Assembly (NCBI GenBank): GCA_041158505.1
Contig: JBEBBG010000009.1
Location: 5,157-69,156, forward strand
Source of the DNA: Candidatus Parcubacteria bacterium
GTDB lineage: Bacteria > Patescibacteriota > Minisyncoccia > Phycocordibacterales > JAACPR01
Length of the DNA stretch: 64,000 nucleotides
Direction: 5' to 3'
This document shows positions 1-64,000 of this stretch, in pieces; within the stretch, counting starts at the first letter, position 1, and each line of letters starts with the position of its first letter. The position numbers and the translations under genes are program-made. A model generated the notes under the pieces. It was not told the origin of the DNA. It was given only the letters and a program-made list of their open reading frames with translations, and searched no databases.

Positions 1-633
1 TACAAGGAGCATGGTCTTAAGACACCGCTGTGGTTTGTTGCAGTAAAGACGAGCGACACCGAGCTACAGGCGCATGATATTTTGAGAAAAATGCCGCTGC
101 CGGTGATTTTGAAGCCTGTTGACCGCGGCTCGTCAGTTGGTATTACCATTGCAAACTCGTACCATGCGCTGGTTGATGGGCTCAATGCGCTCTACCAGTT
201 TGTAGACTCTGTACTCGTTGAGGAATACATTCGTGGCAAAGAGGGAACTGTTGGCGTAATTGAACAGTTTCGAAATCAAGAGCTGTATCCGTTACTACCG
301 ATTGAAATCATCCCTCCAGCCCACAAAGAATTTTTTGATTATGAGTGTAAGTATGACGGTAGTACGCGTAAAATCTGCCCAGGCACCTTTACGCGTGCCG
401 AAAGCGAGGCAATGCAGCGAGCCGCTGTTGCAGCTCACCGCGCGCTAGGGCTTCGTCACTACTCACGCACTGATTTTATTGTGCACCCAAAGCGTGGGGT
501 GTACGTGATCGAAACCAATGCGCTTCCAGGCCTCACCAGCGAGTCGTTACTACCGTCTGCGCTGGCACCGGTGGGGGCAACCTACCGTGGGTTCCTCGAG
601 CACATTATCGGCCTTGCACGGGACGGAAAATAG
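1..633 (+). CDS. ddl: D-alanine--D-alanine ligase, C-terminal (ATP-grasp) part; the 5' end lies upstream of the window
   Basis: The frame is open from nt 1. The translation ...ILKPVDRGSSVGI...VEEYIRGKE...FFDYECKYDGSTRKICP...IETNALPGLTSESLLP matches the Ddl ATP-grasp C-terminal domain. Confidence 0.8.
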   Translation, partial: YKEHGLKTPLWFVAVKTSDTELQAHDILRKMPLPVILKPVDRGSSVGITIANSYHALVDGLNALYQFVDSVLVEEYIRGKEGTVGVIEQFRNQELYPLLPIEIIPPAHKEFFDYECKYDGSTRKICPGTFTRAESEAMQRAAVAAHRALGLRHYSRTDFIVHPKRGVYVIETNALPGLTSESLLPSALAPVGATYRGFLEHIIGLARDGK

Positions 634-737
634 GGTAGAATGTTCCTCACGTACGTTTTGGTGCTTCCACCGCAACGTCCGTGCCCAGCGATTGGGCCTT
701 GTAAGCAAAGCTTAGAGGTCTTCATCTTTAATTTAAG

Positions 738-813
738 GGCCTGTAGCTCACTTGGTAGAGCGCCTCATTTGCACTGAGGAGGCAGCGGGTTCGAATCCTG
801 TCAGGTCCACCAC
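738..813 (+). tRNA. tRNA-Ala (anticodon TGC), 76 nt with encoded CCA
   Basis: Cloverleaf read by hand: acceptor stem GGGCCTG/CAGGTCC with the G3:U70 wobble that is the alanine identity element; D-arm GCTC..GAGC; anticodon stem CCTCA/TGAGG with loop TTTGCAC (anticodon TGC); T-loop TTCGAAT; CCA at 811-813. Confidence 0.85.
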
Positions 814-911
814 ATCGTTAAGTAGAAAATTCTTGAGTTTTCTGAATCGAGAAGTATGCAAAATAAAAAATAAAGACATTCTTACTTGCTACGTTTATTG
901 GTGTCTTTGTA

Positions 912-1547
912 GTGTATGGAGGTTTTTTGTACATTAAACATCAGCAGCCTGTGCAGCCACAAACTGCAGATTTGCCTACAGCAGAAACTCAGGAAAAAGT
1001 AATGATAGAAAACGAGGGTCAGGTTGCAGCTGAAGTGTCGTTGCAAGAAAAAGTGTTACAGATCGTAAACGATGAAACTGGTCAGATGTCTTTGTACGAT
1101 ATTTCTGTTTCTCCAGATCAAAAATACGCATATGCAACATTGATGCATCCACGAGGTGGTTTGTTCTACCATTTGTTTGATTTGGAAAATAAAAAAGATT
1201 TATTTGACGGATACACCGTTGCCGGAAGTGGGGAATTAAATACAACAAATCATGTTTGGACGAATGATGACAGATTGATTTTGGTAAGCGATATTAACGG
1301 GCATGGGGGAGAAGGCTTCCCTGGTATTTTGGTGGTTAATTTAGCAGATCAAACAATGTATCGGTTGGTTGATATGACGAACAAGTGTCCACATGCATCA
1401 ATTTCAGATTGCAGGCACGGATATCGTTTTTGGATTGAATCGTTTCAAAATAATACGCTGGACTATCTGGTCGTATTTGACAGCGAATCAATAGGGTACG
1501 ACTCATCATACTCATACGAAGCATCAGAGAGTATCACGGTTCGGTAG
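912..1547 (+). CDS. hypothetical protein (GTG start)
   Basis: 211-aa ORF directly downstream of the tRNA. The start codon is GTG. No recognisable motif. Confidence 0.4.
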   Translation: MYGGFLYIKHQQPVQPQTADLPTAETQEKVMIENEGQVAAEVSLQEKVLQIVNDETGQMSLYDISVSPDQKYAYATLMHPRGGLFYHLFDLENKKDLFDGYTVAGSGELNTTNHVWTNDDRLILVSDINGHGGEGFPGILVVNLADQTMYRLVDMTNKCPHASISDCRHGYRFWIESFQNNTLDYLVVFDSESIGYDSSYSYEASESITVR

Positions 1548-1620
1548 TGCACTCGCTATTCTTGTTAGATGTTTATAGTTTCCGTTTGTATCTCACCGCA
1601 AATGCGCTATATTCAAAGCA

Positions 1621-2616
1621 ATGAAAATCAAGCAAACACATAAAACACCTTTCTTTACCACTATTGCCGTTGTCGTCGTTATTGCCGCCGTACTACTCAT
1701 TGCAATGAGAGTTTTTGAAGAAGAGCTGGTCAGCTGGTATGCAGGTAGTAGCGATATTTCAATGAGCTTTGAGCAGTCGGCTGATGAGATGGAATTAGTA
1801 ACACCGCCAGAGGAGGCACGTTTTGTTCCGTTTATATGCAGTCCTGATGTAGTCGCTGAGATCGGGCCAATCCTCTCAAGTTCGTTTTCGGTACTCAATG
1901 CAATGCACGCAGCAGTCGTCGATTTCATAAAACGTAACCCGTGTGACGTCTTACCAAAGCAGCCTGAGTTGGTGAGTGCAGATTCCGCGTCACGTGTCTT
2001 GGAGCTTGATCCAGAAGGATGGGGTGTCGTTGTGTATACGACTGATGCCTTCTTTGTGAAAGTTCGTGCCACAGAAGATGCTGCGAATACGCCTGCTATC
2101 AATACCCTTACCGAGATTATGACCACAAAGCTTACGGAAGCAGGGTTTACCGAAAAGCAGCAATACCCGATTCGTGGTGCTGCAACTCCGGAAGAAACAC
2201 GCAATGTTTCATTTAGTAATGGTGAGGAACGCTGCGTCATTGAGTCTCTTGCAGATAGGTACTATGAGAGTGAGACTCGTGAATCGTACACAATTATGGG
2301 TGTAAATTGCTTTACCCAGAGCGACTTTGAAAATGCTCGTCGCGAGCAGATGCCATTTCTAAGCGCGCTTGGTGAGAAGGGAGTTTTTCTTGATGACATT
2401 AAGGTTGTCGATGGAGATAAAGCTAAGATGGGAATGACCGAAGGTTTCGGCGGTGGGCGCGGCTTTATGTATAAGGCAGATGGTGTCTGGAAGCCAATTG
2501 TACTGTGGCGCCAAGATGCGCCGGACTGTAGTGAGCTTGCAAGTATTCCACAAGAATACTGGATAAGCTGTTTTGATGATGTAGCAAATGAAATCCGCTA
2601 CGGCTGGGAGCAGTAA
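1621..2616 (+). CDS. hypothetical membrane-anchored protein
   Basis: 331-aa ORF with an N-terminal hydrophobic helix (FFTTIAVVVVIAAVLLIAM). No known motif. Confidence 0.5.
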   Translation: MKIKQTHKTPFFTTIAVVVVIAAVLLIAMRVFEEELVSWYAGSSDISMSFEQSADEMELVTPPEEARFVPFICSPDVVAEIGPILSSSFSVLNAMHAAVVDFIKRNPCDVLPKQPELVSADSASRVLELDPEGWGVVVYTTDAFFVKVRATEDAANTPAINTLTEIMTTKLTEAGFTEKQQYPIRGAATPEETRNVSFSNGEERCVIESLADRYYESETRESYTIMGVNCFTQSDFENARREQMPFLSALGEKGVFLDDIKVVDGDKAKMGMTEGFGGGRGFMYKADGVWKPIVLWRQDAPDCSELASIPQEYWISCFDDVANEIRYGWEQ

Positions 2617-2623
2617 GACGTAA

Positions 2624-3340
2624 ATGAAAATCTTCTCACCCCTCCAAAACCATATTCTCGCGAAGCTCAAGAATGCGTCTGCGCTTCGCTACAGCGAGCT
2701 GATGCCTGAGCAGAAAGTTGCAAACGATCTCTTTAACTACCACTTACAGTATTTGGTTGATAAGGGCTACGTCACCAAGCATAATGACGGGTACTCACTG
2801 TCTGAGGCAGGTGTGCAGCATGTGGCGGATCCATTTCCAGTAGATATGGACCGTGAGCAGAAGATTACGAGCCTCTTTAAGCTGAATGTTATTACCATCG
2901 TTTCTCGAGTCGAAAATGGCCGATTGCAGATTCTCAATCAGCTACGAAAGAGTAATCCATCGTATGGAAAAATTGGTGTGATGGGTGGCGTTGTCTACAA
3001 AGGTGAGACAATCACAGGCGGTGCGACGCGAAAACTCAAAGAAGAAACTGGCCTCTATGCAACCTTTACGCTCGTTGGCATGACACGTCGCATGCTCTAC
3101 AAAGAGGGTGAACTTTTTTCTGATGTGCTGTTCCCAATTGCGTATGCAAGTGAAAGTGCTGGTGATTTACAAACAGAAACTGGTTTTGGAGAGAACTTCT
3201 GGGTAGATATTGATCAGGCGCTCGAAAATGATAAGCCACAGCACGATTCAATTAAGGGTATTTACGAGGCGCTTGAGCGGATCAAGGCTGGAACAATACA
3301 TGAACAGCCTTTCTTTTTTACCGAAGACATTCATCTGTAG
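2624..3340 (+). CDS. winged-HTH domain fused to a C-terminal Nudix hydrolase domain
   Basis: The N-terminal ~70 aa look like a wHTH (ILAKLKNASALRYSELMPE...NYHLQYLVDKGYVTKHNDGYSLSEAG). Nudix box G-VVYKG-E-TITGGAT-RKLKEETGL (GX5EX7REUXEEXGU with REU as RKL) at nt 2987-3055. Confidence 0.7.
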   Translation: MKIFSPLQNHILAKLKNASALRYSELMPEQKVANDLFNYHLQYLVDKGYVTKHNDGYSLSEAGVQHVADPFPVDMDREQKITSLFKLNVITIVSRVENGRLQILNQLRKSNPSYGKIGVMGGVVYKGETITGGATRKLKEETGLYATFTLVGMTRRMLYKEGELFSDVLFPIAYASESAGDLQTETGFGENFWVDIDQALENDKPQHDSIKGIYEALERIKAGTIHEQPFFFTEDIHL

Positions 3341-3461
3341 TGTCTTGTAGGAGGCTTCATTGAGGCTTGTTTTTTACCGAGGAGCTCCTCGCTTTTTTAT
3401 TTGTGTCGTTCTCGTAGCATGGGTGCGGGTAGAACAATCCATTACACCTAACGAGTACGTT

Positions 3462-4298
3462 ATGCAACAAGACATTCATTTGTTTAAAACAGAGGGCGCG
3501 GTCACGGTGCCGTACAGTCCAACCCTTCGAGCAGCAGTAGAAGCAATGGAGGAAAGTTGGCGTGCATTTTGTGCGCTGCCACTCGAGCAGAAGAAGCTGT
3601 TTCCCTATAGCGAAGAGAGTGCAGGTGTGGGCTATGAGTACAAAGACACACCCGGGGCAACACTCGATCTGAAGGAGAACTTCCACCTTACACTTGGGCG
3701 GTACGGGTGGCTCATGCAAGCAGCGCGTGCCACTGGACTTCCAGAGGCAGTAACGCTTGTAGAGCGGTGCCGTGATGTGGCGCTTGAGTTGCAACCTGAA
3801 GTTGAGCAGTTCGCCCGCGATGCAGAAGCTACGTGTGACATCCCCGGCTTTGCAACGGAGGTTGCTGGCAGCTCGGACATTTACTACGTTCGCCTCATTC
3901 ACTACTTTGGTGATCGAACGCCAGGGGATGAGACGGCAACTGCGCACTGTGATAAGAGTGGATTCACTTTTCACCTCTACGAAGACACACCAGGCCTTGA
4001 GCGTCTGACGTATGATGGTGCATGGGTCCCAATGCACGTGTCGCCCGGAGAAACACAGGTAATTCCAAACATGCAGCTGCAGTATCGAACTGGTGGTGCA
4101 ATCAAAGCAACGTGTCATCGTGTGGTGGCTACCGAGGCTTCAGCCAAAACTGGACGCTACGCAGCCGTCTGCTTCGTGATGCTCAAAGATACGCCACGCT
4201 ACAACAAACGTGCTGCAGGCCGTCTCCAGGAACGTGAGCCAGGTTTCAACTACACCTGTCCACCAGAGGAGTTTGCAAAGCTGTTTGCTACGGAGTAG
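3462..4298 (+). CDS. 2OG-Fe(II) oxygenase superfamily protein
   Basis: HxD...H facial triad plus RxS-like motif: ATAHCDKSGFTFH ... CHRVVA ... RYAAVCF. The ORF is open from 3360, but the first ATG with a plausible N-terminus (MQQDIHLF) is at 3462. Confidence 0.6.
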   Translation: MQQDIHLFKTEGAVTVPYSPTLRAAVEAMEESWRAFCALPLEQKKLFPYSEESAGVGYEYKDTPGATLDLKENFHLTLGRYGWLMQAARATGLPEAVTLVERCRDVALELQPEVEQFARDAEATCDIPGFATEVAGSSDIYYVRLIHYFGDRTPGDETATAHCDKSGFTFHLYEDTPGLERLTYDGAWVPMHVSPGETQVIPNMQLQYRTGGAIKATCHRVVATEASAKTGRYAAVCFVMLKDTPRYNKRAAGRLQEREPGFNYTCPPEEFAKLFATE

Positions 4299-4403
4299 TT
4301 GTATGCAACGGCTTGCCGCAAGTCAGTCTAGCCAAAATCTCGGACGTGTCCGAGATTTTTCTTTATTGCACCGCCACACAACCTGTGCTTTCATACTTCC
4401 ATT

Positions 4404-5321
4404 ATGAGTCACACCGTCCTCTTGTACTATAAGTACGTACTAATCGATAACCCTGAACAGTTCCGGGACGAGCAGCGTGCGCTTTGCGAAAAACTTGGCC
4501 TCAAGGGGCGAATTATCGTTGCGCACGAAGGTCTAAACGGAACAGTTGAGGGAACAACAGAAAATACTGCTGCGTATGAAGCCGCTATGCACGCTGACCC
4601 GCGTTTTGCTGACATGGTCTTCAAAAAGAGTGCGGGTACTGGGCAGGCATTCCCACGTCTTTCGGTAAAGGTTCGAAAAGAGATTGTGACGGCCAGTCTG
4701 GCCGAGCAAGATATTAATCCTGCTGAGTTTACTGCTCCGCACCTTGATCCAACAGAGCTCGATACGTGGTATGAAGCAGACAAAGATTTTGTTGTTGTTG
4801 ATATGCGCAACGATTACGAGTTTGAAGTTGGCCACTTTGAAAAATCAGTGATGCCTGGGCTTCGATCATTTCGTGAGTTACCAGAGCGGCTCAATGAACT
4901 TGAGCAGTACAAAGATAAAACCGTTGTGACGGTCTGTACTGGCGGCGTACGCTGTGAAAAGGCGAGTGGCTACTTGCTGAAGCAGGGGTTTACCGATGTG
5001 TACCAACTGGATGGTGGTATGGCAACCTACATGGACCGGCACCCAGGAAAGCATTTCCGTGGAAAGCTCTACGTGTTTGATAACCGAATTGTTGTTGGCG
5101 ATGGTAGTGAGCGCGATGATGTAGTCGGCAAATGTAAAAACTGTGAGACCGCATGCGAGGAGTATGCAAACTGTGGCAATGAGGATTGTCACCTACACTT
5201 TATCTGCTGCGATGCGTGCATTCGTGATGATGGTAAAGCATTCTGCTCAGCGCAGTGCGAAGCGACCGGGCGCATCGTACCGGGTACCAAAGCCCGTCGT
5301 GAGGCGCAGGGAGTCGTGTAA
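4404..5321 (+). CDS. trhO: rhodanese-domain tRNA uridine(34) hydroxylase TrhO/YceA family (UPF0176)
   Basis: LLYYKYVLIDNPEQFRDE...IIVAHEGLNGTVEG and the rhodanese active-site loop CTGGVRCEKASGYLLKQGF match E. coli YceA closely. Cys-rich C-terminus. Confidence 0.75.
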   Translation: MSHTVLLYYKYVLIDNPEQFRDEQRALCEKLGLKGRIIVAHEGLNGTVEGTTENTAAYEAAMHADPRFADMVFKKSAGTGQAFPRLSVKVRKEIVTASLAEQDINPAEFTAPHLDPTELDTWYEADKDFVVVDMRNDYEFEVGHFEKSVMPGLRSFRELPERLNELEQYKDKTVVTVCTGGVRCEKASGYLLKQGFTDVYQLDGGMATYMDRHPGKHFRGKLYVFDNRIVVGDGSERDDVVGKCKNCETACEEYANCGNEDCHLHFICCDACIRDDGKAFCSAQCEATGRIVPGTKARREAQGVV

Positions 5322-5357
5322 TTTCGAATAACGGTCATCCGTGCTACCATACACACC

Positions 5358-5960
5358 ATGTTTGATTGGGCGCTTGGGGTGATGGAAGCGAGTGGGTACC
5401 TGGGGATTTTTGGTCTCATGGTGCTTGAGAATGTCTTTCCACCGATCCCTTCAGAAATAATTATCCCTGTTGCTGGCTATGCCGCTGCAAACGGTACATT
5501 CAGTATTATTTGGGTAATTCTGATTGCGGCGCTTGGTGCAACGGTTGGCGCAACCGTGTGGTACATCATTGGCCGAATGTTCGGTGTTGAACGCCTGCGT
5601 TCACTTTCCGGTCGTTACGGTAGATTGCTAACGCTTGCCCCAGAGGATATTGATGCCGCGGAGCAATGGTTTACCCGTCATGGCCGTAAAGCGGTTCTAA
5701 TTGGTCGAATTATTCCAACAATCCGCACTCTCATTTCAATTCCTGCAGGCATTGCACGAATGCCCGTTCTCGAATTTCTTTTCTTTACGTTCGTGGGCAG
5801 TCTTGTGTGGAGTGCTGCGCTCGCTATTGTTGGATATGTATTGCAACAAAATGCAGCAGCTGCGACCCACTGGTTAAACCCGCTCTCCGATGCAATTGTA
5901 TTGCTCATTGTGTTTGTCTACATCTATCGAGTGCTTACCTTCAAGAAGCGTGTTGCGTAG
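5358..5960 (+). CDS. DedA/SNARE-associated family membrane protein
   Basis: Multi-TM protein with the DedA signature region VFPPIPSEIIIPVAGYAAANG and a GRIIPTIRTLISIPAG re-entrant motif. Confidence 0.75.
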   Translation: MFDWALGVMEASGYLGIFGLMVLENVFPPIPSEIIIPVAGYAAANGTFSIIWVILIAALGATVGATVWYIIGRMFGVERLRSLSGRYGRLLTLAPEDIDAAEQWFTRHGRKAVLIGRIIPTIRTLISIPAGIARMPVLEFLFFTFVGSLVWSAALAIVGYVLQQNAAAATHWLNPLSDAIVLLIVFVYIYRVLTFKKRVA

Positions 5961-6017
5961 TGCATCCACATGTTTGAGTCTCTATTTATCGCGGCTGCGG
6001 TATACTAAAGGTACGCA

Positions 6018-6989
6018 ATGCGACGAACAGTGGCAGATACTATTGGAAAAACAGTAAAGTGGCTGATTCCAGCTGCAATTGTGTTTGCGCTTGTCTATGC
6101 TGTAAGCGAGAGTCGCGAACCAGCACTTGTTGTCACTGAGCAGGTTGCAAGTGAGGATGTGGTACTCGAAGATCTCTATGAGCGTGGATACTTTGCAAAC
6201 GCGCTGTCATATAACATTGTTCGAATCGCCGTGACGCTCGGTTTTGATATGGAACCAGGAGCGTATTCACTCACTAAGGGTATGGGGGCTTTTTCATTTC
6301 TCTCTGCGGTATCTGCGCCCGAGTACGTGTACATCACTGTACAGGAAGGGTTGCGGCGAGAGCAGGTTGCAAAGATTGTTGGAGACAAGCTTGATTGGTC
6401 GCAAGCAGAACGTGAGCGTTTCATGAATGATTTGCCGCTGTGCGCATTTACTGGTGGTGAAGGATACTTTTTCCCAGGAGTGTACTTAGTACACAAGAAT
6501 GAGACACCTGAGATGGTTCGGGAACGAATGTTGCAACGCCTTAAGGAATCATTCGAGGAACTTGCAGGTGAACAGACGACGCGCGTTCTTAATTTGCATC
6601 AAATTCTTACGATTGCCTCACTGATTCAGCGAGAAGCAGCAGGCAAAGGTGACATGCGTTTAATTTCTGGAGTAATTTGGAACCGCCTGTTTCAAGAAAT
6701 GCCACTGCAAATTGATGCTACGTTGCAGTACGTAAAAGCAGAAGACGCCGAGAAGTGGTGGCCGCAAGTGCGTTCTGATGATAAGTATCTCGAATCTCCG
6801 TACAATACGTATCAAAATAAAGGCTTACCACCAGGACCGATTGCTAACCCAGGCCTAGCTGCTATCGAGGCCGCACTTAATCCACTCGATACAAAGTGTC
6901 TTTTTTACATTCATGATAATTCACGCAACATCCACTGTGCCTCAACCTACGAAGCGCACAAACGAAATATTAGCTACTATCTAAAGTAG
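6018..6989 (+). CDS. mltG: endolytic murein transglycosylase MltG/YceG family (paralog 1)
   Basis: N-terminal TM. YceG motifs LASLIQREA, MPLQIDATLQY, SPYNTYQNKGLPPGPIANPG, FYIHDNSRNIHCASTYEAHKRN. Confidence 0.8.
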   Translation: MRRTVADTIGKTVKWLIPAAIVFALVYAVSESREPALVVTEQVASEDVVLEDLYERGYFANALSYNIVRIAVTLGFDMEPGAYSLTKGMGAFSFLSAVSAPEYVYITVQEGLRREQVAKIVGDKLDWSQAERERFMNDLPLCAFTGGEGYFFPGVYLVHKNETPEMVRERMLQRLKESFEELAGEQTTRVLNLHQILTIASLIQREAAGKGDMRLISGVIWNRLFQEMPLQIDATLQYVKAEDAEKWWPQVRSDDKYLESPYNTYQNKGLPPGPIANPGLAAIEAALNPLDTKCLFYIHDNSRNIHCASTYEAHKRNISYYLK

Positions 6990-7004
6990 GGTATACTACG
7001 TCAT

Positions 7005-7325
7005 ATGAAACTCGGTATTTTCTTGGGGAGTGTTGTGGCGATTGTTGCCGTTATTTTTGCATTTCAAAATCAAAACACGATTACCGTAGAATTTTTCTCA
7101 TTCGTATTTACAGGGAGTGCGGCACTACTCATCCTCTCTGCGCTGCTTGTTGGTTTTTTGATCGGCACCTTACTTTTTGTTCCAAGCAACCTTTCACTCC
7201 TTTGGAAAGCGCGACAGCTTGCTCGAGAAAACGATTTATTAAAGCGAAAAGCGCATGATGAAACTATTCAGTACGAAGCTCCTGGGCTTGGTGAAGAGGG
7301 TGAAGGACAAATTGATATTGCATAG
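7005..7325 (+). CDS. small membrane protein, LapA/DUF1049-like
   Basis: Two TM helices followed by a coiled-coil tail (LWKARQLARENDLLKRK), as in the LapA/YciS family. Confidence 0.5.
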   Translation: MKLGIFLGSVVAIVAVIFAFQNQNTITVEFFSFVFTGSAALLILSALLVGFLIGTLLFVPSNLSLLWKARQLARENDLLKRKAHDETIQYEAPGLGEEGEGQIDIA

Positions 7326-7332
7326 GTCGCAT

Positions 7333-7575
7333 ATGGGAAAAGACAAAAAGAAACATACAGGACAATCGCAAGCCTCTCTTGAGCAGGTGTTGCGACGAAT
7401 TGATGGTCGATTCAACACGTGGTACCGAGTCTTTTGGTATGGCATGCTACAAGGAGCTGGTGCAGTGCTCGGTGCCGCACTATTTGTACTCATCGTTGCA
7501 CTTATTCTTGAAGCACTTGGGTTAACTGAATTGTCGGAAGCGTTTCGTCACTACGGGAGATACGGCAATCTTTAG
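7333..7575 (+). CDS. small membrane protein, hypothetical
   Basis: First ATG downstream of the previous stop in an ORF that is open from 7255. Basic N-terminus and one TM helix (AGAVLGAALFVLIVALIL). Confidence 0.4.
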   Translation: MGKDKKKHTGQSQASLEQVLRRIDGRFNTWYRVFWYGMLQGAGAVLGAALFVLIVALILEALGLTELSEAFRHYGRYGNL

Positions 7576-7629
7576 TACGTTATCAACAGCTGTACGGGAG
7601 CACTCTTTTTCTCTGTTACTATTAGCGGT

Positions 7630-9006
7630 ATGAGATTTGTTTTTGTTGCAACACTCCTTCTTTCTTTCCTTGCGGCACCATTTGTTGGTAGTGCGCAGAG
7701 TGATGATATTCCCGCGGCTGAGGAGCAGACACAATTCTACGTAAGTGATGTTGTGTTTACGCGCCCATCCTACGCTGCTAGCGATGTCGTTGCGGGTACG
7801 TTCACCTTTCATAATCTAAGTGATGAAGTTGTTACTAATGCGCAATACCGCATTGAGTTAGTCACGTTACTTAGTGATGGAGCGGGCGGAGTGTACCCAT
7901 CAGATGCCCTTGATGCTACCGAGGCAGTTCGAATGCAGGCTTCAGAACCTGGCAAGACGCTCTCGGTACCGTTTACCTACACGATGCCACAGCACGTGCC
8001 TGAGGGTGAGCTCGGCATACTTGTTCAAACGTATATTGGTGAATTGCTAACTCCTGTAGCTCTTGAGTACGTCCCGCTTACTGTTTCTGGAGATAGGGTT
8101 ACATATCTGCCACGTGCAGCTTCGTTGATTGTGAATGATGAAGAGTCTTACGAAACGCTCGCGGGACCAACCGTTGATCAACGAGAACAGGTTGTCCTTG
8201 AGCTGTATGTTGAAAATCCATCAGATGCGCTTGTAACGATCCGCCCAACACTTTCAGTCGTTGAAGGAAAGACATCAACCGGTGCTCAGATCCTTACACA
8301 ACCACAAGCCGACGTTGCTATTGCGCCAGGTGCCGCAAAGACAATCCCGATCACCATTCCATTACTGCAGCTTAACCCCGCAGTTTATACACTTATTGTT
8401 GATGCTGTTGATGTAAAGACTGGTGTGCCAGTGTTTGCTCCTATTGAAGCGCGGTTAGTTGTTGCTGGACTAGAGCCAAGTATTGAGCGTGTAAGCTACA
8501 GTACGCTTGATTTAACGAAACCACTCGCTTCTTTTGACGTGACTGTTTCATACCTTGATGCGCCAATTAATTTTCGTGTTGCTGATGATGGAAAACCAAA
8601 AGACATCCGCGTAGCACAAGCACTGATGCCATCAAGTACTATTGAAGATTGGATACGCGCAACTGGCGCCGCGGCAGTGGTACGCATTGAAGACGCGGAT
8701 CGACAAACCGTACTTAGAGAGCAGCGGCTTGCTTTTACAGACAGCAATGAGGCAACCGCACGTTTTGGGGTGTGGGCTGGAACAGAGCGCGTGCGTGTCT
8801 TGGTAACACTTGAACAGTATGGCAAAGTTATCGATACCTACACTGAGGATCTAACACTCACTGTTCCGCCGTACCCGTTGTGGCAGCGCTTGTGGTACGA
8901 AAATCCACTACTTGTCCTAGGTGTAGGTATTGGTGTTTTGTGTATCGTGGTGCTTGCCGTTGGGGTACAGGTACTACGTCGCCGACGTGTACAAACAATG
9001 ATGTAA
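7630..9006 (+). CDS. large secreted, C-terminally anchored surface protein (cassette copy 1, protein A)
   Basis: Signal peptide MRFVFVATLLLSFLAAPFVGSAQS. C-terminal TM LLVLGVGIGVLCIVVLAVGV followed by RRRR. Paralogous to 10652-12064. Confidence 0.6.
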   Translation: MRFVFVATLLLSFLAAPFVGSAQSDDIPAAEEQTQFYVSDVVFTRPSYAASDVVAGTFTFHNLSDEVVTNAQYRIELVTLLSDGAGGVYPSDALDATEAVRMQASEPGKTLSVPFTYTMPQHVPEGELGILVQTYIGELLTPVALEYVPLTVSGDRVTYLPRAASLIVNDEESYETLAGPTVDQREQVVLELYVENPSDALVTIRPTLSVVEGKTSTGAQILTQPQADVAIAPGAAKTIPITIPLLQLNPAVYTLIVDAVDVKTGVPVFAPIEARLVVAGLEPSIERVSYSTLDLTKPLASFDVTVSYLDAPINFRVADDGKPKDIRVAQALMPSSTIEDWIRATGAAAVVRIEDADRQTVLREQRLAFTDSNEATARFGVWAGTERVRVLVTLEQYGKVIDTYTEDLTLTVPPYPLWQRLWYENPLLVLGVGIGVLCIVVLAVGVQVLRRRRVQTMM

Positions 9007-9012
9007 TTACGT

Positions 9013-10302
9013 ATGCCATTCCTTTCAAACAAAAAACAGATACTGAAAACAGCACGACATCTTTTCCTTATGGGCGCGCTCGTTGTTGGTCTTTTTGGTT
9101 TGTTCACAGCAGAGGTTGCTCATGCTGGGTTCCCATACTTCGCAACAAAGGTAACAGTAAATACTCCGAAGCCGCCAGAAGTTCGTACATACAAGCCAGG
9201 AGAGGCAATGCAATTTAGTGGTCAGTTTAGTTGGTCGTACTGTGGTAACGCGGGCAACTTCCGTGTCTATGGTCGAACAACTCGACCTGTTGCTGTTTCA
9301 GAGAGTCATGCAGGATTTTCTCCGTGGACCGAAATCACATCAACCACCGGAAGAAAAACGTACACGAGTGCATTCACTGCTCCAACAAAACCTGGAGTTT
9401 ACAAATTTAAGTATGAAATTGAATTTGGTCAGCCGTGTGTCGGTATTCGTGGTGCCTCATGTAACGGATTTACGCTCATGTCTAAGTACGAGGCGCTGCC
9501 AAAGCAGGGGGCTCGTGGCATAAAACTTGGAGTTCCTCCAAGTTATACCTATGTGCGTAGTGGTGTTGTTACATTTGAGGTAAAAGATGATGTAAAAAAA
9601 CCAGTATGTCCTGCGGATACCATCGAGGTACTTCGTGATGGTAAAACAGTTTGTGTCCCACAGGTACTCTCGCTAACTTGTTCTGTATCAGCAAATCGGA
9701 TTGAACCTGGCGAATCAGTAACATTTGAAGCTGTAACAAACGAGCAGGCGACCTTTACGTGGTACGAAGGAGGTGTTGCAAGCGGCACTATTCTTGGTGG
9801 TCCAGAGACTGGTACAAAGAGTACGCTAACTAGAACCTTTAGTCGTGTAGGTCAGTATCAGGTAACGGCGTATGCACAGAATGCTCGTGGGGCTGGAGCA
9901 TGTACGCGTGGTGTAACTGTCGGTGATGTTCCGGAAGAGGAAGAAGAGGAGGAGGTGCGAGATGAGTTTAATAACCTTGTACAAGAAGACGGCACGCTCC
10001 TCACCGCGACTGGCAAGCGTATCGGTTTTGATCCAAAGGCGGGGCCAGCAGCTATTATGTTTGAACTGGACCCAACGCTAACTAACACGACGTGTGGAGC
10101 GACATGGTCTGCGCAAAACGTCGCACAGTGCTACATGGTTGCATCAGGAAACAGAAGCCGTGCAGCAGCAATTGACGCATCAGGTGAAGCGCAAGTTGTT
10201 CCTGCAACGTACCGTGTTGAGTGTTTGGCACTTCGTGATGGCGCCATTGTGTCATCAGAGATTCGTATTTGTCGTCAAAACTTCGATACGCGAGAGCGGT
10301 AG
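9013..10302 (+). CDS. secreted/anchored protein with acidic E-run and Cys-containing C-terminal domain (cassette copy 1, protein B)
   Basis: N-terminal signal/anchor LFLMGALVVGLFGLFTAEVAHA. An EEEEEEE run. Conserved block TFTWYEGG...TLTRTFSRVGQYQVTAYAQNARGAGACTRGVTVG. Paralogous to 12070-13329. Confidence 0.6.
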   Translation: MPFLSNKKQILKTARHLFLMGALVVGLFGLFTAEVAHAGFPYFATKVTVNTPKPPEVRTYKPGEAMQFSGQFSWSYCGNAGNFRVYGRTTRPVAVSESHAGFSPWTEITSTTGRKTYTSAFTAPTKPGVYKFKYEIEFGQPCVGIRGASCNGFTLMSKYEALPKQGARGIKLGVPPSYTYVRSGVVTFEVKDDVKKPVCPADTIEVLRDGKTVCVPQVLSLTCSVSANRIEPGESVTFEAVTNEQATFTWYEGGVASGTILGGPETGTKSTLTRTFSRVGQYQVTAYAQNARGAGACTRGVTVGDVPEEEEEEEVRDEFNNLVQEDGTLLTATGKRIGFDPKAGPAAIMFELDPTLTNTTCGATWSAQNVAQCYMVASGNRSRAAAIDASGEAQVVPATYRVECLALRDGAIVSSEIRICRQNFDTRER

Positions 10303-10343
10303 GGCTTTACCCTCAAGGTGTTTGTTGGTACCATGGTCGCACT

Positions 10344-10571
10344 ATGAATTTTTTGATGAAAGCAATGTTGAAGCGCCAACTAAAAGCGCTTCCTGCAGAT
10401 CAGCAGGATATGATTATTCGGGCAATTGAGGAAAACCCAAAGCTATTTGAAACAATTGCAAAGGAGATTCAAGAAAAGGTGAAGAAAGGTGTTGATAAGC
10501 AGACGGCGGCAATGCAAGTGATGATGGCGCACCAGAATGAGCTTCGCACAGCAATGCAACCAAAAAAGTAG
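10344..10571 (+). CDS. small hypothetical protein (75 aa), helical and Lys/Gln-rich
   Basis: Plausible start MNFLMKAML within an ORF open from 10269. No known motif. Confidence 0.35.
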   Translation: MNFLMKAMLKRQLKALPADQQDMIIRAIEENPKLFETIAKEIQEKVKKGVDKQTAAMQVMMAHQNELRTAMQPKK

Positions 10572-10590
10572 CACATACATTTAGGTAGTT

Positions 10591-10630
10591 ATCAACACGC
10601 GCCGGGCACTTGTGCCCGGCGCGTGTTGAT
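10591..10630 (+). terminator. long near-perfect palindromic hairpin (ATCAACACGCGCCGGGCAC..GTGCCCGGCGCGTGTTGAT)
   Basis: A stem of about 16-19 bp read directly in the sequence between the small gene and cassette copy 2. It shares its core with the hairpin at 19487. Confidence 0.45.
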
Positions 10631-10651
10631 TTCGACGTATACTATACAGTA

Positions 10652-12064
10652 ATGCATACGCGGGGTTTACGGTACATTGGTATTTTTGTTGCACTAAGTG
10701 TGCTTTGCGTTCCCGCAATACTCCTCGCACAACAAAATGGTACTCCTACGTCCGAACCAGTAACTACTGACAACCAACTGTACGTTGATGAGATTCAAAT
10801 AGAGCCAGGGACATTTGCTCCTGGAGATGCAGTTCGCGGCACCTTTATGCTCTACAATGTTAGCGAAAGTATACTCTCTGGAGTTACATACAGAGTAGAG
10901 CTCGTTAAGCTTGCTGTTGTCGATGAAATTCTGGTTATTTCTGAGCCGCTCGATGCTGGACCACTCAGTAGTAAGGCTACTGTGCCAGCCGGAGGAATTT
11001 CAGTTCCTTTTGTCTATACGTTACCAAGGCTTCTTCCAAAAGACGGCGGTGTTGGGCTTCTTATCCAATCATACGAACAGGGTGGTGCACCTTCGGGATA
11101 TGAGGTAGTTGAGCTTTCTGTTGATGCAAGTAGTGGTGCCGCTTACCTGCCATTCCAAGCAGTTGTTTCTGTTAATGGTACCGAAACCTACGAACCACTT
11201 GAAGGCCCAACAATTCAACCAACTGAAGAAGCTGTGCTTGAGGTTCGACTAGTAAACACGCTCGATACGGCAACCACCCTGACGCCAAAAATTACCATTG
11301 TTCGGGGCCCAACAAGTGGTGGAGATGTTGCGTATGAAAAAGTATTAGATTTTCTAACACTACCAGCAGGGGAAACTGTACTTGAACAAGTGCCGCTACC
11401 GCTCGATCAGGAGCCAGGAGTGTATACAGTGCTTCTTTCTTTTGCTGATCCTACAGATGCTGCGGCAGTTGCTCCAATTGAAGCTCGTTACATTATTGCA
11501 GGTCTGAAACCAAAGATTGAACAGGTTCGTTACGATACGACAAACATTGCCGCAGCGAATGATACGCTCACAGTACACGTTAGTTTTATGGATGTACCGC
11601 TCAACATTCGCGTATCAGCAGATGGGGTGTTTCAAGACCCGCGAGCTGAGCGATTCTTTACCAGTACGTCATCTGATGCTGGGTACGAACAGTCTCTGCA
11701 GCAGCTGCTTCCCGAGGGAATGTCGGCACGAGTAACACTCGCCGACCCAAATACAAGCGAAATTCTTGCACAGGAGAATGTTGGTTTTACAGGAGGAACT
11801 GCTGAAGCAACCGTTTCATTCCCTGACCTCACCGGTCTAGATGGAGTATACGTAGAAGTTGTGTTGCTGCAGCGTGGGGAAACTGTCGACTCTTTTGGAG
11901 AAACGCTCATCCTTACAACTCGAGACGATCGCGCTGGCATTTTACTCTTCTGGGATGAGCATCCATTTATTTCAATGACGGGTGTCTTGGTGCTCCTTGT
12001 GGGCGTCTGGTTTTGGTGGGTGCTTGCACGACGACAACAAGCAACAGGTATACTAAAAAAGTAA
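10652..12064 (+). CDS. large secreted, C-terminally anchored surface protein (cassette copy 2, protein A)
   Basis: Signal peptide from MHTRGLRYIGIFVALSVLCVPAILLAQQ. The annotated 10610 start lies inside the upstream hairpin. C-terminal TM GVLVLLVGVWFWWVLARRQQ. Collinear similarity to 7630-9006, for example IEARLVVAGLEPSIERVSY versus IEARYIIAGLKPKIEQVRY. Confidence 0.6.
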   Translation: MHTRGLRYIGIFVALSVLCVPAILLAQQNGTPTSEPVTTDNQLYVDEIQIEPGTFAPGDAVRGTFMLYNVSESILSGVTYRVELVKLAVVDEILVISEPLDAGPLSSKATVPAGGISVPFVYTLPRLLPKDGGVGLLIQSYEQGGAPSGYEVVELSVDASSGAAYLPFQAVVSVNGTETYEPLEGPTIQPTEEAVLEVRLVNTLDTATTLTPKITIVRGPTSGGDVAYEKVLDFLTLPAGETVLEQVPLPLDQEPGVYTVLLSFADPTDAAAVAPIEARYIIAGLKPKIEQVRYDTTNIAAANDTLTVHVSFMDVPLNIRVSADGVFQDPRAERFFTSTSSDAGYEQSLQQLLPEGMSARVTLADPNTSEILAQENVGFTGGTAEATVSFPDLTGLDGVYVEVVLLQRGETVDSFGETLILTTRDDRAGILLFWDEHPFISMTGVLVLLVGVWFWWVLARRQQATGILKK

Positions 12065-12069
12065 TTCGT

Positions 12070-13329
12070 ATGCAGAACATGCAAAAACAGCAAAAAAGAT
12101 TTTGGTACACAACAGTGTCTGCATTTGTTGCAGCACTTGTACTTGTTGGTGCGGCGTACATGCAGGTTGGTGAACAGCGTGTTGCTGACGCGGGTAAGCC
12201 ATACTTTAAAAATGCGATTACTGTTACCAATCCAAAGCCACCACAGGTTCGTGAGTATGCCCCAGGTTCAGACATTCCACTTCGTCTCGATTTCGATTGG
12301 ATTTACTGTGCAAATGAGGGCGGTGGCGCTGTCTATGGACGCACATCAAACATTGTTCCAGCTGATAAGCCACTTCCTGCTCCAAAGGGTGCATGGCGAG
12401 CGGGCGTTGCTGGTTGGCCAGGCACAGCGGGTCCTGCTGCGAAGGGTAAAGAGCAAGCGTATGCACCACGCAAAGGTGTGTACAGTGAGAACCTTCGTGC
12501 CCCAATGAAACCTGGTAAGTATCAACTCGCGTATGAAATTGAACTACGAACTCCAGAGGGTAATTTGTCTCGACAAGGAAGAGTTGTCTTTGAAGTACGG
12601 GACAAAGAGCGAAATCCAGGAGCAAACTGTCCAGCAAATCAAATTACCATTCGACAAAATGGAGGACTTGTTTGCGTGCCGAATACCGTTGATGTTGATT
12701 GCGATGTCTCGTCGACACAAGTTGATGTAGGGGAATCAGTAACCTTTAGTGCATCAACTGCAAAAACAGCAACCTTTACATGGTATGAAGGACCACATGC
12801 TGGTGGTACTGTTCTGGCTGGCCCAAAAACCGGCACACAGAGCACGCTAACTCGAACCTTTAGTCGTGCAGGTCAGTATCAGGTAACAGTTCTTGCAAAA
12901 AATGCACAAGGCTCATACGGTGCATGTACACGCGGCGTGCGCGTTGGTTCATTAGAAGATGAAATTGAAGAAGAGGAAGTAACTGATGAATTCGGTAACA
13001 TCTTTAATAGCGTAGACGGTACCATTATGACACCTGATGGACAGATCCTAACCATTGATCCAAGTGCACCTCCTGCGTCAGTTACACTCACCTTCGATAG
13101 AGCGCTTACAAACACTACCTGTGCTGCAACGTGGCAAGCTCAGAATGTTCTCCGTTGTTACATGGTTCGGGGTAATGAGCGTACAAATGCACCGGTGATT
13201 GGTGCGTCAGGTACTGAGCAGGTTGTTCCTGCGACGTATCGAGTTGATTGTCTTGCTCGACGTGATGGTAAAATCGTCTCTTCTGAAACTCGTATCTGTA
13301 GTAATAACCCAGATGCTCGTGAGCAGTAA
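12070..13329 (+). CDS. secreted/anchored protein (cassette copy 2, protein B)
   Basis: Start MQNMQKQQKRFWYTTVSAFVAALVLVGAAY is 6 nt after the previous stop. Blocks GKPYFKNAITVTNPKPPQVREYAPGS, TFTWYEGPHAGGTVLAGPKTGTQSTLTRTFSRAGQYQVT and an EEEE run align with 9013-10302. Confidence 0.6.
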   Translation: MQNMQKQQKRFWYTTVSAFVAALVLVGAAYMQVGEQRVADAGKPYFKNAITVTNPKPPQVREYAPGSDIPLRLDFDWIYCANEGGGAVYGRTSNIVPADKPLPAPKGAWRAGVAGWPGTAGPAAKGKEQAYAPRKGVYSENLRAPMKPGKYQLAYEIELRTPEGNLSRQGRVVFEVRDKERNPGANCPANQITIRQNGGLVCVPNTVDVDCDVSSTQVDVGESVTFSASTAKTATFTWYEGPHAGGTVLAGPKTGTQSTLTRTFSRAGQYQVTVLAKNAQGSYGACTRGVRVGSLEDEIEEEEVTDEFGNIFNSVDGTIMTPDGQILTIDPSAPPASVTLTFDRALTNTTCAATWQAQNVLRCYMVRGNERTNAPVIGASGTEQVVPATYRVDCLARRDGKIVSSETRICSNNPDAREQ

Positions 13330-13369
13330 TGCTTGCAGGCTTTCGCACTATCGACTAAGCTAGGACCCT

Positions 13370-14473
13370 ATGTCACTTTCAATCGGTATTGTAGGGCTTC
13401 CAAACGTTGGTAAATCGACGCTTTTTAACGCACTTACAAAAAAATCAGTTCCTGCAGAGAACTATCCATTCTGCACTATTGACCCTTCAGTGGGTGTGGT
13501 TGGTGTGCCTGATGAGCGTCTCTACAAGCTCGCAGCATTTAGTAATACGCAGAAGACGATTCCTGCAGCTGTTGAGTTTACCGACATCGCAGGCCTGGTA
13601 AAGGGTGCCGCACAAGGTGAAGGTCTTGGTAATAAATTCCTTGCAAACATTCGGGAAGTGGATGCAATTGCACATGTGGTGCGTCTCTTTGAGAATGCCG
13701 ACATTACGCACGTGCATGGTGGTGTGAACCCGCTCGATGATATTCAGGTTATTAACCTGGAGCTCATCATGGCGGATGCCGAAAGTGTCGCAAATCGTAT
13801 TGCGCGCCTCGGTCGCGATCTAAAGCGGGGGGATAAAGCGATTGTGAAAGAGCACGAGCTGCTGCTTAAGCTCGAAGCTGTCCTTGCTGCTGGAAAGCTC
13901 GCACACACACTTACGAGTACACTTGCAGACGACGAACTACCGGTACTCAAATCGCTTCACCTGCTTACGGCAAAGCCAATGCTCTACGTCCTTAACCGAC
14001 AGAGCGGCGCAAAAAACATTGATGAAGGGGATGATCCTCGCTACAAAGCCTTGATGGACTTTTTGCATGCAGAAAATGCGCTCTATGTAGTCGTGGATGC
14101 TGCCACAGAGGCTGCGCTTACCGACGTTGATGCCGCAGAGAAGCAGGAATTTCTAGAATCAGTTGGTATTAGCGAAAGTGGTGTTGATGCCCTCATCCGG
14201 AAGGGGTACGAGCTTCTAGGCCTAATCACATACTTCACGACCGGAGAAAAAGAAACACGAGCATGGACTACGTTTGTGGGAGCAACGGCACCGCAAGCGG
14301 GTGCTTCAATTCACTCTGATTTTGAGCATAAGTTTATTCGAGCCGAGGTTATCGCCTGGGATAAGTTGCTCGAAGCTGGTTCGCGCGGCGTTGCACGAGA
14401 AAAGGGGTGGATTCGCACCGAAGGCAAGCAGTACATCGTCCAAGACGGCGACGTCATTGAGTTTTTGGTGTAA
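13370..14473 (+). CDS. ychF: ribosome-binding ATPase YchF (Obg-family)
   Basis: G1 motif [18 protein letters not shown], then DIAGLVKGA, and the C-terminal TGS domain ...[16 protein letters not shown]... Confidence 0.85.
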
Positions 14474-14511
14474 TTGAACTTTGCTCCCACCTGCGGTACG
14501 CTAAGACGTAT

Positions 14512-15465
14512 ATGGAACAATCAGTAAAAATGACGCCAAAAGACTTCTTTTTGCACTTGGGGGTGGTAGCAACGTTATACGTAAGCACGGTCGCATTTAT
14601 CAGCTTCGTGTTTGCGGTCATCAATCTTGCTCTTCCAGACGTCGCCGCGGGAGCATGGGTCTATGAAAATAGTCGATCAAGTATCGCCTGGTCGCTTTCG
14701 GTCTTCATTATTGTCTACCCAGTATTCCTCTATTTACTTTTTAAGGTTAGTCATTACTTGCTCGAAAGTAAGGAGCGTGCGGCGGTTTCAATTCGCAAGT
14801 GGTTTATCTACCTCACCATTTTCCTCACTGCCGCCACGTTGATTGTTGATGGTATTGTGCTTCTCACTACGTTCTTGCAGGGCGAGCAGCTGACGTTGCG
14901 ATTTGTGCTCAAGGTGCTCACGATTGTTATCGTTGCACTCACCATTTTCTGGTTCAGCATCAAAGAGCTTCGCAATACATTCATTACTAATCCAAAAACG
15001 CTTACACGTGCAGCTGTGGGCACATCACTTTTCGTACTTGTTTGTATTATTGTTGGCTTTGCATACATGGGATCACCACGCCAAGCCCGACTTGCACTTG
15101 AGGATGCACAACGAGTGCAGGATCTAAGTTACATTCAGAGCGAAATCATTGAGTACTGGCGTGCCACAGAAACGCTTCCAACATCACTTGAAGCTATCAA
15201 TGACCCAATCCGTTACGTGCAGGTGCCAGTCGATGCTGTCACAAAAGAGCCATATGAATACAACGTTTTAAGCGCAACAAGCTTTGAGTTTTGTGCCGTA
15301 TTCGCAACAAGTAATGCAGATAGCGTTGCTGTTATGGAAACATCAATTCCTGCACTGAACGCATTCACCGAAGATGACACGCACTTTATGCACGACGCAG
15401 GGCGAACCTGCTTTACCAGAACTATCGACCCAGCACGTATTACACCGTATCCAGCTAAGGGGTAA
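14512..15465 (+). CDS. hypothetical polytopic membrane protein
   Basis: Four to five TM helices followed by a soluble C-terminal domain. Ends 2 nt before leuS. Confidence 0.5.
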   Translation: MEQSVKMTPKDFFLHLGVVATLYVSTVAFISFVFAVINLALPDVAAGAWVYENSRSSIAWSLSVFIIVYPVFLYLLFKVSHYLLESKERAAVSIRKWFIYLTIFLTAATLIVDGIVLLTTFLQGEQLTLRFVLKVLTIVIVALTIFWFSIKELRNTFITNPKTLTRAAVGTSLFVLVCIIVGFAYMGSPRQARLALEDAQRVQDLSYIQSEIIEYWRATETLPTSLEAINDPIRYVQVPVDAVTKEPYEYNVLSATSFEFCAVFATSNADSVAVMETSIPALNAFTEDDTHFMHDAGRTCFTRTIDPARITPYPAKG

Positions 15466-15467
15466 GT

Positions 15468-18308
15468 ATGAAGCAGTACAATCACAGCGAAATTGAAAAG
15501 AAGTGGCAGCAAGAGTGGGCTTCGGCACGCGCTTTTGAAACGCCGGATACTGTGGCAGGAAAAGAAAACAGCTACATTCTTTTTGAGTTTCCATATCCAT
15601 CGGGAAACTTGCACGTTGGACATTGGTACGCTTTTGCTCTTACCGACATCTACGCACGATTTGAACGTCTCCGTGGCAAGAACGTGCTCTTTCCTGTCGG
15701 ATTCGATGCGTTTGGATTACCTGCCGAGAATGCGGCAATCAAGCACGGTCTTAACCCACGAACGTGGACCTACCAAAACATGGACAGTATGCGCGCACAG
15801 ATGCGTGCTATGGGGTGCACGTTTGATTGGTCTCGTGAAGTGGTTACCTGCGCACCTGAGTATTACAAGTGGACGCAATCACTTTTCTTAACGTTGTTTA
15901 ACGCGGGATTGGTGCAGAAGAAAACAACAACCGTAAACTGGGACCCTGTCGATAAAACGGTGCTTGCAAATGAACAGGTGCTTGCTGATGGCACTGCAGA
16001 ACGCTCTGGTGCGCTTGTAGAGCAAAAAGAAATGGATCAGTGGACTGTTTCAATTACAAAGTACGCCGATCGTTTGATTGATGACCTTGAGCCGCTTGAT
16101 TGGCCAGAAGCGATCAAAGATTCACAGCGTAACTGGATTGGACGGAGTGAAGGAGCAAAGCTCACCTTTACCCTCAGTGGTTCGTATGGTTCGCTCCAGG
16201 TGTTTACCACGCGCCCTGATACGCTCTACGGTGTGACGTACCTTGTCGTCGCGCCTGAGCATGAACTGGTGAGTGTTGCACTTCCTGCACTTGCTAACAA
16301 AGATGCAGTTGAAGCATACATCACAGCTGCAAAACGAAAAACAGAACGTGATCGTTTGATTGGCGAGAAAGAAAAAACAGGAGTACTCCTTGATGGGGTT
16401 ACCGCAACACATCCGCTTACCGGTGAATCATTACCAATCTACACTGCCGACTACGTACTTAAAGGGTATGGTACTGGAGCTATTATGGCGGTACCGGCAC
16501 ATGATGAACGAGACGCCGCGTTTGCGGAGGCATTCGGCTTGCCCGTAAAAAAGGTGATTGCGCCACGTCTTGTTGATGATCGAAATCCTCACGTGGAAGG
16601 TAAAGAGGTAGTCACCCGTAACGCAGTGATTGCTGTCGTCCGAAATCCAGAAAACGACACGTATTTGACATTACATTGGCCAGCGCAGCAGTGGCACACC
16701 TTTGTTATCGGTGGTGTTGAAGGAGAAGAAGATTCAGTTGCTGCGGCTCTGCGTGAAATCACTGAGGAAACGGGGTACACGGATGTACGATTTGTGCGTA
16801 AGTTGGTCGGCCCGACTCGTTCAGAGTTTTTTGCAGCACATAAGGATGTTAATCGAATCGGATACTTTGATATCCACCTCTTTGAACTTGGGAGCCTCGA
16901 ACAAAAAGTTGTCGCAGAGGAAGAAGTTAAAAAGCAAACGTATGAGTGGGTACCACGGAGTGCATTGACTACCGCCATGACCCATACAGAAATGCCGTTC
17001 ATTCTTGAGTCCCTAGATACAGGTAAGGAATTCTTTTGGAGTGGTGAGGGTATCCTCGTAAACTCAGGCGAACATACCGGCCTTTCATCTGCAGAGGCAA
17101 AGCAGCGCATTACTGAAGCGGCAGGCGGGGAACTTGTTTCTACGTACAAGCTTCGAGATTGGATTGTCTCACGACAACGCTACTGGGGCTGTCCAATTCC
17201 TATTATCAACTGTCCACATTGTGGGCCGGTCGCTGTTCCTGAAGATCAGTTACCAGTGGTACTTCCTGAAATCGATGACTACATGCCACGAGATGATGGT
17301 CGCTCACCACTTGCAAAAGCAACTGAATGGATGCAGGTGAGCTGTCCGTCGTGTGGAGGTAATGCAGAACGTGAGACGGATACCTTGGATACCTTCGTGG
17401 ACTCTTCGTGGTACTACTTACGGTATGCAGACGCAAAAAATGAGCAAGTCTTTGCTGATCGTGAAAAACTCAACGCGTGGATGCCAGTAAACTTCTACTC
17501 AGGAGGAGCTGAGCACACAACCATGCATCTCCTCTACGCACGATTCTTCAATAAGGCACTCTTTGATCTAGGGCTTGTTCCATCTGCAGAACCATTCACC
17601 AAACGCCTTAATCGCGGCCTCATCCTCGGTACTGACGGTAACAAGATGAGCAAATCGAAGGGAAATGTGATTGATCCAGATACTGAGGTTGCGCGATTTG
17701 GAGCAGACACCGTGCGAAGCTACCTTGCGTTCATCGGTCCGTACAATGAGCCAGGGAACTATCCGTGGGATCCAAACGGTATCGTGGGTGTGCGACGTTT
17801 CCTTGAGCGTGCAGCGGCCATTCCAGAGCACGTAGTGGTAGAGACGCCAGCGCACGTGCGTCAGCTTGTGCATCAATCAATAAAAAAAGTTGCAGAAGAT
17901 GCAGCGCGCTTCAAATTCAATACAGCAATCGCGCAGCTTATGGTGCTCACCAGTGCTATCTGTAAAGATGGTATTGGTAAAGACGATGCGCAGCTCGTTG
18001 CTGTTATCCTCTCGCCCTTCGCGCCGCACCTCGCAGAAGAGCTCTGGCAGCAGCTCGGAGGTATCTCACTTGTCGCGCATGAACCATGGCCACAGTATGA
18101 TGCATCGCTCCTTGAACAGGCGACTGTAATCATTGCGGTGCAGGTAAATGGAAAAGTTCGTGGGCAGGTAGAGGCCTCAAAAGACGCGACAGAGGCAGAT
18201 GTGTTGCATGCTGCATTGGGGCAAGAAAGCATTCAAAAGTGGGTTGGTGATACTGATCCAAAAAAGGTCATTTACGTCCCAGGGAAGCTCCTTTCCATCG
18301 TTGTGTAG
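15468..18308 (+). CDS. leuS: leucyl-tRNA synthetase carrying an inserted Nudix hydrolase domain
   Basis: HIGH region PYPSGNLHVGHWYAFALTDIYARFERLRG. CP1 motifs TTRPDT and GTGAIMAVPAHDERD. RLRDW-type KLRDWIVSRQRYWGCPIPI. KMSKS as NKMSKSKGNVIDP. C-terminal anticodon-binding region VIIAVQVNGKVRG. A perfect Nudix box GGVEGEEDSVAAALREITEETGY lies at nt 16710-16778, inside an extra ~145-aa block. Confidence 0.9.
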   Translation: MKQYNHSEIEKKWQQEWASARAFETPDTVAGKENSYILFEFPYPSGNLHVGHWYAFALTDIYARFERLRGKNVLFPVGFDAFGLPAENAAIKHGLNPRTWTYQNMDSMRAQMRAMGCTFDWSREVVTCAPEYYKWTQSLFLTLFNAGLVQKKTTTVNWDPVDKTVLANEQVLADGTAERSGALVEQKEMDQWTVSITKYADRLIDDLEPLDWPEAIKDSQRNWIGRSEGAKLTFTLSGSYGSLQVFTTRPDTLYGVTYLVVAPEHELVSVALPALANKDAVEAYITAAKRKTERDRLIGEKEKTGVLLDGVTATHPLTGESLPIYTADYVLKGYGTGAIMAVPAHDERDAAFAEAFGLPVKKVIAPRLVDDRNPHVEGKEVVTRNAVIAVVRNPENDTYLTLHWPAQQWHTFVIGGVEGEEDSVAAALREITEETGYTDVRFVRKLVGPTRSEFFAAHKDVNRIGYFDIHLFELGSLEQKVVAEEEVKKQTYEWVPRSALTTAMTHTEMPFILESLDTGKEFFWSGEGILVNSGEHTGLSSAEAKQRITEAAGGELVSTYKLRDWIVSRQRYWGCPIPIINCPHCGPVAVPEDQLPVVLPEIDDYMPRDDGRSPLAKATEWMQVSCPSCGGNAERETDTLDTFVDSSWYYLRYADAKNEQVFADREKLNAWMPVNFYSGGAEHTTMHLLYARFFNKALFDLGLVPSAEPFTKRLNRGLILGTDGNKMSKSKGNVIDPDTEVARFGADTVRSYLAFIGPYNEPGNYPWDPNGIVGVRRFLERAAAIPEHVVVETPAHVRQLVHQSIKKVAEDAARFKFNTAIAQLMVLTSAICKDGIGKDDAQLVAVILSPFAPHLAEELWQQLGGISLVAHEPWPQYDASLLEQATVIIAVQVNGKVRGQVEASKDATEADVLHAALGQESIQKWVGDTDPKKVIYVPGKLLSIVV

Positions 18309-18325
18309 CAAGGCTTTTTAGGGCC

Positions 18326-18354
18326 TTGACACTATCTATGGGCAGTGATAATGT
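18326..18354 (+). promoter_or_regulatory. putative sigma70-type promoter, TTGACA-17-TAATGT
   Basis: Read directly: TTGACA at 18326-18331, a 17-nt spacer, TAATGT at 18349-18354, about 75 nt upstream of the 18429 start. A small hairpin CAAGGC..GCCTTG sits between the leuS stop and this site. Confidence 0.3.
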
Positions 18355-18428
18355 TCTGTTACTTGCCAAATAGAGAAAGTGTGGCACAAGACATTCGTTG
18401 CCATTAGCGAGTAAGCACAAAACCTTTC

Positions 18429-19466
18429 ATGTCAATTACACTCAGTTTCAAACCAAAGCAAATCTCTAAAAAACTTTTGGAGACACTTCCGGAGCGTTCA
18501 CGTGACATTCTTACGAGTCGCTACGGTCTTGGTGAGGACGCAGAGACAAAAACGCTTGAAGCAATCGGTCAGGCATACGGCATCACCCGTGAGCGTGTCC
18601 GACAAATCGAAGAGTACTCACTTGCAAACATTCGCAAGTCTGATGAATTCGAAAAAACCATTCCTGTTTTTGAAGAACTCAAAGAGTCAGTAAAGACACT
18701 TGGCGGCGTTGTTCCTGAGCAGGAGCTTCTCGACGTCATTTCATCAAATAAGAGCATCCAGAACCATCTCCACTTCTTGCTCGTCCTCGGCGATCCTTTT
18801 GTAAAACTTAAAGAGGATAATCAGTTTACATGCCGATGGTGTGTTGATGAGCCGCTCGCAAAAAAGATTGAAGACTCAATCAAAAAGCTCTACAGCAGCT
18901 TGAACGATGACGACATCATCCCTGAATCAGAAATGATTACGATGTTCCTCGACCATATTAAGGAAGTATCTGATGTGTACAAAGACAAAGAGGTGCTCAA
19001 GCGATGGCTCGGCATGTCAAAGAAGATTGGACGAAATCCACTTGGTGAGTGGGGACGCGCAGATTCTCCAAACATTAACGTAAAGGGTATGCGTGACTAC
19101 GCGTACCTCGTGATTCGCCGTCACGGTTCACCAATTCACTTCCGTGAAGTTGCACAGCAGATTGAGCAGCTTTTTGGAAAGAAAGCCCACGTTGCCACAA
19201 CGCACAACGAATTGATCAAGGACAAACGATTCGTACTTGTAGGTCGCGGACTCTACGCGCTTTCTGATTGGGGATACATGAGTGGTGTTGTTCGCGATGT
19301 TATTGTGAAAATTCTCAAGAAGCACGGACCACTTACAAAGGATGAAATCATTGATAAGGTGCTCAAGGAGCGATACGTCAAAGAAAACACTATCCTTGTA
19401 AACCTCCAGAACCCAACCTTCTTTAAAAAGGATGCAAAGGGGCGATACGCTCCCGTGACTGCATAG
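18429..19466 (+). CDS. protein with an N-terminal sigma-70 region-4-like HTH and a ~250-aa unknown C-terminal domain
   Basis: LPERSRDILTSRYGLGEDAETKTLEAIGQAYGITRERVRQIEEYSLANIRK matches the sigma-70 region 4.2 consensus (..R.R.IL..RFGL....TLEEIG..FGVTRERIRQIE..AL.KLR). No regions 2 or 3 are present. Confidence 0.55.
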   Translation: MSITLSFKPKQISKKLLETLPERSRDILTSRYGLGEDAETKTLEAIGQAYGITRERVRQIEEYSLANIRKSDEFEKTIPVFEELKESVKTLGGVVPEQELLDVISSNKSIQNHLHFLLVLGDPFVKLKEDNQFTCRWCVDEPLAKKIEDSIKKLYSSLNDDDIIPESEMITMFLDHIKEVSDVYKDKEVLKRWLGMSKKIGRNPLGEWGRADSPNINVKGMRDYAYLVIRRHGSPIHFREVAQQIEQLFGKKAHVATTHNELIKDKRFVLVGRGLYALSDWGYMSGVVRDVIVKILKKHGPLTKDEIIDKVLKERYVKENTILVNLQNPTFFKKDAKGRYAPVTA

Positions 19467-19486
19467 GTTGTTTCAATCCAACTAAT

Positions 19487-19518
19487 CAACAAAGCCGGGC
19501 CTTGTGCCCGGCTTGTTG
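19487..19518 (+). terminator. palindromic hairpin CAACAAAGCCGGGC-CTTGT-GCCCGGCTTGTTG followed by TATTATT
   Basis: Stem-loop read directly in the sequence. It shares the ATCAACA...GCCGGGC...GCCCGGC...TGTTG core with the 10591-10630 hairpin. Confidence 0.4.
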
Positions 19519-19549
19519 TATTATTGGCATGTTACAATAGCAAGCACGT

Positions 19550-20791
19550 ATGGTGGAGTTCGATATCATTGAGAGAGTCATTGATGTACTCATTATGGTG
19601 CTTCCAATTTTGATTCCGATTGGCTTGGCAGCAATTCTTGTTGATTTGTATGTTGATGCAAATAAGCGCGCTTTTCTTGCGAGTCAGGAGTACATGTTGC
19701 TTGAAATCATGCCGCCACAAGACATATTTAAATCGCCAGCCGCGATGGAGCTTTTCTTGATGGCAATTTACCAAACAAGTGGTGAGAGCACGTGGTATGA
19801 TCGAAACGTAAAAGGAAAAAGCCGCGCATGGTTTTCACTTGAAATCGTTTCGACAGAAGGTAATGTCCGTTTCTTTATTTGGACTCGAACAGCGTTTGCA
19901 AAGTTGCTTGAGACACAGCTCTACGCACAGTTTCCGGGAATTGAGGTAACTCGATTGAACGATGATTACACACACGGCTGGGAGTATGATCCAGACCGTG
20001 TTGAACTTTTTGGCCTTGAGTATGCGTTGACCCAGCCAGATCCATATCCAATTAAAACGTACGTTGATTACGGGCTCGATAAAGAGCAAGAGGAAGACTA
20101 TAAAGTTGATCCCATTACGCCAACAATCGAGTTTCTTGGAAGCCTCGGCCCCGGAGAGCACGGATGGATTCAGATTATAGTTCGTGCACACAAAAAAGAA
20201 GATCCAGATCCAACAAAGTGGTTTGGCGTGCGAGATAACTGGAAAGAAACCGCCAAATCGGAAATTGCAAAAATCCGAAAAGAGGGACTTATTGATGCGG
20301 GAGAATCAAAGCAGGTGCAGACCACAAAGGGTCAGGAGCTTCGCATTGCTGCAATTGAGCGCAGCGTCTCAAAGCTTGCCTTCGACACCGGTATTCGAAG
20401 TATTTACATAACTGAAAAAGCTGCGTTTCAAGGAAGCAACATTAGTGTGATGGTGGGAGCGTTCAAACAGTACGGTTCACTAGAGCTTAACGGATTTAAA
20501 CCTGCATGGACGACAAGTTTTGACTACCCGTGGCAGGATCCGACGGGGCGAAAAGTCGCGGCGCTCAAACAAGAAATTCTAGAAGCATACAAAGGGCGTG
20601 AATATTTCTTCCGAACGCGCCCACAGTTCCGCACCTTATTACCTGCAAAAATTGTAGATCGAGAGCACTTTGTGCTTAATACAGAAGAATTGGCTACCAT
20701 CTATCACTTCCCAGGTAAGGTTGTTGGTACACCGTCAGTACAGCGCGTCACCTCAAAGAAGGCGACACCACCACCAAATCTTCCTGTATAA
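19550..20791 (+). CDS. hypothetical membrane-anchored protein
   Basis: N-terminal TM (VLIMVLPILIPIGLAAILVDLYV). 413 aa. No recognisable motif. Confidence 0.5.
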   Translation: MVEFDIIERVIDVLIMVLPILIPIGLAAILVDLYVDANKRAFLASQEYMLLEIMPPQDIFKSPAAMELFLMAIYQTSGESTWYDRNVKGKSRAWFSLEIVSTEGNVRFFIWTRTAFAKLLETQLYAQFPGIEVTRLNDDYTHGWEYDPDRVELFGLEYALTQPDPYPIKTYVDYGLDKEQEEDYKVDPITPTIEFLGSLGPGEHGWIQIIVRAHKKEDPDPTKWFGVRDNWKETAKSEIAKIRKEGLIDAGESKQVQTTKGQELRIAAIERSVSKLAFDTGIRSIYITEKAAFQGSNISVMVGAFKQYGSLELNGFKPAWTTSFDYPWQDPTGRKVAALKQEILEAYKGREYFFRTRPQFRTLLPAKIVDREHFVLNTEELATIYHFPGKVVGTPSVQRVTSKKATPPPNLPV

Positions 20792-20809
20792 TAATCCCGA
20801 CCTATACTC

Positions 20810-21799
20810 ATGGAACGACTACGCGCATATTTTTCTGTCATTCGTACACACCTGGCCCGCACGCATGGGTGGTTGCTTGTACTCATTATTGCACTACTGC
20901 TTTCTATCGTGTGGGTGTGGGCAACAACAGCTCCAAGCGCGCTTGTTGTGCCAGTTGCAATCGACGTGCCGAAAGGAGCAACGGTGAAAGAGATTACGCA
21001 GCAGCTCAAGGACGCAGGCCTCATTCGTTCACGGGCCGTAACAAATACCATCATTATTGTGAGCGGGCGTGATACAAAGATTGTTTCAGGAACATACCTG
21101 TTTGAGCGCCGGCCGAGCACGTTTGAAGTTGTGCGTCGTGTGACACGAGGAGATTTTGGTGTCGAAACAAAAGAGGTGCGCATTCCAGAAGGTGCTACAA
21201 CCAAGCAAATTGGTGAATTGTTTGAACAAGAGTTTGCGTATTTTGATAAAGATGCCTTTTACCAGCTCACTGAAGGTAAAGAGGGGTACTTGTTCCCTGA
21301 CACGTATCAATTTTTAGAAACGGTTAAGGCGTATGAAGTTGTTGCTGCTCTAGAAGAAAATTTTGCGAAGCAGACAGCTGCATTACTTCCACTAATGAAA
21401 GCATCAGAAAGAACACTGGAAGATGTCGTTATTATGGCCTCAATTATTGAGCGCGAAGCAACTGCAGATTCTCGGCAGGCAGTTGGTAATATTTTATGGA
21501 AACGAATTGAAATTGAAATGCCACTGCAAGTTGACGCTACGTTCGTGTACTCAGTGGGGCGCGGCACATTTGATTTAACAAAGGCAGATTTAGCAAATGA
21601 GGATAATCCTTACAATACGTATACACACAAAGGTTTGCCCCCAACAGCAATTAGTAATCCTGGATTTGAATCATTGAAGGCGGCCGCCACAAAAGAGGAT
21701 ACTGACTATCTTTTTTTCCTAACTGGACACGATGGTGAGATGTACTACGCAGAAACCTTTGAAGGGCATAAGCGGAATCGTGCGCGCTACCTAAACTAG
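20810..21799 (+). CDS. endolytic murein transglycosylase MltG/YceG family (paralog 2)
   Basis: N-terminal TM. MPLQVDATFVYSVGRG, NPYNTYTHKGLPPTAISNPG, LFFLTGHDGEMYYAETFEGHKRN. Same family as 6018-6989. Confidence 0.75.
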   Translation: MERLRAYFSVIRTHLARTHGWLLVLIIALLLSIVWVWATTAPSALVVPVAIDVPKGATVKEITQQLKDAGLIRSRAVTNTIIIVSGRDTKIVSGTYLFERRPSTFEVVRRVTRGDFGVETKEVRIPEGATTKQIGELFEQEFAYFDKDAFYQLTEGKEGYLFPDTYQFLETVKAYEVVAALEENFAKQTAALLPLMKASERTLEDVVIMASIIEREATADSRQAVGNILWKRIEIEMPLQVDATFVYSVGRGTFDLTKADLANEDNPYNTYTHKGLPPTAISNPGFESLKAAATKEDTDYLFFLTGHDGEMYYAETFEGHKRNRARYLN

Positions 21800-21802
21800 C
21801 GC

Positions 21803-21837
21803 TGCAAAAGAAAAAGCGATTCCCATATGGGAATCGC
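21803..21837 (-). terminator. perfect 22-nt palindrome GCGATTCCCATATGGGAATCGC with a T-run on the minus strand
   Basis: The palindrome lies at 21816-21837. On the minus strand it is followed by TTTTTCTTTTGC (complement of 21804-21815), and it sits immediately 3' of the minus-strand ORF 21869-22192. Confidence 0.4.
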
Positions 21838-21868
21838 AGTGATGCGATGATGCACTGGTTGTTGCTTT

Positions 21869-22192
21869 TCAGGCCGCATATGCGGCAGACAACGGAACGA
21901 TGTTCTCGGGCTCCGGAGTGTTCTCACTTGCCGGCATACCGGCAAAGAGTCGGGTCACGTCAGGGTTCGCTTGTGCAAACTTGCTGGCGAAGAGCTGGCT
22001 CGCTTTGCTCCACTTTCCAGAGTTTGCACCACGAACGAACGATTGTTCGCAGGGTGCACAGGTGACCAGCTGAATGTGGTCACCCTGCTCGAGGTGGATT
22101 TTCGGACGCTTGCCGGCGATGTGTTCATGGAACGCATCGCAGCAGGAACAGCCAGTTTCGGTGGGGACGGAAGGAACGGGTATTGCTTTCAT
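21869..22192 (-). CDS. small Cys-rich hypothetical protein (CxCC...CxxC), GC-rich with C-ending codons
   Basis: 107-aa ORF filling the gap between the convergent MltG and divergent mnmA genes. Strong third-position C periodicity. Codon usage differs from its neighbours. No Shine-Dalgarno sequence is evident. Confidence 0.35.
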   Translation of the reverse strand: MKAIPVPSVPTETGCSCCDAFHEHIAGKRPKIHLEQGDHIQLVTCAPCEQSFVRGANSGKWSKASQLFASKFAQANPDVTRLFAGMPASENTPEPENIVPLSAAYAA

Positions 22193-22231
22193 AAGGGCAC
22201 TAGTGCAAGATGGTCACATATATACAAAAAT

Positions 22232-23308
22232 ATGTCAAGCAAGCGGCTGGGGAAAGGTACAAAGCAGCGTATTTGTGTAGGCGTCTCAGGCGGCGTTGAT
22301 TCTTCTGTTGCGCTAGCCTTGCTTAAGGAACAGGGGCATGATGTGACAGGTGTTTTTATCAAAATCTGGGACCCTGAATTGTCTCAGTGTGACTGGCGTG
22401 CCGAGATGCAAGACGCTATGCGTGTCTGTGCACAGCTTGATGTGCCATTCAGAATGGTTGATTTATCCGATGTGTATCGATCAGAAGTGATTACCTACAT
22501 GATTGAGGCATACACACAAGGTATGACACCGAATCCGGATGTTATGTGTAATAAAGCAGTTAAATTCGGTGCATTTTTTACATGGGCAATGGAGCAGGGG
22601 TTTGATGCGGTAGCTACAGGACACTATGCCACAGTATCTGCTACTGGTGAACTACGAGTGGCGAAAGATGCTGCAAAAGATCAGAGCTATTTCCTCTGGA
22701 ATGTTCCAAAGGAGCGTTTGAAAAAAACACGCTTTCCTGTCGGTGAATACACAAAGATGGATGTTCGGGAACTCGCAAAACGTTTTAATCTGCCTACTGC
22801 AAATAAAGCAGACAGCCAAGGTCTCTGTTTTATTGGGCCGGTTGATGTAAAGACGTTTCTAGCGAGCAGAGTGCAGGTTTCTCCTGGTTTGGTTCTCGCT
22901 ACAAATGGAGAAACTATTGGAACTCATAAAGGCGCACTTCTGTATACGCTCGGTGAGCGACACGGTTTTTCTATAACAACACACGATACTGCCCGCAAAC
23001 CATACTATGTAGTGGCGCGTGATATACACGCAAATACCATTACCGTTTCCCGCGAACCTCGTATAGATGGAGCCGTACGATCTGTACTACTGCAGAACAC
23101 AAACTGGTTCGAAGAAGGTACTGACATGCGAGTCGATGCTGTTATTCGTTACCATGGCACACGCCACCCAGCAACACTTACCCGTACCGCAGACGGCGCG
23201 CTCGTTGTATTTGATACTCCAGTGCCAGGTGTTGCCCTTGGACAATCAGTTGTTTGTTACCAAGGAGATGTATGTGTGGTAGGTGGTAGCGCATCTGCAA
23301 CGTCCTAG
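22232..23308 (+). CDS. mnmA: tRNA-specific 2-thiouridylase MnmA
   Basis: PP-loop CVGVSGGVDSSVALALL. GHYA, and the catalytic Cys region QSYFLWNV...QGLCFIG. Start MSSKRLG sits within an ORF open from 21971. Confidence 0.85.
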   Translation: MSSKRLGKGTKQRICVGVSGGVDSSVALALLKEQGHDVTGVFIKIWDPELSQCDWRAEMQDAMRVCAQLDVPFRMVDLSDVYRSEVITYMIEAYTQGMTPNPDVMCNKAVKFGAFFTWAMEQGFDAVATGHYATVSATGELRVAKDAAKDQSYFLWNVPKERLKKTRFPVGEYTKMDVRELAKRFNLPTANKADSQGLCFIGPVDVKTFLASRVQVSPGLVLATNGETIGTHKGALLYTLGERHGFSITTHDTARKPYYVVARDIHANTITVSREPRIDGAVRSVLLQNTNWFEEGTDMRVDAVIRYHGTRHPATLTRTADGALVVFDTPVPGVALGQSVVCYQGDVCVVGGSASATS

Positions 23309-23326
23309 TGTTATACTAGGTTTGTT

Positions 23327-23788
23327 ATGCAAAAGACAACCACAGGAGTACTGATTGCTGGGTGTATTATTATTGGCATTGCAATTGCACTCTACGTTTC
23401 GACAAAGACAGAGCAGTACATTGAAACGCCGCGAGAAGAGATGATTGAGGAGCTTGCCTCTACACCAACGACAACCGTTATGGTAAAGCACCAGTACAAA
23501 GATGGTGTTCATACCTTTGCAGGTGTTGTTGAGACACCAACCCCTTGTTACGATACGCGCGCAATTATCGTCAGTGGCGATGTGAACGAGATTCAAATCA
23601 GGACAGAGGAACAAGCTGTTGAGGTTTGTGCCCAGACAGTTACTGACCAACCATTTAAGGTAAGTCACCAGTCAGCGCCTGATGCTCGATTCCTCATGAC
23701 GCTAAATGGAGAACTGGTAAACATGAACCAGTTTGATATTGATGCAGATGTGGATATCGATACCGTAGAGGTGCTCATTAAGGGGTAA
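23327..23788 (+). CDS. hypothetical membrane-anchored protein
   Basis: N-terminal TM GVLIAGCIIIGIAIALYV. 153 aa. Confidence 0.45.
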   Translation: MQKTTTGVLIAGCIIIGIAIALYVSTKTEQYIETPREEMIEELASTPTTTVMVKHQYKDGVHTFAGVVETPTPCYDTRAIIVSGDVNEIQIRTEEQAVEVCAQTVTDQPFKVSHQSAPDARFLMTLNGELVNMNQFDIDADVDIDTVEVLIKG

Positions 23789-23800
23789 TACTAACGTTGT

Positions 23801-24658
23801 ATGCGCACGGTCCAGATTGTAAAAGGGAATGGTGATCGTGAGTCATTTGATCCAGATAAACTGAGGCAATCACTCTTGCGCGCGCACGCCACCACGATTG
23901 CGGCAGAGGCTGTTGTTGACGCAATTACAAAAGAAATTCGGGCAGGGATGAGTACTGGTGATATCTATCGTCGCGCCTTTACTCTGCTTAGTTCTACTGA
24001 GCATAGTGCCGCGCTTACGTATAGCATTAGACGCTCAGTTCTTAACTTAGGACCGACAGGTTTTCCTTTTGAGCGCTACATTGCCGAATTGCTTGCAGAG
24101 CAGGGCTACAAAACAAGAACTGGTCAGCACATACAAGGGCGCTGCATTGAACATGAGGTTGATGTTGTCGCTTGGAACAATGAGCAGCTGCTATTTGCTG
24201 AGGTTAAATTCCATAATGAATTAACAATGAAAAGCGATACAAAAACCGCTTTGTACGTTAAGGCGCGTTTTGATGACCTCTACGATCACACGCATCGAAT
24301 TGAGGGCAAAGAGAGAACCTTGACCCGCGGCATGCTCATTACAAATACAAAATTCACGCAAGGGGCAAAAGAGTATGCGTCATGCGTGGGAACATTCGAC
24401 ATGATTAGTTGGGATTACCCTGAGCATGGAAATTTGTACGACATGATTGCTCAAACAGGACTGCACCCAATGACATGCCTCCCAAGTCTCTCTGAACATG
24501 ATAAAAGAGAGTTGCTCAAACGTGGTATTTTGCATTGTAAGACGCTGCAAGAAGATCCATCGATTATGCGTAGCATTGGTTTGCCCGATACTGCGATTGA
24601 AACAGTCGTGCGTGACGTTGAACAGCTCCGGAAGCCAAAGCGGTCGCACGACCTGTGA
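23801..24658 (+). CDS. ATP-cone domain fused to an Mrr-like PD-(D/E)xK restriction-endonuclease-fold domain
   Basis: ATP-cone: RTVQIVKGNGDRESFDPDKLRQSLLRA...AEAVVDAITKEIRAG (compare NrdR/RNR ATP cones, VIKRDG..E.F...KI). Nuclease core: HEVDVVAWNNEQLLFAEVKFHNE (D...EVK). Confidence 0.6.
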   Translation: MRTVQIVKGNGDRESFDPDKLRQSLLRAHATTIAAEAVVDAITKEIRAGMSTGDIYRRAFTLLSSTEHSAALTYSIRRSVLNLGPTGFPFERYIAELLAEQGYKTRTGQHIQGRCIEHEVDVVAWNNEQLLFAEVKFHNELTMKSDTKTALYVKARFDDLYDHTHRIEGKERTLTRGMLITNTKFTQGAKEYASCVGTFDMISWDYPEHGNLYDMIAQTGLHPMTCLPSLSEHDKRELLKRGILHCKTLQEDPSIMRSIGLPDTAIETVVRDVEQLRKPKRSHDL

Positions 24659-24703
24659 GTAAGGTTTTACCTTTAGCTATAAAAACGTTCTATACTAGTA
24701 CGT

Positions 24704-25873
24704 ATGTTAGGTTGGGGAACACGCAAGCAGCGTGCCGAGTGTAAACTTATTGTTGATATTCGAAGTGCCTCTGTAGGCGCAGCGCTTGTCGTCTATGGAG
24801 AAGCTGCTCCATCGTACGTGTATGGTACTCGAGTGCCTATTGATGCCGCCGCATCTAAAGATGCGGCGGCCATAACACCTGCAATGCTTGCTGCACTTGC
24901 GCAGGTGGGGCAAAAGGTTGTGGCTGAAGGTTTGCCACGTTTGGCAGTAAGCACGGGCGCTCCGCGTGTCACAGAGGCAGTCATTGCCTTTGCTGCGCCA
25001 TGGTATACAGCGCTGGTACATGATATTTCAGTAAAAAAAGAAAAGCCGTTTATTCTTACGAGGCACGCATGGAAGCAGTTGCTCGAAGAAAAGCTTACTA
25101 CTGTTGCCAAACAGCCAACAGGTTACAGCAACCTAGAACACGACATCACTCGCGTGATGGTGAATGGGTATGAACTAAAAGATCCATTTCATAAAAAGGT
25201 TCAGGAGATGCTCATCGCTCTTTACACCAGCTTTGTAAGCGAGCAAACAAAAACCGCTGTGGCAGAGGCAGTCCAAAAGCATTTTCACGGAGTTCCTTGT
25301 ACGTACAAGACAATGCCGCTCATCTCTTTCACGACACTCCGAGATATGTTTTGGAATGTCGATCGATTTACGTTTTTTGATGTCGGAGGGTTGGTTACCG
25401 AAGTTGGTGTTGTTGAGGGGGGAACGATAACGCATATTATGAGCGTCCCCTATGGATCACAGCATATGCTCCAGGCGGTACAAGCGGCATGCAGTATGGA
25501 TGATGCTACGCTAACCTCTGCAATGAGCATGCTTGCAAAAAACGAACTGCATCCATCGTGTACGGAAGCACTTGCTACAGCACGGACCGCGGCGGAACAA
25601 GCTTGGGTTACGGCAATTCGAACCCAGCTCGATGTCGAGGGTATTACATTGCCACCACGAGTTTTTGTTCAAGTCGCCCCAAGTCTACAGCCAATATTTG
25701 GAGCCCTCTTTGGGGCACCACAGCATCGCAAAACACTCTTTGGGTCAGACCAAGAGATACAGGTTGCTGTACTCACGCAGGATCATGTTCGAAAGTACAT
25801 TGATATACCAAAAGACACCCTGATTGACCCTTTTATGCTATTAACAGCTCTTTTCTTGCGTACTTCAAGGTAG
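24704..25873 (+). CDS. hypothetical protein, possibly actin-like ATPase (ASKHA) fold
   Basis: N-terminal LIVDIRSASVGAALVV and a later FFDVGGLVTEVGVVEGG resemble the ASKHA phosphate-1 and phosphate-2 motifs. The assignment is weak. Confidence 0.4.
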   Translation: MLGWGTRKQRAECKLIVDIRSASVGAALVVYGEAAPSYVYGTRVPIDAAASKDAAAITPAMLAALAQVGQKVVAEGLPRLAVSTGAPRVTEAVIAFAAPWYTALVHDISVKKEKPFILTRHAWKQLLEEKLTTVAKQPTGYSNLEHDITRVMVNGYELKDPFHKKVQEMLIALYTSFVSEQTKTAVAEAVQKHFHGVPCTYKTMPLISFTTLRDMFWNVDRFTFFDVGGLVTEVGVVEGGTITHIMSVPYGSQHMLQAVQAACSMDDATLTSAMSMLAKNELHPSCTEALATARTAAEQAWVTAIRTQLDVEGITLPPRVFVQVAPSLQPIFGALFGAPQHRKTLFGSDQEIQVAVLTQDHVRKYIDIPKDTLIDPFMLLTALFLRTSR

Positions 25874-25876
25874 CTT

Positions 25877-27340
25877 GTGGTACAATTTTCAAGTATGACA
25901 AACGAGGTTCCCCAAGACGCACAACCACACAAGCGCTCAATTAGAAACATTCCTTTGCCAGACAACCGTCGTCGCATTGTGACAAGCTACGACATTGAAT
26001 CGGTTGCACCTCCAACGCCACCACGTCCGCAGCAAATGCATGATGAACGACCAGCCCCTGTACGAGAAACAGTAACCACACGCCTAACTTCAGAATCAAT
26101 GACACCTCCAGCGTACAATCAGGAACAAGAAGAGACCGAATACGAAGTACCACGACGAGCTCGGCAGAGCAGTGCGTCAGCGCCTCGTAGAGCTTCTCGA
26201 AAGCGGTCATACGTCTTGCTTACTTCAATTGCGGTCATCGTTATTGCAGTTCTTGGCATGTTCTTCTCATTTGGTGGCGCAACGGTGACTGTGTACCCAC
26301 GACAAGTAACAACTACGCTAAGCGCCGAGGTAGAGGCTCAAAACCTCGCAACCCCTACATCAAGTCCTGCGCTCTCTTTTACAGCAGAATCAATCGTTGC
26401 TGAAGCTACACGTGAGGTTGTGGCGACTGGTGAAGAAGAGGTTGTAGAAAAGGCAAAGGGCCGAATTACTATCGTGAATGAGTATTCAGAAGAAGAGCAG
26501 CGTCTTCTCAAGAATACCCGTTTTGAATCACCAGATGGTCTTATCTTTAGAATTCCTGATTCAGTAGTGGTTCCAGGATTTACTCGAGATGCCTCTGGAA
26601 ATGTGGTGCCAGGTAAGCTTGTTGCTGAAGTGGTTGCTGATCAACCAGGTAAAGAGTACAACATTGGCGCAACGAACCGCTTTACCGTACCAGGTTTTAA
26701 AGATATGCCACAGTACAGCAGCTTCTACGCTACGTCTGATAGTCAGATGGTTGGAGGATTTAACGGTGTAAAGAAGATTGTTTCTGCAGAAGACAGAAAT
26801 CGAGCAGAGCGAGAGCTTCGGGATGATATTAAGCAGCAGCTTGCAGCCCGTGCGGCTGAACGAAAGGTTGAAGGGAGCGTTATTCTTACCGACGACAGCT
26901 TAACGCTCTACGAGACACTCGAAGAGACAAGTGAGGGTGATACAGTAACACTTGGTATGCGCGGTACTACAAAGGCGGTTATGGTACGAGCAGACGCGCT
27001 CGCACAAGTCCTTGCACAAACCGATTTAAACTCATACACAGAAGGAGACATTGTTAGCATTACCAACCTTGGGGAGCTTCGTATGCGAGCCTTTGCAAAA
27101 ACTGGAGACACAACGTTTAGCACCGTTAGAATTGCCGTTGAAGGTGATGCAACCTTCGAATGGGTACTTGATGAGGCGGCATTTAAGCAGGCGCTCGCTG
27201 GCAGCGATAAAGATGACCTCGCAACTATCGTGCCTACCTTTAAGGCAATTACTAAGGCAAGTGCCAAGATCCGACCTATTTGGAAAGGTTCATTCTCTGA
27301 AAATACCGAAAAAATTACCATTGTTTATGCAAAAGAGTAG
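25877..27340 (+). CDS. hypothetical bitopic membrane protein with Pro-rich cytoplasmic N-terminus
   Basis: 487 aa. TM at YVLLTSIAVIVIAVLGMFFSF after a ~115-aa P/R/Q-rich N-terminal region. Confidence 0.45.
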   Translation: MVQFSSMTNEVPQDAQPHKRSIRNIPLPDNRRRIVTSYDIESVAPPTPPRPQQMHDERPAPVRETVTTRLTSESMTPPAYNQEQEETEYEVPRRARQSSASAPRRASRKRSYVLLTSIAVIVIAVLGMFFSFGGATVTVYPRQVTTTLSAEVEAQNLATPTSSPALSFTAESIVAEATREVVATGEEEVVEKAKGRITIVNEYSEEEQRLLKNTRFESPDGLIFRIPDSVVVPGFTRDASGNVVPGKLVAEVVADQPGKEYNIGATNRFTVPGFKDMPQYSSFYATSDSQMVGGFNGVKKIVSAEDRNRAERELRDDIKQQLAARAAERKVEGSVILTDDSLTLYETLEETSEGDTVTLGMRGTTKAVMVRADALAQVLAQTDLNSYTEGDIVSITNLGELRMRAFAKTGDTTFSTVRIAVEGDATFEWVLDEAAFKQALAGSDKDDLATIVPTFKAITKASAKIRPIWKGSFSENTEKITIVYAKE

Positions 27341-27387
27341 CGTTTCGTTTGACGGCGCAACCTCGGCTAATGTATAGTGTGCAGCAC

Positions 27388-27618
27388 ATGAAAGCGGCAG
27401 CAAAACCAGAATCAGAAGCAAAAAAGGGAGTCGAAGGGACTGTTATTGAGGCCCTTCCAAATACCATGTTTCGAGTTTTGCTCGAAGACAATACTGAGCT
27501 GTTAGCTTTTTTGGCAGGCAAGATGCGTATGCACAGAATCCGCGTTATGGTGGGTGACCGTGTCGCAATGGAGCTCGATCCGTATGGAGGAAAAGCCCGA
27601 ATCTTTAAGCGCCTGTAG
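27388..27618 (+). CDS. infA: translation initiation factor IF-1
   Basis: KKGVEGTVIEALPNTMFRVLLEDNTELLAFLAGKMRMHRIRVMVGDRVAMELDPYGGKARIFKRL is the canonical IF-1 S1-fold sequence. The ORF is open from 27349; the start is taken at the ATG at 27388. Confidence 0.85.
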   Translation: MKAAAKPESEAKKGVEGTVIEALPNTMFRVLLEDNTELLAFLAGKMRMHRIRVMVGDRVAMELDPYGGKARIFKRL

Positions 27619-27663
27619 GGGACTTTACTATTTTTAACCTTTCTGCTACACTAGCCACTCGTA

Positions 27664-28044
27664 ATGCGTATTCAAGGTATTACACTTCCAGATAACAAGC
27701 GAATGGAGATCGCATTGACGGCGATTTTTGGCGTTGGACGCCCACTCGCGCATCAGATTCTCGACGCTGCTAAAGTCGATTACGGTAAAAAGCCGGGCGA
27801 TTTAACTGCTGACGAAGAGAACGCAATCCGAGCAATTGTTGAAGGATACCGCATTGAGGGAGACCTCAAGCGTGAAATCTCTGCAAACATTAAGCGTTTG
27901 AAGGATGTTGGTAGTTACCGAGGTAGTCGACATGCTCGACGACTTCCTGCACGAGGTCAGCGAAGCAAGACAAATAGCCGAACCGTTCGTGGAAACGTTC
28001 GAAAGACTATGGGTTCTGGCCGAAAGACCGTAGAGAAGAAGTAG
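27664..28044 (+). CDS. rpsM: 30S ribosomal protein S13
   Basis: MRIQGITLPDNKRMEIALTAIFGVG...GSYRGSRHARRLPARGQRSKTNSRT. Confidence 0.9.
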   Translation: MRIQGITLPDNKRMEIALTAIFGVGRPLAHQILDAAKVDYGKKPGDLTADEENAIRAIVEGYRIEGDLKREISANIKRLKDVGSYRGSRHARRLPARGQRSKTNSRTVRGNVRKTMGSGRKTVEKK

Positions 28045-28057
28045 TTTTTAATACACT

Positions 28058-28483
28058 ATGGGAAAGAAACGAATCGTTAAGAAAGGAGATAAAGAACAGA
28101 CACTCAAGTCTGGCTCAACAAAAGTTTCACGAAAGAAGCTTGATCGAGGTATTCTCTACGTTCAGTCTACATACAACAACACTAAGCTACTCCTTACCGA
28201 TACACACGGTAATGCAATCGCAGCATCTTCATGTGGAGCTCTTGGTTTCCGAGGAGCAAAGAAGGGCACACCGTTTGCTGCAGCGAAGGCTGGAGAGGTG
28301 CTTTCAGAGAAGGCAGAGCTTCTCGGTCTTAAGGAGGTAGACGTTGTTGTTAAGGGTGTGGGTGCAGGCCGTGAGTCTTCAATTCGAAGCTTCGTTGCAA
28401 AGGGTGTTCAAATCCGAAACATTCGAGACATTACCCCAGTGCCGTTTAATGGACCAACTCGCCGTAAGCCACGACGCGTATAG
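28058..28483 (+). CDS. rpsK: 30S ribosomal protein S11
   Basis: ...GILYVQSTYNNTKLLLTDTHGNAIAASSCGALGFRGAKKGTPFAA... Confidence 0.9.
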   Translation: MGKKRIVKKGDKEQTLKSGSTKVSRKKLDRGILYVQSTYNNTKLLLTDTHGNAIAASSCGALGFRGAKKGTPFAAAKAGEVLSEKAELLGLKEVDVVVKGVGAGRESSIRSFVAKGVQIRNIRDITPVPFNGPTRRKPRRV

Positions 28484-28492
28484 TAATAGCAT

Positions 28493-29101
28493 ATGAAACT
28501 AGGACCTAAGTACAAAATTGCACGTCGACTTGGAGCATCTGTGTTCGAGAAAACACAGTCTCCTAAGTTTGCTCTTCGAGCAGAACGAAAAGGCCGCGAC
28601 ACACGTCGCCCAAAGAGTAAGACAAACTTCGGTATTCAGCTTCTTGAGAAGCAGCGAGTGCGCTTTACCTACTGTCTCACCGAAAAGCAATTCGCTAAGT
28701 ATGTTGGACAGGTTATCGAAAAGAAGGGAGTAAATCCTGCAGAAATGCTCTACACGTTGCTTGAGCGACGTCTCGATAACGTTGTACTACGTGCTGGTCT
28801 CGCACCAACTCGCATGGCAGCACGTCAGCTTGTTTCTCATGGTCACATTACCGTCAACGGTAAAAAGATGACAATTCCATCGTACCTTGTACACGTTGGT
28901 GATGTCGTTGCTATTCGTGAAGGAAGCAAGCAGAAGACCGTATTTGCAGAGCTCGATGAAAAGATGAAGGATGTTACTTTCCCAACATGGTTTTCAGTAC
29001 AGCAGGCAAAGAAGGAAATCACTATCACCGGAGCTCCGGTGTACGTGTCAACCGACCTGGCGTTTGATCTCCAGACGGTAATCCAGTTCTACAAACGCTA
29101 A
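28493..29101 (+). CDS. rpsD: 30S ribosomal protein S4
   Basis: MKLGPKYKIARRLG...RLDNVVLRAGLAPTRMAARQLVSHGHITVNGKKMTIPSY (S4 domain). Confidence 0.9.
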   Translation: MKLGPKYKIARRLGASVFEKTQSPKFALRAERKGRDTRRPKSKTNFGIQLLEKQRVRFTYCLTEKQFAKYVGQVIEKKGVNPAEMLYTLLERRLDNVVLRAGLAPTRMAARQLVSHGHITVNGKKMTIPSYLVHVGDVVAIREGSKQKTVFAELDEKMKDVTFPTWFSVQQAKKEITITGAPVYVSTDLAFDLQTVIQFYKR

Positions 29102-29173
29102 TCTTGCCTAAGTGTCAAGGTTAGGGTACTATAGGAGTCCTACAAGCAACCGTTAGCAGTAATTCAAAAAGGT

Positions 29174-30136
29174 ATGTCTGATCAGAACATCGCGTTGCCA
29201 TCAAAGCCAAAGATCGTTAGCGAGGAAGGGCAGCGAGGCGTATACGAAATTGAAGGTTTGTTTCCAGGGTACGGGCACACGCTCGGTAACTCTCTTCGAC
29301 GCATTATTCTTTCATCATTGCCAGGAGCAGCGATTACCCAGATTAAAATCAAGGGTGTCAATCACGAGTTCTCAGCAGTGCCGGGCATTAAAGAAGACGT
29401 CATTACTATCTTGCTCAATGTCAAAAAGATTCGATTGAGCCTAGATAGCGACGAGGCACAAACTATTCGCATTAAGGTTAAAGGAACAAAAGATGTAACC
29501 GCAGGTGACATCGAAGCTCCTTCACAGGTGACTATCATGAACAAGGATCTCCACTTGTTTAGCGTTACCGATAAAAATGCTGACGTTGATGTGGAGATGG
29601 TTGTTGAGCGTGGTCTTGGCTACGTTCCAAAAGAGTTGATGCACCGAGAGCGTGTTGAAGTTGGTAGCATCGCACTTGATGCAATCTTTACTCCAATTCG
29701 ACGAGTATTCTACGAAATTGAAAACATGCGTGTTGGCGATCGAACAGACTTCAACCGACTTCGAATTACTATCGAGACCGATGGTACCATCACACCAAAG
29801 CGAGCACTTGAACGATCAATCGAGACCATGATTGCACAGCTCAAGGCAATTGTTGGCTTCAAGGAGGAGCTCGAACTCGAGGAGCAGGTTCAGGCTAAGG
29901 CCGCACCAGCACCATCTGTTGATGCTACTGACATGGAAGATTTCCTCAAGACACGTATTGAGTCACTCGACCTTTCAGCACGAACAGCAAATGCACTTGA
30001 GAACGCAGGTATCCGAACAGTAGGAGGTCTTGCTCGAAAGAAAGAGGAGGACATTCTTGAGCTCGAGGGTCTTGGAGACAAAGGACTCCAGGAAATCAAG
30101 CGAATCCTTGGCGATAAGGGTATTATTCTCAAGTAA
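29174..30136 (+). CDS. rpoA: DNA-directed RNA polymerase subunit alpha
   Basis: GYGHTLGNSLRRIILSSLPGAAIT... and the C-terminal domain SLDLSARTANALENAGIRTVGGL. Confidence 0.9.
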   Translation: MSDQNIALPSKPKIVSEEGQRGVYEIEGLFPGYGHTLGNSLRRIILSSLPGAAITQIKIKGVNHEFSAVPGIKEDVITILLNVKKIRLSLDSDEAQTIRIKVKGTKDVTAGDIEAPSQVTIMNKDLHLFSVTDKNADVDVEMVVERGLGYVPKELMHRERVEVGSIALDAIFTPIRRVFYEIENMRVGDRTDFNRLRITIETDGTITPKRALERSIETMIAQLKAIVGFKEELELEEQVQAKAAPAPSVDATDMEDFLKTRIESLDLSARTANALENAGIRTVGGLARKKEEDILELEGLGDKGLQEIKRILGDKGIILK

Positions 30137-30177
30137 CGCTTTACAGTAACGATAAAGTACGGTAGGTTAGTTGGACT

Positions 30178-30534
30178 ATGAAGCATCACAAGAAACAGCG
30201 AAAATTCGGACGAGAGAGCAATCAGCGCATTGCGCTCATGCGTTCACTTGCACGAAACCTGATTCGTGATGAGGCTATTACTACAACCGAAGCAAAGGCG
30301 AAGGAACTTCGACCATACGTTGAGGAACTTGTAACCAAGGCTCGAGTAGCATCAGTTGCAACGCGCCGACTTATTACTGCTCGACTTGGCGGTGATGATG
30401 ATCTCGCAAAAAAGCTCATCGAAGATATCGCGCCACAGTACGCAACTCGACCGGGTGGATACACTCGTATTACCAAGCTTCCGCTTCGTCAGAATGACGC
30501 TGCAAAGATGGCGCATATTGAATTTGTAAAGTAG
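30178..30534 (+). CDS. rplQ: 50S ribosomal protein L17
   Basis: MKHHKKQRKFGRESNQRIALMRSLARNLIRDEAITTTEAKAKELRPYVE... Confidence 0.9.
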   Translation: MKHHKKQRKFGRESNQRIALMRSLARNLIRDEAITTTEAKAKELRPYVEELVTKARVASVATRRLITARLGGDDDLAKKLIEDIAPQYATRPGGYTRITKLPLRQNDAAKMAHIEFVK

Positions 30535-30538
30535 GTAT

Positions 30539-30880
30539 ATGAAAGAAATTAACGCACAAGGAAAGAGCTTGGGACGAGTCGCATCAGAAGCGGCAAAAAT
30601 GCTCATGGGCAAGGACAGCGCAGCGTATGAACCTCACCTCGTACAGGGTAATGGTGTACACATCGTAAATGCAGCACAGGTTGCAATGACCGAAAAGAAG
30701 CTCAAGCAGAAGCAGTACGGTCGCTACACTGGCTACCCAGGAGGTCTTAAGTTCCAAACACTCGAGCAGCTTGTGGCACGAAAAGGATACGCAGAAGCAT
30801 TCCGAAAAGCAGTCTACGGCATGCTCCCAGACAACAAGCTCCGCGCCCGCTTAATGAAGCAGCTAAAGGTAACCGAGTAA
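30539..30880 (+). CDS. rplM: 50S ribosomal protein L13
   Basis: ...GKSLGRVASEAAKMLMGK...YGRYTGYPGGLK...LPDNKLRARLMKQLKV. Confidence 0.85.
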   Translation: MKEINAQGKSLGRVASEAAKMLMGKDSAAYEPHLVQGNGVHIVNAAQVAMTEKKLKQKQYGRYTGYPGGLKFQTLEQLVARKGYAEAFRKAVYGMLPDNKLRARLMKQLKVTE

Positions 30881-30887
30881 TACACGT

Positions 30888-31295
30888 ATGGCAAAAGCAT
30901 CTGATCAAAAATATATTGAAGGAGTAGGACGACGAAAGACAGCCGTTGCTCGTGTACGTCTTACACCAGCAGCAAAAAGCTCATACAAAGTTAATGGTAT
31001 GGCACTTGCAGACTACTTCACGACTCTATCACTCCAGAAGACCGCAGAGGCAGCATTTGCAGCGCTTGAGGGAGCAAATCACTACGAGGTAACCGTACAG
31101 GTACTTGGTGGCGGTAAGGCAGCACAAGCAGAGAGTATGCGACTTGGTGTTGCGCGAGCACTTGTTTCAGAGAATGAGACTACTCGTAAGCTCTTGAAGC
31201 CAAAGGGATTCCTTAAGCGTGATCCTCGCAGCAAGGAACGAAAGAAGTTCGGTCTCAAGAAGGCCCGCAAGGCAGCACAGTGGAGCAAGCGATAG
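30888..31295 (+). CDS. rpsI: 30S ribosomal protein S9
   Basis: ...YIEGVGRRKTAVARVRLTP...VLGGGKAAQAESMRLGVARAL...KRDPRSKERKKFGLKKARKAAQWSKR. Confidence 0.9.
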   Translation: MAKASDQKYIEGVGRRKTAVARVRLTPAAKSSYKVNGMALADYFTTLSLQKTAEAAFAALEGANHYEVTVQVLGGGKAAQAESMRLGVARALVSENETTRKLLKPKGFLKRDPRSKERKKFGLKKARKAAQWSKR

Positions 31296-31351
31296 TCTTG
31301 CTGGTGGATTATTGGCAGTAACCGTGTCGTACATCGTACGCACTTCTACCT

Positions 31352-31936
31352 ATGTCAGATACACTACAAACCCCAGACGATATGCAGGAAGATATTGTTG
31401 TTGATGCAGACAACGTGTCTGATTACGACCTTTCTGATGACACATCACCGGAAGACGTGGTGCGAAAGCTCAAACAAGACCTCAAGGTCTGTAAGCAAGA
31501 ACGTCAGGAGTACCTCGATGGCTGGCAACGCGCTAAAGCCGATTTACTTAACGCAAAGAAACGCGCTAGCGACGATCAGATTACCTTTCTTGAGCGTGCC
31601 GGCTCTACCTTTGTTGAAGAGTTGCTGCCAGTACTCGACAGCTTTGATATGGCATTTAAAAATAAAGAAGCATGGGAGCAGGCGCCTGAGCAGTGGCGAC
31701 GAGGTGTTGAGTACATTCACACACAACTCATGAACATTGTTACCTCACGCGGTGTGCAGGTGCTTGACCCAGTAGGTAAACCTTTTAGTCATCATGAACA
31801 CCACTCTGTTCGCACGGTAGCCTCGTCACCCGAACAAGACGGCATTGTCGTTTCTGTTATTCGTAAAGGGTACAAGGTACAAGATATGGTCATTCGACCA
31901 GCAGATGTGGAGGTAGGAAGTGCAGACGCATCATAA
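31352..31936 (+). CDS. grpE: nucleotide exchange factor GrpE
   Basis: Coiled-coil N-terminus, then ...LDGWQRAKADLLNAKKRASDD...FVEELLPVLDSFDMAF... and the C-terminal beta-domain DGIVVSVIRKGYKVQDMVIRPADV. Confidence 0.8.
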   Translation: MSDTLQTPDDMQEDIVVDADNVSDYDLSDDTSPEDVVRKLKQDLKVCKQERQEYLDGWQRAKADLLNAKKRASDDQITFLERAGSTFVEELLPVLDSFDMAFKNKEAWEQAPEQWRRGVEYIHTQLMNIVTSRGVQVLDPVGKPFSHHEHHSVRTVASSPEQDGIVVSVIRKGYKVQDMVIRPADVEVGSADAS

Positions 31937-32019
31937 ATCGCACTTCTTTACAGGGCTTCTCGAACATTTTATAATTCCGAAGCTCTAGCACTTTATTCGG
32001 CTAACGATTCACTACACGT

Positions 32020-33909
32020 ATGGGAAAAATCATTGGTATCGACCTTGGAACAACTAACTCTGCAATTGCGTTTGTAGAGGGTGGAGAACCAGTCATCATT
32101 GAAAATGCAGAAGGTAACCGCACCACACCGTCAATTGTTGCAATCGCAAAAAACGGTGAGCGCCTCGTAGGATTGTCTGCAAAACGACAGTCAGTCACAA
32201 ACCCAAGCAACACCGTCTTTGGTGTAAAGCGATTCATCGGACACGCGTACGATGAGGCGTCGGTAGCGAAGGATAAAGAAACAATTCCATATAGCATCAG
32301 TAAAGCAGACAACGGCGGTGTGCTCATTTGCATGAATGACGCTGACTACCGACCAGAAGAGGTGTCTGCAATGATTCTCCAGAAGCTCAAGGCAGACGCA
32401 GAAGCACGACTCGGTGAACCAGTTACTGAGGCGGTTATTACGGTGCCTGCATACTTTAACGACTCACAGCGGCAAGCAACCAAAGATGCGGGAAAAATCG
32501 CAGGTCTCGAGGTAAAGCGAATCATCAACGAACCAACCGCAGCTGCGCTTGCGTACGGTTTCAACACAAAGAAAGATCAGCAGATTGTCGTCTTTGACCT
32601 TGGAGGCGGAACGTTCGACGTTTCAGTGCTCGAAGTTGCTGACGATGTTATTGAGGTAAAGGCAACCGGTGGTGACAGCCACCTTGGTGGTAAAGACCTC
32701 GACCAGAAGATTATTAAGTGGATTGTAACTGAATTCAAGAAGCAATCAGGCATCGATGTATCAGGAGATCCGCTTGCAATGCAGCGACTCTACGAAGAAG
32801 CAGAAAAGGCGAAGATTGAGCTCTCTTCATCACTCCAGACTGAAATCAACATTCCATTTATTACCTCAGGCCCAAATGGTCCAGAGCACCTTGCACTCAA
32901 GCTCACTCGCGCAACCTTGAACGAAATCGCGCAGGAGTTTATTGACCGCGCAATTGATATCACCAAGCGAACGCTCGAGGATTCACCATTTGGTATCAGC
33001 GATATCGACGAAATCATCCTTGTTGGTGGACAGACACGTATGCCACTCGTACAGGAGCGCGTAAAGGAATTCTTTGGTAAAGAGCCAAACAAATCAATCA
33101 ACCCGGACGAAGTGGTTGCTCTTGGTGCGGCACTTCAGGGAGGTATTCTTCAGGGTGACGTGAAAGATGTGCTCTTGCTCGATGTTATTCCACTTTCACT
33201 CGGCATCGAGACACTCGGCGGTGTTGCGACGAAGCTTATTGAGAAGAACACCACTATTCCAGCCACGAAGTCACAGGTCTTCTCAACTGCTGCAGACAAT
33301 CAAACGCAAGTAGAGATTCATGTGGTACAAGGAGAACGGGCAATGGCAGCAGACAACAAGTCGCTCGGCCGTTTTATTCTCGATGGTATTCCACCAGCAC
33401 CACGAGGTATGCCACAAGTCGAGGTAAGCTTTGACGTCGATGCAAACGGTATCCTTAAGGTAACTGCTAAAGACAAAGCGAGTGGTAAAGAGCAGTCAAT
33501 TCGAATTGAGGCGAGCTCAGGACTCTCGGATGCAGATATCAAGCGAATGCAGGATGATGCAGCCGCACACGCTGCAGAAGATGCAAAAAAGAAAGAGCTC
33601 ATTGATCTTCGCAATACCGCAGATCAGCTCATCTACACCACAGAGAAAGCGGTCGCAGACGCAGGAGACAAAGTTCCGGCAGATGTAAAGTCTGGTATTG
33701 AAGCTAGGCTTAGCGCGCTCAAAGAAGCTAAAGACAAAGATAATGTCGAAGCAATCAAGACTGCGCAAACCGAACTCTCAAACGAAATTCAGAAAATTGG
33801 TCAGTACATGAATCAGCAGGCAACACCTGAGCAAGGCGCTGCACCAGAAGAGCCTGGTATTCGTGATGCCGAAGTAGAAGACACGCCAGGAGACAGCGAC
33901 GGGAAGTAA
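32020..33909 (+). CDS. dnaK: chaperone DnaK (Hsp70)
   Basis: [36 protein letters not shown], and other canonical Hsp70 signatures. Confidence 0.95.
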
Positions 33910-33915
33910 CCTCGC

Positions 33916-34806
33916 ATGGGAAAGGACTACTACAGCACCCTTGGCATAAGCAAGAGCGCGTCTCAGGACGAGATTAAAAAAGCATTTCGAAAACTTGCAC
34001 AGCAGCACCACCCCGACAAACCAGGTGGCGATGAAGCAAAGTTTAAAGAAATTAACGAGGCATACGGCATTCTTGGTGATGCCAAGAAACGTGCCCAGTA
34101 CGATCAGTTTGGTAGCACTGGTAACTTTGGTGGTGGTCAGCAGGGAGGTTTCGGTGGATTTGGAGGATTTGATTTCAGCAACTTTGCACAAGGATTTGGT
34201 GGGCAAGGAGGCAACGTTGAGTTTGATTTAAACGACCTCTTTGGTTCAATCTTTGGAGGTGGGCGTGGCGGACGTCGTGTCCCACGCGGTCGAGATATCG
34301 TCATTGATGTTTCGATTTCATTCAAAGAATCTATCTTGGGTGTAAAAAAGACCGTAACGGTTGACCGTGAGAAAGGTGGCAAGGAAGAAATCACCTTCAC
34401 CATTCCTCCAGGGATCGACAACGGCGAAATGCTTCGCATGAACGGAAAGGGTGAACCAATTGAAGGTGGCACTCCAGGAAACTTGTACGTTCGTGTTCAT
34501 GTTGATCCGCACAAAACACTTCGCAAAGAAGGCATCCACCTCATCATGCGTCTGCCGGTAAAGCTCACCGATGCAATCTTGGGAGCAAAAGTAGACATCG
34601 ATACACTCGATGAAGAGAAGTTTGTGCTCAAAATACCAAAAGGTATTACGCACGGAGAGATACTTCGTGTTCGAGGCAAAGGCGTTCCAATGCCAGCACG
34701 TGGCGGTTCTGGAGATCTCCTTATTCAGGTTGAAGTTCCGACACCAACCAACCTCTCTGGTAAAGCAAAGAAAGCGATCGAAACATTGCAAGAAGAGGGA
34801 TACTAA
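33916..34806 (+). CDS. dnaJ: J-domain co-chaperone (DnaJ/CbpA-like; no Cys-rich zinc-finger region)
   Basis: J domain YYSTLGISKSASQDEIKKAFRKLAQQHHPDK. G/F-rich linker. C-terminal substrate-binding domains. No CxxCxGxG repeats. Confidence 0.75.
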   Translation: MGKDYYSTLGISKSASQDEIKKAFRKLAQQHHPDKPGGDEAKFKEINEAYGILGDAKKRAQYDQFGSTGNFGGGQQGGFGGFGGFDFSNFAQGFGGQGGNVEFDLNDLFGSIFGGGRGGRRVPRGRDIVIDVSISFKESILGVKKTVTVDREKGGKEEITFTIPPGIDNGEMLRMNGKGEPIEGGTPGNLYVRVHVDPHKTLRKEGIHLIMRLPVKLTDAILGAKVDIDTLDEEKFVLKIPKGITHGEILRVRGKGVPMPARGGSGDLLIQVEVPTPTNLSGKAKKAIETLQEEGY

Positions 34807-34877
34807 ACGTACCTACCACCGCAGTTCTGCACAGGAGGTATTTTTATGATTACTGTGCACACCGTATACTATACGTA

Positions 34878-35348
34878 ATGTTTTCAATTGGATTTCTAAC
34901 GCTCGACCTCATCATCCTAACGGTAGTATTTGTTGCGTGTGTGTTTATATCAATGACACGAGGCGAGCACGTGCTCACGCGCGCGGTGCTCATTACCTAT
35001 CCAGCAATGCTTTGCTACACACACCTTCCGTATGTGACCGTACGAGACGCTTTTGCAAACATTGCGGCGTTTATTGGTGTTTTTATCGTTCTTCATCTCC
35101 TCCTAAAACGTTTAGTTACTGCGCGCCGATCGTATACAAAAGGGAAGCAGCTCATTGATGCTATCCTCCTTGCGCTCGCAACGACGGTGACACTGCTTAC
35201 ACTCTACTATCACGTCCTACCCGTTGAGCAGCTCTACAGTTTCACCATTCCATTTGCATACCTCTTTACCACAACGCTCCCGTTTGGAGTTTGGTTGGTG
35301 ATACCGCTTGTCCTCCTCGCATTTGCAAATCGAGGCAGCCACAATTAA
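34878..35348 (+). CDS. hypothetical integral membrane protein
   Basis: 156 aa with 4-5 hydrophobic helices. Confidence 0.45.
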   Translation: MFSIGFLTLDLIILTVVFVACVFISMTRGEHVLTRAVLITYPAMLCYTHLPYVTVRDAFANIAAFIGVFIVLHLLLKRLVTARRSYTKGKQLIDAILLALATTVTLLTLYYHVLPVEQLYSFTIPFAYLFTTTLPFGVWLVIPLVLLAFANRGSHN

Positions 35349-35742
35349 TCTGCACGAACCTGCTTGCCTAAAGGGTCAAGAGATTGCCTGGTTGTTTTTT
35401 CTTTGCTAGGGTACTAGTGAATCTATGCCGCCTCGTCAAATCAAGGGGCGGCGGAAGACCGAGGCGTATTGGAATCAGGGAGGACAGATTGTCAGTCGTA
35501 GGAGGCGCTATCGTCGCACCAAACGAACACGGCAAATCTCTGGCCATTCTGGAGGAACATCTTCCGAAGCGACACTGCGTCGCAAAAAGAAGAAAGTCCA
35601 GAAACCTGGAAGGAAAAATCTCCGGTACGCATCTCCGAAGCCCGCCGCACTCACAGCGCCCGAAGTTCCACCTGCACTCGTTGCAGTACTGTGAATCTCG
35701 GCGCTTTTTCTTTACTGTAGTCTGTTACAATAGTGAACGACT

Positions 35743-36780
35743 ATGACGTTCGCAAGTGCATACGTCCTCTTTTTACTTGTTGCGCTCGTTGCGACACTTT
35801 TTTTGGTGCTCACAAATACCAGACGAGCAAAACTTCCCATCAAACATATTTCTGGGTATGTACTTGGCGTTGAGCTGTTGGTGCTCGTACTCTGGAGCAT
35901 AAGTTTTGCCGCACTCTACAACGCGCCACACGGTTGGCCAACATACCTCTATGCGTGTTTCCTCTGCATCGCAAGTATCGGTGGATGGTTTTTAATTAAA
36001 GCAAGTACAGGACACGATGCTGAGCGAGCAGCGCTTCGTACTAAAGCGGCATCGCTTGGAGAAAGTAACGGCCGTCTTGCAGAAATAGATACCCAGAAAA
36101 CTGCTTTTATTTCTATCGCCTCACACCAGCTCCGGGGTCCACTGACGGCAATTCATGGACAAGTTTCAATGCTACTTGAAGGAGAGTATGGTGATGTTCC
36201 TGAACATCTACGGCAACCGCTCGAACGCGTGCAGACATCAAGTCAAACGTTGCGAACGCTCATCAATGATTTCCTTAATGTCGCACTCCTTGAACAGGGA
36301 AGATTACAGTACGTTATTGCACCGTTCGATATCGTTGAGGTACTCAATCAAGCCATCACGCTGTCACGTCCTCACTTTAAAAAAGCAGGGATCGCACTTA
36401 CTCCTGTTTTTACAACAGATCATCCGATGATGGTTCTGGGCGATGCAGCAAAAACAAAAACCGTTTTTATGCAACTCCTCGATAATGCTCTCAAGTACAC
36501 ACCTGCCGGTAGTGTCACCGTTAGCATTGCGTGCAAAAATGACGATGTCATTGTCACCATTCTTGATACAGGTATTGGCATTCCCGACGAAGACAAGAAG
36601 CGCCTGTTCCAAAAATTTACACGCAGCGATGACGCAATTCATCAATCGGTGTACGGTAGCGGACTCGGCCTCTTTGTTGCAAAAGAAATGATTGAGGCAC
36701 AGCATGGCCACATCTGGTTTGAATCTGCTGGCCGCAACAAAGGATCTCGCTTTTTTGTAGCATTACCGTTGGCGCGTTAG
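35743..36780 (+). CDS. sensor histidine kinase
   Basis: Two N-terminal TM helices. H-box FISIASHQLRGPLTAIHG. HATPase_c N/G boxes LLDNALKYTPAG ... DTGIGIP ... GSGLGLFVAKEMIEAQHG. Confidence 0.8.
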   Translation: MTFASAYVLFLLVALVATLFLVLTNTRRAKLPIKHISGYVLGVELLVLVLWSISFAALYNAPHGWPTYLYACFLCIASIGGWFLIKASTGHDAERAALRTKAASLGESNGRLAEIDTQKTAFISIASHQLRGPLTAIHGQVSMLLEGEYGDVPEHLRQPLERVQTSSQTLRTLINDFLNVALLEQGRLQYVIAPFDIVEVLNQAITLSRPHFKKAGIALTPVFTTDHPMMVLGDAAKTKTVFMQLLDNALKYTPAGSVTVSIACKNDDVIVTILDTGIGIPDEDKKRLFQKFTRSDDAIHQSVYGSGLGLFVAKEMIEAQHGHIWFESAGRNKGSRFFVALPLAR

Positions 36781-36820
36781 TCGACGAGGACTCCCGATTG
36801 GCGTATAATCCACCTACGAG

Positions 36821-38323
36821 ATGGAGCAGACCAAACGTTCAGCAAAGAAAAAAGTTGTCATTATTGGTGCTGGACCAGGAGGATTGAGCGCGGGAATGAT
36901 CCTAGCCGCGCGTGGATACGACGTACATATCTACGAACGTCAGGCAGTACCAGGAGGCCGTAATGCATCGATGCAGGTTAATGGCTTTACGTTCGACATC
37001 GGCCCAACATTCCTGCTCATGAAGTACATTTTAGACCAGACTTTTGCGCTCGCTGGTAAACGCTCAGAAGACTACCTCACATTCACAAAGCTTGATCCTA
37101 TGTACGTGCTCAACTTCCCGGATGCCAAGCTCAACGTTTCTTCAGATCACGACAAAATGTATGAGGAAATTAAGCGCGTTTTTCCTGGTGATGAAGAAGG
37201 ATTTCGCGCCTTTCTTACAGCAGAGAAAAAGAAGTTCGATACCATGTACCCATGCCTTGAAACGGACTACTCATCGCTCAAACGAATGTTCTCTCGTAAG
37301 TTACTCCGTGCACTTCCGTATATGGATGCCTTTAAGAGCGTATATGACGTTGCGGCAAAGTACTTTAAGCACGAGCTTTTGAGACTCTCATTTACCTTTC
37401 AAGCAAAGTACCTCGGCATGTCACCATGGAAGTGTCCTGGCGCATTTGGGATTCTGTCATACATCGAGCATGTTGCCGGTATTTACCACGTTGAAGGAGG
37501 TCTTAGTTCAATTTCTGAAGCTATGGCAAAGGTTATCACCGAGCTTGGCGGAACGATTCACTACAACACTTCGGTCGCATCAATTGAAACTGCTGGTCGA
37601 ACCATCACCGGCCTCACGCTTGCCAACGGTGAACATGTAGAGGGCGATGTTTTTGTACTCAATGCAGACTTTGCATATGCAACGACGCACCTTTTTAAAG
37701 AGGGGGCGCTCAAGAAGTACACAAAGAAAAAGGTGGAAAAGCTCGAGTACTCATGCTCAACGTACATGCTCTACCTTGGCGTTGATAAAGTCTACGATGA
37801 GCCGCACCATCAAATCGTGTTTGCAAATGACTACCATGCAAACTTGAATGACATTTTTGACAACCATAAGCTCTCAAAAGATTTTTCACTCTACATTAGA
37901 AACGCAACACCGCGTGATGCAACACTGGCGCCAGAGGGAAAGAGTTCTCTGTACGTTCTTGTTCCAGTGCCAAACAACCAAAAATCCGGCATCGATTGGG
38001 CAATAGAGGGGCCACGAATTCGTAAAGAGATTTTCTGTGTTCTCAAAGAGCGTACCTCATTTACAGATCTCGAAGAGCACATTGTAACCGAACGCATCAT
38101 CACACCAAAAGATTGGGAGGGGGGACATAACGTCTTTTTTGGCGCGACCTTTAACCTTTCACACAAACTCTCACAAATGCTCTACCTCCGACCTCGTAAC
38201 CGTTTCGAGGAATTTACCAACTGCTACCTCGTTGGTGGCGGAACACACCCGGGCAGCGGTTTACCAACAATTTACGAGAGCGCACGTATTAGCAGCAACT
38301 TAATTGATCAGTACCATGGGTAG
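36821..38323 (+). CDS. phytoene desaturase (CrtI)-family FAD/NAD(P)-binding oxidoreductase
   Basis: Rossmann GxGxxG motif KVVIIGAGPGGLSAGMILAARGYDVHIYERQAVPGGR. CrtI-like C-terminal ...CYLVGGGTHPGSGLP. Confidence 0.7.
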   Translation: MEQTKRSAKKKVVIIGAGPGGLSAGMILAARGYDVHIYERQAVPGGRNASMQVNGFTFDIGPTFLLMKYILDQTFALAGKRSEDYLTFTKLDPMYVLNFPDAKLNVSSDHDKMYEEIKRVFPGDEEGFRAFLTAEKKKFDTMYPCLETDYSSLKRMFSRKLLRALPYMDAFKSVYDVAAKYFKHELLRLSFTFQAKYLGMSPWKCPGAFGILSYIEHVAGIYHVEGGLSSISEAMAKVITELGGTIHYNTSVASIETAGRTITGLTLANGEHVEGDVFVLNADFAYATTHLFKEGALKKYTKKKVEKLEYSCSTYMLYLGVDKVYDEPHHQIVFANDYHANLNDIFDNHKLSKDFSLYIRNATPRDATLAPEGKSSLYVLVPVPNNQKSGIDWAIEGPRIRKEIFCVLKERTSFTDLEEHIVTERIITPKDWEGGHNVFFGATFNLSHKLSQMLYLRPRNRFEEFTNCYLVGGGTHPGSGLPTIYESARISSNLIDQYHG

Positions 38324-39521
38324 CATTCAATTCATACAGCTCATTTGGGAACTGTACTTTAAAAAAGGACTACCTAATCTCGAAAAAATACAGCGGTGGG
38401 GAGTACTTGCTATTAAAATTGCACAGGTGCACGCACTGCGCATTGATTTCCTTGGTCCAGAAAAAACGACACACCTTGCAAAGCTCTACCGTGGTAGCAC
38501 ACCAATCAGTGCAGAGAAGATTGCACCAGTACTTGATCGTTTTATGGCTACACACGGCACCGAGGTTGCACACCTGGAACGCGAGCCTTTTGCAGCGGCA
38601 TCAGTTGGGCAGGTGTATCGCATGAAGCTTCGCAATGGAGATGATGCAGTACTCAAAGTGCTCAAACAGGATTTCAAGAAAAACTTTGCTCGAGACGTCG
38701 CGCGCATTAAGCGTCTTTTTAAGACGTTTATTTTCTTCTACCCAAAACTCAAGAGTGTCGGCAACCCACTCGGTATCATTGAAGACATTGAGACCTACAC
38801 ATTAACGGAACTCGACTTACGAAATGAAACCAAAGGTCAGCAGACACTGCGCGATATCAAAGATCAGTATAAAACAAAACTCGACTTAGAAGCGCTCGAT
38901 TTTGTGCAGATCTATGAAGACCTCTCATCGGAGGATGTGCTCGTCTCTCGGTTCATTGACGCACCAACCTTTGACGAGCTACTCAGTGAGGGGAAACTTA
39001 CCTACGACGACCTCCTCAAACTGTTTTACGTACACGGTTTTTATATGTTTATTGTTGGTACCTTTCATGGCGACGTACATCCAGGCAATGTGCTCTACAA
39101 AGATGGGAAGCTATACTTTGTTGACGCTGCATACATTGGTACCGTGAGTACCAAGCTTCGCCAGGGTCTCTTCTCATTCTTTACCGGGCTTGCAAACGAC
39201 GACTTCACACTCTCTGCGCAAGCGCTGCACAGTATGTCTGATGTCCAGCTCTCAGAAACGCAGTACGCTGCATTTGAGAAAAAGTTCCTAGAGCTCTACA
39301 GTGACTTTGGTGGTAAAACGGTTTCAGAGAAAAGCCTCACTACCCAGATGATGCAAACTATTAAACTTGGCATCATGCACGGCATGCACTTTGAGCAAGG
39401 TATTTTTGCAATTATTCGCAGCCTCATGTACCTTGATGGCATGGTACTACGTTGCAAGCCAGACGCAGTTATCTTGCATGACATGCGCCGCTTCATTGAC
39501 GCGTACAAGCCGCTCGTCTAG
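38304..39521 (+). CDS. ABC1/UbiB (ADCK) atypical kinase family protein
   Basis: ...AAASVGQVYRMKLRNGDDAVLKV... (Lys motif) and the catalytic FHGDVHPGNVLY...FVDAAYIG. The start may instead be the ATG at 38316, which overlaps the previous stop by 8 nt. Confidence 0.7.
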   Translation: MISTMGSIQFIQLIWELYFKKGLPNLEKIQRWGVLAIKIAQVHALRIDFLGPEKTTHLAKLYRGSTPISAEKIAPVLDRFMATHGTEVAHLEREPFAAASVGQVYRMKLRNGDDAVLKVLKQDFKKNFARDVARIKRLFKTFIFFYPKLKSVGNPLGIIEDIETYTLTELDLRNETKGQQTLRDIKDQYKTKLDLEALDFVQIYEDLSSEDVLVSRFIDAPTFDELLSEGKLTYDDLLKLFYVHGFYMFIVGTFHGDVHPGNVLYKDGKLYFVDAAYIGTVSTKLRQGLFSFFTGLANDDFTLSAQALHSMSDVQLSETQYAAFEKKFLELYSDFGGKTVSEKSLTTQMMQTIKLGIMHGMHFEQGIFAIIRSLMYLDGMVLRCKPDAVILHDMRRFIDAYKPLV

Positions 39522-39530
39522 TATAAACCC

Positions 39531-40508
39531 ATGGCAAAACCAATTCTCCTCTCAGGTGTAAAGGCAACCGGTGATCCGCACATCGGTAATTACTTTGGTG
39601 CAATCAAGCAGTTTGTGGACATGCAGCACGACTACGACACGCACGTATTCATTCCAGACCTGCACTCACTGACGAGCGTCAAAGACCGCGCACAGCTCGA
39701 GCACAACATTTTTGAAACAATGCTCACGTACCTTGCTGCAGGACTCGATCCAAAGCGAGTAACCTTCTTTAAGCAATCAGACGTACCACAGGTAACTGAG
39801 CTAACCTGGATGTTTAACTGCCTCACCACAATGCCGTACCTGATGCGTGCACACGCGTTTAAGGATGCAGAAGCAAAGAATAAAGAAATCAACGTCGGTA
39901 TTTTTGATTACCCAGTCCTGATGGCCGCAGATATCCTGCTTCCGGGAGCGGCAATTGTACCTGTGGGCAAAGATCAGGAGCAGCACGTCGAAATTGCGCG
40001 TGACATCGCTGAGAAGTTTAACCGCACGTACGGCGACACGTTCTCACTTCCAAAAGCACTGATCAAAGAAGACGTAGCGGTCGTGCCAGGTACTGACGGA
40101 CAAAAAATGAGCAAAAGCTACGGCAATGTCATCTCACTCTTTGCAACCGATGATGAAATCGACAAGCTCGTGGCAACCATTCCAACTGATTCAACACCCG
40201 TTGATGCTCCCAAAAACCCAGACACCAGCAACATTTTCAATATTCATAAGCTCTTGCTCGATGAGGCGGGTGTTGCAGCTCTTCGAAAACGATACGAAAC
40301 TCCAGGCATGAGCTACAAAGATGCAAAGGATGCCCTGAAGCAGGATCTCAAGGCTTTTATCGCACCATTTCGAGAGCGCCGAGCATACTGGGAAAAGAAT
40401 CGCGGCAAAGTCCTCAAAATCCTCAAAAAGGGTGGGGCAAAAATGCACAAGCGTGCCGAAGCAACCATGCGCGATATCCGCACCAAAGTTGGGTTGACCC
40501 TCTCATAG
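39531..40508 (+). CDS. trpS: tryptophanyl-tRNA synthetase
   Basis: Class I HIGH-type GDPHIGNYFG and KMSKS. ~325 aa, as typical for TrpS. Confidence 0.9.
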   Translation: MAKPILLSGVKATGDPHIGNYFGAIKQFVDMQHDYDTHVFIPDLHSLTSVKDRAQLEHNIFETMLTYLAAGLDPKRVTFFKQSDVPQVTELTWMFNCLTTMPYLMRAHAFKDAEAKNKEINVGIFDYPVLMAADILLPGAAIVPVGKDQEQHVEIARDIAEKFNRTYGDTFSLPKALIKEDVAVVPGTDGQKMSKSYGNVISLFATDDEIDKLVATIPTDSTPVDAPKNPDTSNIFNIHKLLLDEAGVAALRKRYETPGMSYKDAKDALKQDLKAFIAPFRERRAYWEKNRGKVLKILKKGGAKMHKRAEATMRDIRTKVGLTLS

Positions 40509-40585
40509 TAAGCTGCGCTCAGCGCTTTATCATATCTTCATAACCTGCTAGAATAGGCCCGTTATAAGGCGTAATTGGGGAATAT

Positions 40586-41197
40586 ATGAAAATCGTACTT
40601 GGAATTGTTGTTGTACTCGTGATCATCGCGGCAGCGGTGCTACTCTTTAGCCCAAAAGCACCACAGGACGTGCAGCAGGCGGTCGTTGGTGATGCTCCAG
40701 CAGCAGAGCAGGCAACCACCACAGAAGCAGCCATGGTAGATGCAGGCGTTGAAATTACTTCATTTAACTTTACTGGATACGGCCCTGGCAAATCACATCT
40801 AGGTACCTTTGAGCAGTACGAAGTAAGCAATGTTGCAGTTGATGCAAATGGTCTTCCAACCGCTGGTACCGTTACCTTCTACGTTGACTCTATCAAGACA
40901 GATGCGGCAATGCTCGACACCCACCTTAAGGAAAAGAAAGAATTCTTTGAGAGCGCAACGTACCCAACGGTTACCTTCAAGCTCGCAAGCGTTGCTGACA
41001 AAGGAAACGGTATGTACGACGTGACTGGAGACCTTACCGTAAAGAACGTTACCAAGCGCATTACCTTTGGTGTAACTGCTGCAGCAGACAAAACCTTTAG
41101 CTCAGAATTTCGTGTAGCGATGGATCAGTTTGGATTTACTGCACCTGGCATTGTCGACAACGAAGTACTCGTGAAGTTTAGCGGTAAGGCACAGTAA
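40586..41197 (+). CDS. YceI-like (polyisoprenoid-binding) domain protein, secreted or anchored
   Basis: N-terminal TM or signal. YceI beta-barrel signature ...FYVDSIKTDAAMLDTHLKEKKEFFESATYPTVTFK...GDLTVKNVTKRITF. Confidence 0.7.
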   Translation: MKIVLGIVVVLVIIAAAVLLFSPKAPQDVQQAVVGDAPAAEQATTTEAAMVDAGVEITSFNFTGYGPGKSHLGTFEQYEVSNVAVDANGLPTAGTVTFYVDSIKTDAAMLDTHLKEKKEFFESATYPTVTFKLASVADKGNGMYDVTGDLTVKNVTKRITFGVTAAADKTFSSEFRVAMDQFGFTAPGIVDNEVLVKFSGKAQ

Positions 41198-41223
41198 TCG
41201 CCTTCGAAGCAGTATCACTTCTC

Positions 41224-42588
41224 ATGACAACACCACTACACAAGCTCACGGAGCACACAGGACAAGAAGTAACCATTGGCGGATGGGTTGATGTTCGTCG
41301 CGACCACGGCAAGCTCATCTTCATGGATATCCGTGATGGTAGTGGGTACGTGCAGGCAGTGGTGCTTCCTGAGCACACAGATGCACTCGCTGTTGCAACC
41401 ACGCTTCGCAGCGAAGACGTCGTACGCGTCACTGGCAAGGTAAATGCTCGTCCGGAGCGCATGGTCAAAGAGGGAATGAACGGCTCAATTGAACTTGAGG
41501 TGCTTGGTATCGAGGTGCTCAGCAAAGCGCAAGAGCTTCCGTTTGATCCAGACACCGACCTTAACCTCGACACCTTGCTCGACTACCGACCGTTGACGCT
41601 CCGCAGCCGACGCGAGCGAGCAATCTTTAAGGTGCAGGCAGAAATCGTGCGTGCGTACCGAGAGTTCCTTAACAAAGAAGGCTTCACCGAGTTCCAATCA
41701 CCAAAGCTCGTAGGTGGGGATGCAGAAGGAGGTGCAGGTGTGTTTAAGGTTGAGTACTTCAAATCACAAGATGCATACCTCGCAACCAGCCCACAGTTCT
41801 ACAAGCAGATGATGGTTGGCGTCTTTGAGCGCGTCTTTGCAATTGGTAACGTGTACCGCGCAGAGAAGCACTCAACCTCTCGTCACATCAATGAGTACAC
41901 CAGCATGGACCTCGAAATGGGCTTCATCAACGACCACACCGACATCATGGCGATGGAAACACGCCTCCTGCGACACATGATCACGCACCTCGAAGCAACG
42001 GTTGCCGAAGAATTCAAAACGCTCGGTGCCACACTTCCTGTTGCTCCAGAAACGTTCCCGTCATTTAAGCTCCGCGAAGCACAGCAGCTCATCAAAGAAA
42101 AAACAGGTGAGGACTGCACCCAGGAACCTGACCTTGAGCCACAGCACGAGCGTTGGCTTTCAACGTACGCAAAGGAAGAACTCGGCTCAGACTTCGTGTT
42201 CATCACGCACTACCCAGTGTCAAAGCGGCCTGCGTACACCTTTGAAGATGAAGCAGACCCTGGATTTACCAAGAGCTTCGACCTACTCTTCCGTGGCGTC
42301 GAAATCACCACTGGCGGACAGCGTATTCACAACCACGACCTACTCGTTGAGAAGCTCAAAGCAAAAGGGCTTGACCCAGCAAACTTCAGCTTCTATCTCC
42401 AAGCATTCAAGTACGGCATGCCACCACATGGCGGGCTTGGTATGGGTCTTGAGCGATTAACCGCAAAGATGCTCGGTCTCGACAATGTTAAAGAAGCAAC
42501 ACTTTTCCCACGAGACCTTAACCGTATCGACACCTTGCTTTCAAAGGGAAGCAGCGCGCCTGAGGAAGATACATCGGCTGCGGCCTAA
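41224..42588 (+). CDS. aspS: aspartyl-tRNA synthetase, archaeal/type-2 (class IIb; likely non-discriminating)
   Basis: N-terminal OB fold. Motif 1 region. FKVEYFKSQDAYLATSPQFYKQ (the AspRS type-2 QSPQLYKQ signature). Motif 3 MPPHGGLGMGLERL. 454 aa. Confidence 0.8.
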   Translation: MTTPLHKLTEHTGQEVTIGGWVDVRRDHGKLIFMDIRDGSGYVQAVVLPEHTDALAVATTLRSEDVVRVTGKVNARPERMVKEGMNGSIELEVLGIEVLSKAQELPFDPDTDLNLDTLLDYRPLTLRSRRERAIFKVQAEIVRAYREFLNKEGFTEFQSPKLVGGDAEGGAGVFKVEYFKSQDAYLATSPQFYKQMMVGVFERVFAIGNVYRAEKHSTSRHINEYTSMDLEMGFINDHTDIMAMETRLLRHMITHLEATVAEEFKTLGATLPVAPETFPSFKLREAQQLIKEKTGEDCTQEPDLEPQHERWLSTYAKEELGSDFVFITHYPVSKRPAYTFEDEADPGFTKSFDLLFRGVEITTGGQRIHNHDLLVEKLKAKGLDPANFSFYLQAFKYGMPPHGGLGMGLERLTAKMLGLDNVKEATLFPRDLNRIDTLLSKGSSAPEEDTSAAA

Positions 42589-42594
42589 CACTCT

Positions 42595-43329
42595 ATGCAG
42601 CGCGACTTCACCGTCAAAACAGACGTCTTTGAAGGACCGCTTGAACTCCTACTCAACCTGATTGAAAAGCGAAAGCTGCTTATCAACGACATCGCGCTTT
42701 CGCAGGTTACCGACGACTACATCAGCTACATTAAAACGCATGAAGCCGAATTTCCAATCGGTAAAATTTCACACTTCATCGTGGTTGCCTCAACGCTGCT
42801 GCTGATTAAATCGAAGTCGCTACTCCCAACACTTGAGCTGACCGAAGAAGAAACTGCATCAGTTGAAGACCTTGAGCTACGTCTCAAAATCTACCAGCGC
42901 ATGAAGCTTGCAAGTGAAACGGTACGAAATACGCTTGGTAAAAATCCACTCTTTAGCAAGCAGTACGTTCGCCAAGAAGCAACGCCAACGTTTGCACCGC
43001 CTGCCGCACTTTCACTCGAGCAACTCACTGCAGCCGTCAAAGACTTTACAAAATCGCTGCCAAAGATTGAGCGCATTCCGCAAGCAGTCATCAAAAAAGT
43101 GGTCAGCCTTGAGGAAATGATTGGCCGCCTCACCACACGTATTCGTTCAGGTCTCCAGATGCGCTTCAAGGATTTTGCAGGAGTAGGGAAAGCAGAAAAG
43201 GTCGATGTGATTGTGAGCTTTCTCGCTATGCTAGAATTGGTGAAGCAAGGATTGATTGCAGTTGAGCAGCACAGTGATGGCGACATTCACATGCAGACAA
43301 ACGACGTCAGTACACCGAGCTACATGTAA
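42595..43329 (+). CDS. scpA: segregation and condensation protein A
   Basis: ...FEGPLELLLNLIEKRKLLINDIALSQVTDDYISYI... Confidence 0.8.
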   Translation: MQRDFTVKTDVFEGPLELLLNLIEKRKLLINDIALSQVTDDYISYIKTHEAEFPIGKISHFIVVASTLLLIKSKSLLPTLELTEEETASVEDLELRLKIYQRMKLASETVRNTLGKNPLFSKQYVRQEATPTFAPPAALSLEQLTAAVKDFTKSLPKIERIPQAVIKKVVSLEEMIGRLTTRIRSGLQMRFKDFAGVGKAEKVDVIVSFLAMLELVKQGLIAVEQHSDGDIHMQTNDVSTPSYM

Positions 43330-43334
43330 TACGT

Positions 43335-43949
43335 ATGGAACTTTCTTTGCAATCACAACTCGAAAGCTTGCTCTTCTGGAAAGGGGAACCTGTATCACTC
43401 GCCGAGCTCGCAAAGCTCACGGGTAGTACCCCTGCAGACTGTAGCGTTGCCCTTGAAGCACTCCAGCAGCACCTCGCCAGCGAAGCGCGGGGTATTGTGT
43501 TAGTTGTTGCCGGTGACACGTACGAGCTTGCGACCGCTCCTGCAATGGCAACAAAAATTGCCGCGTTGACCCGCGAAGAACTGACTAAAGATCTCTCAAA
43601 AGCAGCCCTTGAAACGCTCTCAATCGTGCTCTACCGCGGTCCGATTCGACGTAGCGAAATCGACTACATTCGCGGCGTTAACTCACAGTTCATTTTGCGC
43701 ATGCTCGCGATTCGCGGTCTCGTTGTCCGCACCAGCGATCCACACGATGAACGCGCCTTTACCTACGGCCCAAGCATTGAGCTCCTCAAGCTGCTTGGTG
43801 TAGAATCTGCAGCATCATTGCCTGATTTTGCACAAGTAAACGCAGACATCGAAGGATTTATCGCCGCACAACGAGGAGAAGAGAAGCAGACACCAACCGA
43901 CGCCGTAACCGAAACAAATGCACATGGATCAGATCAACCAGCAGCTTAA
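43335..43949 (+). CDS. scpB: segregation and condensation protein B
   Basis: ...LESLLFWKGEPVSLAELAKLTG... tandem winged-helix ScpB pattern ...IVLYRGPIRRSEIDYIRGV... Confidence 0.8.
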   Translation: MELSLQSQLESLLFWKGEPVSLAELAKLTGSTPADCSVALEALQQHLASEARGIVLVVAGDTYELATAPAMATKIAALTREELTKDLSKAALETLSIVLYRGPIRRSEIDYIRGVNSQFILRMLAIRGLVVRTSDPHDERAFTYGPSIELLKLLGVESAASLPDFAQVNADIEGFIAAQRGEEKQTPTDAVTETNAHGSDQPAA

Positions 43950-44919
43950 AAAAATGGAGGAGCATAAGGAGCTCTTTTTGACTGCGGGGATTATTACCAT
44001 TCTCGTCCTCATTCTGCTTGGCATGTTTTTATTTATGAGCAACCGAAGTGCGGTCGACGCAGCCCAAGAAGGAGATGCTGCTGCACTCGCAACTACCACC
44101 GAACCTGTCTACAACCCGTTTGATGACGTTCGGATTGCCGCCCAAGCGGCAATTGTAAAAGACCTCCGCTCGGGCAAGGTGCTTTACGAGAAAAACGCAT
44201 ACGCACCACTGCCACTGGCCTCAATCACCAAGGTAGTAACTGCACTTACCGCAGCAGACATCTTTAAAGCCGAGGGCAAAACCGCAGTTCAAATTACTGC
44301 AGCACACTTGGCACCAGAAGGCGACGATAGCCTTATTCCAGGCGAACACTTCACTGTACCTGACCTCCTCAACTACACCCTGGTCGCATCATCAAACGAC
44401 GGTGCACGTGCACTGGCACAAAGCGCAGGATCACTCATTGCCACACCTCCACAAACAGGGCTCGAAGCATTCATCGCTCGCATGAACACGGTAGCGGCAA
44501 CAGCCGGCATGGAAAAGGCAACCTTCTACAACGAATCAGGACTGGATGAAGATGAAGCCGCACGAGAAGCAGGCGCATTTGCATCGGCGCGCGACGTTGC
44601 GGAACTCTTTGCGTACACGCTCAACAACGCACCGCAGCTCCTCGAAGCAACACGTGCCGACAACCTGACCGTAGAATCAAAGGAAGGCTACGCACACAAA
44701 ACTGCAAACACCAACAAGGTCGTCGGAGACCTCCCAAACATCATCGGCTCAAAAACCGGCTACACCTACACTGCAGGCGGCAACCTGGCAGTGGTGATTG
44801 ATCCATCACTTGGCCAGCCAATCGTGATCGTTGTCCTTGGTTCATCAAAGGAAGGTCGCTTTGCAGACGTAGAGCGCCTCGCAGCTGCAACGCTTGAGCA
44901 GCTCTCACTTAGCGAGTAA
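43918..44919 (+). CDS. D-alanyl-D-alanine carboxypeptidase (PBP5/DacA-like serine peptidase)
   Basis: N-terminal TM. SxxK (LASITKVV), SxN (SSND), KTG (SKTGYT). The start may be a downstream ATG (43924 or 43957). Confidence 0.7.
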   Translation: MHMDQINQQLKKMEEHKELFLTAGIITILVLILLGMFLFMSNRSAVDAAQEGDAAALATTTEPVYNPFDDVRIAAQAAIVKDLRSGKVLYEKNAYAPLPLASITKVVTALTAADIFKAEGKTAVQITAAHLAPEGDDSLIPGEHFTVPDLLNYTLVASSNDGARALAQSAGSLIATPPQTGLEAFIARMNTVAATAGMEKATFYNESGLDEDEAAREAGAFASARDVAELFAYTLNNAPQLLEATRADNLTVESKEGYAHKTANTNKVVGDLPNIIGSKTGYTYTAGGNLAVVIDPSLGQPIVIVVLGSSKEGRFADVERLAAATLEQLSLSE

Positions 44920-44928
44920 CATACACCT

Positions 44929-46005
44929 ATGGAAATCCTCGATATCATCAAAGTCATTGTCCCAACCACGCTCTCGTTCTTTGTTGGTATCGCGATTACA
45001 CCAACCATCACCAACTTTCTCTACAAACATGAAATGTGGAAGAAAAAAGCAGGGAAGGTGGCAGTGACCGGTGAGGCAACACCAATCTACGACAAGCTCT
45101 ACGAGAAGCGCGACGTCGGCACGCCACGTATGGGTGGCACGGTGATTTGGCTCTCGGTGTTTATCGTTGGCGCACTCATCTGGACACTCTCTCGCTTTAC
45201 CGACACTGGCCTCTTCGACAAAATCGAGTTCGTCAGCCGTAACCAAACCTGGATTCCATTCTGGGCGCTGCTCATTGGCGCGCTCGTTGGACTGCTCGAT
45301 GACTGGCTCGAGATCAAAGGCTCACGCAACCACGTTGCAGGAGGGCTGTCGCTCAAGCTCCGGCTCTGCATCGTGGCGATGATTGGTATTTTTGTAGGAC
45401 TCTGGTTCTTTACCAAGCTCGACGTAGTGGCAATCGGCGTACCGTTTCTGGGCATGATTACGGTTGGGTGGCTGATTGTGCCGTTTTACGTGGTTATTAT
45501 GCTTGCAGTCTATGCAGGTGGAGTGATTGATGGCCTCGACGGCCTCTCTGGTGGCGTATTTGCGTCTATTTTTGCCGCGTACGGCATCTACGCCTTTTCA
45601 CTCGGACAGCTCGACCTAGCGGCATTTTGCGGCTTGCTCGTTGGTAGTATTTTGGCCTTCCTTTGGTTCAACATTCCACCAGCACGCTTCTACATGTCTG
45701 AGACCGGCTCAATGGCGCTCACCATCACCGTTTCAATTCTAGCCTTTATGACCGACAGCTTGGCAGGCGGCATGGGTATCGGCATCTTGCCAATCGTGGC
45801 AATTCTCCTCTTTGCAACGGCTGCATCGAGCTTGCTCCAAGTCCTCTCAAAGAAGCTCCGGGGAGGGAAGAAGATTTTCCTCGCGGCACCGCTCCACCAC
45901 CACTTCGAAGCAATCGGCTGGTCCCAGTACAAGATTGTCATGCGCTACTGGGTCCTCGCAGTCATCTTTGCCGCACTGGGGCTGTTGGTGGCATTTGTGG
46001 GGTAG
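44929..46005 (+). CDS. mraY: phospho-N-acetylmuramoyl-pentapeptide transferase MraY
   Basis: Ten TM helices. GTPRMGG, LLDDWLEIKG (DDxxD), VIDGLDGLSGG, and the C-terminal HHHFE motif. Confidence 0.85.
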   Translation: MEILDIIKVIVPTTLSFFVGIAITPTITNFLYKHEMWKKKAGKVAVTGEATPIYDKLYEKRDVGTPRMGGTVIWLSVFIVGALIWTLSRFTDTGLFDKIEFVSRNQTWIPFWALLIGALVGLLDDWLEIKGSRNHVAGGLSLKLRLCIVAMIGIFVGLWFFTKLDVVAIGVPFLGMITVGWLIVPFYVVIMLAVYAGGVIDGLDGLSGGVFASIFAAYGIYAFSLGQLDLAAFCGLLVGSILAFLWFNIPPARFYMSETGSMALTITVSILAFMTDSLAGGMGIGILPIVAILLFATAASSLLQVLSKKLRGGKKIFLAAPLHHHFEAIGWSQYKIVMRYWVLAVIFAALGLLVAFVG

Positions 46006-46016
46006 AAACAAAGTAA

Positions 46017-46568
46017 ATGACTCAATACAAAATAAATAGCGGCGCGCAAAATAAAAATACAATCTCTATAGCAGAGTTGAAAGAACAAATTAAACAAGAA
46101 GCTTTTCGTCATTTAAAACACATTAAAGACAGTAGGAGTCATGCAGCTTTTAATCTAGCTTTCTTAAAGGCGACTATTTACATCGAAGAAATTCTAAAAG
46201 ATGTAAATTTTCATTTTGATAAGAATTTAAAAGACAAACCTCTAGGTAATCAAATTAACGCAATTAAAAAATATATTAATCTTGAACAAGAAACGGAGGA
46301 AGATCAAAAAATATACGAATCTGCTTTTGAAAAATTAGATTTTATTAATGAGATTCGGAAAAAGATTGCACATGATTTAGAATATAACTTAATTAATGAT
46401 AAAAATGCCTTAAATTCTATGCGGATAACAATCTTAGACTCAGAAGAAGAAAAAGCCAAAAAAGTTGCCTTATACTTTAAAGGTATTATTTTTCCTTTTC
46501 TTCACTTTAAATTAGGAATTAAGAACTTTGATAATTTCTTAATTCCCCTAGAACATGAATCCAATTAA
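46017..46568 (+). CDS. hypothetical protein; first gene of an AT-rich accessory operon
   Basis: 183 aa, Lys/Asn/Ile-rich, no motif. Starts 11 nt after the mraY stop. Overlaps the next gene by 14 nt. Confidence 0.45.
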   Translation: MTQYKINSGAQNKNTISIAELKEQIKQEAFRHLKHIKDSRSHAAFNLAFLKATIYIEEILKDVNFHFDKNLKDKPLGNQINAIKKYINLEQETEEDQKIYESAFEKLDFINEIRKKIAHDLEYNLINDKNALNSMRITILDSEEEKAKKVALYFKGIIFPFLHFKLGIKNFDNFLIPLEHESN

Positions 46569-46902
46569 ACGCCTCACAAAAGAAATAATTGCGTTTCGAA
46601 ACCGACGGAAGTGGAAACAATTCCATAATCCAAAAGACGTCGCACTTTCTTTAGTACTTGAGGCGACAGAGGTTATGGAACATTTTCAATGGAAAAGTCC
46701 TGAGGAAATGAAAACATACGTTAAGAAGAATAAAACAGCAATTAGCGAAGAACTTGCTGATGTTTTGTACTGGGTACTGCTGCTATCACACGATCTCAAT
46801 ATTGATATCGAGAAAGCACTAGACAATAAAATAAAAATCAATAACGAAAAATATCCTGTATCAAAAGCAAAGGGGAGTCATGCAAAGTACACAGAACTAT
46901 AG
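46555..46902 (+). CDS. MazG-like nucleoside triphosphate pyrophosphohydrolase (all-alpha NTP-PPase)
   Basis: LVLEATEVMEHF...EELADVLYWVLLLSHDLNIDIEKALDNKIKINNEKYP matches the MazG/DCTPP1-type EExxE...EELGDxL metal-binding pattern. 115 aa. Confidence 0.65.
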   Translation: MNPIKRLTKEIIAFRNRRKWKQFHNPKDVALSLVLEATEVMEHFQWKSPEEMKTYVKKNKTAISEELADVLYWVLLLSHDLNIDIEKALDNKIKINNEKYPVSKAKGSHAKYTEL

Positions 46903-48466
46903 TATGTCTGAGATTAAAACATTTAAATTTGATAGCAAAAATTTCGATGAAATTCGGGCGTACAAATTTGGTACAAATTGGCCCGTGGTTTACCTCATTG
47001 AGGATGGAAAAGAAATCTATGTAGGAGAGACCGTAAATGCATACCAGCGGAGTAAGCAGCACTTAGAAAACGCCGCTCGTGCGCGTCTTAAACGCATTCA
47101 CATTATCGGTGACGAAGAGTACAACAAATCAGCAACTCTCGATACAGAATCGTGGCTTATTCAGTACATGTCTGCTGAAGAAAAGTTTGTACTTCAAAAT
47201 GGAAACCGGGGCCTCAAAAATCACAGCTACTTTGATCGTGAAAAATATAGAGCAAAATTCGAACGAACATGGCAAAAGTTAAAAGAGATGGCCATCGTCC
47301 AAAAAGATTTAGTGCAGATTCGCAACAGCGACATTTTTAAATATTCTCCATATAAAGCACTGACGCAAGATCAAATGCTTGTTGTGCGAAAAATTGTAAA
47401 GCACCTTATTTTACAAAAAGAGCACACGTTTATCATTAATGGAAAGCCAGGAACAGGGAAAACAATCCTTGCTGTCTATCTCATAAAATACCTAAAAGAA
47501 CGAGAGGAAACAAAGCATTTAAATGTTGCCCTTGTGGTACCCATGACCTCACTTCGAAAAACAATTCAGAAGGTTTTCCGAAAAGTTTCTGGGCTCAGTT
47601 CTAGTATGGTAATTGGTCCAAACGACGTCACCAGCAAACAGTACGATTTACTTATTGTTGATGAGGCGCACCGATTGCGCAGGCGTGTGAATATCACAAA
47701 TTTTCGTTCGTTTGATACAACTAATAAAAAACTTGGTTTTACAAATGAAGGTACTGAGCTTGATTGGGTTTTGCGCTCGGCAAAAAATCACATTTTATTT
47801 TACGACAAAAACCAGAGCGTTCGCCCCTCAGACATACCCCATGCCCGTTTCGACGCATTAGAAGCAACTCACTTTGAACTAGAGAGTCAGTTGCGAGTAG
47901 AAGGCGGGGAAGAGTATGTAACTTTCATTGATAATCTTTTTGACACAGCTGTACAAAACAAAATAGCTATCAAAAACTATGATTTTAAGTTGTATACGAA
48001 CATTGTTCAGATGGTTGAGGATATAAAGCAAAAAGATAAGGAGTTTGGTTTGTCTCGAATGGTTGCCGGTTATGCGTGGAACTGGAACACAAAACGCGGC
48101 GGAGAATATGACATTGATATCGACGGACTAAAACTTACGTGGAATAGTAGCGCAAGCGACTGGGTAAATTCACCGAATGCACTGAATGAAGTTGGTTGTA
48201 TTCACACAGTGCAAGGATACGATCTTAACTATACCGGCGTAATTATTGGACCAGAAATTTTTTACAATAAAGAAATTAGAAAGATTTGCGTAAGTCCGCA
48301 AAAATATAAGGACATCAACGGCAAGCGCTCAGTCTCTGATCCCGAAGAATTAACTCGATACGTCATCAATATTTATAAAACATTAATGACTCGGGGTATT
48401 AAAGGGACGTACGTATACATTGTGGACCGAGATTTACGAGAATATATAGAATCTCAGCTTGTCTAG
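46880..48466 (+). CDS. GIY-YIG nuclease domain fused to a DUF2075-type P-loop (SF1 helicase-like) ATPase
   Basis: GIY-YIG: VVYLIEDGKEIYVGETVNAYQRSKQHLEN. Walker A INGKPGTGKTILAVYL. Walker B/DEAH LLIVDEAHRL. C-terminal GYAWNWNTK...IHTVQGYDLNYTGVIIG, typical of DUF2075. Overlaps the upstream gene by 23 nt. Confidence 0.7.
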   Translation: MQSTQNYSMSEIKTFKFDSKNFDEIRAYKFGTNWPVVYLIEDGKEIYVGETVNAYQRSKQHLENAARARLKRIHIIGDEEYNKSATLDTESWLIQYMSAEEKFVLQNGNRGLKNHSYFDREKYRAKFERTWQKLKEMAIVQKDLVQIRNSDIFKYSPYKALTQDQMLVVRKIVKHLILQKEHTFIINGKPGTGKTILAVYLIKYLKEREETKHLNVALVVPMTSLRKTIQKVFRKVSGLSSSMVIGPNDVTSKQYDLLIVDEAHRLRRRVNITNFRSFDTTNKKLGFTNEGTELDWVLRSAKNHILFYDKNQSVRPSDIPHARFDALEATHFELESQLRVEGGEEYVTFIDNLFDTAVQNKIAIKNYDFKLYTNIVQMVEDIKQKDKEFGLSRMVAGYAWNWNTKRGGEYDIDIDGLKLTWNSSASDWVNSPNALNEVGCIHTVQGYDLNYTGVIIGPEIFYNKEIRKICVSPQKYKDINGKRSVSDPEELTRYVINIYKTLMTRGIKGTYVYIVDRDLREYIESQLV

Positions 48467-48505
48467 TACTGTTTTTAATTTTAGTTCTACAAAAATATTT
48501 ATTTA

Positions 48506-48533
48506 TTGAAATTTCACATAAATGTGGTATAGT
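48506..48533 (+). promoter_or_regulatory. putative sigma70-type promoter, TTGAAA-16-TATAGT
   Basis: Read directly, 10 nt upstream of the HicB-like ORF start. Confidence 0.3.
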
Positions 48534-48542
48534 GCTTGTACT

Positions 48543-48815
48543 ATGAATGAGCAAGATGTACGGGCCGCGTTGAAAGCCTTTTTGGGCGACAAAATTCTTA
48601 CGTTTACCGTTGAGGACCACCCGAACGGTGAATGGTCTGCAATCTGTAATGAAATTCCAGCAATTATTACAGGAGGAGATGCCCAAGATCGTAATGAAAA
48701 AGAGGCGCTTATGCGTGATGCTATTTTTACAGCAGCGGGTATCCCAAAAGCATTTTGTAATGACGCGCTCTTGCGCGATGCGTCACTCCAGGTTGCAGCG
48801 TATGCAGTTTCATAA
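48543..48815 (+). CDS. hicB: HicB-like antitoxin (UPF0150 fold)
   Basis: ...ILTFTVEDHPNGEWSAICNEIPAIITGGDAQDRNEKEALMRDAIF... matches the HicB/UPF0150 pattern (E.DGGY.A..PELPG..TQGDT.EEAL.N.REAI). Confidence 0.55.
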   Translation: MNEQDVRAALKAFLGDKILTFTVEDHPNGEWSAICNEIPAIITGGDAQDRNEKEALMRDAIFTAAGIPKAFCNDALLRDASLQVAAYAVS

Positions 48816-49143
48816 TCGCCACTCACATCAAGCAATCACACTTGAATACGGCGGTTTAGTTGATAGATTAAAAAATACTAAGCAAAAAGACTGGATTAAA
48901 GCATGCCGTTCTCTCGGCTTGGTTGTGCAGGAAGACAGAGGAAAAGGAAGCCACTGTCGAGTTGTCCGAAGTGAAGATTGCAATCCATCGGAACCAGATT
49001 GTTTAGTGATGACTATTCCCAGAACACAGCTCTCGGCAAACCAACGAGCGCACGTTAAGCAATTAGTAGCATTCGGTCTTGCATATGATCGATACACCGA
49101 AAAAGATGTCTGGGAAGCATTGGGAATTAAGATTAAGCACTAA
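48802..49143 (+). CDS. hicA: HicA-like mRNA interferase toxin (YcfA family)
   Basis: ...DWIKACRSLGLVVQEDRGKGSHCRVVRS...LVMTIPRTQLSANQRAHVKQLV... resembles HicA (..L...GF......GSH......T.P.H). Overlaps the HicB stop by 14 nt. The true start is uncertain. Confidence 0.5.
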   Translation: MQFHNRHSHQAITLEYGGLVDRLKNTKQKDWIKACRSLGLVVQEDRGKGSHCRVVRSEDCNPSEPDCLVMTIPRTQLSANQRAHVKQLVAFGLAYDRYTEKDVWEALGIKIKH

Positions 49144-49183
49144 CTACGCATGTTCAGCAGCCAAATGCTATACTTACCCCAAC

Positions 49184-50005
49184 ATGCATAAACACATCAC
49201 CCACACAGCGTTACTCCTCGCTCTATTATGTACCAGCATCAGCGCACAACCAGCACACGCCGCAACAGAGGCACCACTTCCTGAAGTTGTGGCAAATGCA
49301 ACGTTTGCCATTGTAGATGGGCGAGATTTAAGGCCGCTACCAACCAACACTGTTTTCTATAAAAACGATAGCATCAATGTGTCGCTCGATTTGGTGACAC
49401 CACACGAGAAGGTTCAGGTGGAATACTTTTTGGTAAACGCAAAGGGTAACAAGAAGGTGAAGCTCAATCCAAAACCAAAAAAGATAACACTCGAAGAAAA
49501 TTCACAGGGATGGGGTATCGGCCAAATCGTTACTCAGGAACCAGGGACGTACTACTTTTTGGTAGACATGAAAGTAGGAAAGAAAACCTACAAGCTTAAA
49601 ACGCAGCCGTTTGTGGTGAAAGCGACAACGGCAGCCGCAGCTGACGCAGCAATTCCTGAAGACCTTAGCATCGCCCTTATACCGTTGGAATTCTCGCAGA
49701 CATCCGCAGATCGTGAGTACCGCCTTAGCTTTACTGCACCAGCAAGTCGGCGAACAAACGACCTGACTGGCGCACTCCATGTGACCTGCTCACAAAAAAT
49801 TACCCTATACGAAAAGGGAGGTAGCACGACGTGTGACAAGAAAAAGCGAATGGTCTATGCATCGCTCAATAACTTAGATGCGAACTTTCTCGTCGATGCC
49901 GATGACCTGCAAAAGCCAGTAGAAATCAAAGCTGAGTTTATCCTCAAGAATGCAAAGAATAAAACAGTCGCGAAGCTCAAAGACTCACTCTACGCGGCTT
50001 TGTAG
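49184..50005 (+). CDS. hypothetical secreted protein
   Basis: Signal peptide MHKHITHTALLLALLCTSISAQPAHA. Lys-rich beta-strand-like repeats. Confidence 0.45.
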   Translation: MHKHITHTALLLALLCTSISAQPAHAATEAPLPEVVANATFAIVDGRDLRPLPTNTVFYKNDSINVSLDLVTPHEKVQVEYFLVNAKGNKKVKLNPKPKKITLEENSQGWGIGQIVTQEPGTYYFLVDMKVGKKTYKLKTQPFVVKATTAAAADAAIPEDLSIALIPLEFSQTSADREYRLSFTAPASRRTNDLTGALHVTCSQKITLYEKGGSTTCDKKKRMVYASLNNLDANFLVDADDLQKPVEIKAEFILKNAKNKTVAKLKDSLYAAL

Positions 50006-50088
50006 GCGACCCAAGCACCACGGTTCGGTAAGTCGGCATAATTGACACCACTCCCACGACCCGTACTATAGACGCAAATAGAAAGGAT

Positions 50089-50108
50089 GGGGCATAAAGC
50101 CCTTTTTG
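50089..50108 (+). terminator. short hairpin GGGGC-ATAAA-GCCC followed by TTTTTG
   Basis: Read directly downstream of 49184-50005. Confidence 0.35.
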
Positions 50109-50109
50109 A

Positions 50110-50667
50110 TTGACAGTTATGGAAAAGCTCATTGTTATGGCGTTGTTTGCGCGTGGCGGTTTTTCGGAGCAGTTGGTCACCCAATTTGGTCAGATTATTT
50201 TCTCATGGAACATCTCGCGTTCCAGAAGGAAGGAAGTGTTTCTCACCGGCGAAGTCGTCGGAGGAGACTACATGACCAATGCGCGTGATCGTGGTCCGGA
50301 GCTGCTGCCGATGGCAAAGTTTGAAGCTGACATTCCACGCGCCTGCATGCAAGGACCGGAAGCGTTCACCAAGAGCGTGACGCATCTGATGACCGCACAC
50401 CTCGCCTGTGCACGGTTTAGCGCTGGAGGAACAGTTCGGGTAGGCCCACAGCTTGGCGGAGTATCGTTTGGAGGCATTCGCCCTGTACTCGTACAAGCGA
50501 CATTTCTCGGGCAAACCATCGTCCTGATGCCGGACAAACCTGAGGAAGCCCCCGGCTCTCCCAACGAAAAACCCGCCTCCGCAGAGGCCGAGCAACCCAA
50601 CGGCGAGAGCCCAATTGACACCAACAACCCCGTTGTCCGCAATATCCTCACAGTGCCTGGCGGCTAA
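50110..50667 (+). CDS. hypothetical protein in a GC-rich segment
   Basis: 185 aa, Gly/Ala/Pro-rich. Composition differs from the flanks. No motif. Confidence 0.4.
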   Translation: MTVMEKLIVMALFARGGFSEQLVTQFGQIIFSWNISRSRRKEVFLTGEVVGGDYMTNARDRGPELLPMAKFEADIPRACMQGPEAFTKSVTHLMTAHLACARFSAGGTVRVGPQLGGVSFGGIRPVLVQATFLGQTIVLMPDKPEEAPGSPNEKPASAEAEQPNGESPIDTNNPVVRNILTVPGG

Positions 50668-50714
50668 AAGCCATTGGCGCCGCGAGGACATTTTCTTTTG
50701 ACTTTTTACTCGTT

Positions 50715-51635
50715 TTGTTGTATTGTGCTATACGAAATACAGTGCGCGGCATGGTGCCAAACACTGCAAACCTCAAACCCGTTCTCTCACCAATGAAAAT
50801 TCGTTTCACTCTCTGGGCCCTGATGGGCCTTGTCCTCCTGATTGCTCTCGTGCTGCTGAAGCGCGACCTTGCCACCGATCTGTCGGCGGGCAAACGTGCC
50901 ACAGTCGTCGCCCTCTTTGCGATGTGCACTGCGGTGTCAGCATACGGTGCGGTTCACTTTGGACTGCGCCGTGCGTACCAAAACATGCATCAGCCGTTAC
51001 CACCACAGGTAGTGATTGCGTTTCTGCTCTTCTATGCAGTGACTATCGCTGTGTTTGTGGCGGCCGTCGAAACCGGCCAGCACCAGATTCTGAAATTGCT
51101 CTTGTTGACCAACCTGAGCATGTTTGGAACGTCTGCCCTCTACTCAGGGCTTATCGTCTGGTTGCTGCGCAAGCAGCGGCTGGAAGTGCCCATGCTCACG
51201 CAACTGCGTGAGCGGTACGGCAATGTCCTCATGCTCGACAGCGAGGACATCACCAGGGCAACGTCTCGCAGCACGATGGTACACCGGAGCATTCACCCAG
51301 ACATATCGTTTCCCGCTAATTCTTTTTGGGAGAAGGAAGGGTACATCCTCAAGAACGTGCCGTGGGATACATTGGACATTCCGCGTCTAATTCTGGACTA
51401 CTGCATGTTTCTGGCCTTTACCGGCGAGACCATCCAGAAGGATGGAGCAAACAGAAACCCAGTGACGAATGCCGCAACGGAGTTCGTCACGTACAACGAC
51501 AGCACCGCCGAAGCAACCTTACACAGGCTCTGCTTCTCGACCACAAAGGATGGTTCCTGCACGATCTTCATCGTGAAGACTTGCTCTGTGGAAATCCTCG
51601 GAACGCCGGTTCGTACGTTTGTGAGCGCTCTGTGA
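50715..51635 (+). CDS. hypothetical membrane protein in a GC-rich segment (start uncertain; MKIRFTLWALMGL at 50793 is an alternative)
   Basis: About four TM helices followed by a soluble C-terminal domain. No motif. Confidence 0.45.
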   Translation: MLYCAIRNTVRGMVPNTANLKPVLSPMKIRFTLWALMGLVLLIALVLLKRDLATDLSAGKRATVVALFAMCTAVSAYGAVHFGLRRAYQNMHQPLPPQVVIAFLLFYAVTIAVFVAAVETGQHQILKLLLLTNLSMFGTSALYSGLIVWLLRKQRLEVPMLTQLRERYGNVLMLDSEDITRATSRSTMVHRSIHPDISFPANSFWEKEGYILKNVPWDTLDIPRLILDYCMFLAFTGETIQKDGANRNPVTNAATEFVTYNDSTAEATLHRLCFSTTKDGSCTIFIVKTCSVEILGTPVRTFVSAL

Positions 51636-51655
51636 ACGAACTCCGTGGCACCGAC

Positions 51656-51689
51656 AAGGTTCCACGCCCGTCCCGCCACCCAGCGGGAC
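51656..51689 (+). terminator. rho-independent terminator GTCCCGC-CACCCA-GCGGGAC + ATTTTCTTTT
   Basis: Perfect 7-bp stem followed by a T-rich tail, immediately after the 51635 stop. A similar tail GGACATTTTCTTTT recurs at 50687. Confidence 0.5.
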
Positions 51690-51711
51690 ATTTTCTTTTA
51701 TTGAATTAAAG

Positions 51712-52350
51712 CTACAGCGCACACGCACCATCTGCCCACAATCCTTGCTGTGCGGCACGAGCAGCCTCCTCGGCTCGCACAAATGCATCTTGATACTGGT
51801 AGGGCACTGCATCGTCATAGGTGTACTCGTACGCGTACCCGTGGGCGATCATCAATTCATTCAAAGAGCTACTGCTATTTTCTAAAAACACATACGCGAG
51901 CGTCCGATCATATGCGTCAGTCATGCCTTGCGATTCATCAAAAACAAGCGTGACCACGTGTCCTTCTGCACGTGCCTGCAAGTACACTGCCGCCTCCTTT
52001 CCAAAGCACTCCACGGGCTTAGTAGGGTGTACCGACTCGGGCGTATCAATGCCAATGAGCCGTACCCGCGTCTGTTCTCCTTCACGAGCCGCAATCAATG
52101 TGTCACCATCAACCACACGAAGTACGTACCACTGATCAGGCGCAAGGGGAGGAAGAGCCGCTGCGGTCGTGTCCGATGAAGCAATTTGCTCACCTGCACG
52201 TTCTTCCGCGCGCACAGCAGTATCCAACGTAGTACTAAGGAATGCTTCAAACTCAGATTCTGCACCAAGCACACTCGCAACAACACCCGCCGCAACCAAG
52301 AGTACTGCAGCGATGACGGCTTTTACTTTAGGTGATCCAGTTATACCCAT
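51712..52350 (-). CDS. secreted thermonuclease (staphylococcal nuclease/SNase-like)
   Basis: Signal/TM AVIAAVLLVAAGVVASVLG. SNase core WYVLRVVDGDTLIAAREGEQTRVRLIGIDTPE...KPVECFGKEA...YDRTLAYVF... Confidence 0.75.
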   Translation of the reverse strand: MGITGSPKVKAVIAAVLLVAAGVVASVLGAESEFEAFLSTTLDTAVRAEERAGEQIASSDTTAAALPPLAPDQWYVLRVVDGDTLIAAREGEQTRVRLIGIDTPESVHPTKPVECFGKEAAVYLQARAEGHVVTLVFDESQGMTDAYDRTLAYVFLENSSSSLNELMIAHGYAYEYTYDDAVPYQYQDAFVRAEEAARAAQQGLWADGACAL

Positions 52351-52403
52351 GCAGCCATTCTACTACGAGCGCGGCAGACATCGATGCACGGTATACTAGG
52401 GCA

Positions 52404-53510
52404 ATGAAAAAGCGCCCGATCGACATGCCGCTCCTCGTCTTTGTGAGCATTTTGGTGATTGCGGGTTTTATCATCTTTCTTTCTGCAGCGCTTGGCATTA
52501 CCGCAAGCAGCCAAACTAAGTACTCGTCAATTGTCTTTAATCAGCTCGTCCTTGGGCTCATCTGTGGTGGTGGCGCGGCACTCGCAGCTGCGTACCTGCC
52601 ATACATGCACTGGCGCAAATGGTCATTCTGGATGTTTATTGCCTCAATTATTGTCACGCTTGCCGTTTTTATACCAGGGCTTGGTATGGAAGCCGGTGGC
52701 GCAACGCGCTGGTTGCGGCTTGGCCCTATTTCATTTCAGCCATCTGAATTTCTAAAAATTGCATTCGTGCTGTACTTTGCAACATGGATTTCAATGGTAG
52801 GGAAAAAGGGAATTAAAACCTGGAAGTTTGGGTTTTTGCCGTTTGTTATTTTGGCAACAGTGCTCTCCGTCGTCATGCTTGCACAACCAGACACCGACAC
52901 ACTCGTCATTATGCTCGTTGCAGGTGCAGCAATGTACTTTGTGGCAGGCGGCCCAATCAAACACTTCCTCATTCTTGGACTCGTTGGCGTTATCGGTCTT
53001 TCGTTACTGATTCTGTCACGCCCATACCTCATGGACCGTATCATGACCTTCGTCCATCCAACCCAAGCAGACGAACAAGGATCTGGATACCAAATCAGAC
53101 AGTCACTAATTGCAATCGGCTCAGGTGGTTTTGCAGGGCGCGGCTTCGGACAGAGCCTACAGAAGTTTAACTACCTGCCAGAACCAATTGGCGACTCAAT
53201 TTACGCAGTGGCAGCAGAAGAGTTTGGCTTCCTTGGTGCATGTGGGCTGATTATCTTGTTCTTTCTCTTTGCCTGGCGTGGCCTCAAAATTGCCTCCAGG
53301 GTACCCGACACCTTTGGTGGACTAGTCGCCGTTGGCCTTGTTATACTCATTACTACCCAGTCCTTTTGGAACATTGCGGCCATGCTTGGCGTTATCCCGC
53401 TATCGGGGCTACCGCTGCTCTTTGTGAGTCATGGAGGTACCGCACTGTTCTTTACGCTCGTTGCCACGGGTATTTTGCTCAACATTTCCAGGTATCAGAA
53501 AACACCGTAA
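52404..53510 (+). CDS. ftsW: SEDS-family peptidoglycan glycosyltransferase FtsW/RodA
   Basis: Ten TM helices. ...RWLRLGPISFQPSEFLKIAFVLYFA... and ...IAIGSGGFAGRGFGQS...PEPIGDSIYAV (SEDS signature). Start taken at MKKRPIDMPL. Confidence 0.8.
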   Translation: MKKRPIDMPLLVFVSILVIAGFIIFLSAALGITASSQTKYSSIVFNQLVLGLICGGGAALAAAYLPYMHWRKWSFWMFIASIIVTLAVFIPGLGMEAGGATRWLRLGPISFQPSEFLKIAFVLYFATWISMVGKKGIKTWKFGFLPFVILATVLSVVMLAQPDTDTLVIMLVAGAAMYFVAGGPIKHFLILGLVGVIGLSLLILSRPYLMDRIMTFVHPTQADEQGSGYQIRQSLIAIGSGGFAGRGFGQSLQKFNYLPEPIGDSIYAVAAEEFGFLGACGLIILFFLFAWRGLKIASRVPDTFGGLVAVGLVILITTQSFWNIAAMLGVIPLSGLPLLFVSHGGTALFFTLVATGILLNISRYQKTP

Positions 53511-53513
53511 CGT

Positions 53514-54644
53514 ATGAAGATTATTTTTACAGGAGGAGGCACCGGCGGACACTTCTATCCGATTATTGCTATTTCGCAAGAAATTAGAAATATCGTCAAG
53601 GAACAGAAATTGCTCGAACCAAAACTCTACTTCCTTGCGCCACACCCATACAGTCCAGGACTTCTCTACGACAATGGCATTGAGTACAAGCGCGTGTATG
53701 CCGGTAAGGTACGCACCTACGCCTCACCGCTCAATTTCTTCGACAAGTTCAAGACGTTTGCCGGTATCCTCAAAGCAATGTGGACGGTCTTTTGGATTTT
53801 CCCAGACGTCATCGTTAGTAAGGGAGGGTTTGGTAGTTTTCCAGTAACGGTTGCTGCACGCATCCTTCGTATTCCACTCATCATTCATGAATCAGATAGT
53901 GCACCAGGGCGCGCAAACGCGTGGGCAGGGAAATTTGCACAAAAGATCGCCGTCTCATATGCGGATGCAGGACAGTATTTTACACATCGTGACAGAGTTG
54001 CATGGACAGGTAATCCGATTCGTGAAGAGATCAAGCACAAAGCAGTTGAGGGAGGGTACGAATTCCTCGAGCTCGAAAGTAAGCGCAAAACAATTCTCGT
54101 ACTTGGTGGTTCACTCGGTGCAAAACGAATCAATGATGCCATCCTCGATGTTCTTCCAGACCTTCTCGAAACCTACCAGATAGTACACCAAACAGGTAAG
54201 CAGCATTTTGATGAAGTGACAAAAACAGCCGCATTCCTCGTCCCCGAGCAAGAAAAGCAGGCTCGGTACAAAGCCTTCCCATATCTTAACGATGTTGCCA
54301 TGCGCGTTTCTGCAGGTATTGCAGATCTCATTATCACACGCGCAGGTTCAACGCTCTTTGAAGTTGCAAACTGGGGCGTGCCAGCAATTGTTATCCCCAT
54401 TACAGACTCAAACGGCGACCACCAGCGTAAAAATGCATTCGCGTACGCTCGCGCCGGAGCAGGTACCGTCATTGAAGAAAACAACCTCACCCCGACAGTT
54501 CTCAAACAAGAAATTACCCGTATACTAGAGGACCCTTCGGTAGTTGAGGCAATGCAGCAGGGCGCTGGAACATTCGCTAAACCAGAAGCGGCACGCACCA
54601 TTGCAGAAGCAGTTATGAGCACTATTCTACGACACGAAAAATGA
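53514..54644 (+). CDS. murG: undecaprenyldiphospho-muramoylpentapeptide beta-N-acetylglucosaminyltransferase MurG
   Basis: MKIIFTGGGTGGHFYPIIAI... and the C-terminal ...ADLIITRAGSTLFEVANWGVPAIVIP... Confidence 0.85.
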   Translation: MKIIFTGGGTGGHFYPIIAISQEIRNIVKEQKLLEPKLYFLAPHPYSPGLLYDNGIEYKRVYAGKVRTYASPLNFFDKFKTFAGILKAMWTVFWIFPDVIVSKGGFGSFPVTVAARILRIPLIIHESDSAPGRANAWAGKFAQKIAVSYADAGQYFTHRDRVAWTGNPIREEIKHKAVEGGYEFLELESKRKTILVLGGSLGAKRINDAILDVLPDLLETYQIVHQTGKQHFDEVTKTAAFLVPEQEKQARYKAFPYLNDVAMRVSAGIADLIITRAGSTLFEVANWGVPAIVIPITDSNGDHQRKNAFAYARAGAGTVIEENNLTPTVLKQEITRILEDPSVVEAMQQGAGTFAKPEAARTIAEAVMSTILRHEK

Positions 54645-56263
54645 TTCGATTTTTAATCAAAAAACTCCGCGCGCTTCTCAAGCGTCAAATGCGTGATATT
54701 GCACTGTACCAAGACACGCACCCTACAACTCCGGTACCCACGGCAGTAGCGACGCCTGTCCTTACTCCAGTGCAAGAACCAAGCGAAGAAGAGCTTGAGG
54801 CAGATATCCCATCACCAAAAGCAATTGGAGTAGATGCAGCAGATGCACCAGCAAAGGAGGAGGTTGCTGATTCACCTGTTTCGGTCGCAGGCGCTTTTGT
54901 ACCAATGCAAGCGTTTAACCCAAACGTGGTCATCACACGCGTGCCGCCATCTCCAACAGGATCACTGCACGTTGGTACTGCGCGCACCATGCTCTTTAAC
55001 TACCTCTTTGCGCGTCAGAACGGCGGCAAACTCTACCTGCGCATGGAGGATACTGACAAGGAGCGCAGCAAAATTGAGCATGAAGCAGACATCATTGAGG
55101 GTCTGCAGTGGCTTGGACTAACCTGGGACAACAGCGACACCATTTACCGGCAGAGCGAGCAGACCGAACGCTACCGCGAAGCGCTTGAGTATTTGATCGC
55201 AACAGGCACAGCCTACGTTTCAAAGGAAGCAGCAGAAGAAGGGAAACGAGCAGAGGTGATTCGATTTAAGAATCCAAACAAGGTTGTCACCTTTACCGAT
55301 ATTATTCGTGGCGATATTAGCTTCGATACCACAGAGCTTGGCGATTTCGTGATTGCGAAATCGCTCGACGAACCGCTCTACCATCTTGCCGTCGTTGTTG
55401 ATGATATCGACATGGCAATTACGCACATCATTCGTGGTGAAGATCACATTTCAAACACACCTCGACAAATTCTTATCCAAGAGGCACTTGGTGCACCGCG
55501 TCCACAGTATGCACACGTACCGCTCCTACTCGGCGAAGACAAAGCAAAACTCTCGAAGCGTAAGGGTGCAAAATCAATTGATCAGTTCAAAGCAGAGGGA
55601 TACCTACCGCAAGCCGTGCTGAACTTCCTCGCGCTCCTTGGTTGGAATCCAGGAGATGATCGAGAACTATTCAGCCTCGAGGAACTCATTACCGCTTTCT
55701 CACTCGAAAATGTTCAGAAGGGAGGTGCCGTTTTCTCAGAGACAAAGCTCCGCTGGTTTAACCATGAGTACCTCAAACTGCTCACTCCTGAAGCCCAGAA
55801 AGAGCTCCTCAATAGCATCAAAGCAGCGCTTGAGGCTCATGGTGCCCCAAAAGCGCTTGCGCGTTCACTCACACCGCTCGTGTCTGAACGAATCGACATA
55901 CTCAGCGATGTCACCAAGCTTCTTGAAAGTGGTGAGTTGCAGTACTTTTTTGAGGCACCTACCTACGACGTTAATGGGTTGCTGTGGAAGAAGGCCGAGA
56001 GCCTTGCTGAGATGAAAACACACCTCAGCGCCGTTCGCGATATGATTGCACCACTTGAAACGTGGACACTCGAGCAGATTAAAGCAGTGGTCTGGGACTA
56101 CGCTGGTGAGCACGGTCGTGGCAATGTCCTTTGGCCATTTCGATTTGCGCTCTCAGGACGCGAGCAATCTCCTGACCCATTTGAGATTGCTGAAATTTTG
56201 GGAAAAGAAGAAACCCTTGCTAGAATTGATACTGCAGTAGCACGTATCAATGAGCACGCCTAA
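54641..56263 (+). CDS. gltX: glutamyl-tRNA synthetase with a ~90-aa low-complexity N-terminal extension
   Basis: VITRVPPSPTGSLHVGTARTMLFNYLFAR (HIGH-type). KLSKRKG (KMSKS). ATGA start overlap with murG. An alternative internal start MQAFNPN lies at 54905. Confidence 0.85.
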   Translation: MIRFLIKKLRALLKRQMRDIALYQDTHPTTPVPTAVATPVLTPVQEPSEEELEADIPSPKAIGVDAADAPAKEEVADSPVSVAGAFVPMQAFNPNVVITRVPPSPTGSLHVGTARTMLFNYLFARQNGGKLYLRMEDTDKERSKIEHEADIIEGLQWLGLTWDNSDTIYRQSEQTERYREALEYLIATGTAYVSKEAAEEGKRAEVIRFKNPNKVVTFTDIIRGDISFDTTELGDFVIAKSLDEPLYHLAVVVDDIDMAITHIIRGEDHISNTPRQILIQEALGAPRPQYAHVPLLLGEDKAKLSKRKGAKSIDQFKAEGYLPQAVLNFLALLGWNPGDDRELFSLEELITAFSLENVQKGGAVFSETKLRWFNHEYLKLLTPEAQKELLNSIKAALEAHGAPKALARSLTPLVSERIDILSDVTKLLESGELQYFFEAPTYDVNGLLWKKAESLAEMKTHLSAVRDMIAPLETWTLEQIKAVVWDYAGEHGRGNVLWPFRFALSGREQSPDPFEIAEILGKEETLARIDTAVARINEHA

Positions 56264-57599
56264 GACCACACACCCAAGAGCACGACGACGAGCGCTCGCA
56301 GGTCTCTGCGGGCTCTTTGTTATGGTTGGCATACTCATGGGTACACCTCCAGAGTTTGCACTCGCTGATGAAGAAAAGATTGAAGAACTCCAAAAAAACA
56401 TTGGCGCACTAAACGACAAGCTCGACGAAATTAACCAAGCAATTAAGGAAGCAGAATCGCGTGTCGCAGCGTCGAGTGCAGAAGCGGCAAGTATTGCAAG
56501 CAGGGTCCGCCAGCTCGAAGCGAGCCGCTCAAAGATTGAGAAAGACATTTCGTATACCGAAACACAAATCCAAAAAACGCAGCTTGAAATTGAAAAAATC
56601 GGCTACGAAATTTCAGACAAGGAAACGCGCATCGCTCGCAATACTGAAGCACTGGCTGTTGCCATTAAAGAGCTCGATGCAATGGAATCACTCTCTTTGA
56701 TTGAGCTTTTGCTGGCATACGACAACCTTGGCGACTTTTTTAATCAGGTCCAGGCAATTGAAACATTCCAAGACACCGTGCAGGATACCGTGCTTACGCT
56801 TCGTGGCCTCAATACCGAACTTCGTACCAAGCAGCAAGCAGAAGCCCAAGAGAAGCAGCAACTTGAGTCGAGCAGAAAGCTATTGAGCGGTGAACGAGAA
56901 GCAGTTGCGAGCACAAAATCAAAACAACAAGAGCTCCTCACCGTTGCTCAAAAAACCGAAGCAGAGCAACGTGCGTACCTTGCTCAAAAGCAGCAAGAGA
57001 AGCAGCAGTTCGAATCAGCACTCCTCGAATTTGAATCAGAACTCAAAACGCTCATCGATCCAACGAGCTTTCCGAGTGCACGACAAGGAGTGCTGAGCTG
57101 GCCGGTTGATACCGTTCGCATTACACAGCAGTTTGGTGGTACGCAATTTGCAAAAAACAACCCACACATCTACGGTCGCGCAATGCACAATGGTACAGAC
57201 TTCGGCGTTCCTGTTGGTTCAAAGGTATATGCCGTCACCGATGGTGTGGTCCAAGCAAGCGGCAATACCGATGCATACCCAGGCTGCCGTTCATGGGGAA
57301 AGTGGATACTGGTAAAGCACACCAACGGCCTCAGTTCACTGTATGCACACCTCTCGAGCATTTTGGTAAATGAGGGAGATTCAGTCACTAAGGGGCAGAA
57401 TATTGCACTATCAGGCAATACAGGCGTCTCAACAGGACCACACCTACACCTCACCCTATATGCATCACAAGGTGTACAGGTAGTGAAATTTAACGAGTTC
57501 AAACCAGGCGCAACGGGATGTGCTGCGACCGGCGCTGCAACTCCAGTGGCACCACTTGAGGCATACCTCGATCCGATGACGTACTTGCCTAGTTTATAG
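56250..57599 (+). CDS. M23-family metallopeptidase with N-terminal coiled coil (EnvC/NlpD-like)
   Basis: Signal/TM. A long coiled-coil region. M23 motifs HNGTDFGVPVGSKVYAV and ...GNTGVSTGPHLHLTLY. Confidence 0.75.
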   Translation: MSTPKTTHPRARRRALAGLCGLFVMVGILMGTPPEFALADEEKIEELQKNIGALNDKLDEINQAIKEAESRVAASSAEAASIASRVRQLEASRSKIEKDISYTETQIQKTQLEIEKIGYEISDKETRIARNTEALAVAIKELDAMESLSLIELLLAYDNLGDFFNQVQAIETFQDTVQDTVLTLRGLNTELRTKQQAEAQEKQQLESSRKLLSGEREAVASTKSKQQELLTVAQKTEAEQRAYLAQKQQEKQQFESALLEFESELKTLIDPTSFPSARQGVLSWPVDTVRITQQFGGTQFAKNNPHIYGRAMHNGTDFGVPVGSKVYAVTDGVVQASGNTDAYPGCRSWGKWILVKHTNGLSSLYAHLSSILVNEGDSVTKGQNIALSGNTGVSTGPHLHLTLYASQGVQVVKFNEFKPGATGCAATGAATPVAPLEAYLDPMTYLPSL

Positions 57600-57654
57600 T
57601 GGAAAAATAAAAGCCGGCCAGTGATATGGGTGGTATACTTATGAGGTATACAGC

Positions 57655-58488
57655 GTGCGTATGAGGGGGATTATTTTTAAAAAAAGTGCTTTTTCTTTGC
57701 TATGCGTAGCGTTAGTGTCTGCGCCATTTCTCGTATTTAGCCAGGAAGTAGTTTCCGATGCCCCTAGCGCACCATCGCAAGGATACTTTATCGATAATAC
57801 GAAGCCTGAAAACGAGCGCGTTGTTGAATCCGCAACGTTTGATAATGAATCGAGCAGTATTGTCCGATCAACAAACTCAGAAACACAAGAGGCTACTACT
57901 GAAACCGATACTCCCACCGAAGATCCTGCCGCAGCAGAGCAACCATCCGGAGAAGCAGAGAACGCTGCTGATGCTGCCGCTCCAGAACCTCAGGAAGAGG
58001 CACCTACAGCACAAGCAGCAGAAGAGGCACCAGCAGCAGAAACCACAACGGAACCTGCTCCCGAACCCGTTGCAGAAAAACCTACTCCTGCTCCAGTAGC
58101 GCAACCACAGGAAGAAGTTGAACCGCCAATGCGAACCTTCACAAAAAAGATTTTTGTGAATAAAGATGCTGTACACACCTGCACCGCAGAAGTCTTTAGT
58201 GTCGACATGAGCGGTCGCACCACCGCTCAAAACACCCTACAGCTCACCAAAGAAGCTGACATCGCATACGAACTCGAAGTTGGAAGTTTGCCAACAGGTA
58301 TCGATGTACGTTTTACAGACGGTAATAGCTACTACAAAAATATCGGTCTTGAAGACGAGAGCGCCGACTTTACGATTAGCCTCGAAAGCAACGCCGCAAA
58401 GGGAAGCTTTACTATCCCTATTATTTACACACAAAAGGGTGTCTTTGACTCATCAGTAGTTTGCCAGGTTAACGTAGTGAACCAATGA
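57655..58488 (+). CDS. hypothetical secreted protein with acidic P/A/E-rich linker
   Basis: Signal peptide LLCVALVSAPFLVFSQE. A low-complexity region EAPTAQAAEEAPAAETTTEPAPEP. A folded C-terminal domain. Confidence 0.5.
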   Translation: MRMRGIIFKKSAFSLLCVALVSAPFLVFSQEVVSDAPSAPSQGYFIDNTKPENERVVESATFDNESSSIVRSTNSETQEATTETDTPTEDPAAAEQPSGEAENAADAAAPEPQEEAPTAQAAEEAPAAETTTEPAPEPVAEKPTPAPVAQPQEEVEPPMRTFTKKIFVNKDAVHTCTAEVFSVDMSGRTTAQNTLQLTKEADIAYELEVGSLPTGIDVRFTDGNSYYKNIGLEDESADFTISLESNAAKGSFTIPIIYTQKGVFDSSVVCQVNVVNQ

Positions 58489-59435
58489 GTAAGTATCTGA
58501 ACCAGCGCGCACTATCGCTACTAACGCTGCTCCTGTTTGTACTCTGTATAGTACTTACTATTTTTTATTTCCGGGAGAGGGAAAGTAATCCTGCGCACGC
58601 ACTCGAAACGTATAGCTTTATTAACCCTACTCGAAACCTCATTGAGCAAAAGCACTTCTTCTCAACACTTCAACCACTTCGTGAAGATATTCGTAACACC
58701 ATCGCTGACTACGAAGCCGAAGGATACCGAGTTGGTTTGTACTTTGAATACCTCAACACAGGTGGCAACATCTCGGTAAATCCGGACATGCGCTTTTGGC
58801 CTGCATCACTGAGCAAAATGCCAACGGCCTTTGTGGTCATGAAAAAAATACAAGATGGCGATTGGGAACTTTCAAATGAACTGGTCCTTTTTGAAGAAGA
58901 TCGAGATAATCGTTTTGGAATGCTCTACACAGAACCAGTTGGTACACGCCTCACTGTTGAAGAACTCCTCAAGAAGCTACTCGTCGAGTCTGATAACACG
59001 GCACACAAGATGCTTATTCGTAACGTTGCAAGTACTGAATTTGACATGCTTATTGAAGCGCTCGGTATGGGAGAGCTCTTCGATAAAGAATACGACATCA
59101 CCGCAAAAGAGTACTCGCGCATCTTTAGTGCACTCTTTAATGCAAGCTACCTAGACAGAGAGCATTCACAGATGCTTTTAACATACCTTGCAGAAACACC
59201 GTTTACAGAATTTATCGATAGCGGTATCCCGGATGATGTTGTCTTTTCACATAAAATCGGCGAGGAATTTGAGAAATCAGTCTTTTTGGATAGCGGTATT
59301 GTCTACGTACCAAATCGACCATACCTCATCACCATCATGGTCGACACGAGTGCTAACGACGGGGGTGTAGAGAAGGCAAAGGAAATTATGAAAACGCTTT
59401 CAGAAAAAGCATACAACTATGTGGCAAGCTATTAA
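58485..59435 (+). CDS. serine hydrolase with class-A beta-lactamase/PBP-like fold
   Basis: N-terminal TM. SxxK (ASLSKMPTAF), SDN (ESDNTAHKML), and a KTG-like HKIGEE. ATGA overlap with the upstream gene. Confidence 0.6.
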   Translation: MSKYLNQRALSLLTLLLFVLCIVLTIFYFRERESNPAHALETYSFINPTRNLIEQKHFFSTLQPLREDIRNTIADYEAEGYRVGLYFEYLNTGGNISVNPDMRFWPASLSKMPTAFVVMKKIQDGDWELSNELVLFEEDRDNRFGMLYTEPVGTRLTVEELLKKLLVESDNTAHKMLIRNVASTEFDMLIEALGMGELFDKEYDITAKEYSRIFSALFNASYLDREHSQMLLTYLAETPFTEFIDSGIPDDVVFSHKIGEEFEKSVFLDSGIVYVPNRPYLITIMVDTSANDGGVEKAKEIMKTLSEKAYNYVASY

Positions 59436-59463
59436 ACAAGCAGCGAAGAAAGTATTTGTATGC

Positions 59464-62400
59464 ATGCTCATACTCTTTTTGTTTCTTTCTGGTTTTCCAA
59501 GTAAAGACTTCTTTGCGTTTGCGCGAGATGCATTTCGAGATCGAAACGTAATCGACAGCCTGTACTTAGCGCTTCAGGATAAGGATGTAGTTGACCGAGA
59601 TGCTCAGCTTTTACTGAACTCACCAGTACCTAAAGCATCAGCCGCAACGTTTCAAATGAACTCTGGTTACTATATCGGTAACGGAGGTGTGAAAACTATT
59701 TCCGGACTTGGATTTCGTCCTGAATTAATCTTATTAAAATCTAACAGTGCAACAATCGCCAGTGTCTTTCACACAAATATCATGCCAGATGATACCACTG
59801 CATACATGGGTAGCGCCACAGCAGACAGTACCGCAGGATTTGTGAGAATTGAGGAAGATGGGTTTGAAGTGTACTCAACAGCAAACACTGCAAACACACG
59901 GTACACATGGGTTGCATTTGCTGGATCTGACTGTAGTGCTTCAGGCACTATGTGTATTGGAAGCTACGTGGGTAACGGTGCATCCAATCAAGCAATAACC
60001 TCCGTTGGTTTCCAACCTGATTTAGTATGGACAAAACGAACTACAAACGAACGATCCGCCACATGGAGATCCTCATCCATGTCTACTAACTACGGGCAAT
60101 ACTTCTCCGCCACCACACAAGATACGACGGGTGTGCTTTTCCAAACACTCGACGCGACAGGCTTTACTGTTGGGTTAAGCAATAACACAAGTACTGGTAT
60201 CTATTACTACGTCGCATTCAAAGAGGTATCTGGGTTTATGGATGTGGGCACCTATACGGGAAATGCTACAGACAACAGAAGTATTACAGGGGTTGGCTTT
60301 AAACCCGATTGGGTTTTCTTAAAAAATGCAAATGCAGGCACACCTGTTGCTGCCTCATTCTCACAAAAAGAAATGTACGGTGATTCAACAGGTCTGTTTA
60401 CAGCAGCTCAAAATATATCCGACTCTATCCAAACATTAGAAAGTGATGGATTTCAGGTTGGTGCAAATTCCAGTTCAAACGGAACAACCAACACTGTGCA
60501 CTATGCCGCTTTTAAAGGTGTTCCTGCAGTAAGTTCATCTGGTACATTCAAAATGGCAAGCGGTTCATACACTGCAGACAGCACCATTAAAATCATTGAG
60601 GGATTGGACTTCAAACCAGACCTAGTCATTATCAAAGGAGAAACCACGCAAGCCGGAGTATTTCGAACAAGTCTGATGGGAGGAAACTCTACTGCATATT
60701 TAGACTCCGCAACAGCAAACTTTTCCGGAGGTATTACTGCAATGAACCACGACGGTTTTACCATTGGTGAACACGCTACGGTAAACACCCACGGAATTAC
60801 GTACCACTGGCAAGCCTTTGGAGGTGCATGGAATCCAGAAACTAAATCAGGTTCATCTGATTTTTATATTGGCGCATACTACGGAAACACCCTTGATAAC
60901 AGAACTGTAGCAGATCTCCCGTTTCAAGCTGACTTACTTGTTGTAAAAAGATTTGGTGCCAGCGGTGGAGTGTTTAAGACATCAGCCCACACTGGTGACA
61001 CAACAAGTTCTTTTGCAGCAACAGCTGATGTGGCTGATTACATTCAAACTATAAATGCAGATGGTTTTCAGGTTGGGAACGGAGGATCATCAATTAATGC
61101 AAATGGGCAAATATACTTTTACTTTGGCTTTAAAGAAGGGAGTGATTTTGATGTGGGTACGTACTCTGGTAATGCTTCAGACAACCGCGATATCACAAAC
61201 CCTGGATTTGACCCTGACCTCGCTTGGATAAAGAGAAGCACAGCGGTAGCCGGCGTTACTCGTCCAAGCACGCTTGCCGGGGACCTGACACAATATTTTA
61301 TTACTACTGCACAAGCTGCTGGAAGAATTAAATCTTTTGTGACGGGTGGTTTTAGATTGGGAACCCAAACAGAAGTAAATGCCAGTGGCGGAACCTACTA
61401 CTACGCAACATGGGATGTAAACAGTACTCAGTCTGCCGTAGATCCAGTAGATTACGCCATGAGAACTGGTTACTACATGGGAAATGGAACACATCAAGAA
61501 ATTACAGGACTTGGCTTTAGGCCTGAGATGGTAATTATCAAAGCCAACACCAACGCTGGACACGGAACGGTGTACAAGAACGAGTATATGCCCGAAAGTG
61601 CTGTGAATGGCCTTGGTCTAAACTCGTCGAGCGCAGTCCTCACAGAAACAGCAACGTACGATATTATTTTTCAAGCAGACGGATTCCGTGTTGTTGGTGC
61701 AAACACAAATACTGTAAACGCGGGGTACACTTGGATTGCGTTTGCTGGATCAAACTGTACCATCACGGGCGCATTCTGTACGGGTGGATACCTTGGAACA
61801 TATGGTGTCACCAACGGTGTACCTGTATTTGGTAGAAAATTAAAAACTGGTTTTCCACCAGGACTGTTAGCAATTAGTACCAAATCAGCTGGAATCGGAC
61901 CAATTTTTACAACACAAGATTTTCAGACAGATATCGGGACACACGGTGCATTTGCAGCAGATTTCGGTGCTGCATCTGCTGCTACAGAACTCATGAAAAC
62001 TAATGATTTAGGAATCGGAATACTAAATGGTAACTACTCTATTAGTGCCATAGGACACTACTTCTTTGGATTTGCTGGCAAATCGGGCACATACGACACT
62101 GCGACATACGAATGGACTCGCACCGCAGGACCAACTGCTGGAAACGCGTTGAGCGGAAATAGCATAACTGTAGATAGTGTTGATGGAGACGTTTTTGTAG
62201 GAGGAAACTTTACTGGAACTGTTGATTTAGATCCTACAAGTGGTACGGATAGTCGCACTGCCACAGCCGGTGATATTTATCTAAGTAAGTACACCGCAAG
62301 TGGGTCGTATGGATGGAGCAGAGTATTTGGTGGGTCAGGATCAGATGCTGCAAGTAGTGTGGCAGCAGACAGTAGCGGAAATATCTTTGTATCAGGAAAC

Positions 62401-63999
62401 TTTTCCAACTCTGTTGATTTTGATGACACGGGGGGAACAGATACTAAAGCATCGGTTGGGTCATCAGACGTCTTTGTAACCAAGTACAACGCAGACGGGT
62501 CGTATGGATGGACTCGCAACTTTGGCAATAGTTCTGAAACTGAAAAAGCAATTACAACGGATCCAAGCGGCAATGTCTTTATTGTAGGAAGTTTTGGAGC
62601 CACAATCGATTTTGATGGCACCGCAGGAACTGATAGCAAAGGAGTATCGGGAAATATCGATGCTTTTCTTACTAAATACAACGCAGACGGGTCGTATGGG
62701 TGGACGAGAGCAGTAGGTGGAACAGCAGCTGATTCGGCTAACAGCGTTGCAACAGACAGTAGTGGTAATGTTTTTATAACAGGCAGCTTTACAGGAACTG
62801 TTGATTTGGATGGAACCGCAGGAACTGACAGCCGAACATCAAATACATCGTCAACTGATGTATTTATAACCAAATACAACGCAGACGGTACATATGGATG
62901 GAGCAGAGTATTTGGAGGAACCACTTCAAATGATCAGGGTATCGGTATTTCAGTTGATGGTGATGGAAATGTTTACACGACAGGAGAATTTGAGGGAACA
63001 GTTGACTTTGATGATAACGGAGGAACAGATAACGTAACGCCATTTAACAGCAAAGACGTCTTTGTAACCAAGTACAATGCAGATGGGTCGTATGGGTGGA
63101 CTAAACGTATGGGAACAAACGGTAACGACCTAGCTGCAGGTATTGCAGTTGACACCGACGGCAACAGTTTCACCTTAGGACATTACGCATCAGGTAGAGC
63201 ACTCATTCAATTGAGTTCGAGCGGTATCTTTAAAACAACAAATACCATACCGGATGTGCGTTCCACAGGAGCAAATGCCTTTACTGGTCACAAAGTCGCA
63301 ATTAATGGTGCTGATGTGCATGTCGTTGGTAACTTTAAGAATACAGTAAACTTTGATGACACTGGTGGAACTGATACCCACGTAGGAACTCCTATCGATA
63401 CCGAAAACCTCTTTACCATGAAGTACTCGTTTGGCACATACAACTACACGACGACACATAATGATGTGATTGAGAGTGATTCGTATGCAGGCGATGGCAC
63501 AAGCCGAACCATTACTACAGGTTTCAGCCCAGACTTCGTTTGGGTACGAGGAAATAACGGCAGTGCGTACAGTATTTTTAATACAAAAAACTCATTTGGT
63601 AGCAACACAAGTTTCATAAACGACCTCGCAAACCTTGTTGGTGGCATTACTGGACTTGGTACAAATAGTTTCCAAGTTGCAAACAACATTAACGCCAATC
63701 AAAGTGCTATAAACTACTACTACACAGCACTCAAAGAAACAGCTACTCCTGCCACACCAAGTGGATCATTCACCATGGAAACAGGTACGTACACAGGTAA
63801 TGGCGCATACAAACGAATCGGGGGATTAAGCGGTAAACCGGATTTACTAATTATCAAAGGCGAAACTACACAGCAATCAGTATTCCGCACAAAGGTAATG
63901 CCTTCAAACTCAACTGCGTATCTGGGTTCTGCAACGGCAAACCTTGGACTTGCGATTTCATCATTGAACCATGACGGGTTCAATGTCGGTAACAGTGCT
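59464..63999 (+). CDS. giant secreted repeat protein (at least 1512 aa, 3' end beyond the window) with SBBP-like beta-propeller blades and a reiterated ~100-aa module
   Basis: The frame was read by hand and is open from the ATG at 59464 to the window end, with no in-frame stop (checked in several stretches). There are no plus-strand entries in the ORF track because no stop falls inside the window. Blades YNADGSYGWTR.FGG...SGN.F..G.F....DFD.T.GTD appear at least six times in the region 62150-63200. Modules G.Y.GNG....I.GLGF.PDL.I.K...//DGF.VG recur along the whole protein. Confidence 0.6.
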   Translation, partial: MLILFLFLSGFPSKDFFAFARDAFRDRNVIDSLYLALQDKDVVDRDAQLLLNSPVPKASAATFQMNSGYYIGNGGVKTISGLGFRPELILLKSNSATIASVFHTNIMPDDTTAYMGSATADSTAGFVRIEEDGFEVYSTANTANTRYTWVAFAGSDCSASGTMCIGSYVGNGASNQAITSVGFQPDLVWTKRTTNERSATWRSSSMSTNYGQYFSATTQDTTGVLFQTLDATGFTVGLSNNTSTGIYYYVAFKEVSGFMDVGTYTGNATDNRSITGVGFKPDWVFLKNANAGTPVAASFSQKEMYGDSTGLFTAAQNISDSIQTLESDGFQVGANSSSNGTTNTVHYAAFKGVPAVSSSGTFKMASGSYTADSTIKIIEGLDFKPDLVIIKGETTQAGVFRTSLMGGNSTAYLDSATANFSGGITAMNHDGFTIGEHATVNTHGITYHWQAFGGAWNPETKSGSSDFYIGAYYGNTLDNRTVADLPFQADLLVVKRFGASGGVFKTSAHTGDTTSSFAATADVADYIQTINADGFQVGNGGSSINANGQIYFYFGFKEGSDFDVGTYSGNASDNRDITNPGFDPDLAWIKRSTAVAGVTRPSTLAGDLTQYFITTAQAAGRIKSFVTGGFRLGTQTEVNASGGTYYYATWDVNSTQSAVDPVDYAMRTGYYMGNGTHQEITGLGFRPEMVIIKANTNAGHGTVYKNEYMPESAVNGLGLNSSSAVLTETATYDIIFQADGFRVVGANTNTVNAGYTWIAFAGSNCTITGAFCTGGYLGTYGVTNGVPVFGRKLKTGFPPGLLAISTKSAGIGPIFTTQDFQTDIGTHGAFAADFGAASAATELMKTNDLGIGILNGNYSISAIGHYFFGFAGKSGTYDTATYEWTRTAGPTAGNALSGNSITVDSVDGDVFVGGNFTGTVDLDPTSGTDSRTATAGDIYLSKYTASGSYGWSRVFGGSGSDAASSVAADSSGNIFVSGNFSNSVDFDDTGGTDTKASVGSSDVFVTKYNADGSYGWTRNFGNSSETEKAITTDPSGNVFIVGSFGATIDFDGTAGTDSKGVSGNIDAFLTKYNADGSYGWTRAVGGTAADSANSVATDSSGNVFITGSFTGTVDLDGTAGTDSRTSNTSSTDVFITKYNADGTYGWSRVFGGTTSNDQGIGISVDGDGNVYTTGEFEGTVDFDDNGGTDNVTPFNSKDVFVTKYNADGSYGWTKRMGTNGNDLAAGIAVDTDGNSFTLGHYASGRALIQLSSSGIFKTTNTIPDVRSTGANAFTGHKVAINGADVHVVGNFKNTVNFDDTGGTDTHVGTPIDTENLFTMKYSFGTYNYTTTHNDVIESDSYAGDGTSRTITTGFSPDFVWVRGNNGSAYSIFNTKNSFGSNTSFINDLANLVGGITGLGTNSFQVANNINANQSAINYYYTALKETATPATPSGSFTMETGTYTGNGAYKRIGGLSGKPDLLIIKGETTQQSVFRTKVMPSNSTAYLGSATANLGLAISSLNHDGFNVGNSA

Positions 64000-64000
64000 A

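Follow-up and report, generated by a model that had tools for sequence, protein, structure and literature searches.

What is encoded by a unit of two adjacent genes that occurs twice in tandem, and in what relation its two products stand to each other, is the question raised by the locus considered here. Few groups of uncultured bacteria are more abundant than the Parcubacteria/Paceibacterota, whose presumed way of life is attachment to other cells, and almost nothing is known, to our knowledge, about their surface molecules. The locus lies in a stretch of 64 kb (hereafter the window), the source organism of which is a Candidatus Parcubacteria/Paceibacterota metagenome-assembled genome (MAG). 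A preliminary description had placed four genes there, A1-B1 and A2-B2, as diverged copies of a cassette of surface proteins. The coordinates of the four genes proved correct, all four lie on the + strand (Table 1), and no additional A or B copies are present in the 64-kb window.

Table 1. Features of the duplicated locus, in positions of the window
Feature	Position	Strand	Remarks
GTTATCAACA copy 1	7579-7588	+	upstream of cassette 1; operator or promoter candidate
A1	7630-9006	+	membrane-anchored "stalk" half (predicted); paralogue of A2
B1	9013-10302	+	putatively exported PKD-domain partner of A1
S75, small gene (75 aa)	10344-10571	+	between the cassettes; outside the repeat
GTTATCAACA copy 2	10588-10597	+	upstream of cassette 2; partly within the left hairpin arm
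Hairpin (18-bp perfect stem, 4-nt loop)	10591-10630	+	folding energy compared with shuffles
A2	10652-12064	+	paralogue of A1, identical domain order
B2	12070-13329	+	paralogue of B1

The tandem duplication of the two-gene unit is real. In BLASTP, identical residues make up 34% of the 468 columns of the A1-A2 alignment (E=5e-60) and 44% of the 447 columns of the B1-B2 alignment (E=6e-111). Low-complexity or compositional similarity, which had been named beforehand as a possible refutation, was not seen, since both alignments are full-length and collinear end to end. Identity between A1 and A2 is 33-38% in every domain, and in the B pair the PKD and C-terminal (B_C) domains are 62-65% identical and the N-terminal domain (B_N) is 43% identical with large indels. 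At the DNA level, just 137-147-nt stretches at 70-77% identity are left between the cassettes, and the longest exact word common to both is 18 nt, leaving no recent gene-conversion tracts. The A stop codon is followed by the B start after 5-6 nt in both cassettes, and the A-B adjacency is retained in 8 related loci. The copies are separated by a small gene and a hairpin, as first described. A and B show no similarity to each other by BLASTP or profile-profile comparison, which rules out B as an internal repeat of A.

The A proteins carry the N-terminal signal peptide and the C-terminal transmembrane (TM) helix with a basic tail that had been assigned to them. In A1, a signal peptide (aa 1-22), a TM helix (~aa 426-449) and an RRRR tail are predicted, and the AF2 model (pLDDT 82) places three beta-sandwich domains between them (~35-152, 153-280 and 281-412). 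The A ectodomain contains no Cys. Neither A1 nor A2 has a match in Pfam or NCBIfam, or in PDB by profile search, and both are unmatched by CARDB (PF07705) even at E<=1, where the Pfam gathering cut-off is 22.7 bits. A relative, P0029, reaches 17.8 bits against CARDB, which is under this cut-off, and among 43 distant relatives one matches CARDB at 7e-8 and another matches DUF11. Foldseek matches of A1 are generic MG-like, FnIII or arrestin-like sandwiches, and the top matches of both the A and B models are the macroglobulin-domain arrays of C5, C3, CD109, A2M and ECAM. As these matches have TM-scores of ~0.15-0.31 with rmsd above 12 A and represent generic beta-sandwich arrays, they are uninformative on the ligand. 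Two anchoring routes were rejected: sortase anchoring, because no LP.T[GAS] motif occurs in A1, A2, B1 or B2, and an exosortase/archaeosortase -CTERM signal, for which the best NCBIfam match, CoaP_CTERM, scored 11.5 bits where the cut-off is 35. Judged by its sequence, the A anchor is a plain TM helix and not an LPXTG or -CTERM sorting signal; in the fused relatives described below, the chain runs on beyond the A-type TM helix.

The B proteins begin with a hydrophobic segment that had been described as a signal or anchor. In B1 this region (aa 1-38) consists of a basic n-region, the hydrophobic segment and an AHA|G site, and the corresponding cleavage-type site of B2 is ADA|G. An (A/V)-x-A-G sequence stands right before the conserved PYF/PKPP start in all nine B proteins, suggesting that the N-terminal segment of B ends in a signal-peptidase-I-type site and that cleavage takes place at the AxA site. 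The hydrophobic segment, 15-22 residues long, could instead serve as an uncleaved anchor. Thereafter B1 comprises B_N (39-195), a Cys loop, a PKD domain (~219-304), an E-rich linker and the Cys-rich B_C (341-429). The acidic run reported before was found in B1 and B2, and nine Cys are conserved in B. The models of A and B are all-beta, and that of B_N by AF2 is poor, several stretches having pLDDT below 50. The PKD domain (PF00801) scores 36.8 bits in B1 (aa 221-303) and 32.7 bits in B2 (aa 213-283) against a Pfam gathering cut-off of 23.5, and the sole PDB sequence match of B is the PKD domain of SorCS2. B_N and B_C are without sequence matches in Pfam, NCBIfam or PDB. The opinion that neither family is recognisable therefore holds for A and not wholly for B, whose PKD domain is above the gathering score. 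The products of both genes show sequence features of exposure on the outer face of the membrane, in keeping with their original designation as extracellular proteins.

The relationship between A and B became apparent from the wider family. An exhaustive search of 1.84 billion representatives with the A profile, which covers A1 and A2 completely, yielded 601 relatives, 333 of them at E<=1e-10. Most are single proteins of 800-1700 aa consisting of an A-module, a TM helix, a K/R loop, another TM helix and a large ectodomain; in 95 of the 148 matches examined, a signal peptide is followed by a pair of adjacent TM helices at ~aa 390-500, behind which the tail exceeds 150 aa. Eight fusions (P0018-P0022, P0025, P0029 and P0030) contain the whole of B behind this TM hairpin, with B_N, PKD and B_C in the same order, which indicates that A and B together are a gene split at the cytoplasmic loop. 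Fourteen further fused proteins retain B_N only. The B_N HMM matches 31 of 160 proteins, and a consensus built from 43 distant members shows the B_N motifs PKPP..Y.PG, W.YC.N and APxxPGxY. P0029 was found on 16 contigs from several samples, so that the fusion is not an assembly artefact. A and B had been treated as mere neighbours; in most relatives they are instead two halves of one polypeptide. In A1/B1 and A2/B2 the TM hairpin is divided over two genes, A supplying a TM helix with the RRRR tail and B a K/R n-region with the hydrophobic segment. At the end of the second TM helix, A-x-A is present in 42 of 97 proteins, where 6.4 would be expected, and for [AVT]-x-A the count is 74 of the 97, with 22.4 expected; by sequence, this helix looks like an internal signal peptide. 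Distant members put LamG, NHL/SGL beta-propellers or fn3 in the place of B, behind the A-module and hairpin. Regarding the direction of change, we infer fission of an ancestral fused gene from the prevalence of fused forms together with a weakly resolved NJ tree. All named relatives are Parcubacteria, Paceibacterota or Staskawiczbacteria, and the family is probably specific to the phylum Parcubacteria/Paceibacterota. No description of the A/B family was found in the literature, where general statements exist on membrane and extracellular families of the candidate phyla radiation (CPR) and on giant PKD surface proteins (PMC6744442, PMC8080830).

The surroundings of the cassettes are organised as follows. 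The exact 10-mer GTTATCAACA occurs twice in the 64-kb window, each time upstream of an A gene, and its position upstream of A is conserved in four related loci (L001, L002, L004 and L012); in cassette 1 a TACTAT -10-like box comes next, ~10 nt ahead of the ATG. The hairpin between the cassettes has a folding energy of -40.6 kcal/mol (z = -7.4 against shuffles) and probably acts as the terminator for the unit that precedes it. Contigs of two related metagenome assemblies break at this hairpin, L012 stopping within the left arm and L013 beginning within the right arm. S75 is 81-95% identical among relatives irrespective of the cassette carried and is, by its sequence, a conserved cytoplasmic-type protein that serves as a fixed landmark between the cassettes and is not in the repeat; it gave no family or structure match, and an obligate partnership with A/B was ruled out because S75 is absent near distant family members. 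The chromosomal position of the cassettes is conserved among envelope-related genes encoding YceG/MltG, a LapA-domain protein and DUF5671.

In Kimura-distance NJ trees with 200 bootstraps, the type-1 clade, which includes orthologues from other genomes, received 100% bootstrap for both A and B, and the two trees are congruent through the duplication. Both cassettes occur in three sampled genomes, with L002+L007 and L012+L013 each joined as one genome on the inferred continuity of matching contig ends, and two lineages, L001 and L004, have one type only. Because a scan of GTDB genomes with the B alignment gave one distant locus only (L009), this comparison of copy number rests on metagenome contigs. 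On this evidence, the duplication is old and predates the split of several sampled genomes. For the same genome pairs, dN of A and B is 0.33-0.68 versus 0.025-0.08 for YchF, sigma, YceG and S75, a non-synonymous rate 5-25 times that of the neighbours. A dN/dS of ~0.07-0.2 indicates that selection on A/B is purifying, although dS is saturated in every comparison (1.2 to above 3), closest relative included, so that the ratio is rough evidence of constraint only and silent on positive selection at single sites. A2-type orthologues of close genomes are 37% identical and paralogues in one genome 36%, whereas YchF is 96% identical. The suggestion of a system undergoing diversification thus stands insofar as the evolution of the cassette far outpaces that of its neighbours and does not stand insofar as the duplication is old, under purifying selection and without recent gene-conversion tracts.

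We consider, with moderate confidence, that each cassette is the split-gene form of a bipartite surface protein, apparently specific to Parcubacteria/Paceibacterota, in which A is an anchored stalk and B an exported head with a probable ligand-binding role. A would be exported via its N-terminal signal peptide and held by its C-terminal helix in an orientation that leaves the N-terminus outside and the short basic tail inside, and would display three Cys-free beta-sandwich domains. B would be exported via its own basic and hydrophobic N-terminal segment ending in (A/V)-x-A|G, putting the disulfide-rich N-domain, the PKD domain, the acidic linker and the C-domain outside the cell. Fused and split layouts would arrive at one product, a stalk anchored in the membrane that carries the exported head or acts together with it, and A and B would associate physically. 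The head probably binds or recognises an external ligand, for example a host-cell surface or polysaccharide; taken together, A and B likely function as a binding complex of two parts at the cell surface. The unit, including the upstream GTTATCAACA, was probably duplicated in tandem around the fixed small gene in an ancestor of the lineage, the copies having since diverged into two isoforms that would both be maintained by selection. A broader version, which is tentative, holds that a hitherto undescribed display system exists throughout the Paceibacterota in which a TM hairpin precursor (here two genes) is cut by signal peptidase I at its internal signal peptide and the stalk holds a non-covalent, interchangeable head, B here and LamG, beta-propeller or fn3 modules elsewhere; the heads, which evolve fast, would set the host cell to which an episymbiotic Parcubacterium attaches, and the two cassettes would represent two host specificities.

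Of the functions proposed at the outset, an adhesin-like or surface role is the most plausible, and an S-layer is possible and not favoured. By analogy with SlaB and SlaA of Sulfolobales, A could be the membrane stalk and B the lattice-forming outer subunit of a two-component S-layer or envelope scaffold, with the cassettes as two lattice isoforms. An operon that pairs a C-terminal-TM anchor with an exported partner rich in beta-sandwiches, the conserved position among envelope-related genes and fast evolution, which is typical of exposed envelope proteins, are all consistent with such a scaffold. It is nevertheless rather unlikely: the modules that replace B in distant members are more in line with a display platform for binding modules than with a lattice subunit, L001 and L004 manage with a single cassette type each, and A has no coiled-coil stalk. 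No Pfam match to an SLH or S-layer domain was found in A1, A2, B1 or B2. The signal-peptidase-type site of B and the lack of A-B similarity would also suit two independent proteins, namely B as a freely secreted soluble PKD protein (polymer-binding or scavenging, for example) and A as an unrelated anchored protein linked to it by co-transcription only. Since A is fused to the full B architecture in at least 8 representatives and the A-module to B_N in many more, and adjacency and congruent trees are retained through the duplication, independence is improbable.

Antigenic or phase variation, in which the cassettes would be alternative alleles exchanged by recombination under positive selection with the inverted repeat as a switch, might account for A2-type orthologues that have diverged like paralogues, and for an inverted repeat containing the shared cis-element between the cassettes. 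However, the 18-nt limit on identical words, the low dN/dS, the lack of a recombinase or invertase in the neighbourhood and the completeness of both cassettes, each with its own upstream element, make this mechanism quite improbable. An alpha-2-macroglobulin-like protease trap or defence protein, to which the top Foldseek matches of both models might point, is hardly credible, because such scores and rmsd values reflect generic sandwich repeats and A and B have 420-470 aa versus more than 1200 aa in that family. A thioester protein of this kind was ruled out by the absence of a C[GA]EQ motif, the Cys-free A ectodomain and the missing bait region.

The bipartite surface protein shares features with several known systems. 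Like PKD surface proteins (PF00801) of bacteria and archaea, B1 and B2 have one PKD domain each alongside beta-sandwich modules in an exported topology; unlike them, the PKD domain accounts for only ~85 of 420 B residues, B has no enzymatic domain, and B_N, B_C and all of A are unmatched in Pfam, NCBIfam and PDB. A resembles CARDB/DUF11/macroglobulin-like Ig-fold arrays as a string of three beta-sandwich domains, but A1 and A2 reach none of these models, lack a thioester and have a plain TM anchor. The SlaA/SlaB system of Sulfolobales is a two-gene operon for a TM-anchored stalk and an exported outer subunit rich in Ig-like domains. The TM-anchored A and exported B resemble this operon in layout, whereas they are not known to be related to it in sequence, A lacks a coiled coil, A/B are much smaller, and their relatives have interchangeable C-terminal modules. 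Paired adhesin operons exist in Mycoplasma, which are wall-less, genome-reduced bacteria, as the P97/P102 paralogue pairs and as P1 with the cleaved P40/P90 precursor. Both cases involve paralogous two-gene units in a small-genome, host-dependent bacterium, with the partner derived from single-precursor cleavage in some species; there is no homology, and the cut proposed here would fall at an internal TM helix resembling a signal peptide and would be made by signal peptidase, not by surface proteases. Flavivirus and other viral polyproteins contain internal signal sequences cleaved by signal peptidase, and the fused relatives likewise run from ectodomain through TM helix, basic loop, hydrophobic segment and A-x-A to ectodomain. 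Unlike these polyproteins, the A/B family is bacterial and chromosomal, and its cleavage is suggested by motif enrichment only; in the window, where the split at the loop has already separated the two halves, the question of internal cleavage does not arise.

The locus opens a family that comprises 600 sequence clusters or more, for which no annotation was found in Pfam, NCBIfam, PDB or the literature. Its architecture is unusual and well defined, with two ectodomains and a TM hairpin whose second helix resembles an internal signal peptide. The split and duplicated form is a "Rosetta stone" that marks a functional boundary and provides two small expressible partners of ~45 kDa each. Should the heads mediate attachment to the host, the family would offer a handle on host specificity in CPR bacteria; otherwise it would be one more ordinary example of Ig-fold surface proteins that evolve fast.

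The four ORFs of the two tandem cassettes, each comprising a membrane-anchored A protein and an exported B protein, lie on the forward strand at the positions given by the preliminary description, which had also noted the small gene and the hairpin that separate the copies (see the table). Its proposal of a duplicated, collinear and diverged cassette was upheld by pairwise BLASTP alignment, as A1 and A2 share 34% identity end to end (E=5e-60) and B1 and B2 share 44% (E=6e-111). No relationship between A and B was detected by BLASTP or profile-profile comparison. Identity between the A copies is even along the protein (33-38% in each of three domains), and that between the B copies is uneven, reaching 65% in the PKD domain, 62% in the C-terminal domain and 43% in the N-domain, with 53 gap columns in the last. 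No additional A or B copies were found within the 64-kb window. The surviving DNA similarity between the cassettes consists only of 137-147-nt stretches at 70-77% identity with a longest identical word of 18 nt, so the duplication is old and has seen no recent gene conversion. The A stop codon and the B start codon are separated by 5-6 nt in both copies (TAAttacgtATG and TAAttcgtATG). The junctions at 9004-9015 (TAATTACGTATG) and 12062-12072 (TAATTCGTATG) are more alike than either is to the corresponding junctions of their orthologues in other genomes, in a stretch that is too short to separate chance from local conversion.

Components of the duplicated locus and their positions in the window
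Feature	Position	Strand	Remarks
A1	7630-9006	+	
B1	9013-10302	+	
S75 gene	10344-10571		75 aa; between cassettes
DNA hairpin	10591-10630		18-bp perfect stem; dG -40.6 kcal/mol, z = -7.4
A2	10652-12064	+	
B2	12070-13329	+	

Protein A contains a predicted signal peptide (aa 1-22, ...GSA|Q), three all-beta domains (about 35-152, 153-280 and 281-412) and a C-terminal TM helix (about 426-449) followed by a short basic tail (RRRR), in agreement with the signal and anchor first described for it. The AF2 model of A has a pLDDT of 82. The ectodomain contains no cysteine and no LPXTG motif, and membership in the CARDB or thioester-protein families and the presence of LPXTG or -CTERM sorting signals were tested and rejected. 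Protein B begins with a basic n-region, a 15-residue hydrophobic core and a putative cleavage site (AHA|G in B1, ADA|G in B2), which bears out the earlier assignment of a signal or anchor. Its N-terminal domain (B_N) carries the motifs PKPPxVRxYxPG, WxYCxN and APxKPGxY and is followed by a Cys-bounded loop, PKD, an acidic linker and a C-terminal beta domain with four Cys (B_C). The acidic linker corresponds to the poly-Glu run noted earlier in both B proteins, and the conserved cysteines noted with it extend to nine that are invariant across nine B proteins. The view that neither family is recognisable holds for A, which has no match in Pfam, NCBIfam or PDB sequence searches, but not for B, whose PKD exceeds the Pfam gathering score (36.8 and 32.7 bits) and is the sole known-family membership found among those tested. 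The number of cysteines in B2 is odd (9). The Cys of the W-x-Y-C-x-N motif (B1 Cys77, 9241-9243; B2 Cys80, 12307-12309) is nearly invariant in the wider family; in B2 it has no obvious intramolecular partner, in a region where the AF2 model is poor, and it may be a free thiol or may form an intermolecular disulfide or another cross-link.

Regarding the wider family, no more than 4 relatives of A and 8 of B came out of a word-indexed search. When 1.84 billion cluster representatives were searched exhaustively by HMMER with a profile of the A family, 601 proteins were retrieved at E<=1e-3, including 333 at E<=1e-10, and architectures were counted on 148 of the 601. In 95 of these 148, an N-terminal signal peptide and an A-type ectodomain (A-module) precede a pair of neighbouring hydrophobic helices (about residues 390-500), beyond which comes an ectodomain of >150 residues; these proteins measure 800-1700 aa in total. 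Only about 25 consist of A alone, with a single TM helix at the C-terminus. After this TM hairpin, eight representatives (P0018-22, P0025, P0029 and P0030) carry B_N, PKD and B_C arranged in the order found in B, and fourteen further relatives carry B_N directly after the hairpin with a different continuation. The B_N motifs are still visible in the consensus of 43 distant members, and other members have LamG or NHL/SGL beta-propeller modules in place of B. A Pfam scan of 43 further distant members left most without a match, with a few matching PKD, fn3, CARDB or DUF11. The fusion P0029 is present on 16 contigs from several samples; therefore, the fusions are real genes. All named relatives are Parcubacteria, Paceibacterota or Staskawiczbacteria.

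In the fused relatives, the loop between the two helices is short and K/R-rich, and its counterpart in the window is the RRRR tail of A together with the basic N-terminus of B. This fixes the predicted topology of A with the N-terminus outside and the C-terminus inside, and that of B with the N-terminus inside and the C-terminus outside. Taken together, this correspondence and the predicted topology indicate that the two-gene cassette is a gene divided precisely at the cytoplasmic loop, or one whose halves were never joined there. An (A/V)-x-A-G sequence immediately precedes the conserved B_N start in 9/9 B proteins. When a 16-residue window at the end of the second helix (TM2) was examined in 97 fused proteins, A-x-A was found in 42 (6.4 expected from the ectodomains of the same proteins) and [AVT]-x-A in 74 (22.4 expected). 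Substrates of signal peptidase I follow the established -3/-1 rule, and the TM2-end motif reads as their signature. Cleavage of the fused precursors would accordingly fall behind TM2, and a fused gene would give rise to the same two mature parts as a split one.

The gene order around the cassettes (YceG/MltG, LapA-domain protein, small membrane protein, A1-B1, S75, A2-B2, YchF, DUF5671, LeuRS and sigma-70) is kept in related metagenome contigs. Two hypothetical proteins of a Candidatus Parcubacteria MAG, RL150_335 and RL150_339, match A1 and B2, respectively, with full identity. S75, which marks the boundary between the cassettes, shows 81-95% identity among relatives, is probably helical and non-membrane, gave no match in family and structure searches, and is missing near distant family members. 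Two YceG/MltG-family genes occur within 15 kb (6018-6989 and 20810-21799), both conserved in related loci. The LapA-domain ORF (7005-7325) and the next ORF (7255-7575) overlap by 71 nt as listed; since the counterpart of the latter, which has a weak DUF5665-like match, is only 78-85 aa in relatives, its true start is probably further downstream. The 946-aa LeuRS (15468-18308) has a NUDIX domain (PF00293, 41.8 bits, aa 383-500; about 16614-16967) inserted after the editing domain, and the LeuRS of the related loci L004 and L007 (808 and 793 aa) have no NUDIX match. At 46000-48500, GC falls to 0.353 from about 0.47 elsewhere, and a 528-aa ORF (46880-48466) encodes a helicase of the Schlafen-group-3/DUF2075 type whose N-terminus weakly resembles GIY-YIG; this defence-like gene may have been acquired horizontally.

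Among related loci, L001 has only the type-1 cassette, upstream of S75, and L004, L005 and L006 have only the type-2 cassette, downstream of it. In sample SRR27778295, the type-1 contig L002 ends 2 nt past S75 and the type-2 contig L007 begins 24 nt before A; in sample 3300047554, L012 stops within the left hairpin arm and L013 begins in the right one. Contig breaks in two independent metagenome assemblies thus fall at or beside the 18-bp palindrome between S75 and A2, which appears to fragment short-read assemblies and to keep the tandem arrangement out of sight in databases; both cassettes are therefore probably present in three genomes. NJ trees group the type-1 sequences, for A as for B, with 100% bootstrap support in a clade to which orthologues of other genomes also belong, and type-2 sequences branch deeply with poor resolution. 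All split forms of the window's lineage group together (80% for A, 100% for B), nested within the fused forms. Judged by the identity of YchF and DUF5671, the outgroup genome is L004. The simplest history would be an ancestral S75-A-B arrangement, a tandem copy placed upstream of S75 and later loss of the downstream copy in L001; alternatively, the duplication may be older, with a subsequent loss in L004. An upstream element of the GTATCAACA type has the exact sequence GTTATCAACA, a 10-mer with just two occurrences in the window, one ahead of A1 and the other ahead of A2. Four related loci conserve it upstream of A, and a TACTAT-type box follows it some 10 nt before ATG. Its position before both A genes indicates that the duplicated unit took along its own candidate regulatory region.

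A1 and B1 share 56% and 64% identity with their L002 counterparts, compared with 89% for the neighbouring YceG and 95% for S75; A2 and B2 share 37% and 55% with those of L007, compared with 96% for YchF and 93% for the sigma factor. A and B show a non-synonymous divergence of 0.33-0.68, compared with 0.025-0.08 in the neighbours, and synonymous sites are saturated throughout. Against the closest relative, dN/dS at these saturated synonymous sites is about 0.07 for B1, 0.11 for A2 and 0.02 for S75, and no 60-codon window exceeds 0.34. Low dN/dS combined with high non-synonymous divergence indicates that both copies are functional and constrained, evolving 5-25 times faster than their neighbours. 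The suggestion that the proteins are undergoing diversification therefore stands as regards this rate, which is typical of exposed surface proteins and no proof of positive selection, but not as regards a duplication that is old and a dN/dS that is low.

On balance, A would probably be an anchored stalk and B an exported head cooperating with it at the cell surface in binding or recognition, with two isoforms of the unit in the window's lineage. A two-component S-layer, by analogy with SlaB/SlaA, appears unlikely, and independent proteins with B freely secreted seem more doubtful still. A switching or antigenic-variation locus is very improbable. Foldseek matches of the A model include macroglobulin-domain arrays, along with RbmA and arrestin/VPS26, but these matches, with TM-scores of 0.31 or less, look like generic beta-sandwich strings, and the A ectodomain has no thioester motif, so that a macroglobulin-like protease trap is effectively refuted.

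Published work notes only that, among the families enriched in CPR, many are membrane or extracellular proteins that lack annotation (PMC6744442), and that large surface proteins containing PKD occur in CPR predators (PMC8080830). Paralogous operons encoding Ig-fold surface proteins are of an already known kind. No literature describing the A-module/TM-hairpin family was found; the TM-hairpin architecture, the internal signal-peptide-like helix, the putative gene fission at the loop and the apparent restriction to one phylum are new. For the stalk and head arrangement, the interchangeable C-terminal modules of the relatives (PKD, LamG, beta-propeller and fn3) suggest a platform on which binding domains are displayed.

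Follow-up and report, generated by a model that had tools for sequence, protein, structure and literature searches.

An open reading frame in the 64-kb window (the whole stretch of DNA analysed) raises the question of why a sensor of adenine nucleotides should share a polypeptide with a nuclease, and whether the product belongs to phage defence or to housekeeping. The frame (23801..24658, + strand) is complete from its ATG start to its TGA stop and encodes a three-domain protein of 285 amino acids, identical to P0001, a "hypothetical protein" of a Candidatus Parcubacteria MAG. The first-pass annotation had proposed that an ATP-cone is joined to a nuclease of the Mrr-like PD-(D/E)xK kind, and both profile searches and model superpositions bear the fusion out: the Pfam scores for the two domains (PF03477 and PF04471) exceed the curated cut-offs, though modestly, and an AlphaFold2 model of the protein (pLDDT 92.5, pTM 0.87) fits the ATP-cone of NrdR and the crystal structure PDB 1Y88. 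A third, AF1548-like helical domain at residues ~205-278 (AF1548-like_C, PF22357 in relatives) had been overlooked.

Domain architecture and conserved residues

The ATP-cone covers residues 3-82 (23807..24046, + strand), as delimited by Pfam PF03477, Foldseek and residue mapping to NrdR. In the profile search it scored 29.1 bits against a cut-off of 25.8 over residues 5-55, and in relatives the scores reach 36.7 bits over residues 1-80. The predicted structure has the expected fold, a beta-hairpin lid (strands 5-7 and 13-15) over a cone of four helices (18-27, 32-45, 52-66 and 68-80), with pLDDT of 83-96 in this part. Foldseek superposed the cone on Escherichia coli NrdR (9gex) with an rmsd of 1.7-1.8 Å over 81-83 residues and on class III RNR (9d3x) at 2.5 Å over 84, and also matched it to NrdB (5olk). 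The NrdR equivalog TIGR00244 reached 19.5 bits against a cut-off of 124.65 and covered the cone part only.

We mapped the pocket onto the inner-site residues described for NrdR (bioRxiv 10.1101/2025.03.28.645925), where K53/E59/F61/K65/L66/S105/I108 correspond to K8/E14/F16/K20/L21/T52/I55; these seven form the predicted adenine-nucleotide pocket. Among 144 cluster representatives at 31-44% identity, K8 is conserved in 142, K20 in 135 and F16 in 134, and E14 in only 96. Position 9 of the cone is Gly or Ala, whereas its NrdR counterpart S54 contacts the gamma-phosphate. The conserved Y74 is a putative counterpart of NrdR Tyr131, the ATP/dATP gate. From the pocket residues, the cone is predicted to bind adenine nucleotides.

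The linker to the next domain, L83-G-P-x-G-F-P-F-E91 (24047..24073, + strand), stands out by residue conservation in the same representatives, with F90 and E91 invariant and G84, P85 and G87 at least 90% conserved. It ends in E91, the first acidic residue of the predicted active site.

The nuclease core of Mrr/AF1548 type spans residues 87-200 (24059..24400, + strand; PF04471, 1Y88 and Foldseek), and the Mrr_cat profile PF04471 matched residues 87-195 with 28.9 bits against a cut-off of 21. Helix 87-100, strands 104-112, 117-125 and 130-136, helix 147-160, strands 164-181 (including strand 176-181) and helix 187-196 follow one another in the model in the alpha-beta-beta-beta-alpha-beta order of such nucleases. 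The peptide in which a D-x12-E-V-K motif had been noticed, HEVDVVAWNNEQLLFAEVKF, corresponds to residues 118-137 and gives D121-x12-E134-V-K136. The codons of the predicted catalytic residues lie at 24071-24073 (E91), 24161-24163 (D121, GAT), 24200-24202 (E134, GAG) and 24206-24208 (K136, AAA). The first-pass reading hinged on conservation of the PD-(D/E)xK residues among homologues, and E91, D121, E134, K136 and R156 turned out invariant in 144/144 representatives, as did D159; the first five are also invariant in 117 closer relatives. As judged from these alignments, the predicted active site is under strong purifying selection. A T181-N-T-K-F motif follows the core strands. Foldseek related the core to those of the nucleases MspJI, AspBHI, Can2 and Cdn1, and the Hjc profile PF01870 scored 16.7 bits, below its cut-off of 21.1, which reflects generic PD-(D/E)xK similarity; that to YraN is below threshold as well. 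We predict a catalytically competent endonuclease, with DNA or RNA as its putative substrate.

The C-terminal helical domain (residues ~205-278; 24413..24634, + strand) was delimited by alignment to 1Y88, the structure of AF1548, and by PF22357 in relatives. That profile has no match in the 285-residue protein at E<=1, and many relatives carry it, among them Algoriphagus P0272 (29.4 bits, cut-off 23.9). The correspondence to 1Y88 extends across core and C-terminal domain: a single-sequence phmmer search aligned residues 92-272 at E=2e-25, the family profile gave E=6e-54, and the model superposed with a TM score of 0.76 (Foldseek, E=1e-14, 31% identity). Residues D121/E134/K136 align with the predicted catalytic D38/E51/K53 of AF1548 (PMC1821046). 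The domain is marked by a conserved W204-x-x-P207 and a hairpin G-L-H-P223-x-T225-C-L, in which P223 is invariant and T225 is found in 138/144 representatives. Modelled alone (pLDDT 74.8), it matched 1Y88 first (E=0.024), followed by weak matches (E 0.5-6) to the RadA/RAD51 N-terminal domain, Pol kappa/iota, NusA, Hel308 and BAF. On these models it is probably a nucleic-acid-binding module of helix-hairpin-helix (HhH) type.

Gene order in CPR and in other phyla

The gene had been described as standing alone between mnmA and unrelated genes. It is indeed solitary in this window, but it has partners in sister lineages and in other phyla. Nor does it adjoin mnmA (tRNA 2-thiouridylase, Pfam tRNA_Me_trans; 22235..23308, + strand), the synteny anchor on its 5' side, since a 153-residue open reading frame with a hydrophobic N-terminus (23327..23788, + strand; from the ORF list) intervenes and ends 12 nt before the nuclease gene. 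This small frame occurs only in the closest relatives (loci L003, L004 and L010), belongs to no known family, has no PADLOC match and is probably co-transcribed with the nuclease gene. A scan for sigma-70-like promoters around the nuclease gene, uninformative for a CPR organism, found none. Weak terminator-like hairpins near the gene lie inside open reading frames only.

In each of the 21 CPR loci (21/21), with identities as low as 36%, the order is leuS, sigma/HARE, DUF8128, YceG, mnmA and the ATP-cone nuclease gene. So strict a gene order is what vertical inheritance of a core gene leaves behind, and the GC content of the gene in the window equals that of its flanks. In sister CPR lineages translational coupling joins the gene to that of a Cas4-like PDDEXK_1 nuclease and/or that of a family-4 uracil-DNA glycosylase (UDG), with gaps of -29 to +19 nt to the former in 7/8 lineages and of -13 to +32 nt to the latter in 3/5. 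The window locus has retained the ATP-cone nuclease and carries neither of the two; genes for an exonuclease, a phosphorylase or PRPP synthase (PRS) are found neither beside it nor elsewhere in the 64 kb. Since the locus has none of these partners, we infer the role of its protein from orthology.

The family comprises 3938 clusters at 90% identity, and ~373 clusters at 50% identity match with E<=1e-30, nearly all of them 275-290 residues long and aligned over their full length, which puts the fusion well outside chance. Members from different phyla agree in architecture and length and in some 25 residues that are invariant or nearly so, and the hosts include CPR, Dependentiae, Chlamydiota and Bacteroidota. 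A scan of a genome collection with the single protein as query returned 12 close relatives. One bacterial member, P0263, lacks the ATP-cone; we do not take it for a genuine cone-less form, as the relatives are nearly all ~275-285 residues long, many with the cone, and P0263 is probably truncated. The family is already catalogued in databases, its members being labelled "restriction endonuclease" and, in some sources, "Holliday junction resolvase-like". In the literature searched we found no experimental study of it and no paper on it; a preprint on the Pseudomonas aeruginosa metalloproteome names ATP-cone and restriction endonucleases only in unrelated passages.

In Bacteroidota, Chlamydiota and further metagenome contigs from outside CPR, the gene lies in a tight operon whose order is Usp, ATP-cone nuclease, beta-CASP nuclease, archaeal-type phosphorylase and PRPP synthase. 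We scanned metagenomes with an alignment of 29 non-CPR sequences and retained 80 loci, which, given this query, are biased to the non-CPR clade and to the best-scoring matches. Neighbours were counted in the 66 non-CPR loci whose sequence runs on for 1.4 kb or more downstream of the nuclease gene: a beta-CASP/RMMBL gene stands at +1 or +2 in 42/66, the phosphorylase is found in 28/66, PRS in 24/66 and tandem Usp in 25/66 (upstream at -1 or -2 in 22), and the median intergenic gaps are 2-8 nt. Plasmids of Pontibacter, in the Bacteroidota, and of Criblamydia, in the Chlamydiota, carry the same four-gene cluster, with partner proteins 54-60% identical. The PRS passes NF005537, and the phosphorylase (~500 residues) passes TIGR02645, the archaeal-type family sister to AMP phosphorylase, which suggests nucleotide-to-ribose-phosphate catabolism downstream of the nucleases; against the AMP phosphorylase model itself it scores 480 bits, under the cut-off of 535. 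In Bradyrhizobium, microoxia induces the MBL/PRS/TP trio (PMC6515984). For the Burkholderia lxa locus, considered as a further carrier of MBL/TP/PRS, the main text of PMC3721108 lists none of these genes, and we keep the locus as an analogy only. The beta-CASP partner carries an RNA-specificity domain, and glycolytic and fermentative genes adjoin some of the operons. Recurrent partners are missing beside several non-CPR copies, and other copies lie in copper/RND efflux islands. The operon-bearing relatives are only 35-40% identical to the protein of the window.

Candidate functions

The reading that we favour, at roughly even chances, is a catalytically competent endonuclease set by adenine nucleotides and serving housekeeping turnover and salvage of nucleic acids, not defence. 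Binding of ATP or dATP at the cone, or loss of nucleotide, would change the oligomeric state or the domain packing, as in RNR and NrdR, and this change would assemble or sequester the nuclease active sites, with the C-terminal HhH-like domain gripping the nucleic-acid backbone, presumably without sequence specificity. The endonuclease would cut internally and a partner exonuclease, Cas4-like in Parcubacteria and beta-CASP in Bacteroidota, Chlamydiota and others, would turn the fragments into mononucleotides. In the non-CPR operon, the archaeal-type nucleoside/NMP phosphorylase and PRPP synthase could recycle base and ribose phosphate. Through the ATP-cone, end products or the energy charge would then feed back on the breakdown of nucleic acids; our guess is that the triphosphate-loaded form would be the off state.

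This reading is consistent with the regulation of nucleotide metabolism by the ATP-cones of the literature searched (RNR and NrdR) and with a host range rich in CPR, Dependentiae and Chlamydiota, which generally depend on external nucleotides and are not known to make their own. It is weakened by a PF03477 score only 3 bits over the cut-off, by Gly or Ala in place of the NrdR serine at position 9 of the cone, by the lack of exonuclease, phosphorylase and PRS genes in the whole window, by the non-CPR copies that are partnerless or sit in efflux islands, and by the distance of the relatives that provide the operon evidence. The CPR neighbours, a Cas4-like nuclease and UDG, fit DNA repair at least equally well, and adjacency may mean little in compact CPR genomes because mnmA and alaS adjoin equally.

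A nuclease of DNA repair or recombination, acting with the Cas4-like exonuclease and UDG on structured or damaged DNA (abasic, uracil-excision or branched), is a rather unlikely alternative. The ATP-cone would here tie cutting to the supply of dNTPs and ATP, such that breaks would be made only when resynthesis is possible. Translational coupling to the two genes in CPR lineages argues for it, as do the weak likeness of the C-terminal domain to the HhH of RadA/RAD51, Y-family polymerases and Hel308, the sub-threshold similarities to Hjc and YraN, the resolvase-like database labels and a UvrA gene near a Babeliales copy. The Hjc score, however, falls short of the Pfam cut-off, the partners recurring across phyla (beta-CASP, phosphorylase, PRS, Usp and glycolytic genes) are metabolic, and the window locus keeps the ATP-cone nuclease without the Cas4-like and UDG genes.

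Our favoured reading of housekeeping turnover has a more specific form, which we consider unlikely: the family may gate self-digestion of nucleic acids, a falling nucleotide pool leading the cone to free the endonuclease. A beta-CASP or Cas4-like partner exonuclease would then take RNA or DNA down to mononucleotides, and the archaeal-type phosphorylase together with a PRPP-synthase-like enzyme would carry these on to bases and ribose phosphates. The triggers would be declines of adenylate or dATP through hypoxia, starvation or host dependence, and the bases and ribose phosphates would feed salvage or the neighbouring glycolytic and fermentative genes. If this were true, the family would represent a new class of ATP-cone output and a survival module common to CPR, Dependentiae, Chlamydiota and Bacteroidota.

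The first-pass annotation had suggested phage defence or restriction. In a reading of this kind, a solitary Type IV-like or abortive-infection nuclease would sense a disturbance of the ATP/dATP pool by phage and then cut DNA. We regard this as improbable. The catalytic domain does belong to the Mrr family, its fold is like those of the modification-dependent MspJI and AspBHI and of the ligand-activated Can2, Card1 and Cdn1, a sensor joined to a nuclease is a design typical of defence effectors, some copies lie on plasmids or mobile stress islands, and several genomes carry the gene on its own. Against PADLOC-DB v2, however, the best match of the protein had E=0.0011 and covered part of the nuclease domain only, the partners MBL, TP and PRS had no match, and the window neighbours gave nothing beyond a local match to the sigma-r4 HTH and a single weak match (E=1e-4). 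The CARF_PDDEXK, Csx1 and Card1_endonuc models (PADLOC/Pfam) matched weakly and in the nuclease part only, the CARF sensor being absent. Pfam and Foldseek revealed no modified-DNA reader domain, the N-terminus being the ATP-cone with no winged helix or SRA-like domain, and no methyltransferase partner accompanies the gene. We found no relatives in 50,697 phage records searched with tblastn, nor in 2.9 million viral contigs searched with one peptide pattern, a negative that is supportive and, with a single pattern, not exhaustive. Defence genes are normally sporadic, island-linked and of fast turnover, whereas this gene is conserved across phyla, and its distribution in CPR is not of the sporadic, mobile type (a fixed housekeeping position in 21/21 loci and composition equal to the flanks). 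The neighbourhood is a fixed housekeeping block in CPR or a metabolic and stress operon elsewhere, and not a defence island.

Hardly credible is a regulator of transcription that resembles NrdR and has no catalytic activity, in which the nuclease fold and HhH domain would only bind DNA under the control of the cone: although NrdR is the closest ATP-cone in sequence and structure, the 64-kb window encodes no NrdR or other ATP-cone protein, and inactive PD-(D/E)xK folds serve as DNA binders in other families, the invariance of four catalytic residues with R156 and D159 in all 144 representatives is not what one expects of a protein that does no more than bind DNA, a Zn-ribbon is missing, and about 130 loci examined revealed no association with nrd genes. 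We rejected substitution for NrdR because the catalytic residues are invariant.

In the literature searched, ATP-cones figure solely as master switches for making deoxynucleotides (RNR and NrdR), and here thousands of organisms have the same sensor joined to an intact nuclease. If housekeeping turnover is the correct reading, ATP-cone allostery would reach from the synthesis of nucleotides to the breakdown of nucleic acids, CPR, Dependentiae and Chlamydiota would have a controlled step at which nucleotide recycling begins, and a function would fall to the conserved operon of Usp, nuclease, beta-CASP, phosphorylase and PRPP synthase with its link to microoxia, for which we found no functional description in the literature searched. 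A tempting misannotation is also corrected, as the family, for all its label "restriction endonuclease" and its likeness to a defence effector, does not behave as one in its genomic setting. With cultured hosts (Algoriphagus and Pontibacter) and a homologous crystal structure at hand, the hypothesis is directly testable.

Comparison with known systems

The closest relative of known structure is AF1548 of Archaeoglobus fulgidus, a structural-genomics protein of 199 residues that is homologous to ours in both its nuclease core and its C-terminal helical domain (Mrr_cat plus AF1548-like_C) and is devoid of an ATP-cone. The searchable literature reports no assays of members of its branch; AF1548 lends a structure and no function.

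With E. coli Mrr, MspJI and AspBHI the ATP-cone nuclease shares the Mrr_cat catalytic domain and the TNTKF-type motif after the core, the fold of the MspJI and AspBHI nuclease domains resembles its own, and like Type IV enzymes it is encoded by a solitary gene without a methyltransferase. The Mrr-type enzymes differ in having a winged-helix or SRA-like reader at the N-terminus, where our protein has the ATP-cone, and its gene behaves as a core or metabolic-operon gene and not as a defence-island gene. Can2, Card1 and Cdn1 likewise combine a sensor of an adenine-nucleotide-derived ligand with a PD-(D/E)xK nuclease of similar core. They are activated by cyclic oligoadenylates through a CARF or related sensor, whereas the presumed ligand of the ATP-cone nuclease is a primary metabolite, ATP or dATP, and no second messenger, and its genes have no CRISPR or CBASS context.

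The archaeal AMP-phosphorylase/pentose-bisphosphate pathway of nucleotide catabolism, reportedly described by Sato et al. in Science in 2007, has reported counterparts in CPR bacteria. The likeness lies in the archaeal-type phosphorylase that is the operon partner of the non-CPR members; it stops at the AMP-phosphorylase equivalog cut-off, which that phosphorylase does not reach, and the loci examined carry no R15P isomerase or RuBisCO. The window holds none of the genes of this comparison.

The cones of NrdR and of class I and III RNRs share with ours the ATP-cone fold and the residues of the adenine pocket (K, E, F, K, L, T/S and I), and by analogy with them a nucleotide-driven change of oligomeric state may be expected for the ATP-cone nuclease. 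NrdR has a Zn-ribbon that our protein lacks, its cone beginning at the N-terminus, and its gene is unlinked to nrd genes. In RNR the output is a catalytic barrel; the ATP-cone nuclease lacks one and has its nuclease domain for output.

Domain architecture and conserved residues

The nuclease gene is a complete ORF on the + strand of the window (23801–24658, ATG to TGA, 285 aa), exactly where the first-pass annotation had placed it, and the peptide quoted there corresponds to residues 118–137 of the product, with the D121-x12-E134-V-K136 motif correctly read. The protein matched the Pfam models for the ATP-cone (PF03477; 29.1 bits vs. a cut-off of 25.8; aa 5–55) and Mrr_cat (PF04471; 28.9 bits vs. 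21; aa 87–195) and, as both scores were above the cut-off but modest, we sought independent evidence. The C-terminal two-thirds matched 1Y88, the crystal structure of AF1548 from Archaeoglobus fulgidus, with E = 2e-25 for the single sequence (aa 92–272) and E = 6e-54 for the family profile. An AlphaFold2 model computed from 149 sequences was confident (pLDDT 92.5, pTM 0.87) and had 1Y88 as its top Foldseek match (E = 1e-14, TM 0.76). The predicted N-terminal domain superposed on the ATP-cone of Escherichia coli NrdR at 1.7–1.8 Å over 81–83 residues and in Foldseek also resembled the NrdB cone and those of class I and class III reductases; the predicted nuclease core resembled MspJI, AspBHI, Can2, and Cdn1. 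The proposed fusion of an ATP-cone to an Mrr-like PD-(D/E)xK nuclease is thus borne out, with Pfam, the 1Y88 match, and the model (an NrdR-type cone and a 1Y88-type nuclease) in agreement.

Because the 1Y88 match extends well past the Mrr core, a third domain could be recognized at aa ~205–278, and many relatives carry the Pfam family PF22357 ("AF1548-like, C-terminal"), for which the window protein itself gave no match at E ≤ 1. Modeled alone (pLDDT 74.8), this domain had 1Y88 as its first structural match, followed by the RadA/RAD51 N-terminal domain, Pol kappa/iota, NusA, Hel308, and BAF, with E values of 0.5–6, none individually significant. As all the matches after 1Y88 are helix-hairpin-helix-type nucleic-acid binders, we consider the modeled domain, with low confidence, a probable non-specific nucleic-acid-binding module that would bind the backbone. 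Two loci of relatives (L019, 5989–6675; L020, 1749–2438) hold naturally shortened versions of 228–229 aa, in which the cone and nuclease core are kept and the AF1548-like domain is gone; their overlap with the Cas4-like gene that follows is 8–29 nt.

The family comprises 3,938 clusters at 90% identity (E ≤ 1e-3). At 50% identity, an exhaustive search gave 1,065 clusters, including 373 with E ≤ 1e-30; among the best 150 listed, almost every one was 275–290 aa long and aligned over its whole length. Across 144 representatives, which are only 31–44% identical to the window protein, residues E91, D121, E134, K136, R156, D159, F90, G113, and P223 are invariant. D121, E134, and K136 correspond to D38, E51, and K53, predicted as the active-site residues of AF1548 (PMC1821046). 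Judged from the sequences, the PD-(D/E)xK active site is intact, and its conservation at such low identity argues for catalysis rather than DNA binding alone. In the inner site of E. coli NrdR, K53, E59, and K65 lie over the adenine, V51, F61, L66, and I108 make up a hydrophobic pocket, and S54 and S105 contact the gamma-phosphate (bioRxiv 10.1101/2025.03.28.645925). The HMMER alignment places these at K8/E14/K20, I6/F16/L21/I55, and G9/T52, respectively, and K8, F16, K20, T52, and I55 are strongly conserved across the family. Y74 is a candidate counterpart of Tyr131, the ATP/dATP gate of NrdR.

Gene order in the window and in CPR genomes

In the window, leuS, a Sigma70_r4/HARE-HTH gene, DUF8128, YceG, mnmA, and a 153-aa ORF precede the nuclease gene on the same strand, and unannotated ORFs of 389 and 487 aa, infA, rpsM, rpsK, rpsD, rpoA, and rplQ follow it. 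An identical protein is labeled "hypothetical" in a Candidatus Parcubacteria MAG. Among loci from CPR (Parcubacteria-type) lineages, mnmA precedes the gene on the same strand in 21 of 21, down to 36% identity, and the block upstream of mnmA recurs wherever the contig extends far enough. With this fixed order, and with a GC content of the window gene (0.46) equal to that of its flanks, the gene looks in CPR like a vertically inherited core gene, the opposite of a defense island. Downstream, alaS is preceded at 15 of the 21 loci by a gene for a Cas4-like PDDEXK_1 nuclease, for a family-4 uracil-DNA glycosylase (UDG), or for both. Measured from the 3' end of the nuclease gene, the Cas4-like gene starts at −29 to +19 nt in seven of eight lineages, and the UDG gene lies at −13 to +32 nt in three of five. 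Both are absent from the window locus and from the whole 64 kb; the window lineage has lost them from this place.

Several neighbors deserve a description of their own. The 153-aa ORF (23327–23788, +), with a hydrophobic N terminus, ends 12 nt before the nuclease gene, had no family or defense-model match, and outside the window is confined to the nearest relatives (L003, L004, and L010). The 389- and 487-aa ORFs (24704–25873 and 25877–27340, +) lack a convincing family and stay together as a pair immediately 5' of infA at many CPR loci, also where other genes separate them from the nuclease gene. The 345-aa Sigma70/HARE protein (18429–19466, +) has an N-terminal Sigma70 region-4 HTH and a HARE-HTH at aa ~222–281; where it occurs, no gene of the block is better conserved (mostly 64–87% identity, 44% in L019), and it has a local PADLOC match to MzaA, in the HTH only. 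The leucyl-tRNA synthetase (15468–18308, +; 946 aa) carries an unusual insertion, a NUDIX hydrolase domain (PF00293, aa 383–500) beside the editing domain, which is also found in L005 and L008/L009 (1124–1131 aa) and is missing from L003, L004, and L006 (771–808 aa). Across the window (1–64000), nearly all long ORFs are on the + strand and there is only one tRNA gene (tRNA-Ala, 737–812), in keeping with a compact CPR genome whose genes are strongly co-oriented.

Operon linkage in other phyla

Profile searches found the three-domain protein in cultured Bacteroidota (Algoriphagus ratkowskyi, Cyclobacterium, Roseihalotalea, and Pontibacter), in Balneolaceae, Ignavibacteria, and Dependentiae/Babeliales, and on a plasmid of Criblamydia (Chlamydiota). 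The plasmid-borne copies of Pontibacter and Criblamydia are each the first gene of the same four-gene cluster, which continues with a beta-CASP/RMMBL metallo-hydrolase (MBL), a ~500-aa thymidine-phosphorylase-family protein (TP), and a ribose-phosphate pyrophosphokinase (PRS); these partners are 54–60% identical across the two phyla. For the non-CPR clade, we clustered all neighboring ORFs at 80 metagenome loci without prior labels and counted partners at the 66 whose downstream sequence was 1.4 kb or longer. In 42 of the 66, the beta-CASP gene was at +1 or +2; the phosphorylase was present in 28, PRS in 24, and a tandem universal stress protein (Usp) in 25, upstream at −1 or −2 in 22. Median gaps were 2 nt from Usp to the nuclease gene, 3.5 nt from there to MBL, 3 nt for MBL–TP, and 8 nt for TP–PRS. 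NDH-2, a GAPDH-like protein, a DeoC/LacD aldolase, PFK, and a D-2-hydroxyacid dehydrogenase recurred farther upstream, and one 3.5-Mb contig repeats the arrangement. Some copies have no partners, and others lie within copper/RND efflux islands.

By NCBIfam, the phosphorylase belongs to the archaeal-type TIGR02645/NF003338 group (480 bits against the AMP phosphorylase model, under its cut-off of 535), PRS to subfamily NF005537, and MBL is closest to beta-CASP ribonucleases. In Bradyrhizobium diazoefficiens, the MBL/PRS/TP trio bll3115–3117 is induced under microoxia at the protein and transcript level (PMC6515984). A conserved 84-aa acidic ORF, Cys-rich at its end (...PSCCGGH), separates the nuclease and beta-CASP genes at 17 of the 66 loci (e.g., L046, L047, L055, L072, and L104) and likewise in L088 (8867–9121) and L109 (7873–8127); it had no Pfam or NCBIfam match and may be a small regulator, a metal-binding partner, or an inhibitor of the nuclease. 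Two further conserved ORFs recurring 3' of PRS (219 aa, cluster c7, 18 loci, e.g., L030, 9026–9685; 97 aa, cluster c9, 15 loci, e.g., L104, 13649–13942) had no family match either. On the Criblamydia sequanensis plasmid (L027, NZ_LK031773.1, 3861–13886), phosphoketolase, glycogen phosphorylase, and acetate kinase flank the four-gene cluster, and the stretch reads like a reserve-polymer-to-ATP fermentation module.

Function and relation to known families

The linked exonuclease takes two unrelated forms, Cas4-like or beta-CASP, and in the non-CPR phyla the gene lies in a stress and fermentation island, linked there to enzymes that lead from nucleotides to ribose phosphate. We propose that ATP or dATP binding to the cone would shift the oligomeric state or domain packing, as in ribonucleotide reductase and NrdR, and so switch the nuclease; its endonucleolytic cuts would be completed by the partner exonuclease, and physiologically the adenylate pool would regulate nucleic-acid turnover or salvage. 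We give this reading as a whole about an even chance. The operon linkage makes it a concrete, testable hypothesis of predicted function; the window copy itself is without the informative partners.

A role of the nuclease in DNA repair is a rather unlikely alternative. A restriction or defense role, as the first-pass annotation had suggested, is less probable still: the likeness to Can2/Card1 is one of shared design and not of membership, and the fixed position after mnmA in CPR speaks against such a role. In PADLOC the window protein gave nothing significant (best E = 0.0011, nuclease part only), the operon partners had no match, and the unannotated window neighbors had only the local HTH match and one weak match. 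A single peptide pattern found no relatives in 2.9 million viral contigs, nor did tblastn find any among 50,697 phage records, and neither a methyltransferase partner nor a modified-DNA reader domain was found with the gene. A non-catalytic regulator is highly improbable given the invariance of E91, D121, E134, and K136.

By sequence and predicted fold, the window protein belongs to the ATP-cone and Mrr_cat domain families and, through its homology to 1Y88 over the nuclease core and the C-terminal domain, to the AF1548-like family. It is not NrdR, having no Zn-ribbon, nor an Mrr-type Type IV enzyme, lacking a reader domain and showing the wrong genomic behavior for one; identity with CARF nucleases and with Hjc was likewise rejected. 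Databases name the architecture "ATP cone domain-containing protein" or "restriction endonuclease", the latter probably misleading, and in full-text literature we found no paper linking the ATP-cone to a nuclease or studying this family. As it is catalogued without such a paper, we rate this real and ancient architecture a variation on known principles, ligand-gated PD-(D/E)xK nucleases and ATP-cone allostery, and not something new in kind; Can2/Card1, of which the window protein is not a member, share its design of a sensor fused to a PD-(D/E)xK nuclease.

Follow-up and report, generated by a model that had tools for sequence, protein, structure and literature searches.

The junction between mraY and ftsW in the genome of this ultra-small Candidatus Parcubacteria bacterium is filled by 6.4 kb of DNA with nine ORFs, at positions 46006 to 52403 of the 64,000-nucleotide stretch that we analyzed (the window). 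We assign a probability of roughly three in four to the reading that this segment is a lineage-specific accessory island flanked by core genes, which gained its cargo stepwise, is not self-mobile, and carries a two-gene cassette most likely dedicated to phage defense. As a feature, the island is of an ordinary kind; its most interesting cargo is the uncharacterized cassette, in which a MazG-like gene precedes a gene for a GIY-YIG nuclease joined to a DUF2075 helicase. The island genes (Table 1) bear the locus tags RL150_375-383 in the NCBI metagenome-assembled genome.

Table 1. Features of the island and its flanks (window coordinates)
Feature	Position	Strand	Description
mraY	44929-46005	+	Left flank; Glycos_transf_4 PF00953, E 2e-19
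i1	46017-46568	+	183 aa; ORFan, most AT-rich island gene
MazG-like	46555-46902	+	115 aa; PF12643, E 2e-19; first cassette gene
Helicase	46880-48466	+	GIY-YIG + SLFN-g3/DUF2075 P-loop helicase, short form; PF09848, E 7e-67; second cassette gene
i4	48543-48815	+	90 aa; possible HicB N-terminal-like fold; first gene of pair
i5	48802-49143	+	113 aa; possible divergent HicA-like toxin, KGSH motif
i6	49184-50005	+	273 aa; N-terminal Sec-type signal peptide (AHA/A), read from sequence
i7	50119-50667	+	182 aa; GC 0.56
i8	50751-51635	+	294 aa; three predicted transmembrane segments (hydropathy)
Hairpin	51670-51689	.	GC-rich, with T-runs; between convergent i8 and SNase (terminator scan)
SNase	51712-52350	-	PF00565, E 5e-24, 85 bits (cut-off 21)
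Divergent spacer	52351-52403	.	53 bp, SNase to ftsW; sequence conserved in L085
ftsW	52404-53510	+	Right flank; TIGR02614, E 2e-94
murG	53514-54644		Directly after ftsW

The mraY-ftsW junction in related genomes

The initial annotation had placed the end of mraY, the start of ftsW, and the intervening ORFs exactly where we found them. Its gene calls were also borne out for the MazG-like and nuclease-ATPase operon (PF12643 and GIY-YIG/PF09848 matches), for a secreted protein (the signal peptide of i6), and for two proteins without a family, i7 and i8, followed by an opposite-strand thermonuclease that appears exported or membrane-anchored. The mraY product was 48 to 61% identical to MraY of 80 Paceibacteria loci, and the order trpS-aspS-scpA-scpB-dac-mraY-ftsW-murG-gltX-M23 was kept in about 75 of these 80 relatives. 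Across 78 related loci, the median mraY-ftsW gap was 50 bp and the longest 2.4 kb; in 67 of these loci, it was shorter than 260 bp. The larger gaps contained genes for obg, Ham1, NTP-transferase, GNAT, helicase, and aldolase proteins, and a search with the island proteins found none of the island genes at the junction in any of the 78 loci. Because these relatives have a short gap and lack the island genes, the 6.4 kb is best read as derived material, which supports the earlier claim of foreign DNA at a normally conserved junction. We found no genome of this species in which the site is empty.

The canonical dcw order is mraY-murD-ftsW-murG. As in the canonical cluster, mraY, ftsW, and murG are kept here in the same relative order, but murD is missing between mraY and ftsW both in the window and in all 78 relatives, and the dcw genes are embedded among trpS, aspS, scpAB, and gltX. 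The initial annotation was thus right that no murD ORF lies in the gap and wrong, for this lineage, to expect one there. No Mur ligase was detected among the tested window ORFs of approximately 390 to 500 aa. In Paceibacteria, mraY-ftsW-murG lacking murD is the ancestral order, and the island therefore displaced no gene.

The MazG-like and GIY-YIG/DUF2075 cassette

The MazG-like protein scored 70 bits against a Pfam cut-off of 27, and its best solved relative was dCTP pyrophosphatase 1 (DCTPP1; 6sqw/2a3q, E 5e-20, residues 4 to 115), which identifies it by homology as a predicted DCTPP1-like all-alpha NTP pyrophosphatase. It resembles DCTPP1/RS21-C6 in matching over its full length and in its visible metal-binding ExxE and EExxD motifs but differs in being prokaryotic, 115 aa long, and in an operon with a nuclease-helicase. 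For the second gene, the JGI start at 46904 gives a protein of 520 aa. Its GIY-YIG domain scored 0.2 bits under the cut-off (E 1.5e-4), and the GIY-YIG residues, the Walker A motif GTGKT, and the DExH motif were invariant across 31 homologues.

Anti-phage defense has been shown experimentally for Nhi of S. epidermidis (SERP2475) and for Nhi-like proteins that combine a nuclease with DUF2075 (bioRxiv 10.1101/776245; 10.1101/2022.05.11.491447). In the cassette protein, likewise, a nuclease at the N terminus is joined to a DUF2075 (SLFN-g3) SF1-type helicase with intact P-loop and DExH motifs, and this Nhi-like architecture makes the cassette a candidate module that may act in phage defense. The PADLOC profiles of Nhi (E 4e-17, positions 113 to 373 of 470 only) and AbiO (E 7e-15, positions 107 to 371 of 468 only) gave partial matches, to the helicase part of the cassette protein. 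Furthermore, the nuclease is of the GIY-YIG class rather than PD-(D/E)XK as in Nhi, a C-terminal S24 peptidase is frequent in the cassette helicase family, unlike in Nhi, and Nhi is a single-gene system, whereas the cassette helicases are nearly always paired with a MazG-like pyrophosphatase. A rare variant of the dNTP-depleting PUA-Cal-HAD defense system also uses a MazG-like effector (bioRxiv 10.64898/2026.01.15.699771), but the cassette has no PUA or HAD partner. Neither cassette gene belongs to a system listed in PADLOC, and our literature search found no paper naming both the MazG-like and DUF2075 domains.

The helicase protein has at least 7959 homologues, hundreds of which matched at 60 to 68% identity over 98% of its length. 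For a defense gene, such conservation in so many hosts is unusual. About half of the homologues, the long forms, end in a LexA/UmuD-type Peptidase_S24 domain, which could point to DNA-damage biology over immunity. At 74 of 78 independent loci, a MazG-like gene lay directly upstream of the helicase gene on the same strand, and the pairing also occurred on a B. thuringiensis plasmid (34% identity); in a Paenibacillus homologue, MazG is replaced by an MrcB_N protein. The genomic contexts of the cassette were numerous and unrelated to one another, and its range extended from CPR bacteria to plasmids of Bacillus. Its immediate neighbors were heterogeneous and included Fic, RhuM, C5-methylase (Dcm; three loci), zeta toxin, ResIII, DUF3427, and EVE (the last two as single cases). 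It was more than 3 GC points poorer than its flanks at 35 of 69 loci and richer at 1. The 78 relatives lacked the cassette at the mraY-ftsW locus, and no further copy was seen in their 20-kb windows. We regard the cassette as what its distribution indicates, an autonomous, horizontally spreading two-gene module.

We based a defensive role on domain content, active-site conservation, and gene neighborhoods. The ATP-driven helicase with its GIY-YIG nuclease would attack foreign DNA, the dCTPase-like pyrophosphatase would remove dNTPs, possibly modified ones, and the LexA-like S24 domain of half of the helicase family may serve as a damage-sensing switch. We tentatively propose, at somewhat less than even odds, that the cassette is a widespread, undescribed two-component anti-phage system combining nuclease-helicase attack with hydrolysis of (modified) dCTP-type nucleotides. 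The target might be phages with modified cytosine, considering the relatedness to DCTPP1, the C5-methylase, DUF3427, and EVE neighbors, and the MrcB_N swap in Paenibacillus.

Alternatively, the cassette could sanitize damaged DNA and the nucleotide pool as housekeeping repair rather than immunity, with the pyrophosphatase cleaning noncanonical dNTPs, the nuclease-helicase processing damaged or stalled DNA, and the long forms under LexA-like autocleavage control. House-cleaning is the classical role of DCTPP1 and MazG enzymes, and this alternative would also accommodate the Peptidase_S24 C terminus, the high sequence conservation, and the lack of any PADLOC system model that fits the cassette. 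We consider it unlikely, however, given the patchy distribution of the cassette, its systematically lower GC content relative to flanking DNA, and a context that changes each time among the neighbors listed above, and given that a nuclease with DUF2075 is the architecture of proven defense proteins.

Composition, stepwise build-up, and mobility

Against 59 background genes (mean GC 0.477, SD 0.027), GC was 0.272 for i1 (z -7.7), 0.362 for the MazG-like gene (z -4.3), and 0.391 for the DUF2075 helicase gene (z -3.2). With z scores from -7.7 to -3.2, this block lies far outside the host range, confirming the AT-rich block of the initial annotation (per-gene GC 0.27 to 0.39). The GC-rich block that it also described was measurable on the right-hand side (0.53 to 0.56, z +2.1 to +3.1) but marginal and not distinguishable from mraY (0.533), and other host genes were equally GC-rich (aspS, scpB, and dac, 0.527). 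Codon-usage scores fell under the host mean for every island gene. The GC and codon profile is therefore nonuniform as claimed, with the left block deviating strongly, and for the right-hand block it is synteny alone that argues for a foreign origin.

A 4.9-kb variant island occupies the same mraY-ftsW junction in a sister lineage (L084/L085), the only one among the relatives compared in which the island was seen. The L085 MraY was 97% identical to that of the window and the shared island genes 54 to 88%. Relative to the window, the L085 island has four genes in common, lacks three (i1, i4, and i5), and has two replaced (i7 and i8). The presence of this variant at the junction shows that the core of the island is older than the species. 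In L085, mraY and mazG are just 4 bp apart, and i1 corresponds to an indel of some 549 bp, specific to the window lineage, that extends exactly from the mraY stop codon to the mazG start codon. Among 5.8 billion proteins, i1 matched only itself, and it had no family match in Pfam, NCBIfam, PADLOC, or PHROGs.

A single insertion does not explain the island, as the sister variant shows stepwise build-up and gene exchange. In the sequence of events that we propose, an ancestor shared with the sister lineage would have gained the AT-rich cassette, the secreted protein, and the exported SNase. Then i1 and the HicB/HicA-like pair would each have been gained in the window lineage or lost in the sister, and the two genes beside SNase would have been swapped for unrelated ones. 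Turnover most likely proceeded by illegitimate insertion together with homologous recombination through the mraY and ftsW flanks.

Defense hotspots flanked by core genes have been described in P. aeruginosa (PMC10250203), and genomic islands have been reported in Patescibacteria (PMC12455944). Like such hotspots and small islands, this one has variable cargo between the same two core genes that differs between close lineages, an atypical composition, defense- and toxin-antitoxin-type genes, and no mobility genes of its own. Unlike known hotspots, it sits inside the cell-division and cell-wall run at mraY-ftsW, and just about two of its six modules look defense-related. So far, cargo is known from just two lineages, and hotspot status therefore draws on these two and on small, unrelated insertions at the junction in 11 of the 78 relatives.

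We also considered whether the region is what remains of a mobile element (for example, a prophage, integrative mobilizable element, or satellite) that targeted the mraY-ftsW spacer for integration, decayed, and later lost its integrase. Atypical composition, accessory content, and an opposite-strand gene at the far end would fit such a remnant, as would the TAGAA(A)C motifs of 6 to 7 nt on either side of i1 and PHROGs matches for the pyrophosphatase, nuclease, and helicase. However, Pfam, NCBIfam, and PHROGs searches of the island revealed no integrase, transposase, or recombinase and no structural, replication, or packaging genes. The island ends had only short, chance-level direct or inverted repeats and no Rfam elements, and no tRNA adjoins the island (the nearest is at 737 to 812). 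In addition, the cassette had no relative in a scan of viral contigs and just four weak matches in phage records, and the sister island differs gene by gene and not as one element. We therefore judge a mobile-element remnant improbable. Finally, the related island that the sister lineage has at this junction and the host-like GC of the right-hand block could suggest an island ancestral to a wider clade and repeatedly lost, or else an assembly or binning chimera, but both are highly improbable: the former would require many independent precise deletions, with mraY adjoining ftsW in 78 relatives from many Paceibacteria families, and against the latter, zero-mismatch junction-spanning contigs were assembled from three independent metagenomes, and the sister variant from two more. 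Because identical sequence was recovered from three independent metagenomes, the island is real and not an assembly artifact.

The remaining cargo and its effect on ftsW-murG

The overlapping genes i4 and i5 had been labeled HicBA. Their pairing is conserved and structural matches point to HicB only, but the label has no significant support at the sequence level, where the best Pfam match was HicA_toxin. The i4 family has 48 representatives, and DUF1902 matched 2 of 43 members. Foldseek searches with the i4 AF2 model (pLDDT 85.5) returned HicB chains at ranks 1, 4, 9, 10, and 15 (probability 0.47 to 0.94), all with E values of at least 0.14. The first-ranked PDB match was B. pseudomallei HicB-N (probability 0.85), and E. 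coli HicB3 and HicB (0.94 and 0.82) superimposed at an rmsd of 1.4 to 1.6 Å over 44 columns. No RHH or HTH DNA-binding domain was present in the model, in which a short helix (residues 74 to 78) and a low-confidence tail follow the core. For i5, which overlaps i4 by 14 nt, Pfam HicA_toxin (PF07927) scored 13.1 bits (E 0.11), far under the 27-bit cut-off, a PDB sequence search gave no match, and a single homologue was found (64% identity). HicA3 (4p78_C) ranked second in Foldseek (E 1.2, TM 0.47) on a weak AF2 model (pLDDT 68).

The pair resembles HicAB as two small overlapping genes kept together (the pairing is conserved on L091), in the possible HicB N-terminal-like fold of i4, and in the KGSH motif and predicted alpha-beta-beta-beta-alpha fold of i5. 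It differs in having the antitoxin-like gene first, in the missing DNA-binding domain of i4, and in the subthreshold HicA score and nearly orphan status of i5. Tentatively, i4 and i5 could form an addiction or abortive module of the toxin-antitoxin type.

Among the right-hand genes, i6 had no family match (Pfam, NCBIfam, and PHROGs) but an orthologue in L085 (55% identity). We likewise detected no family match for i7 (Pfam, NCBIfam, PADLOC, and PHROGs) or i8, and L085 carries at their positions an unrelated 117-aa ORF and an unrelated 276-aa membrane protein, respectively. Within the 40- to 58-kb region examined, SNase is the only ORF on the minus strand with support for being a genuine gene. 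Its L085 orthologue (54% identity) has the same position and direction. It matched NucI (NF047694) with an E value of 7e-31 but under the cut-off and also missed the EcnA equivalog cut-off; with a hydrophobic segment at residues 3 to 21, it is predicted to be a membrane-anchored or exported staphylococcal-type nuclease. As befits a salvage-dependent organism, extracellular DNA scavenging or cell-surface roles seem more likely for the secreted and membrane proteins and for SNase, which is predicted to be exported. The defense- or toxin-type content ascribed to the whole segment accordingly applies to about two of six modules, with no defense signature in i6, i7, i8, or SNase.

The genes at mraY-ftsW belong to a cell-division and cell-wall run that is normally co-transcribed, and the island cuts ftsW-murG off from mraY. 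The hairpin beyond i8 has a 7-bp stem with six GC pairs followed by ATTTTCTTTT and is likely a bidirectional terminator. Since this terminator and the antisense SNase intervene, ftsW-murG must use a promoter of its own, presumably in the 53-bp spacer. A consensus promoter scan called no promoter in this spacer; TATACT lies at 52392 to 52397, 7 nt upstream of the ftsW ATG.

Insertion at the mraY-ftsW junction

Mapping the ORFs of the window confirmed the coordinates and ORF content that the initial annotation had described for the 46006-52403 interval, referred to here as the island. The source MAG belongs to Parcubacteria/Paceibacteria; in it, the island genes (NCBI locus tags RL150_375-383) carry hypothetical annotations. 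Because the island sequence was assembled with zero mismatches in three independent metagenomes, it is not an assembly chimera. The ORFs i1, i4, i5, i6, i7, and i8 matched no family in Pfam, NCBIfam, PHROGs, or PADLOC scans. Two minus-strand ORFs proposed by a simple gene caller (48503-48835 and 48828-49097) were rejected, since the plus-strand pair i4/i5 is conserved on another contig.

Features of the island and its flanking genes (window positions)
Feature	Position	Strand	Description
mraY	44929-46005	+	11 bp 5' of i1
i1	46017-46568	+	183-aa ORF
MazG-like gene	46555-46902	+	115-aa protein; PF12643, E 2e-19
Helicase gene, 528 aa	46880-48466	+	N-terminal GIY-YIG nuclease and Schlafen-group-3/DUF2075 helicase domain (PF09848, E 7e-67)
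i4	48543-48815	+	Small ORF, overlaps i5
i5	48802-49143	+	Small ORF, overlaps i4
i6	49184-50005	+	Signal-peptide protein
i7	50119-50667	+	No family
i8	50751-51635	+	No family; three hydrophobic segments
Predicted hairpin terminator	51670-51689		Between i8 and SNase
SNase, staphylococcal-type nuclease	51712-52350	-	PF00565, E 5e-24; N-terminal membrane anchor
ftsW	52404-53510	+	murG next

For a synteny comparison, we scanned one genome per species and obtained 80 Paceibacteria loci with MraY proteins 48-61% identical to that of the window. The gene order trpS-aspS-scpA-scpB-dac-mraY-ftsW-murG-gltX-M23 was kept in about 75 of these loci. Among the 78 loci with both genes, the distance from mraY to ftsW had a median of 50 bp, was below 260 bp in 67, and reached a maximum of 2421 bp. 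The eleven larger gaps held unrelated single genes (obg, Ham1, PaaX-like, NTP-transferase, GNAT, helicase, and aldolase), and the island proteins had zero matches in any of these relatives' loci. At 6398 bp, the island far exceeds every insertion seen at this junction in the 78 related loci. The conserved synteny, the short gaps, and the lack of island genes in these loci indicate that the interval is derived, supporting the earlier proposal of acquired material at a conserved junction.

The accompanying premise that murD should be expected at this position proved wrong for the lineage. murD was not found between mraY and ftsW in any of the 78 relatives, larger gaps included, so the lineage ordinarily lacks it there, and nothing was displaced by the island. 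A Pfam scan of window ORFs of about 390-500 aa likewise found no Mur ligase elsewhere in the window; within this size class, the identities of aspS and the M23 peptidase drew on synteny.

Two further observations concern the neighborhood in relatives. Three loci carry an obg GTPase gene antisense between mraY and ftsW (L063 7845-8816, L074 11067-12029, and L077 11062-12033, all on the minus strand), indicating that the junction now and then accepts housekeeping genes as well. The AspRS encoded upstream of scpA (window aspS, 41224-42588; relatives' loci L004-L083) falls into two classes, sharing about 31-38% and about 52-68% identity, respectively, with the window protein; this pattern suggests that, in some members of the clade, an AspRS of another type took the place of the original one in situ.

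Base composition and stepwise history of the island

Relative to the 59 genes outside the island (GC 0.477 ± 0.027), the left block was a strong outlier, with GC of 0.272 for i1 (z -7.7), 0.362 for the MazG-like gene (z -4.3), and 0.391 for the helicase gene (z -3.2). The middle of the island was host-like (0.44-0.46), and the right block reached 0.53-0.56 (z +2.1 to +3.1). The computed profile thus upheld the AT-rich left side of the patchwork previously described, whereas the "visibly GC-rich" right side was only marginally so, since its GC is no higher than that of mraY (0.533) or the upstream aspS, scpB, and dac genes (0.527). Every island gene fits host codon usage worse than average. Elsewhere in the window, four tandem ORFs of 429-484 aa at 7630-13329 had unusually low GC3 (0.32-0.38), with PKD domains in two of them, and probably represent an array of paralogous surface proteins.

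Among homologues of the helicase gene, the closest (88% identity) sits in a sister lineage (loci L084 and L085) whose MraY and FtsW are 97% and 90% identical to those of the window and whose flanking DNA shows 82-86% nucleotide identity. This lineage carries a 4.9-kb variant island at the same junction, in the order mraY, MazG-like gene (85%), helicase gene (88%), secreted protein gene (55%), two unrelated ORFs (117 and 276 aa), SNase gene on the minus strand (54%), and ftsW. The shared genes indicate that the island core was already in place before the two lineages diverged.

Other parts of the island differ between the lineages. i1 is absent in the sister, where the mraY stop and mazG start are 4 bp apart; about 549 bp lies exactly between these positions in the window. 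The i4/i5 pair is also absent, and no similarity was detected between i7 and i8 and the sister's ORFs at the corresponding place. Thus, i1 and i4/i5 are lineage-specific indels, reflecting either gain in the window's lineage or loss in the sister, and the segment adjoining SNase (i7 and i8) was exchanged. A homologue search with i1 returned only i1 itself, and a weak match to DUF4145 (E 1.4) was discarded. The ~549-bp i1 segment is bracketed by copies of a 6- to 7-nt motif, TAGAA(A)C (46003-46009 and 46549-46554), which could be a target-site-like duplication or a chance occurrence.

No significant att-like or terminal repeat, tRNA, or Rfam element was found at the island ends, and Pfam, NCBIfam, and PHROGs scans revealed no integrase or transposase among the island genes. 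Acquisition as first proposed stands; what that account lacked is that the island was assembled over several steps, predates the species, and has no mobility genes. As for mechanism, illegitimate insertion may have been combined with replacement by homologous recombination via the conserved flanks, a form of turnover that we liken to core-flanked hotspots. Small genomic islands have been described before in Patescibacteria (PMC12455944), and this one is a clean, well-bounded case of genes gained and exchanged step by step in a streamlined CPR genome, at an otherwise nearly invariant site.

The MazG-like and GIY-YIG/DUF2075 gene pair

The one element of the island deserving follow-up is the cassette formed by the MazG-like and helicase genes. 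Homologues of the helicase protein number at least 7959 at E ≤ 1e-10, many of them 60-68% identical. Of the 78 loci with sufficient sequence on the upstream side, 74 had a MazG-like gene directly before the helicase gene in the same orientation. An upstream MazG-like gene also accompanies a homologue with 34% identity on Bacillus thuringiensis plasmid pIS56-233. On Paenibacillus amylolyticus plasmid pY5S7-1, a distant homologue (L173 2555-3835) is preceded by a protein with an MrcB_N (McrB-like N-terminal) domain rather than a MazG-like protein, indicating that some lineages use a different upstream partner. The nearest neighbors of the cassette were heterogeneous and included no third partner; those recurring were Fic (5), RhuM (4), C5-methylase (3), zeta toxin (2), and ResIII (2), and DUF3427 and EVE genes occurred once each. 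Of 69 loci, 35 had a cassette with GC more than 3 points below that of the flanks, and 1 had a GC-richer cassette. In B. thuringiensis (L172 40-423 and 889-1638), the cassette has as neighbors a zeta toxin, an HNH endonuclease, and a second NTP pyrophosphohydrolase, surroundings that resemble a cluster of conflict genes.

Across 31 homologues, no variation occurred in the GIY-YIG residues, the Walker A motif (GTGKT), or the DExH motif. The full length of the MazG-like protein could be aligned to mammalian dCTP pyrophosphatase 1 (E 5e-20). PADLOC (v2.0.0) assigned no system to the pair, with the helicase part giving only partial Nhi and AbiO matches. A literature search found no paper naming DUF2075 together with MazG, and a profile search found no solved structure for the DUF2075 family at E below 1e-3. 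Proteins combining a nuclease with DUF2075 (Nhi and Nhi-like) have been shown experimentally to be anti-phage (bioRxiv 10.1101/776245, 10.1101/2022.05.11.491447), and DUF2075 NTPases have been noted adjoining modification-dependent restriction enzymes. A MazG-like domain has been proposed as the NTP-targeting effector of a dNTP-depleting system (bioRxiv 10.64898/2026.01.15.699771). We infer that the cassette is an autonomous, horizontally spreading two-gene defense candidate, in which the nuclease-helicase would act on foreign DNA and the dCTPase-like enzyme would remove dNTPs, possibly modified ones.

The main rival explanation is a role in DNA damage or nucleotide sanitation, which is favored by the unusually high sequence conservation and by fusions to an additional domain. 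About half of the GIY-YIG/DUF2075 homologues possess an extra C-terminal Peptidase_S24 (LexA/UmuD-type) domain (proteins P0003 and P0028, residues 547-665; loci L092-L171), which hints at autocleavage-based regulation; the window copy is the short form without this domain. A phage origin of the cassette was unsupported, as a viral-contig scan found no relative and GenBank phage records gave only 4 weak matches.

In practical terms, the cassette points to a tightly conserved, very widespread gene pair outside PADLOC v2.0.0 and the literature found. Should it function in immunity, the Nhi/Schlafen-like nuclease-helicase theme would gain a partner that hydrolyses nucleotides, and there would be a testable defense candidate for CPR bacteria, whose phage defenses are, to our knowledge, poorly known.

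Remaining cargo and expression of ftsW-murG

The i4/i5 pair had been described as HicBA. Homologues of both proteins on a second contig (55% and 64% identity) demonstrate that i4 and i5 are a real, conserved, overlapping pair, but sequence support for HicBA was not significant, with a HicA_toxin match to i5 at E 0.11 and nothing significant for i4 in family searches. Searches of PDB sequences for HicA/HicB gave nothing meaningful, and pentapeptide-repeat matches of i4 were dismissed as compositional noise. A confident structure model of i4 (pLDDT 85.5), built from a 43-sequence alignment, had HicB antitoxins among its best PDB matches at ranks 1, 4, 9, and 10 (probability 0.75-0.94, all at E ≥0.14) and superimposed on E. 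coli HicB chains with an rmsd of 1.4-1.6 Å over 44 columns. i5 has a KGSH motif and a predicted α-β-β-β-α fold; its model was weak (pLDDT 68), with HicA3 only at rank 2 (E 1.2, TM 0.47). These models tentatively suggest a divergent HicB/HicA-like pair, which differs from HicAB in that the antitoxin-like gene comes first and the HicB-like i4 lacks a DNA-binding domain.

i6 and SNase are common to the sister lineage at only 54-55% identity compared to 97% for MraY, indicating the fast evolution typical of exported proteins. Salvage dependence is established CPR biology, and an anchored extracellular SNase would fit DNA scavenging by such an organism. Considering this cargo, the label "defense or toxin" was overstated for the island as a whole, while its acquired nature was supported. 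SNase is the sole minus-strand ORF supported as a real gene within the examined 40-58 kb. Between 82 and 59435, ORFs of ≥150 aa judged to be genes are on the plus strand except for SNase, and three longer minus-strand ORFs overlap plus-strand ORFs; after about 60.5 kb (60501-63983), ORFs sit on the minus strand.

In relatives, ftsW starts tens of bp past mraY, which suggests that the two genes are cotranscribed. In the window, the predicted terminator and the antisense SNase gene separate ftsW-murG from mraY, so that ftsW-murG would have to be driven from the 53-bp spacer upstream of ftsW. The island splits ftsW-murG off mraY, so that the downstream division genes would need their own promoter. 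The spacer is conserved in the sister lineage, as is a TATACT sequence 7 nt before the ftsW ATG (at 52392-52397 within window 52392-52403; L085 6304-6315), which may serve as the -10 element for a leaderless transcript of ftsW-murG.
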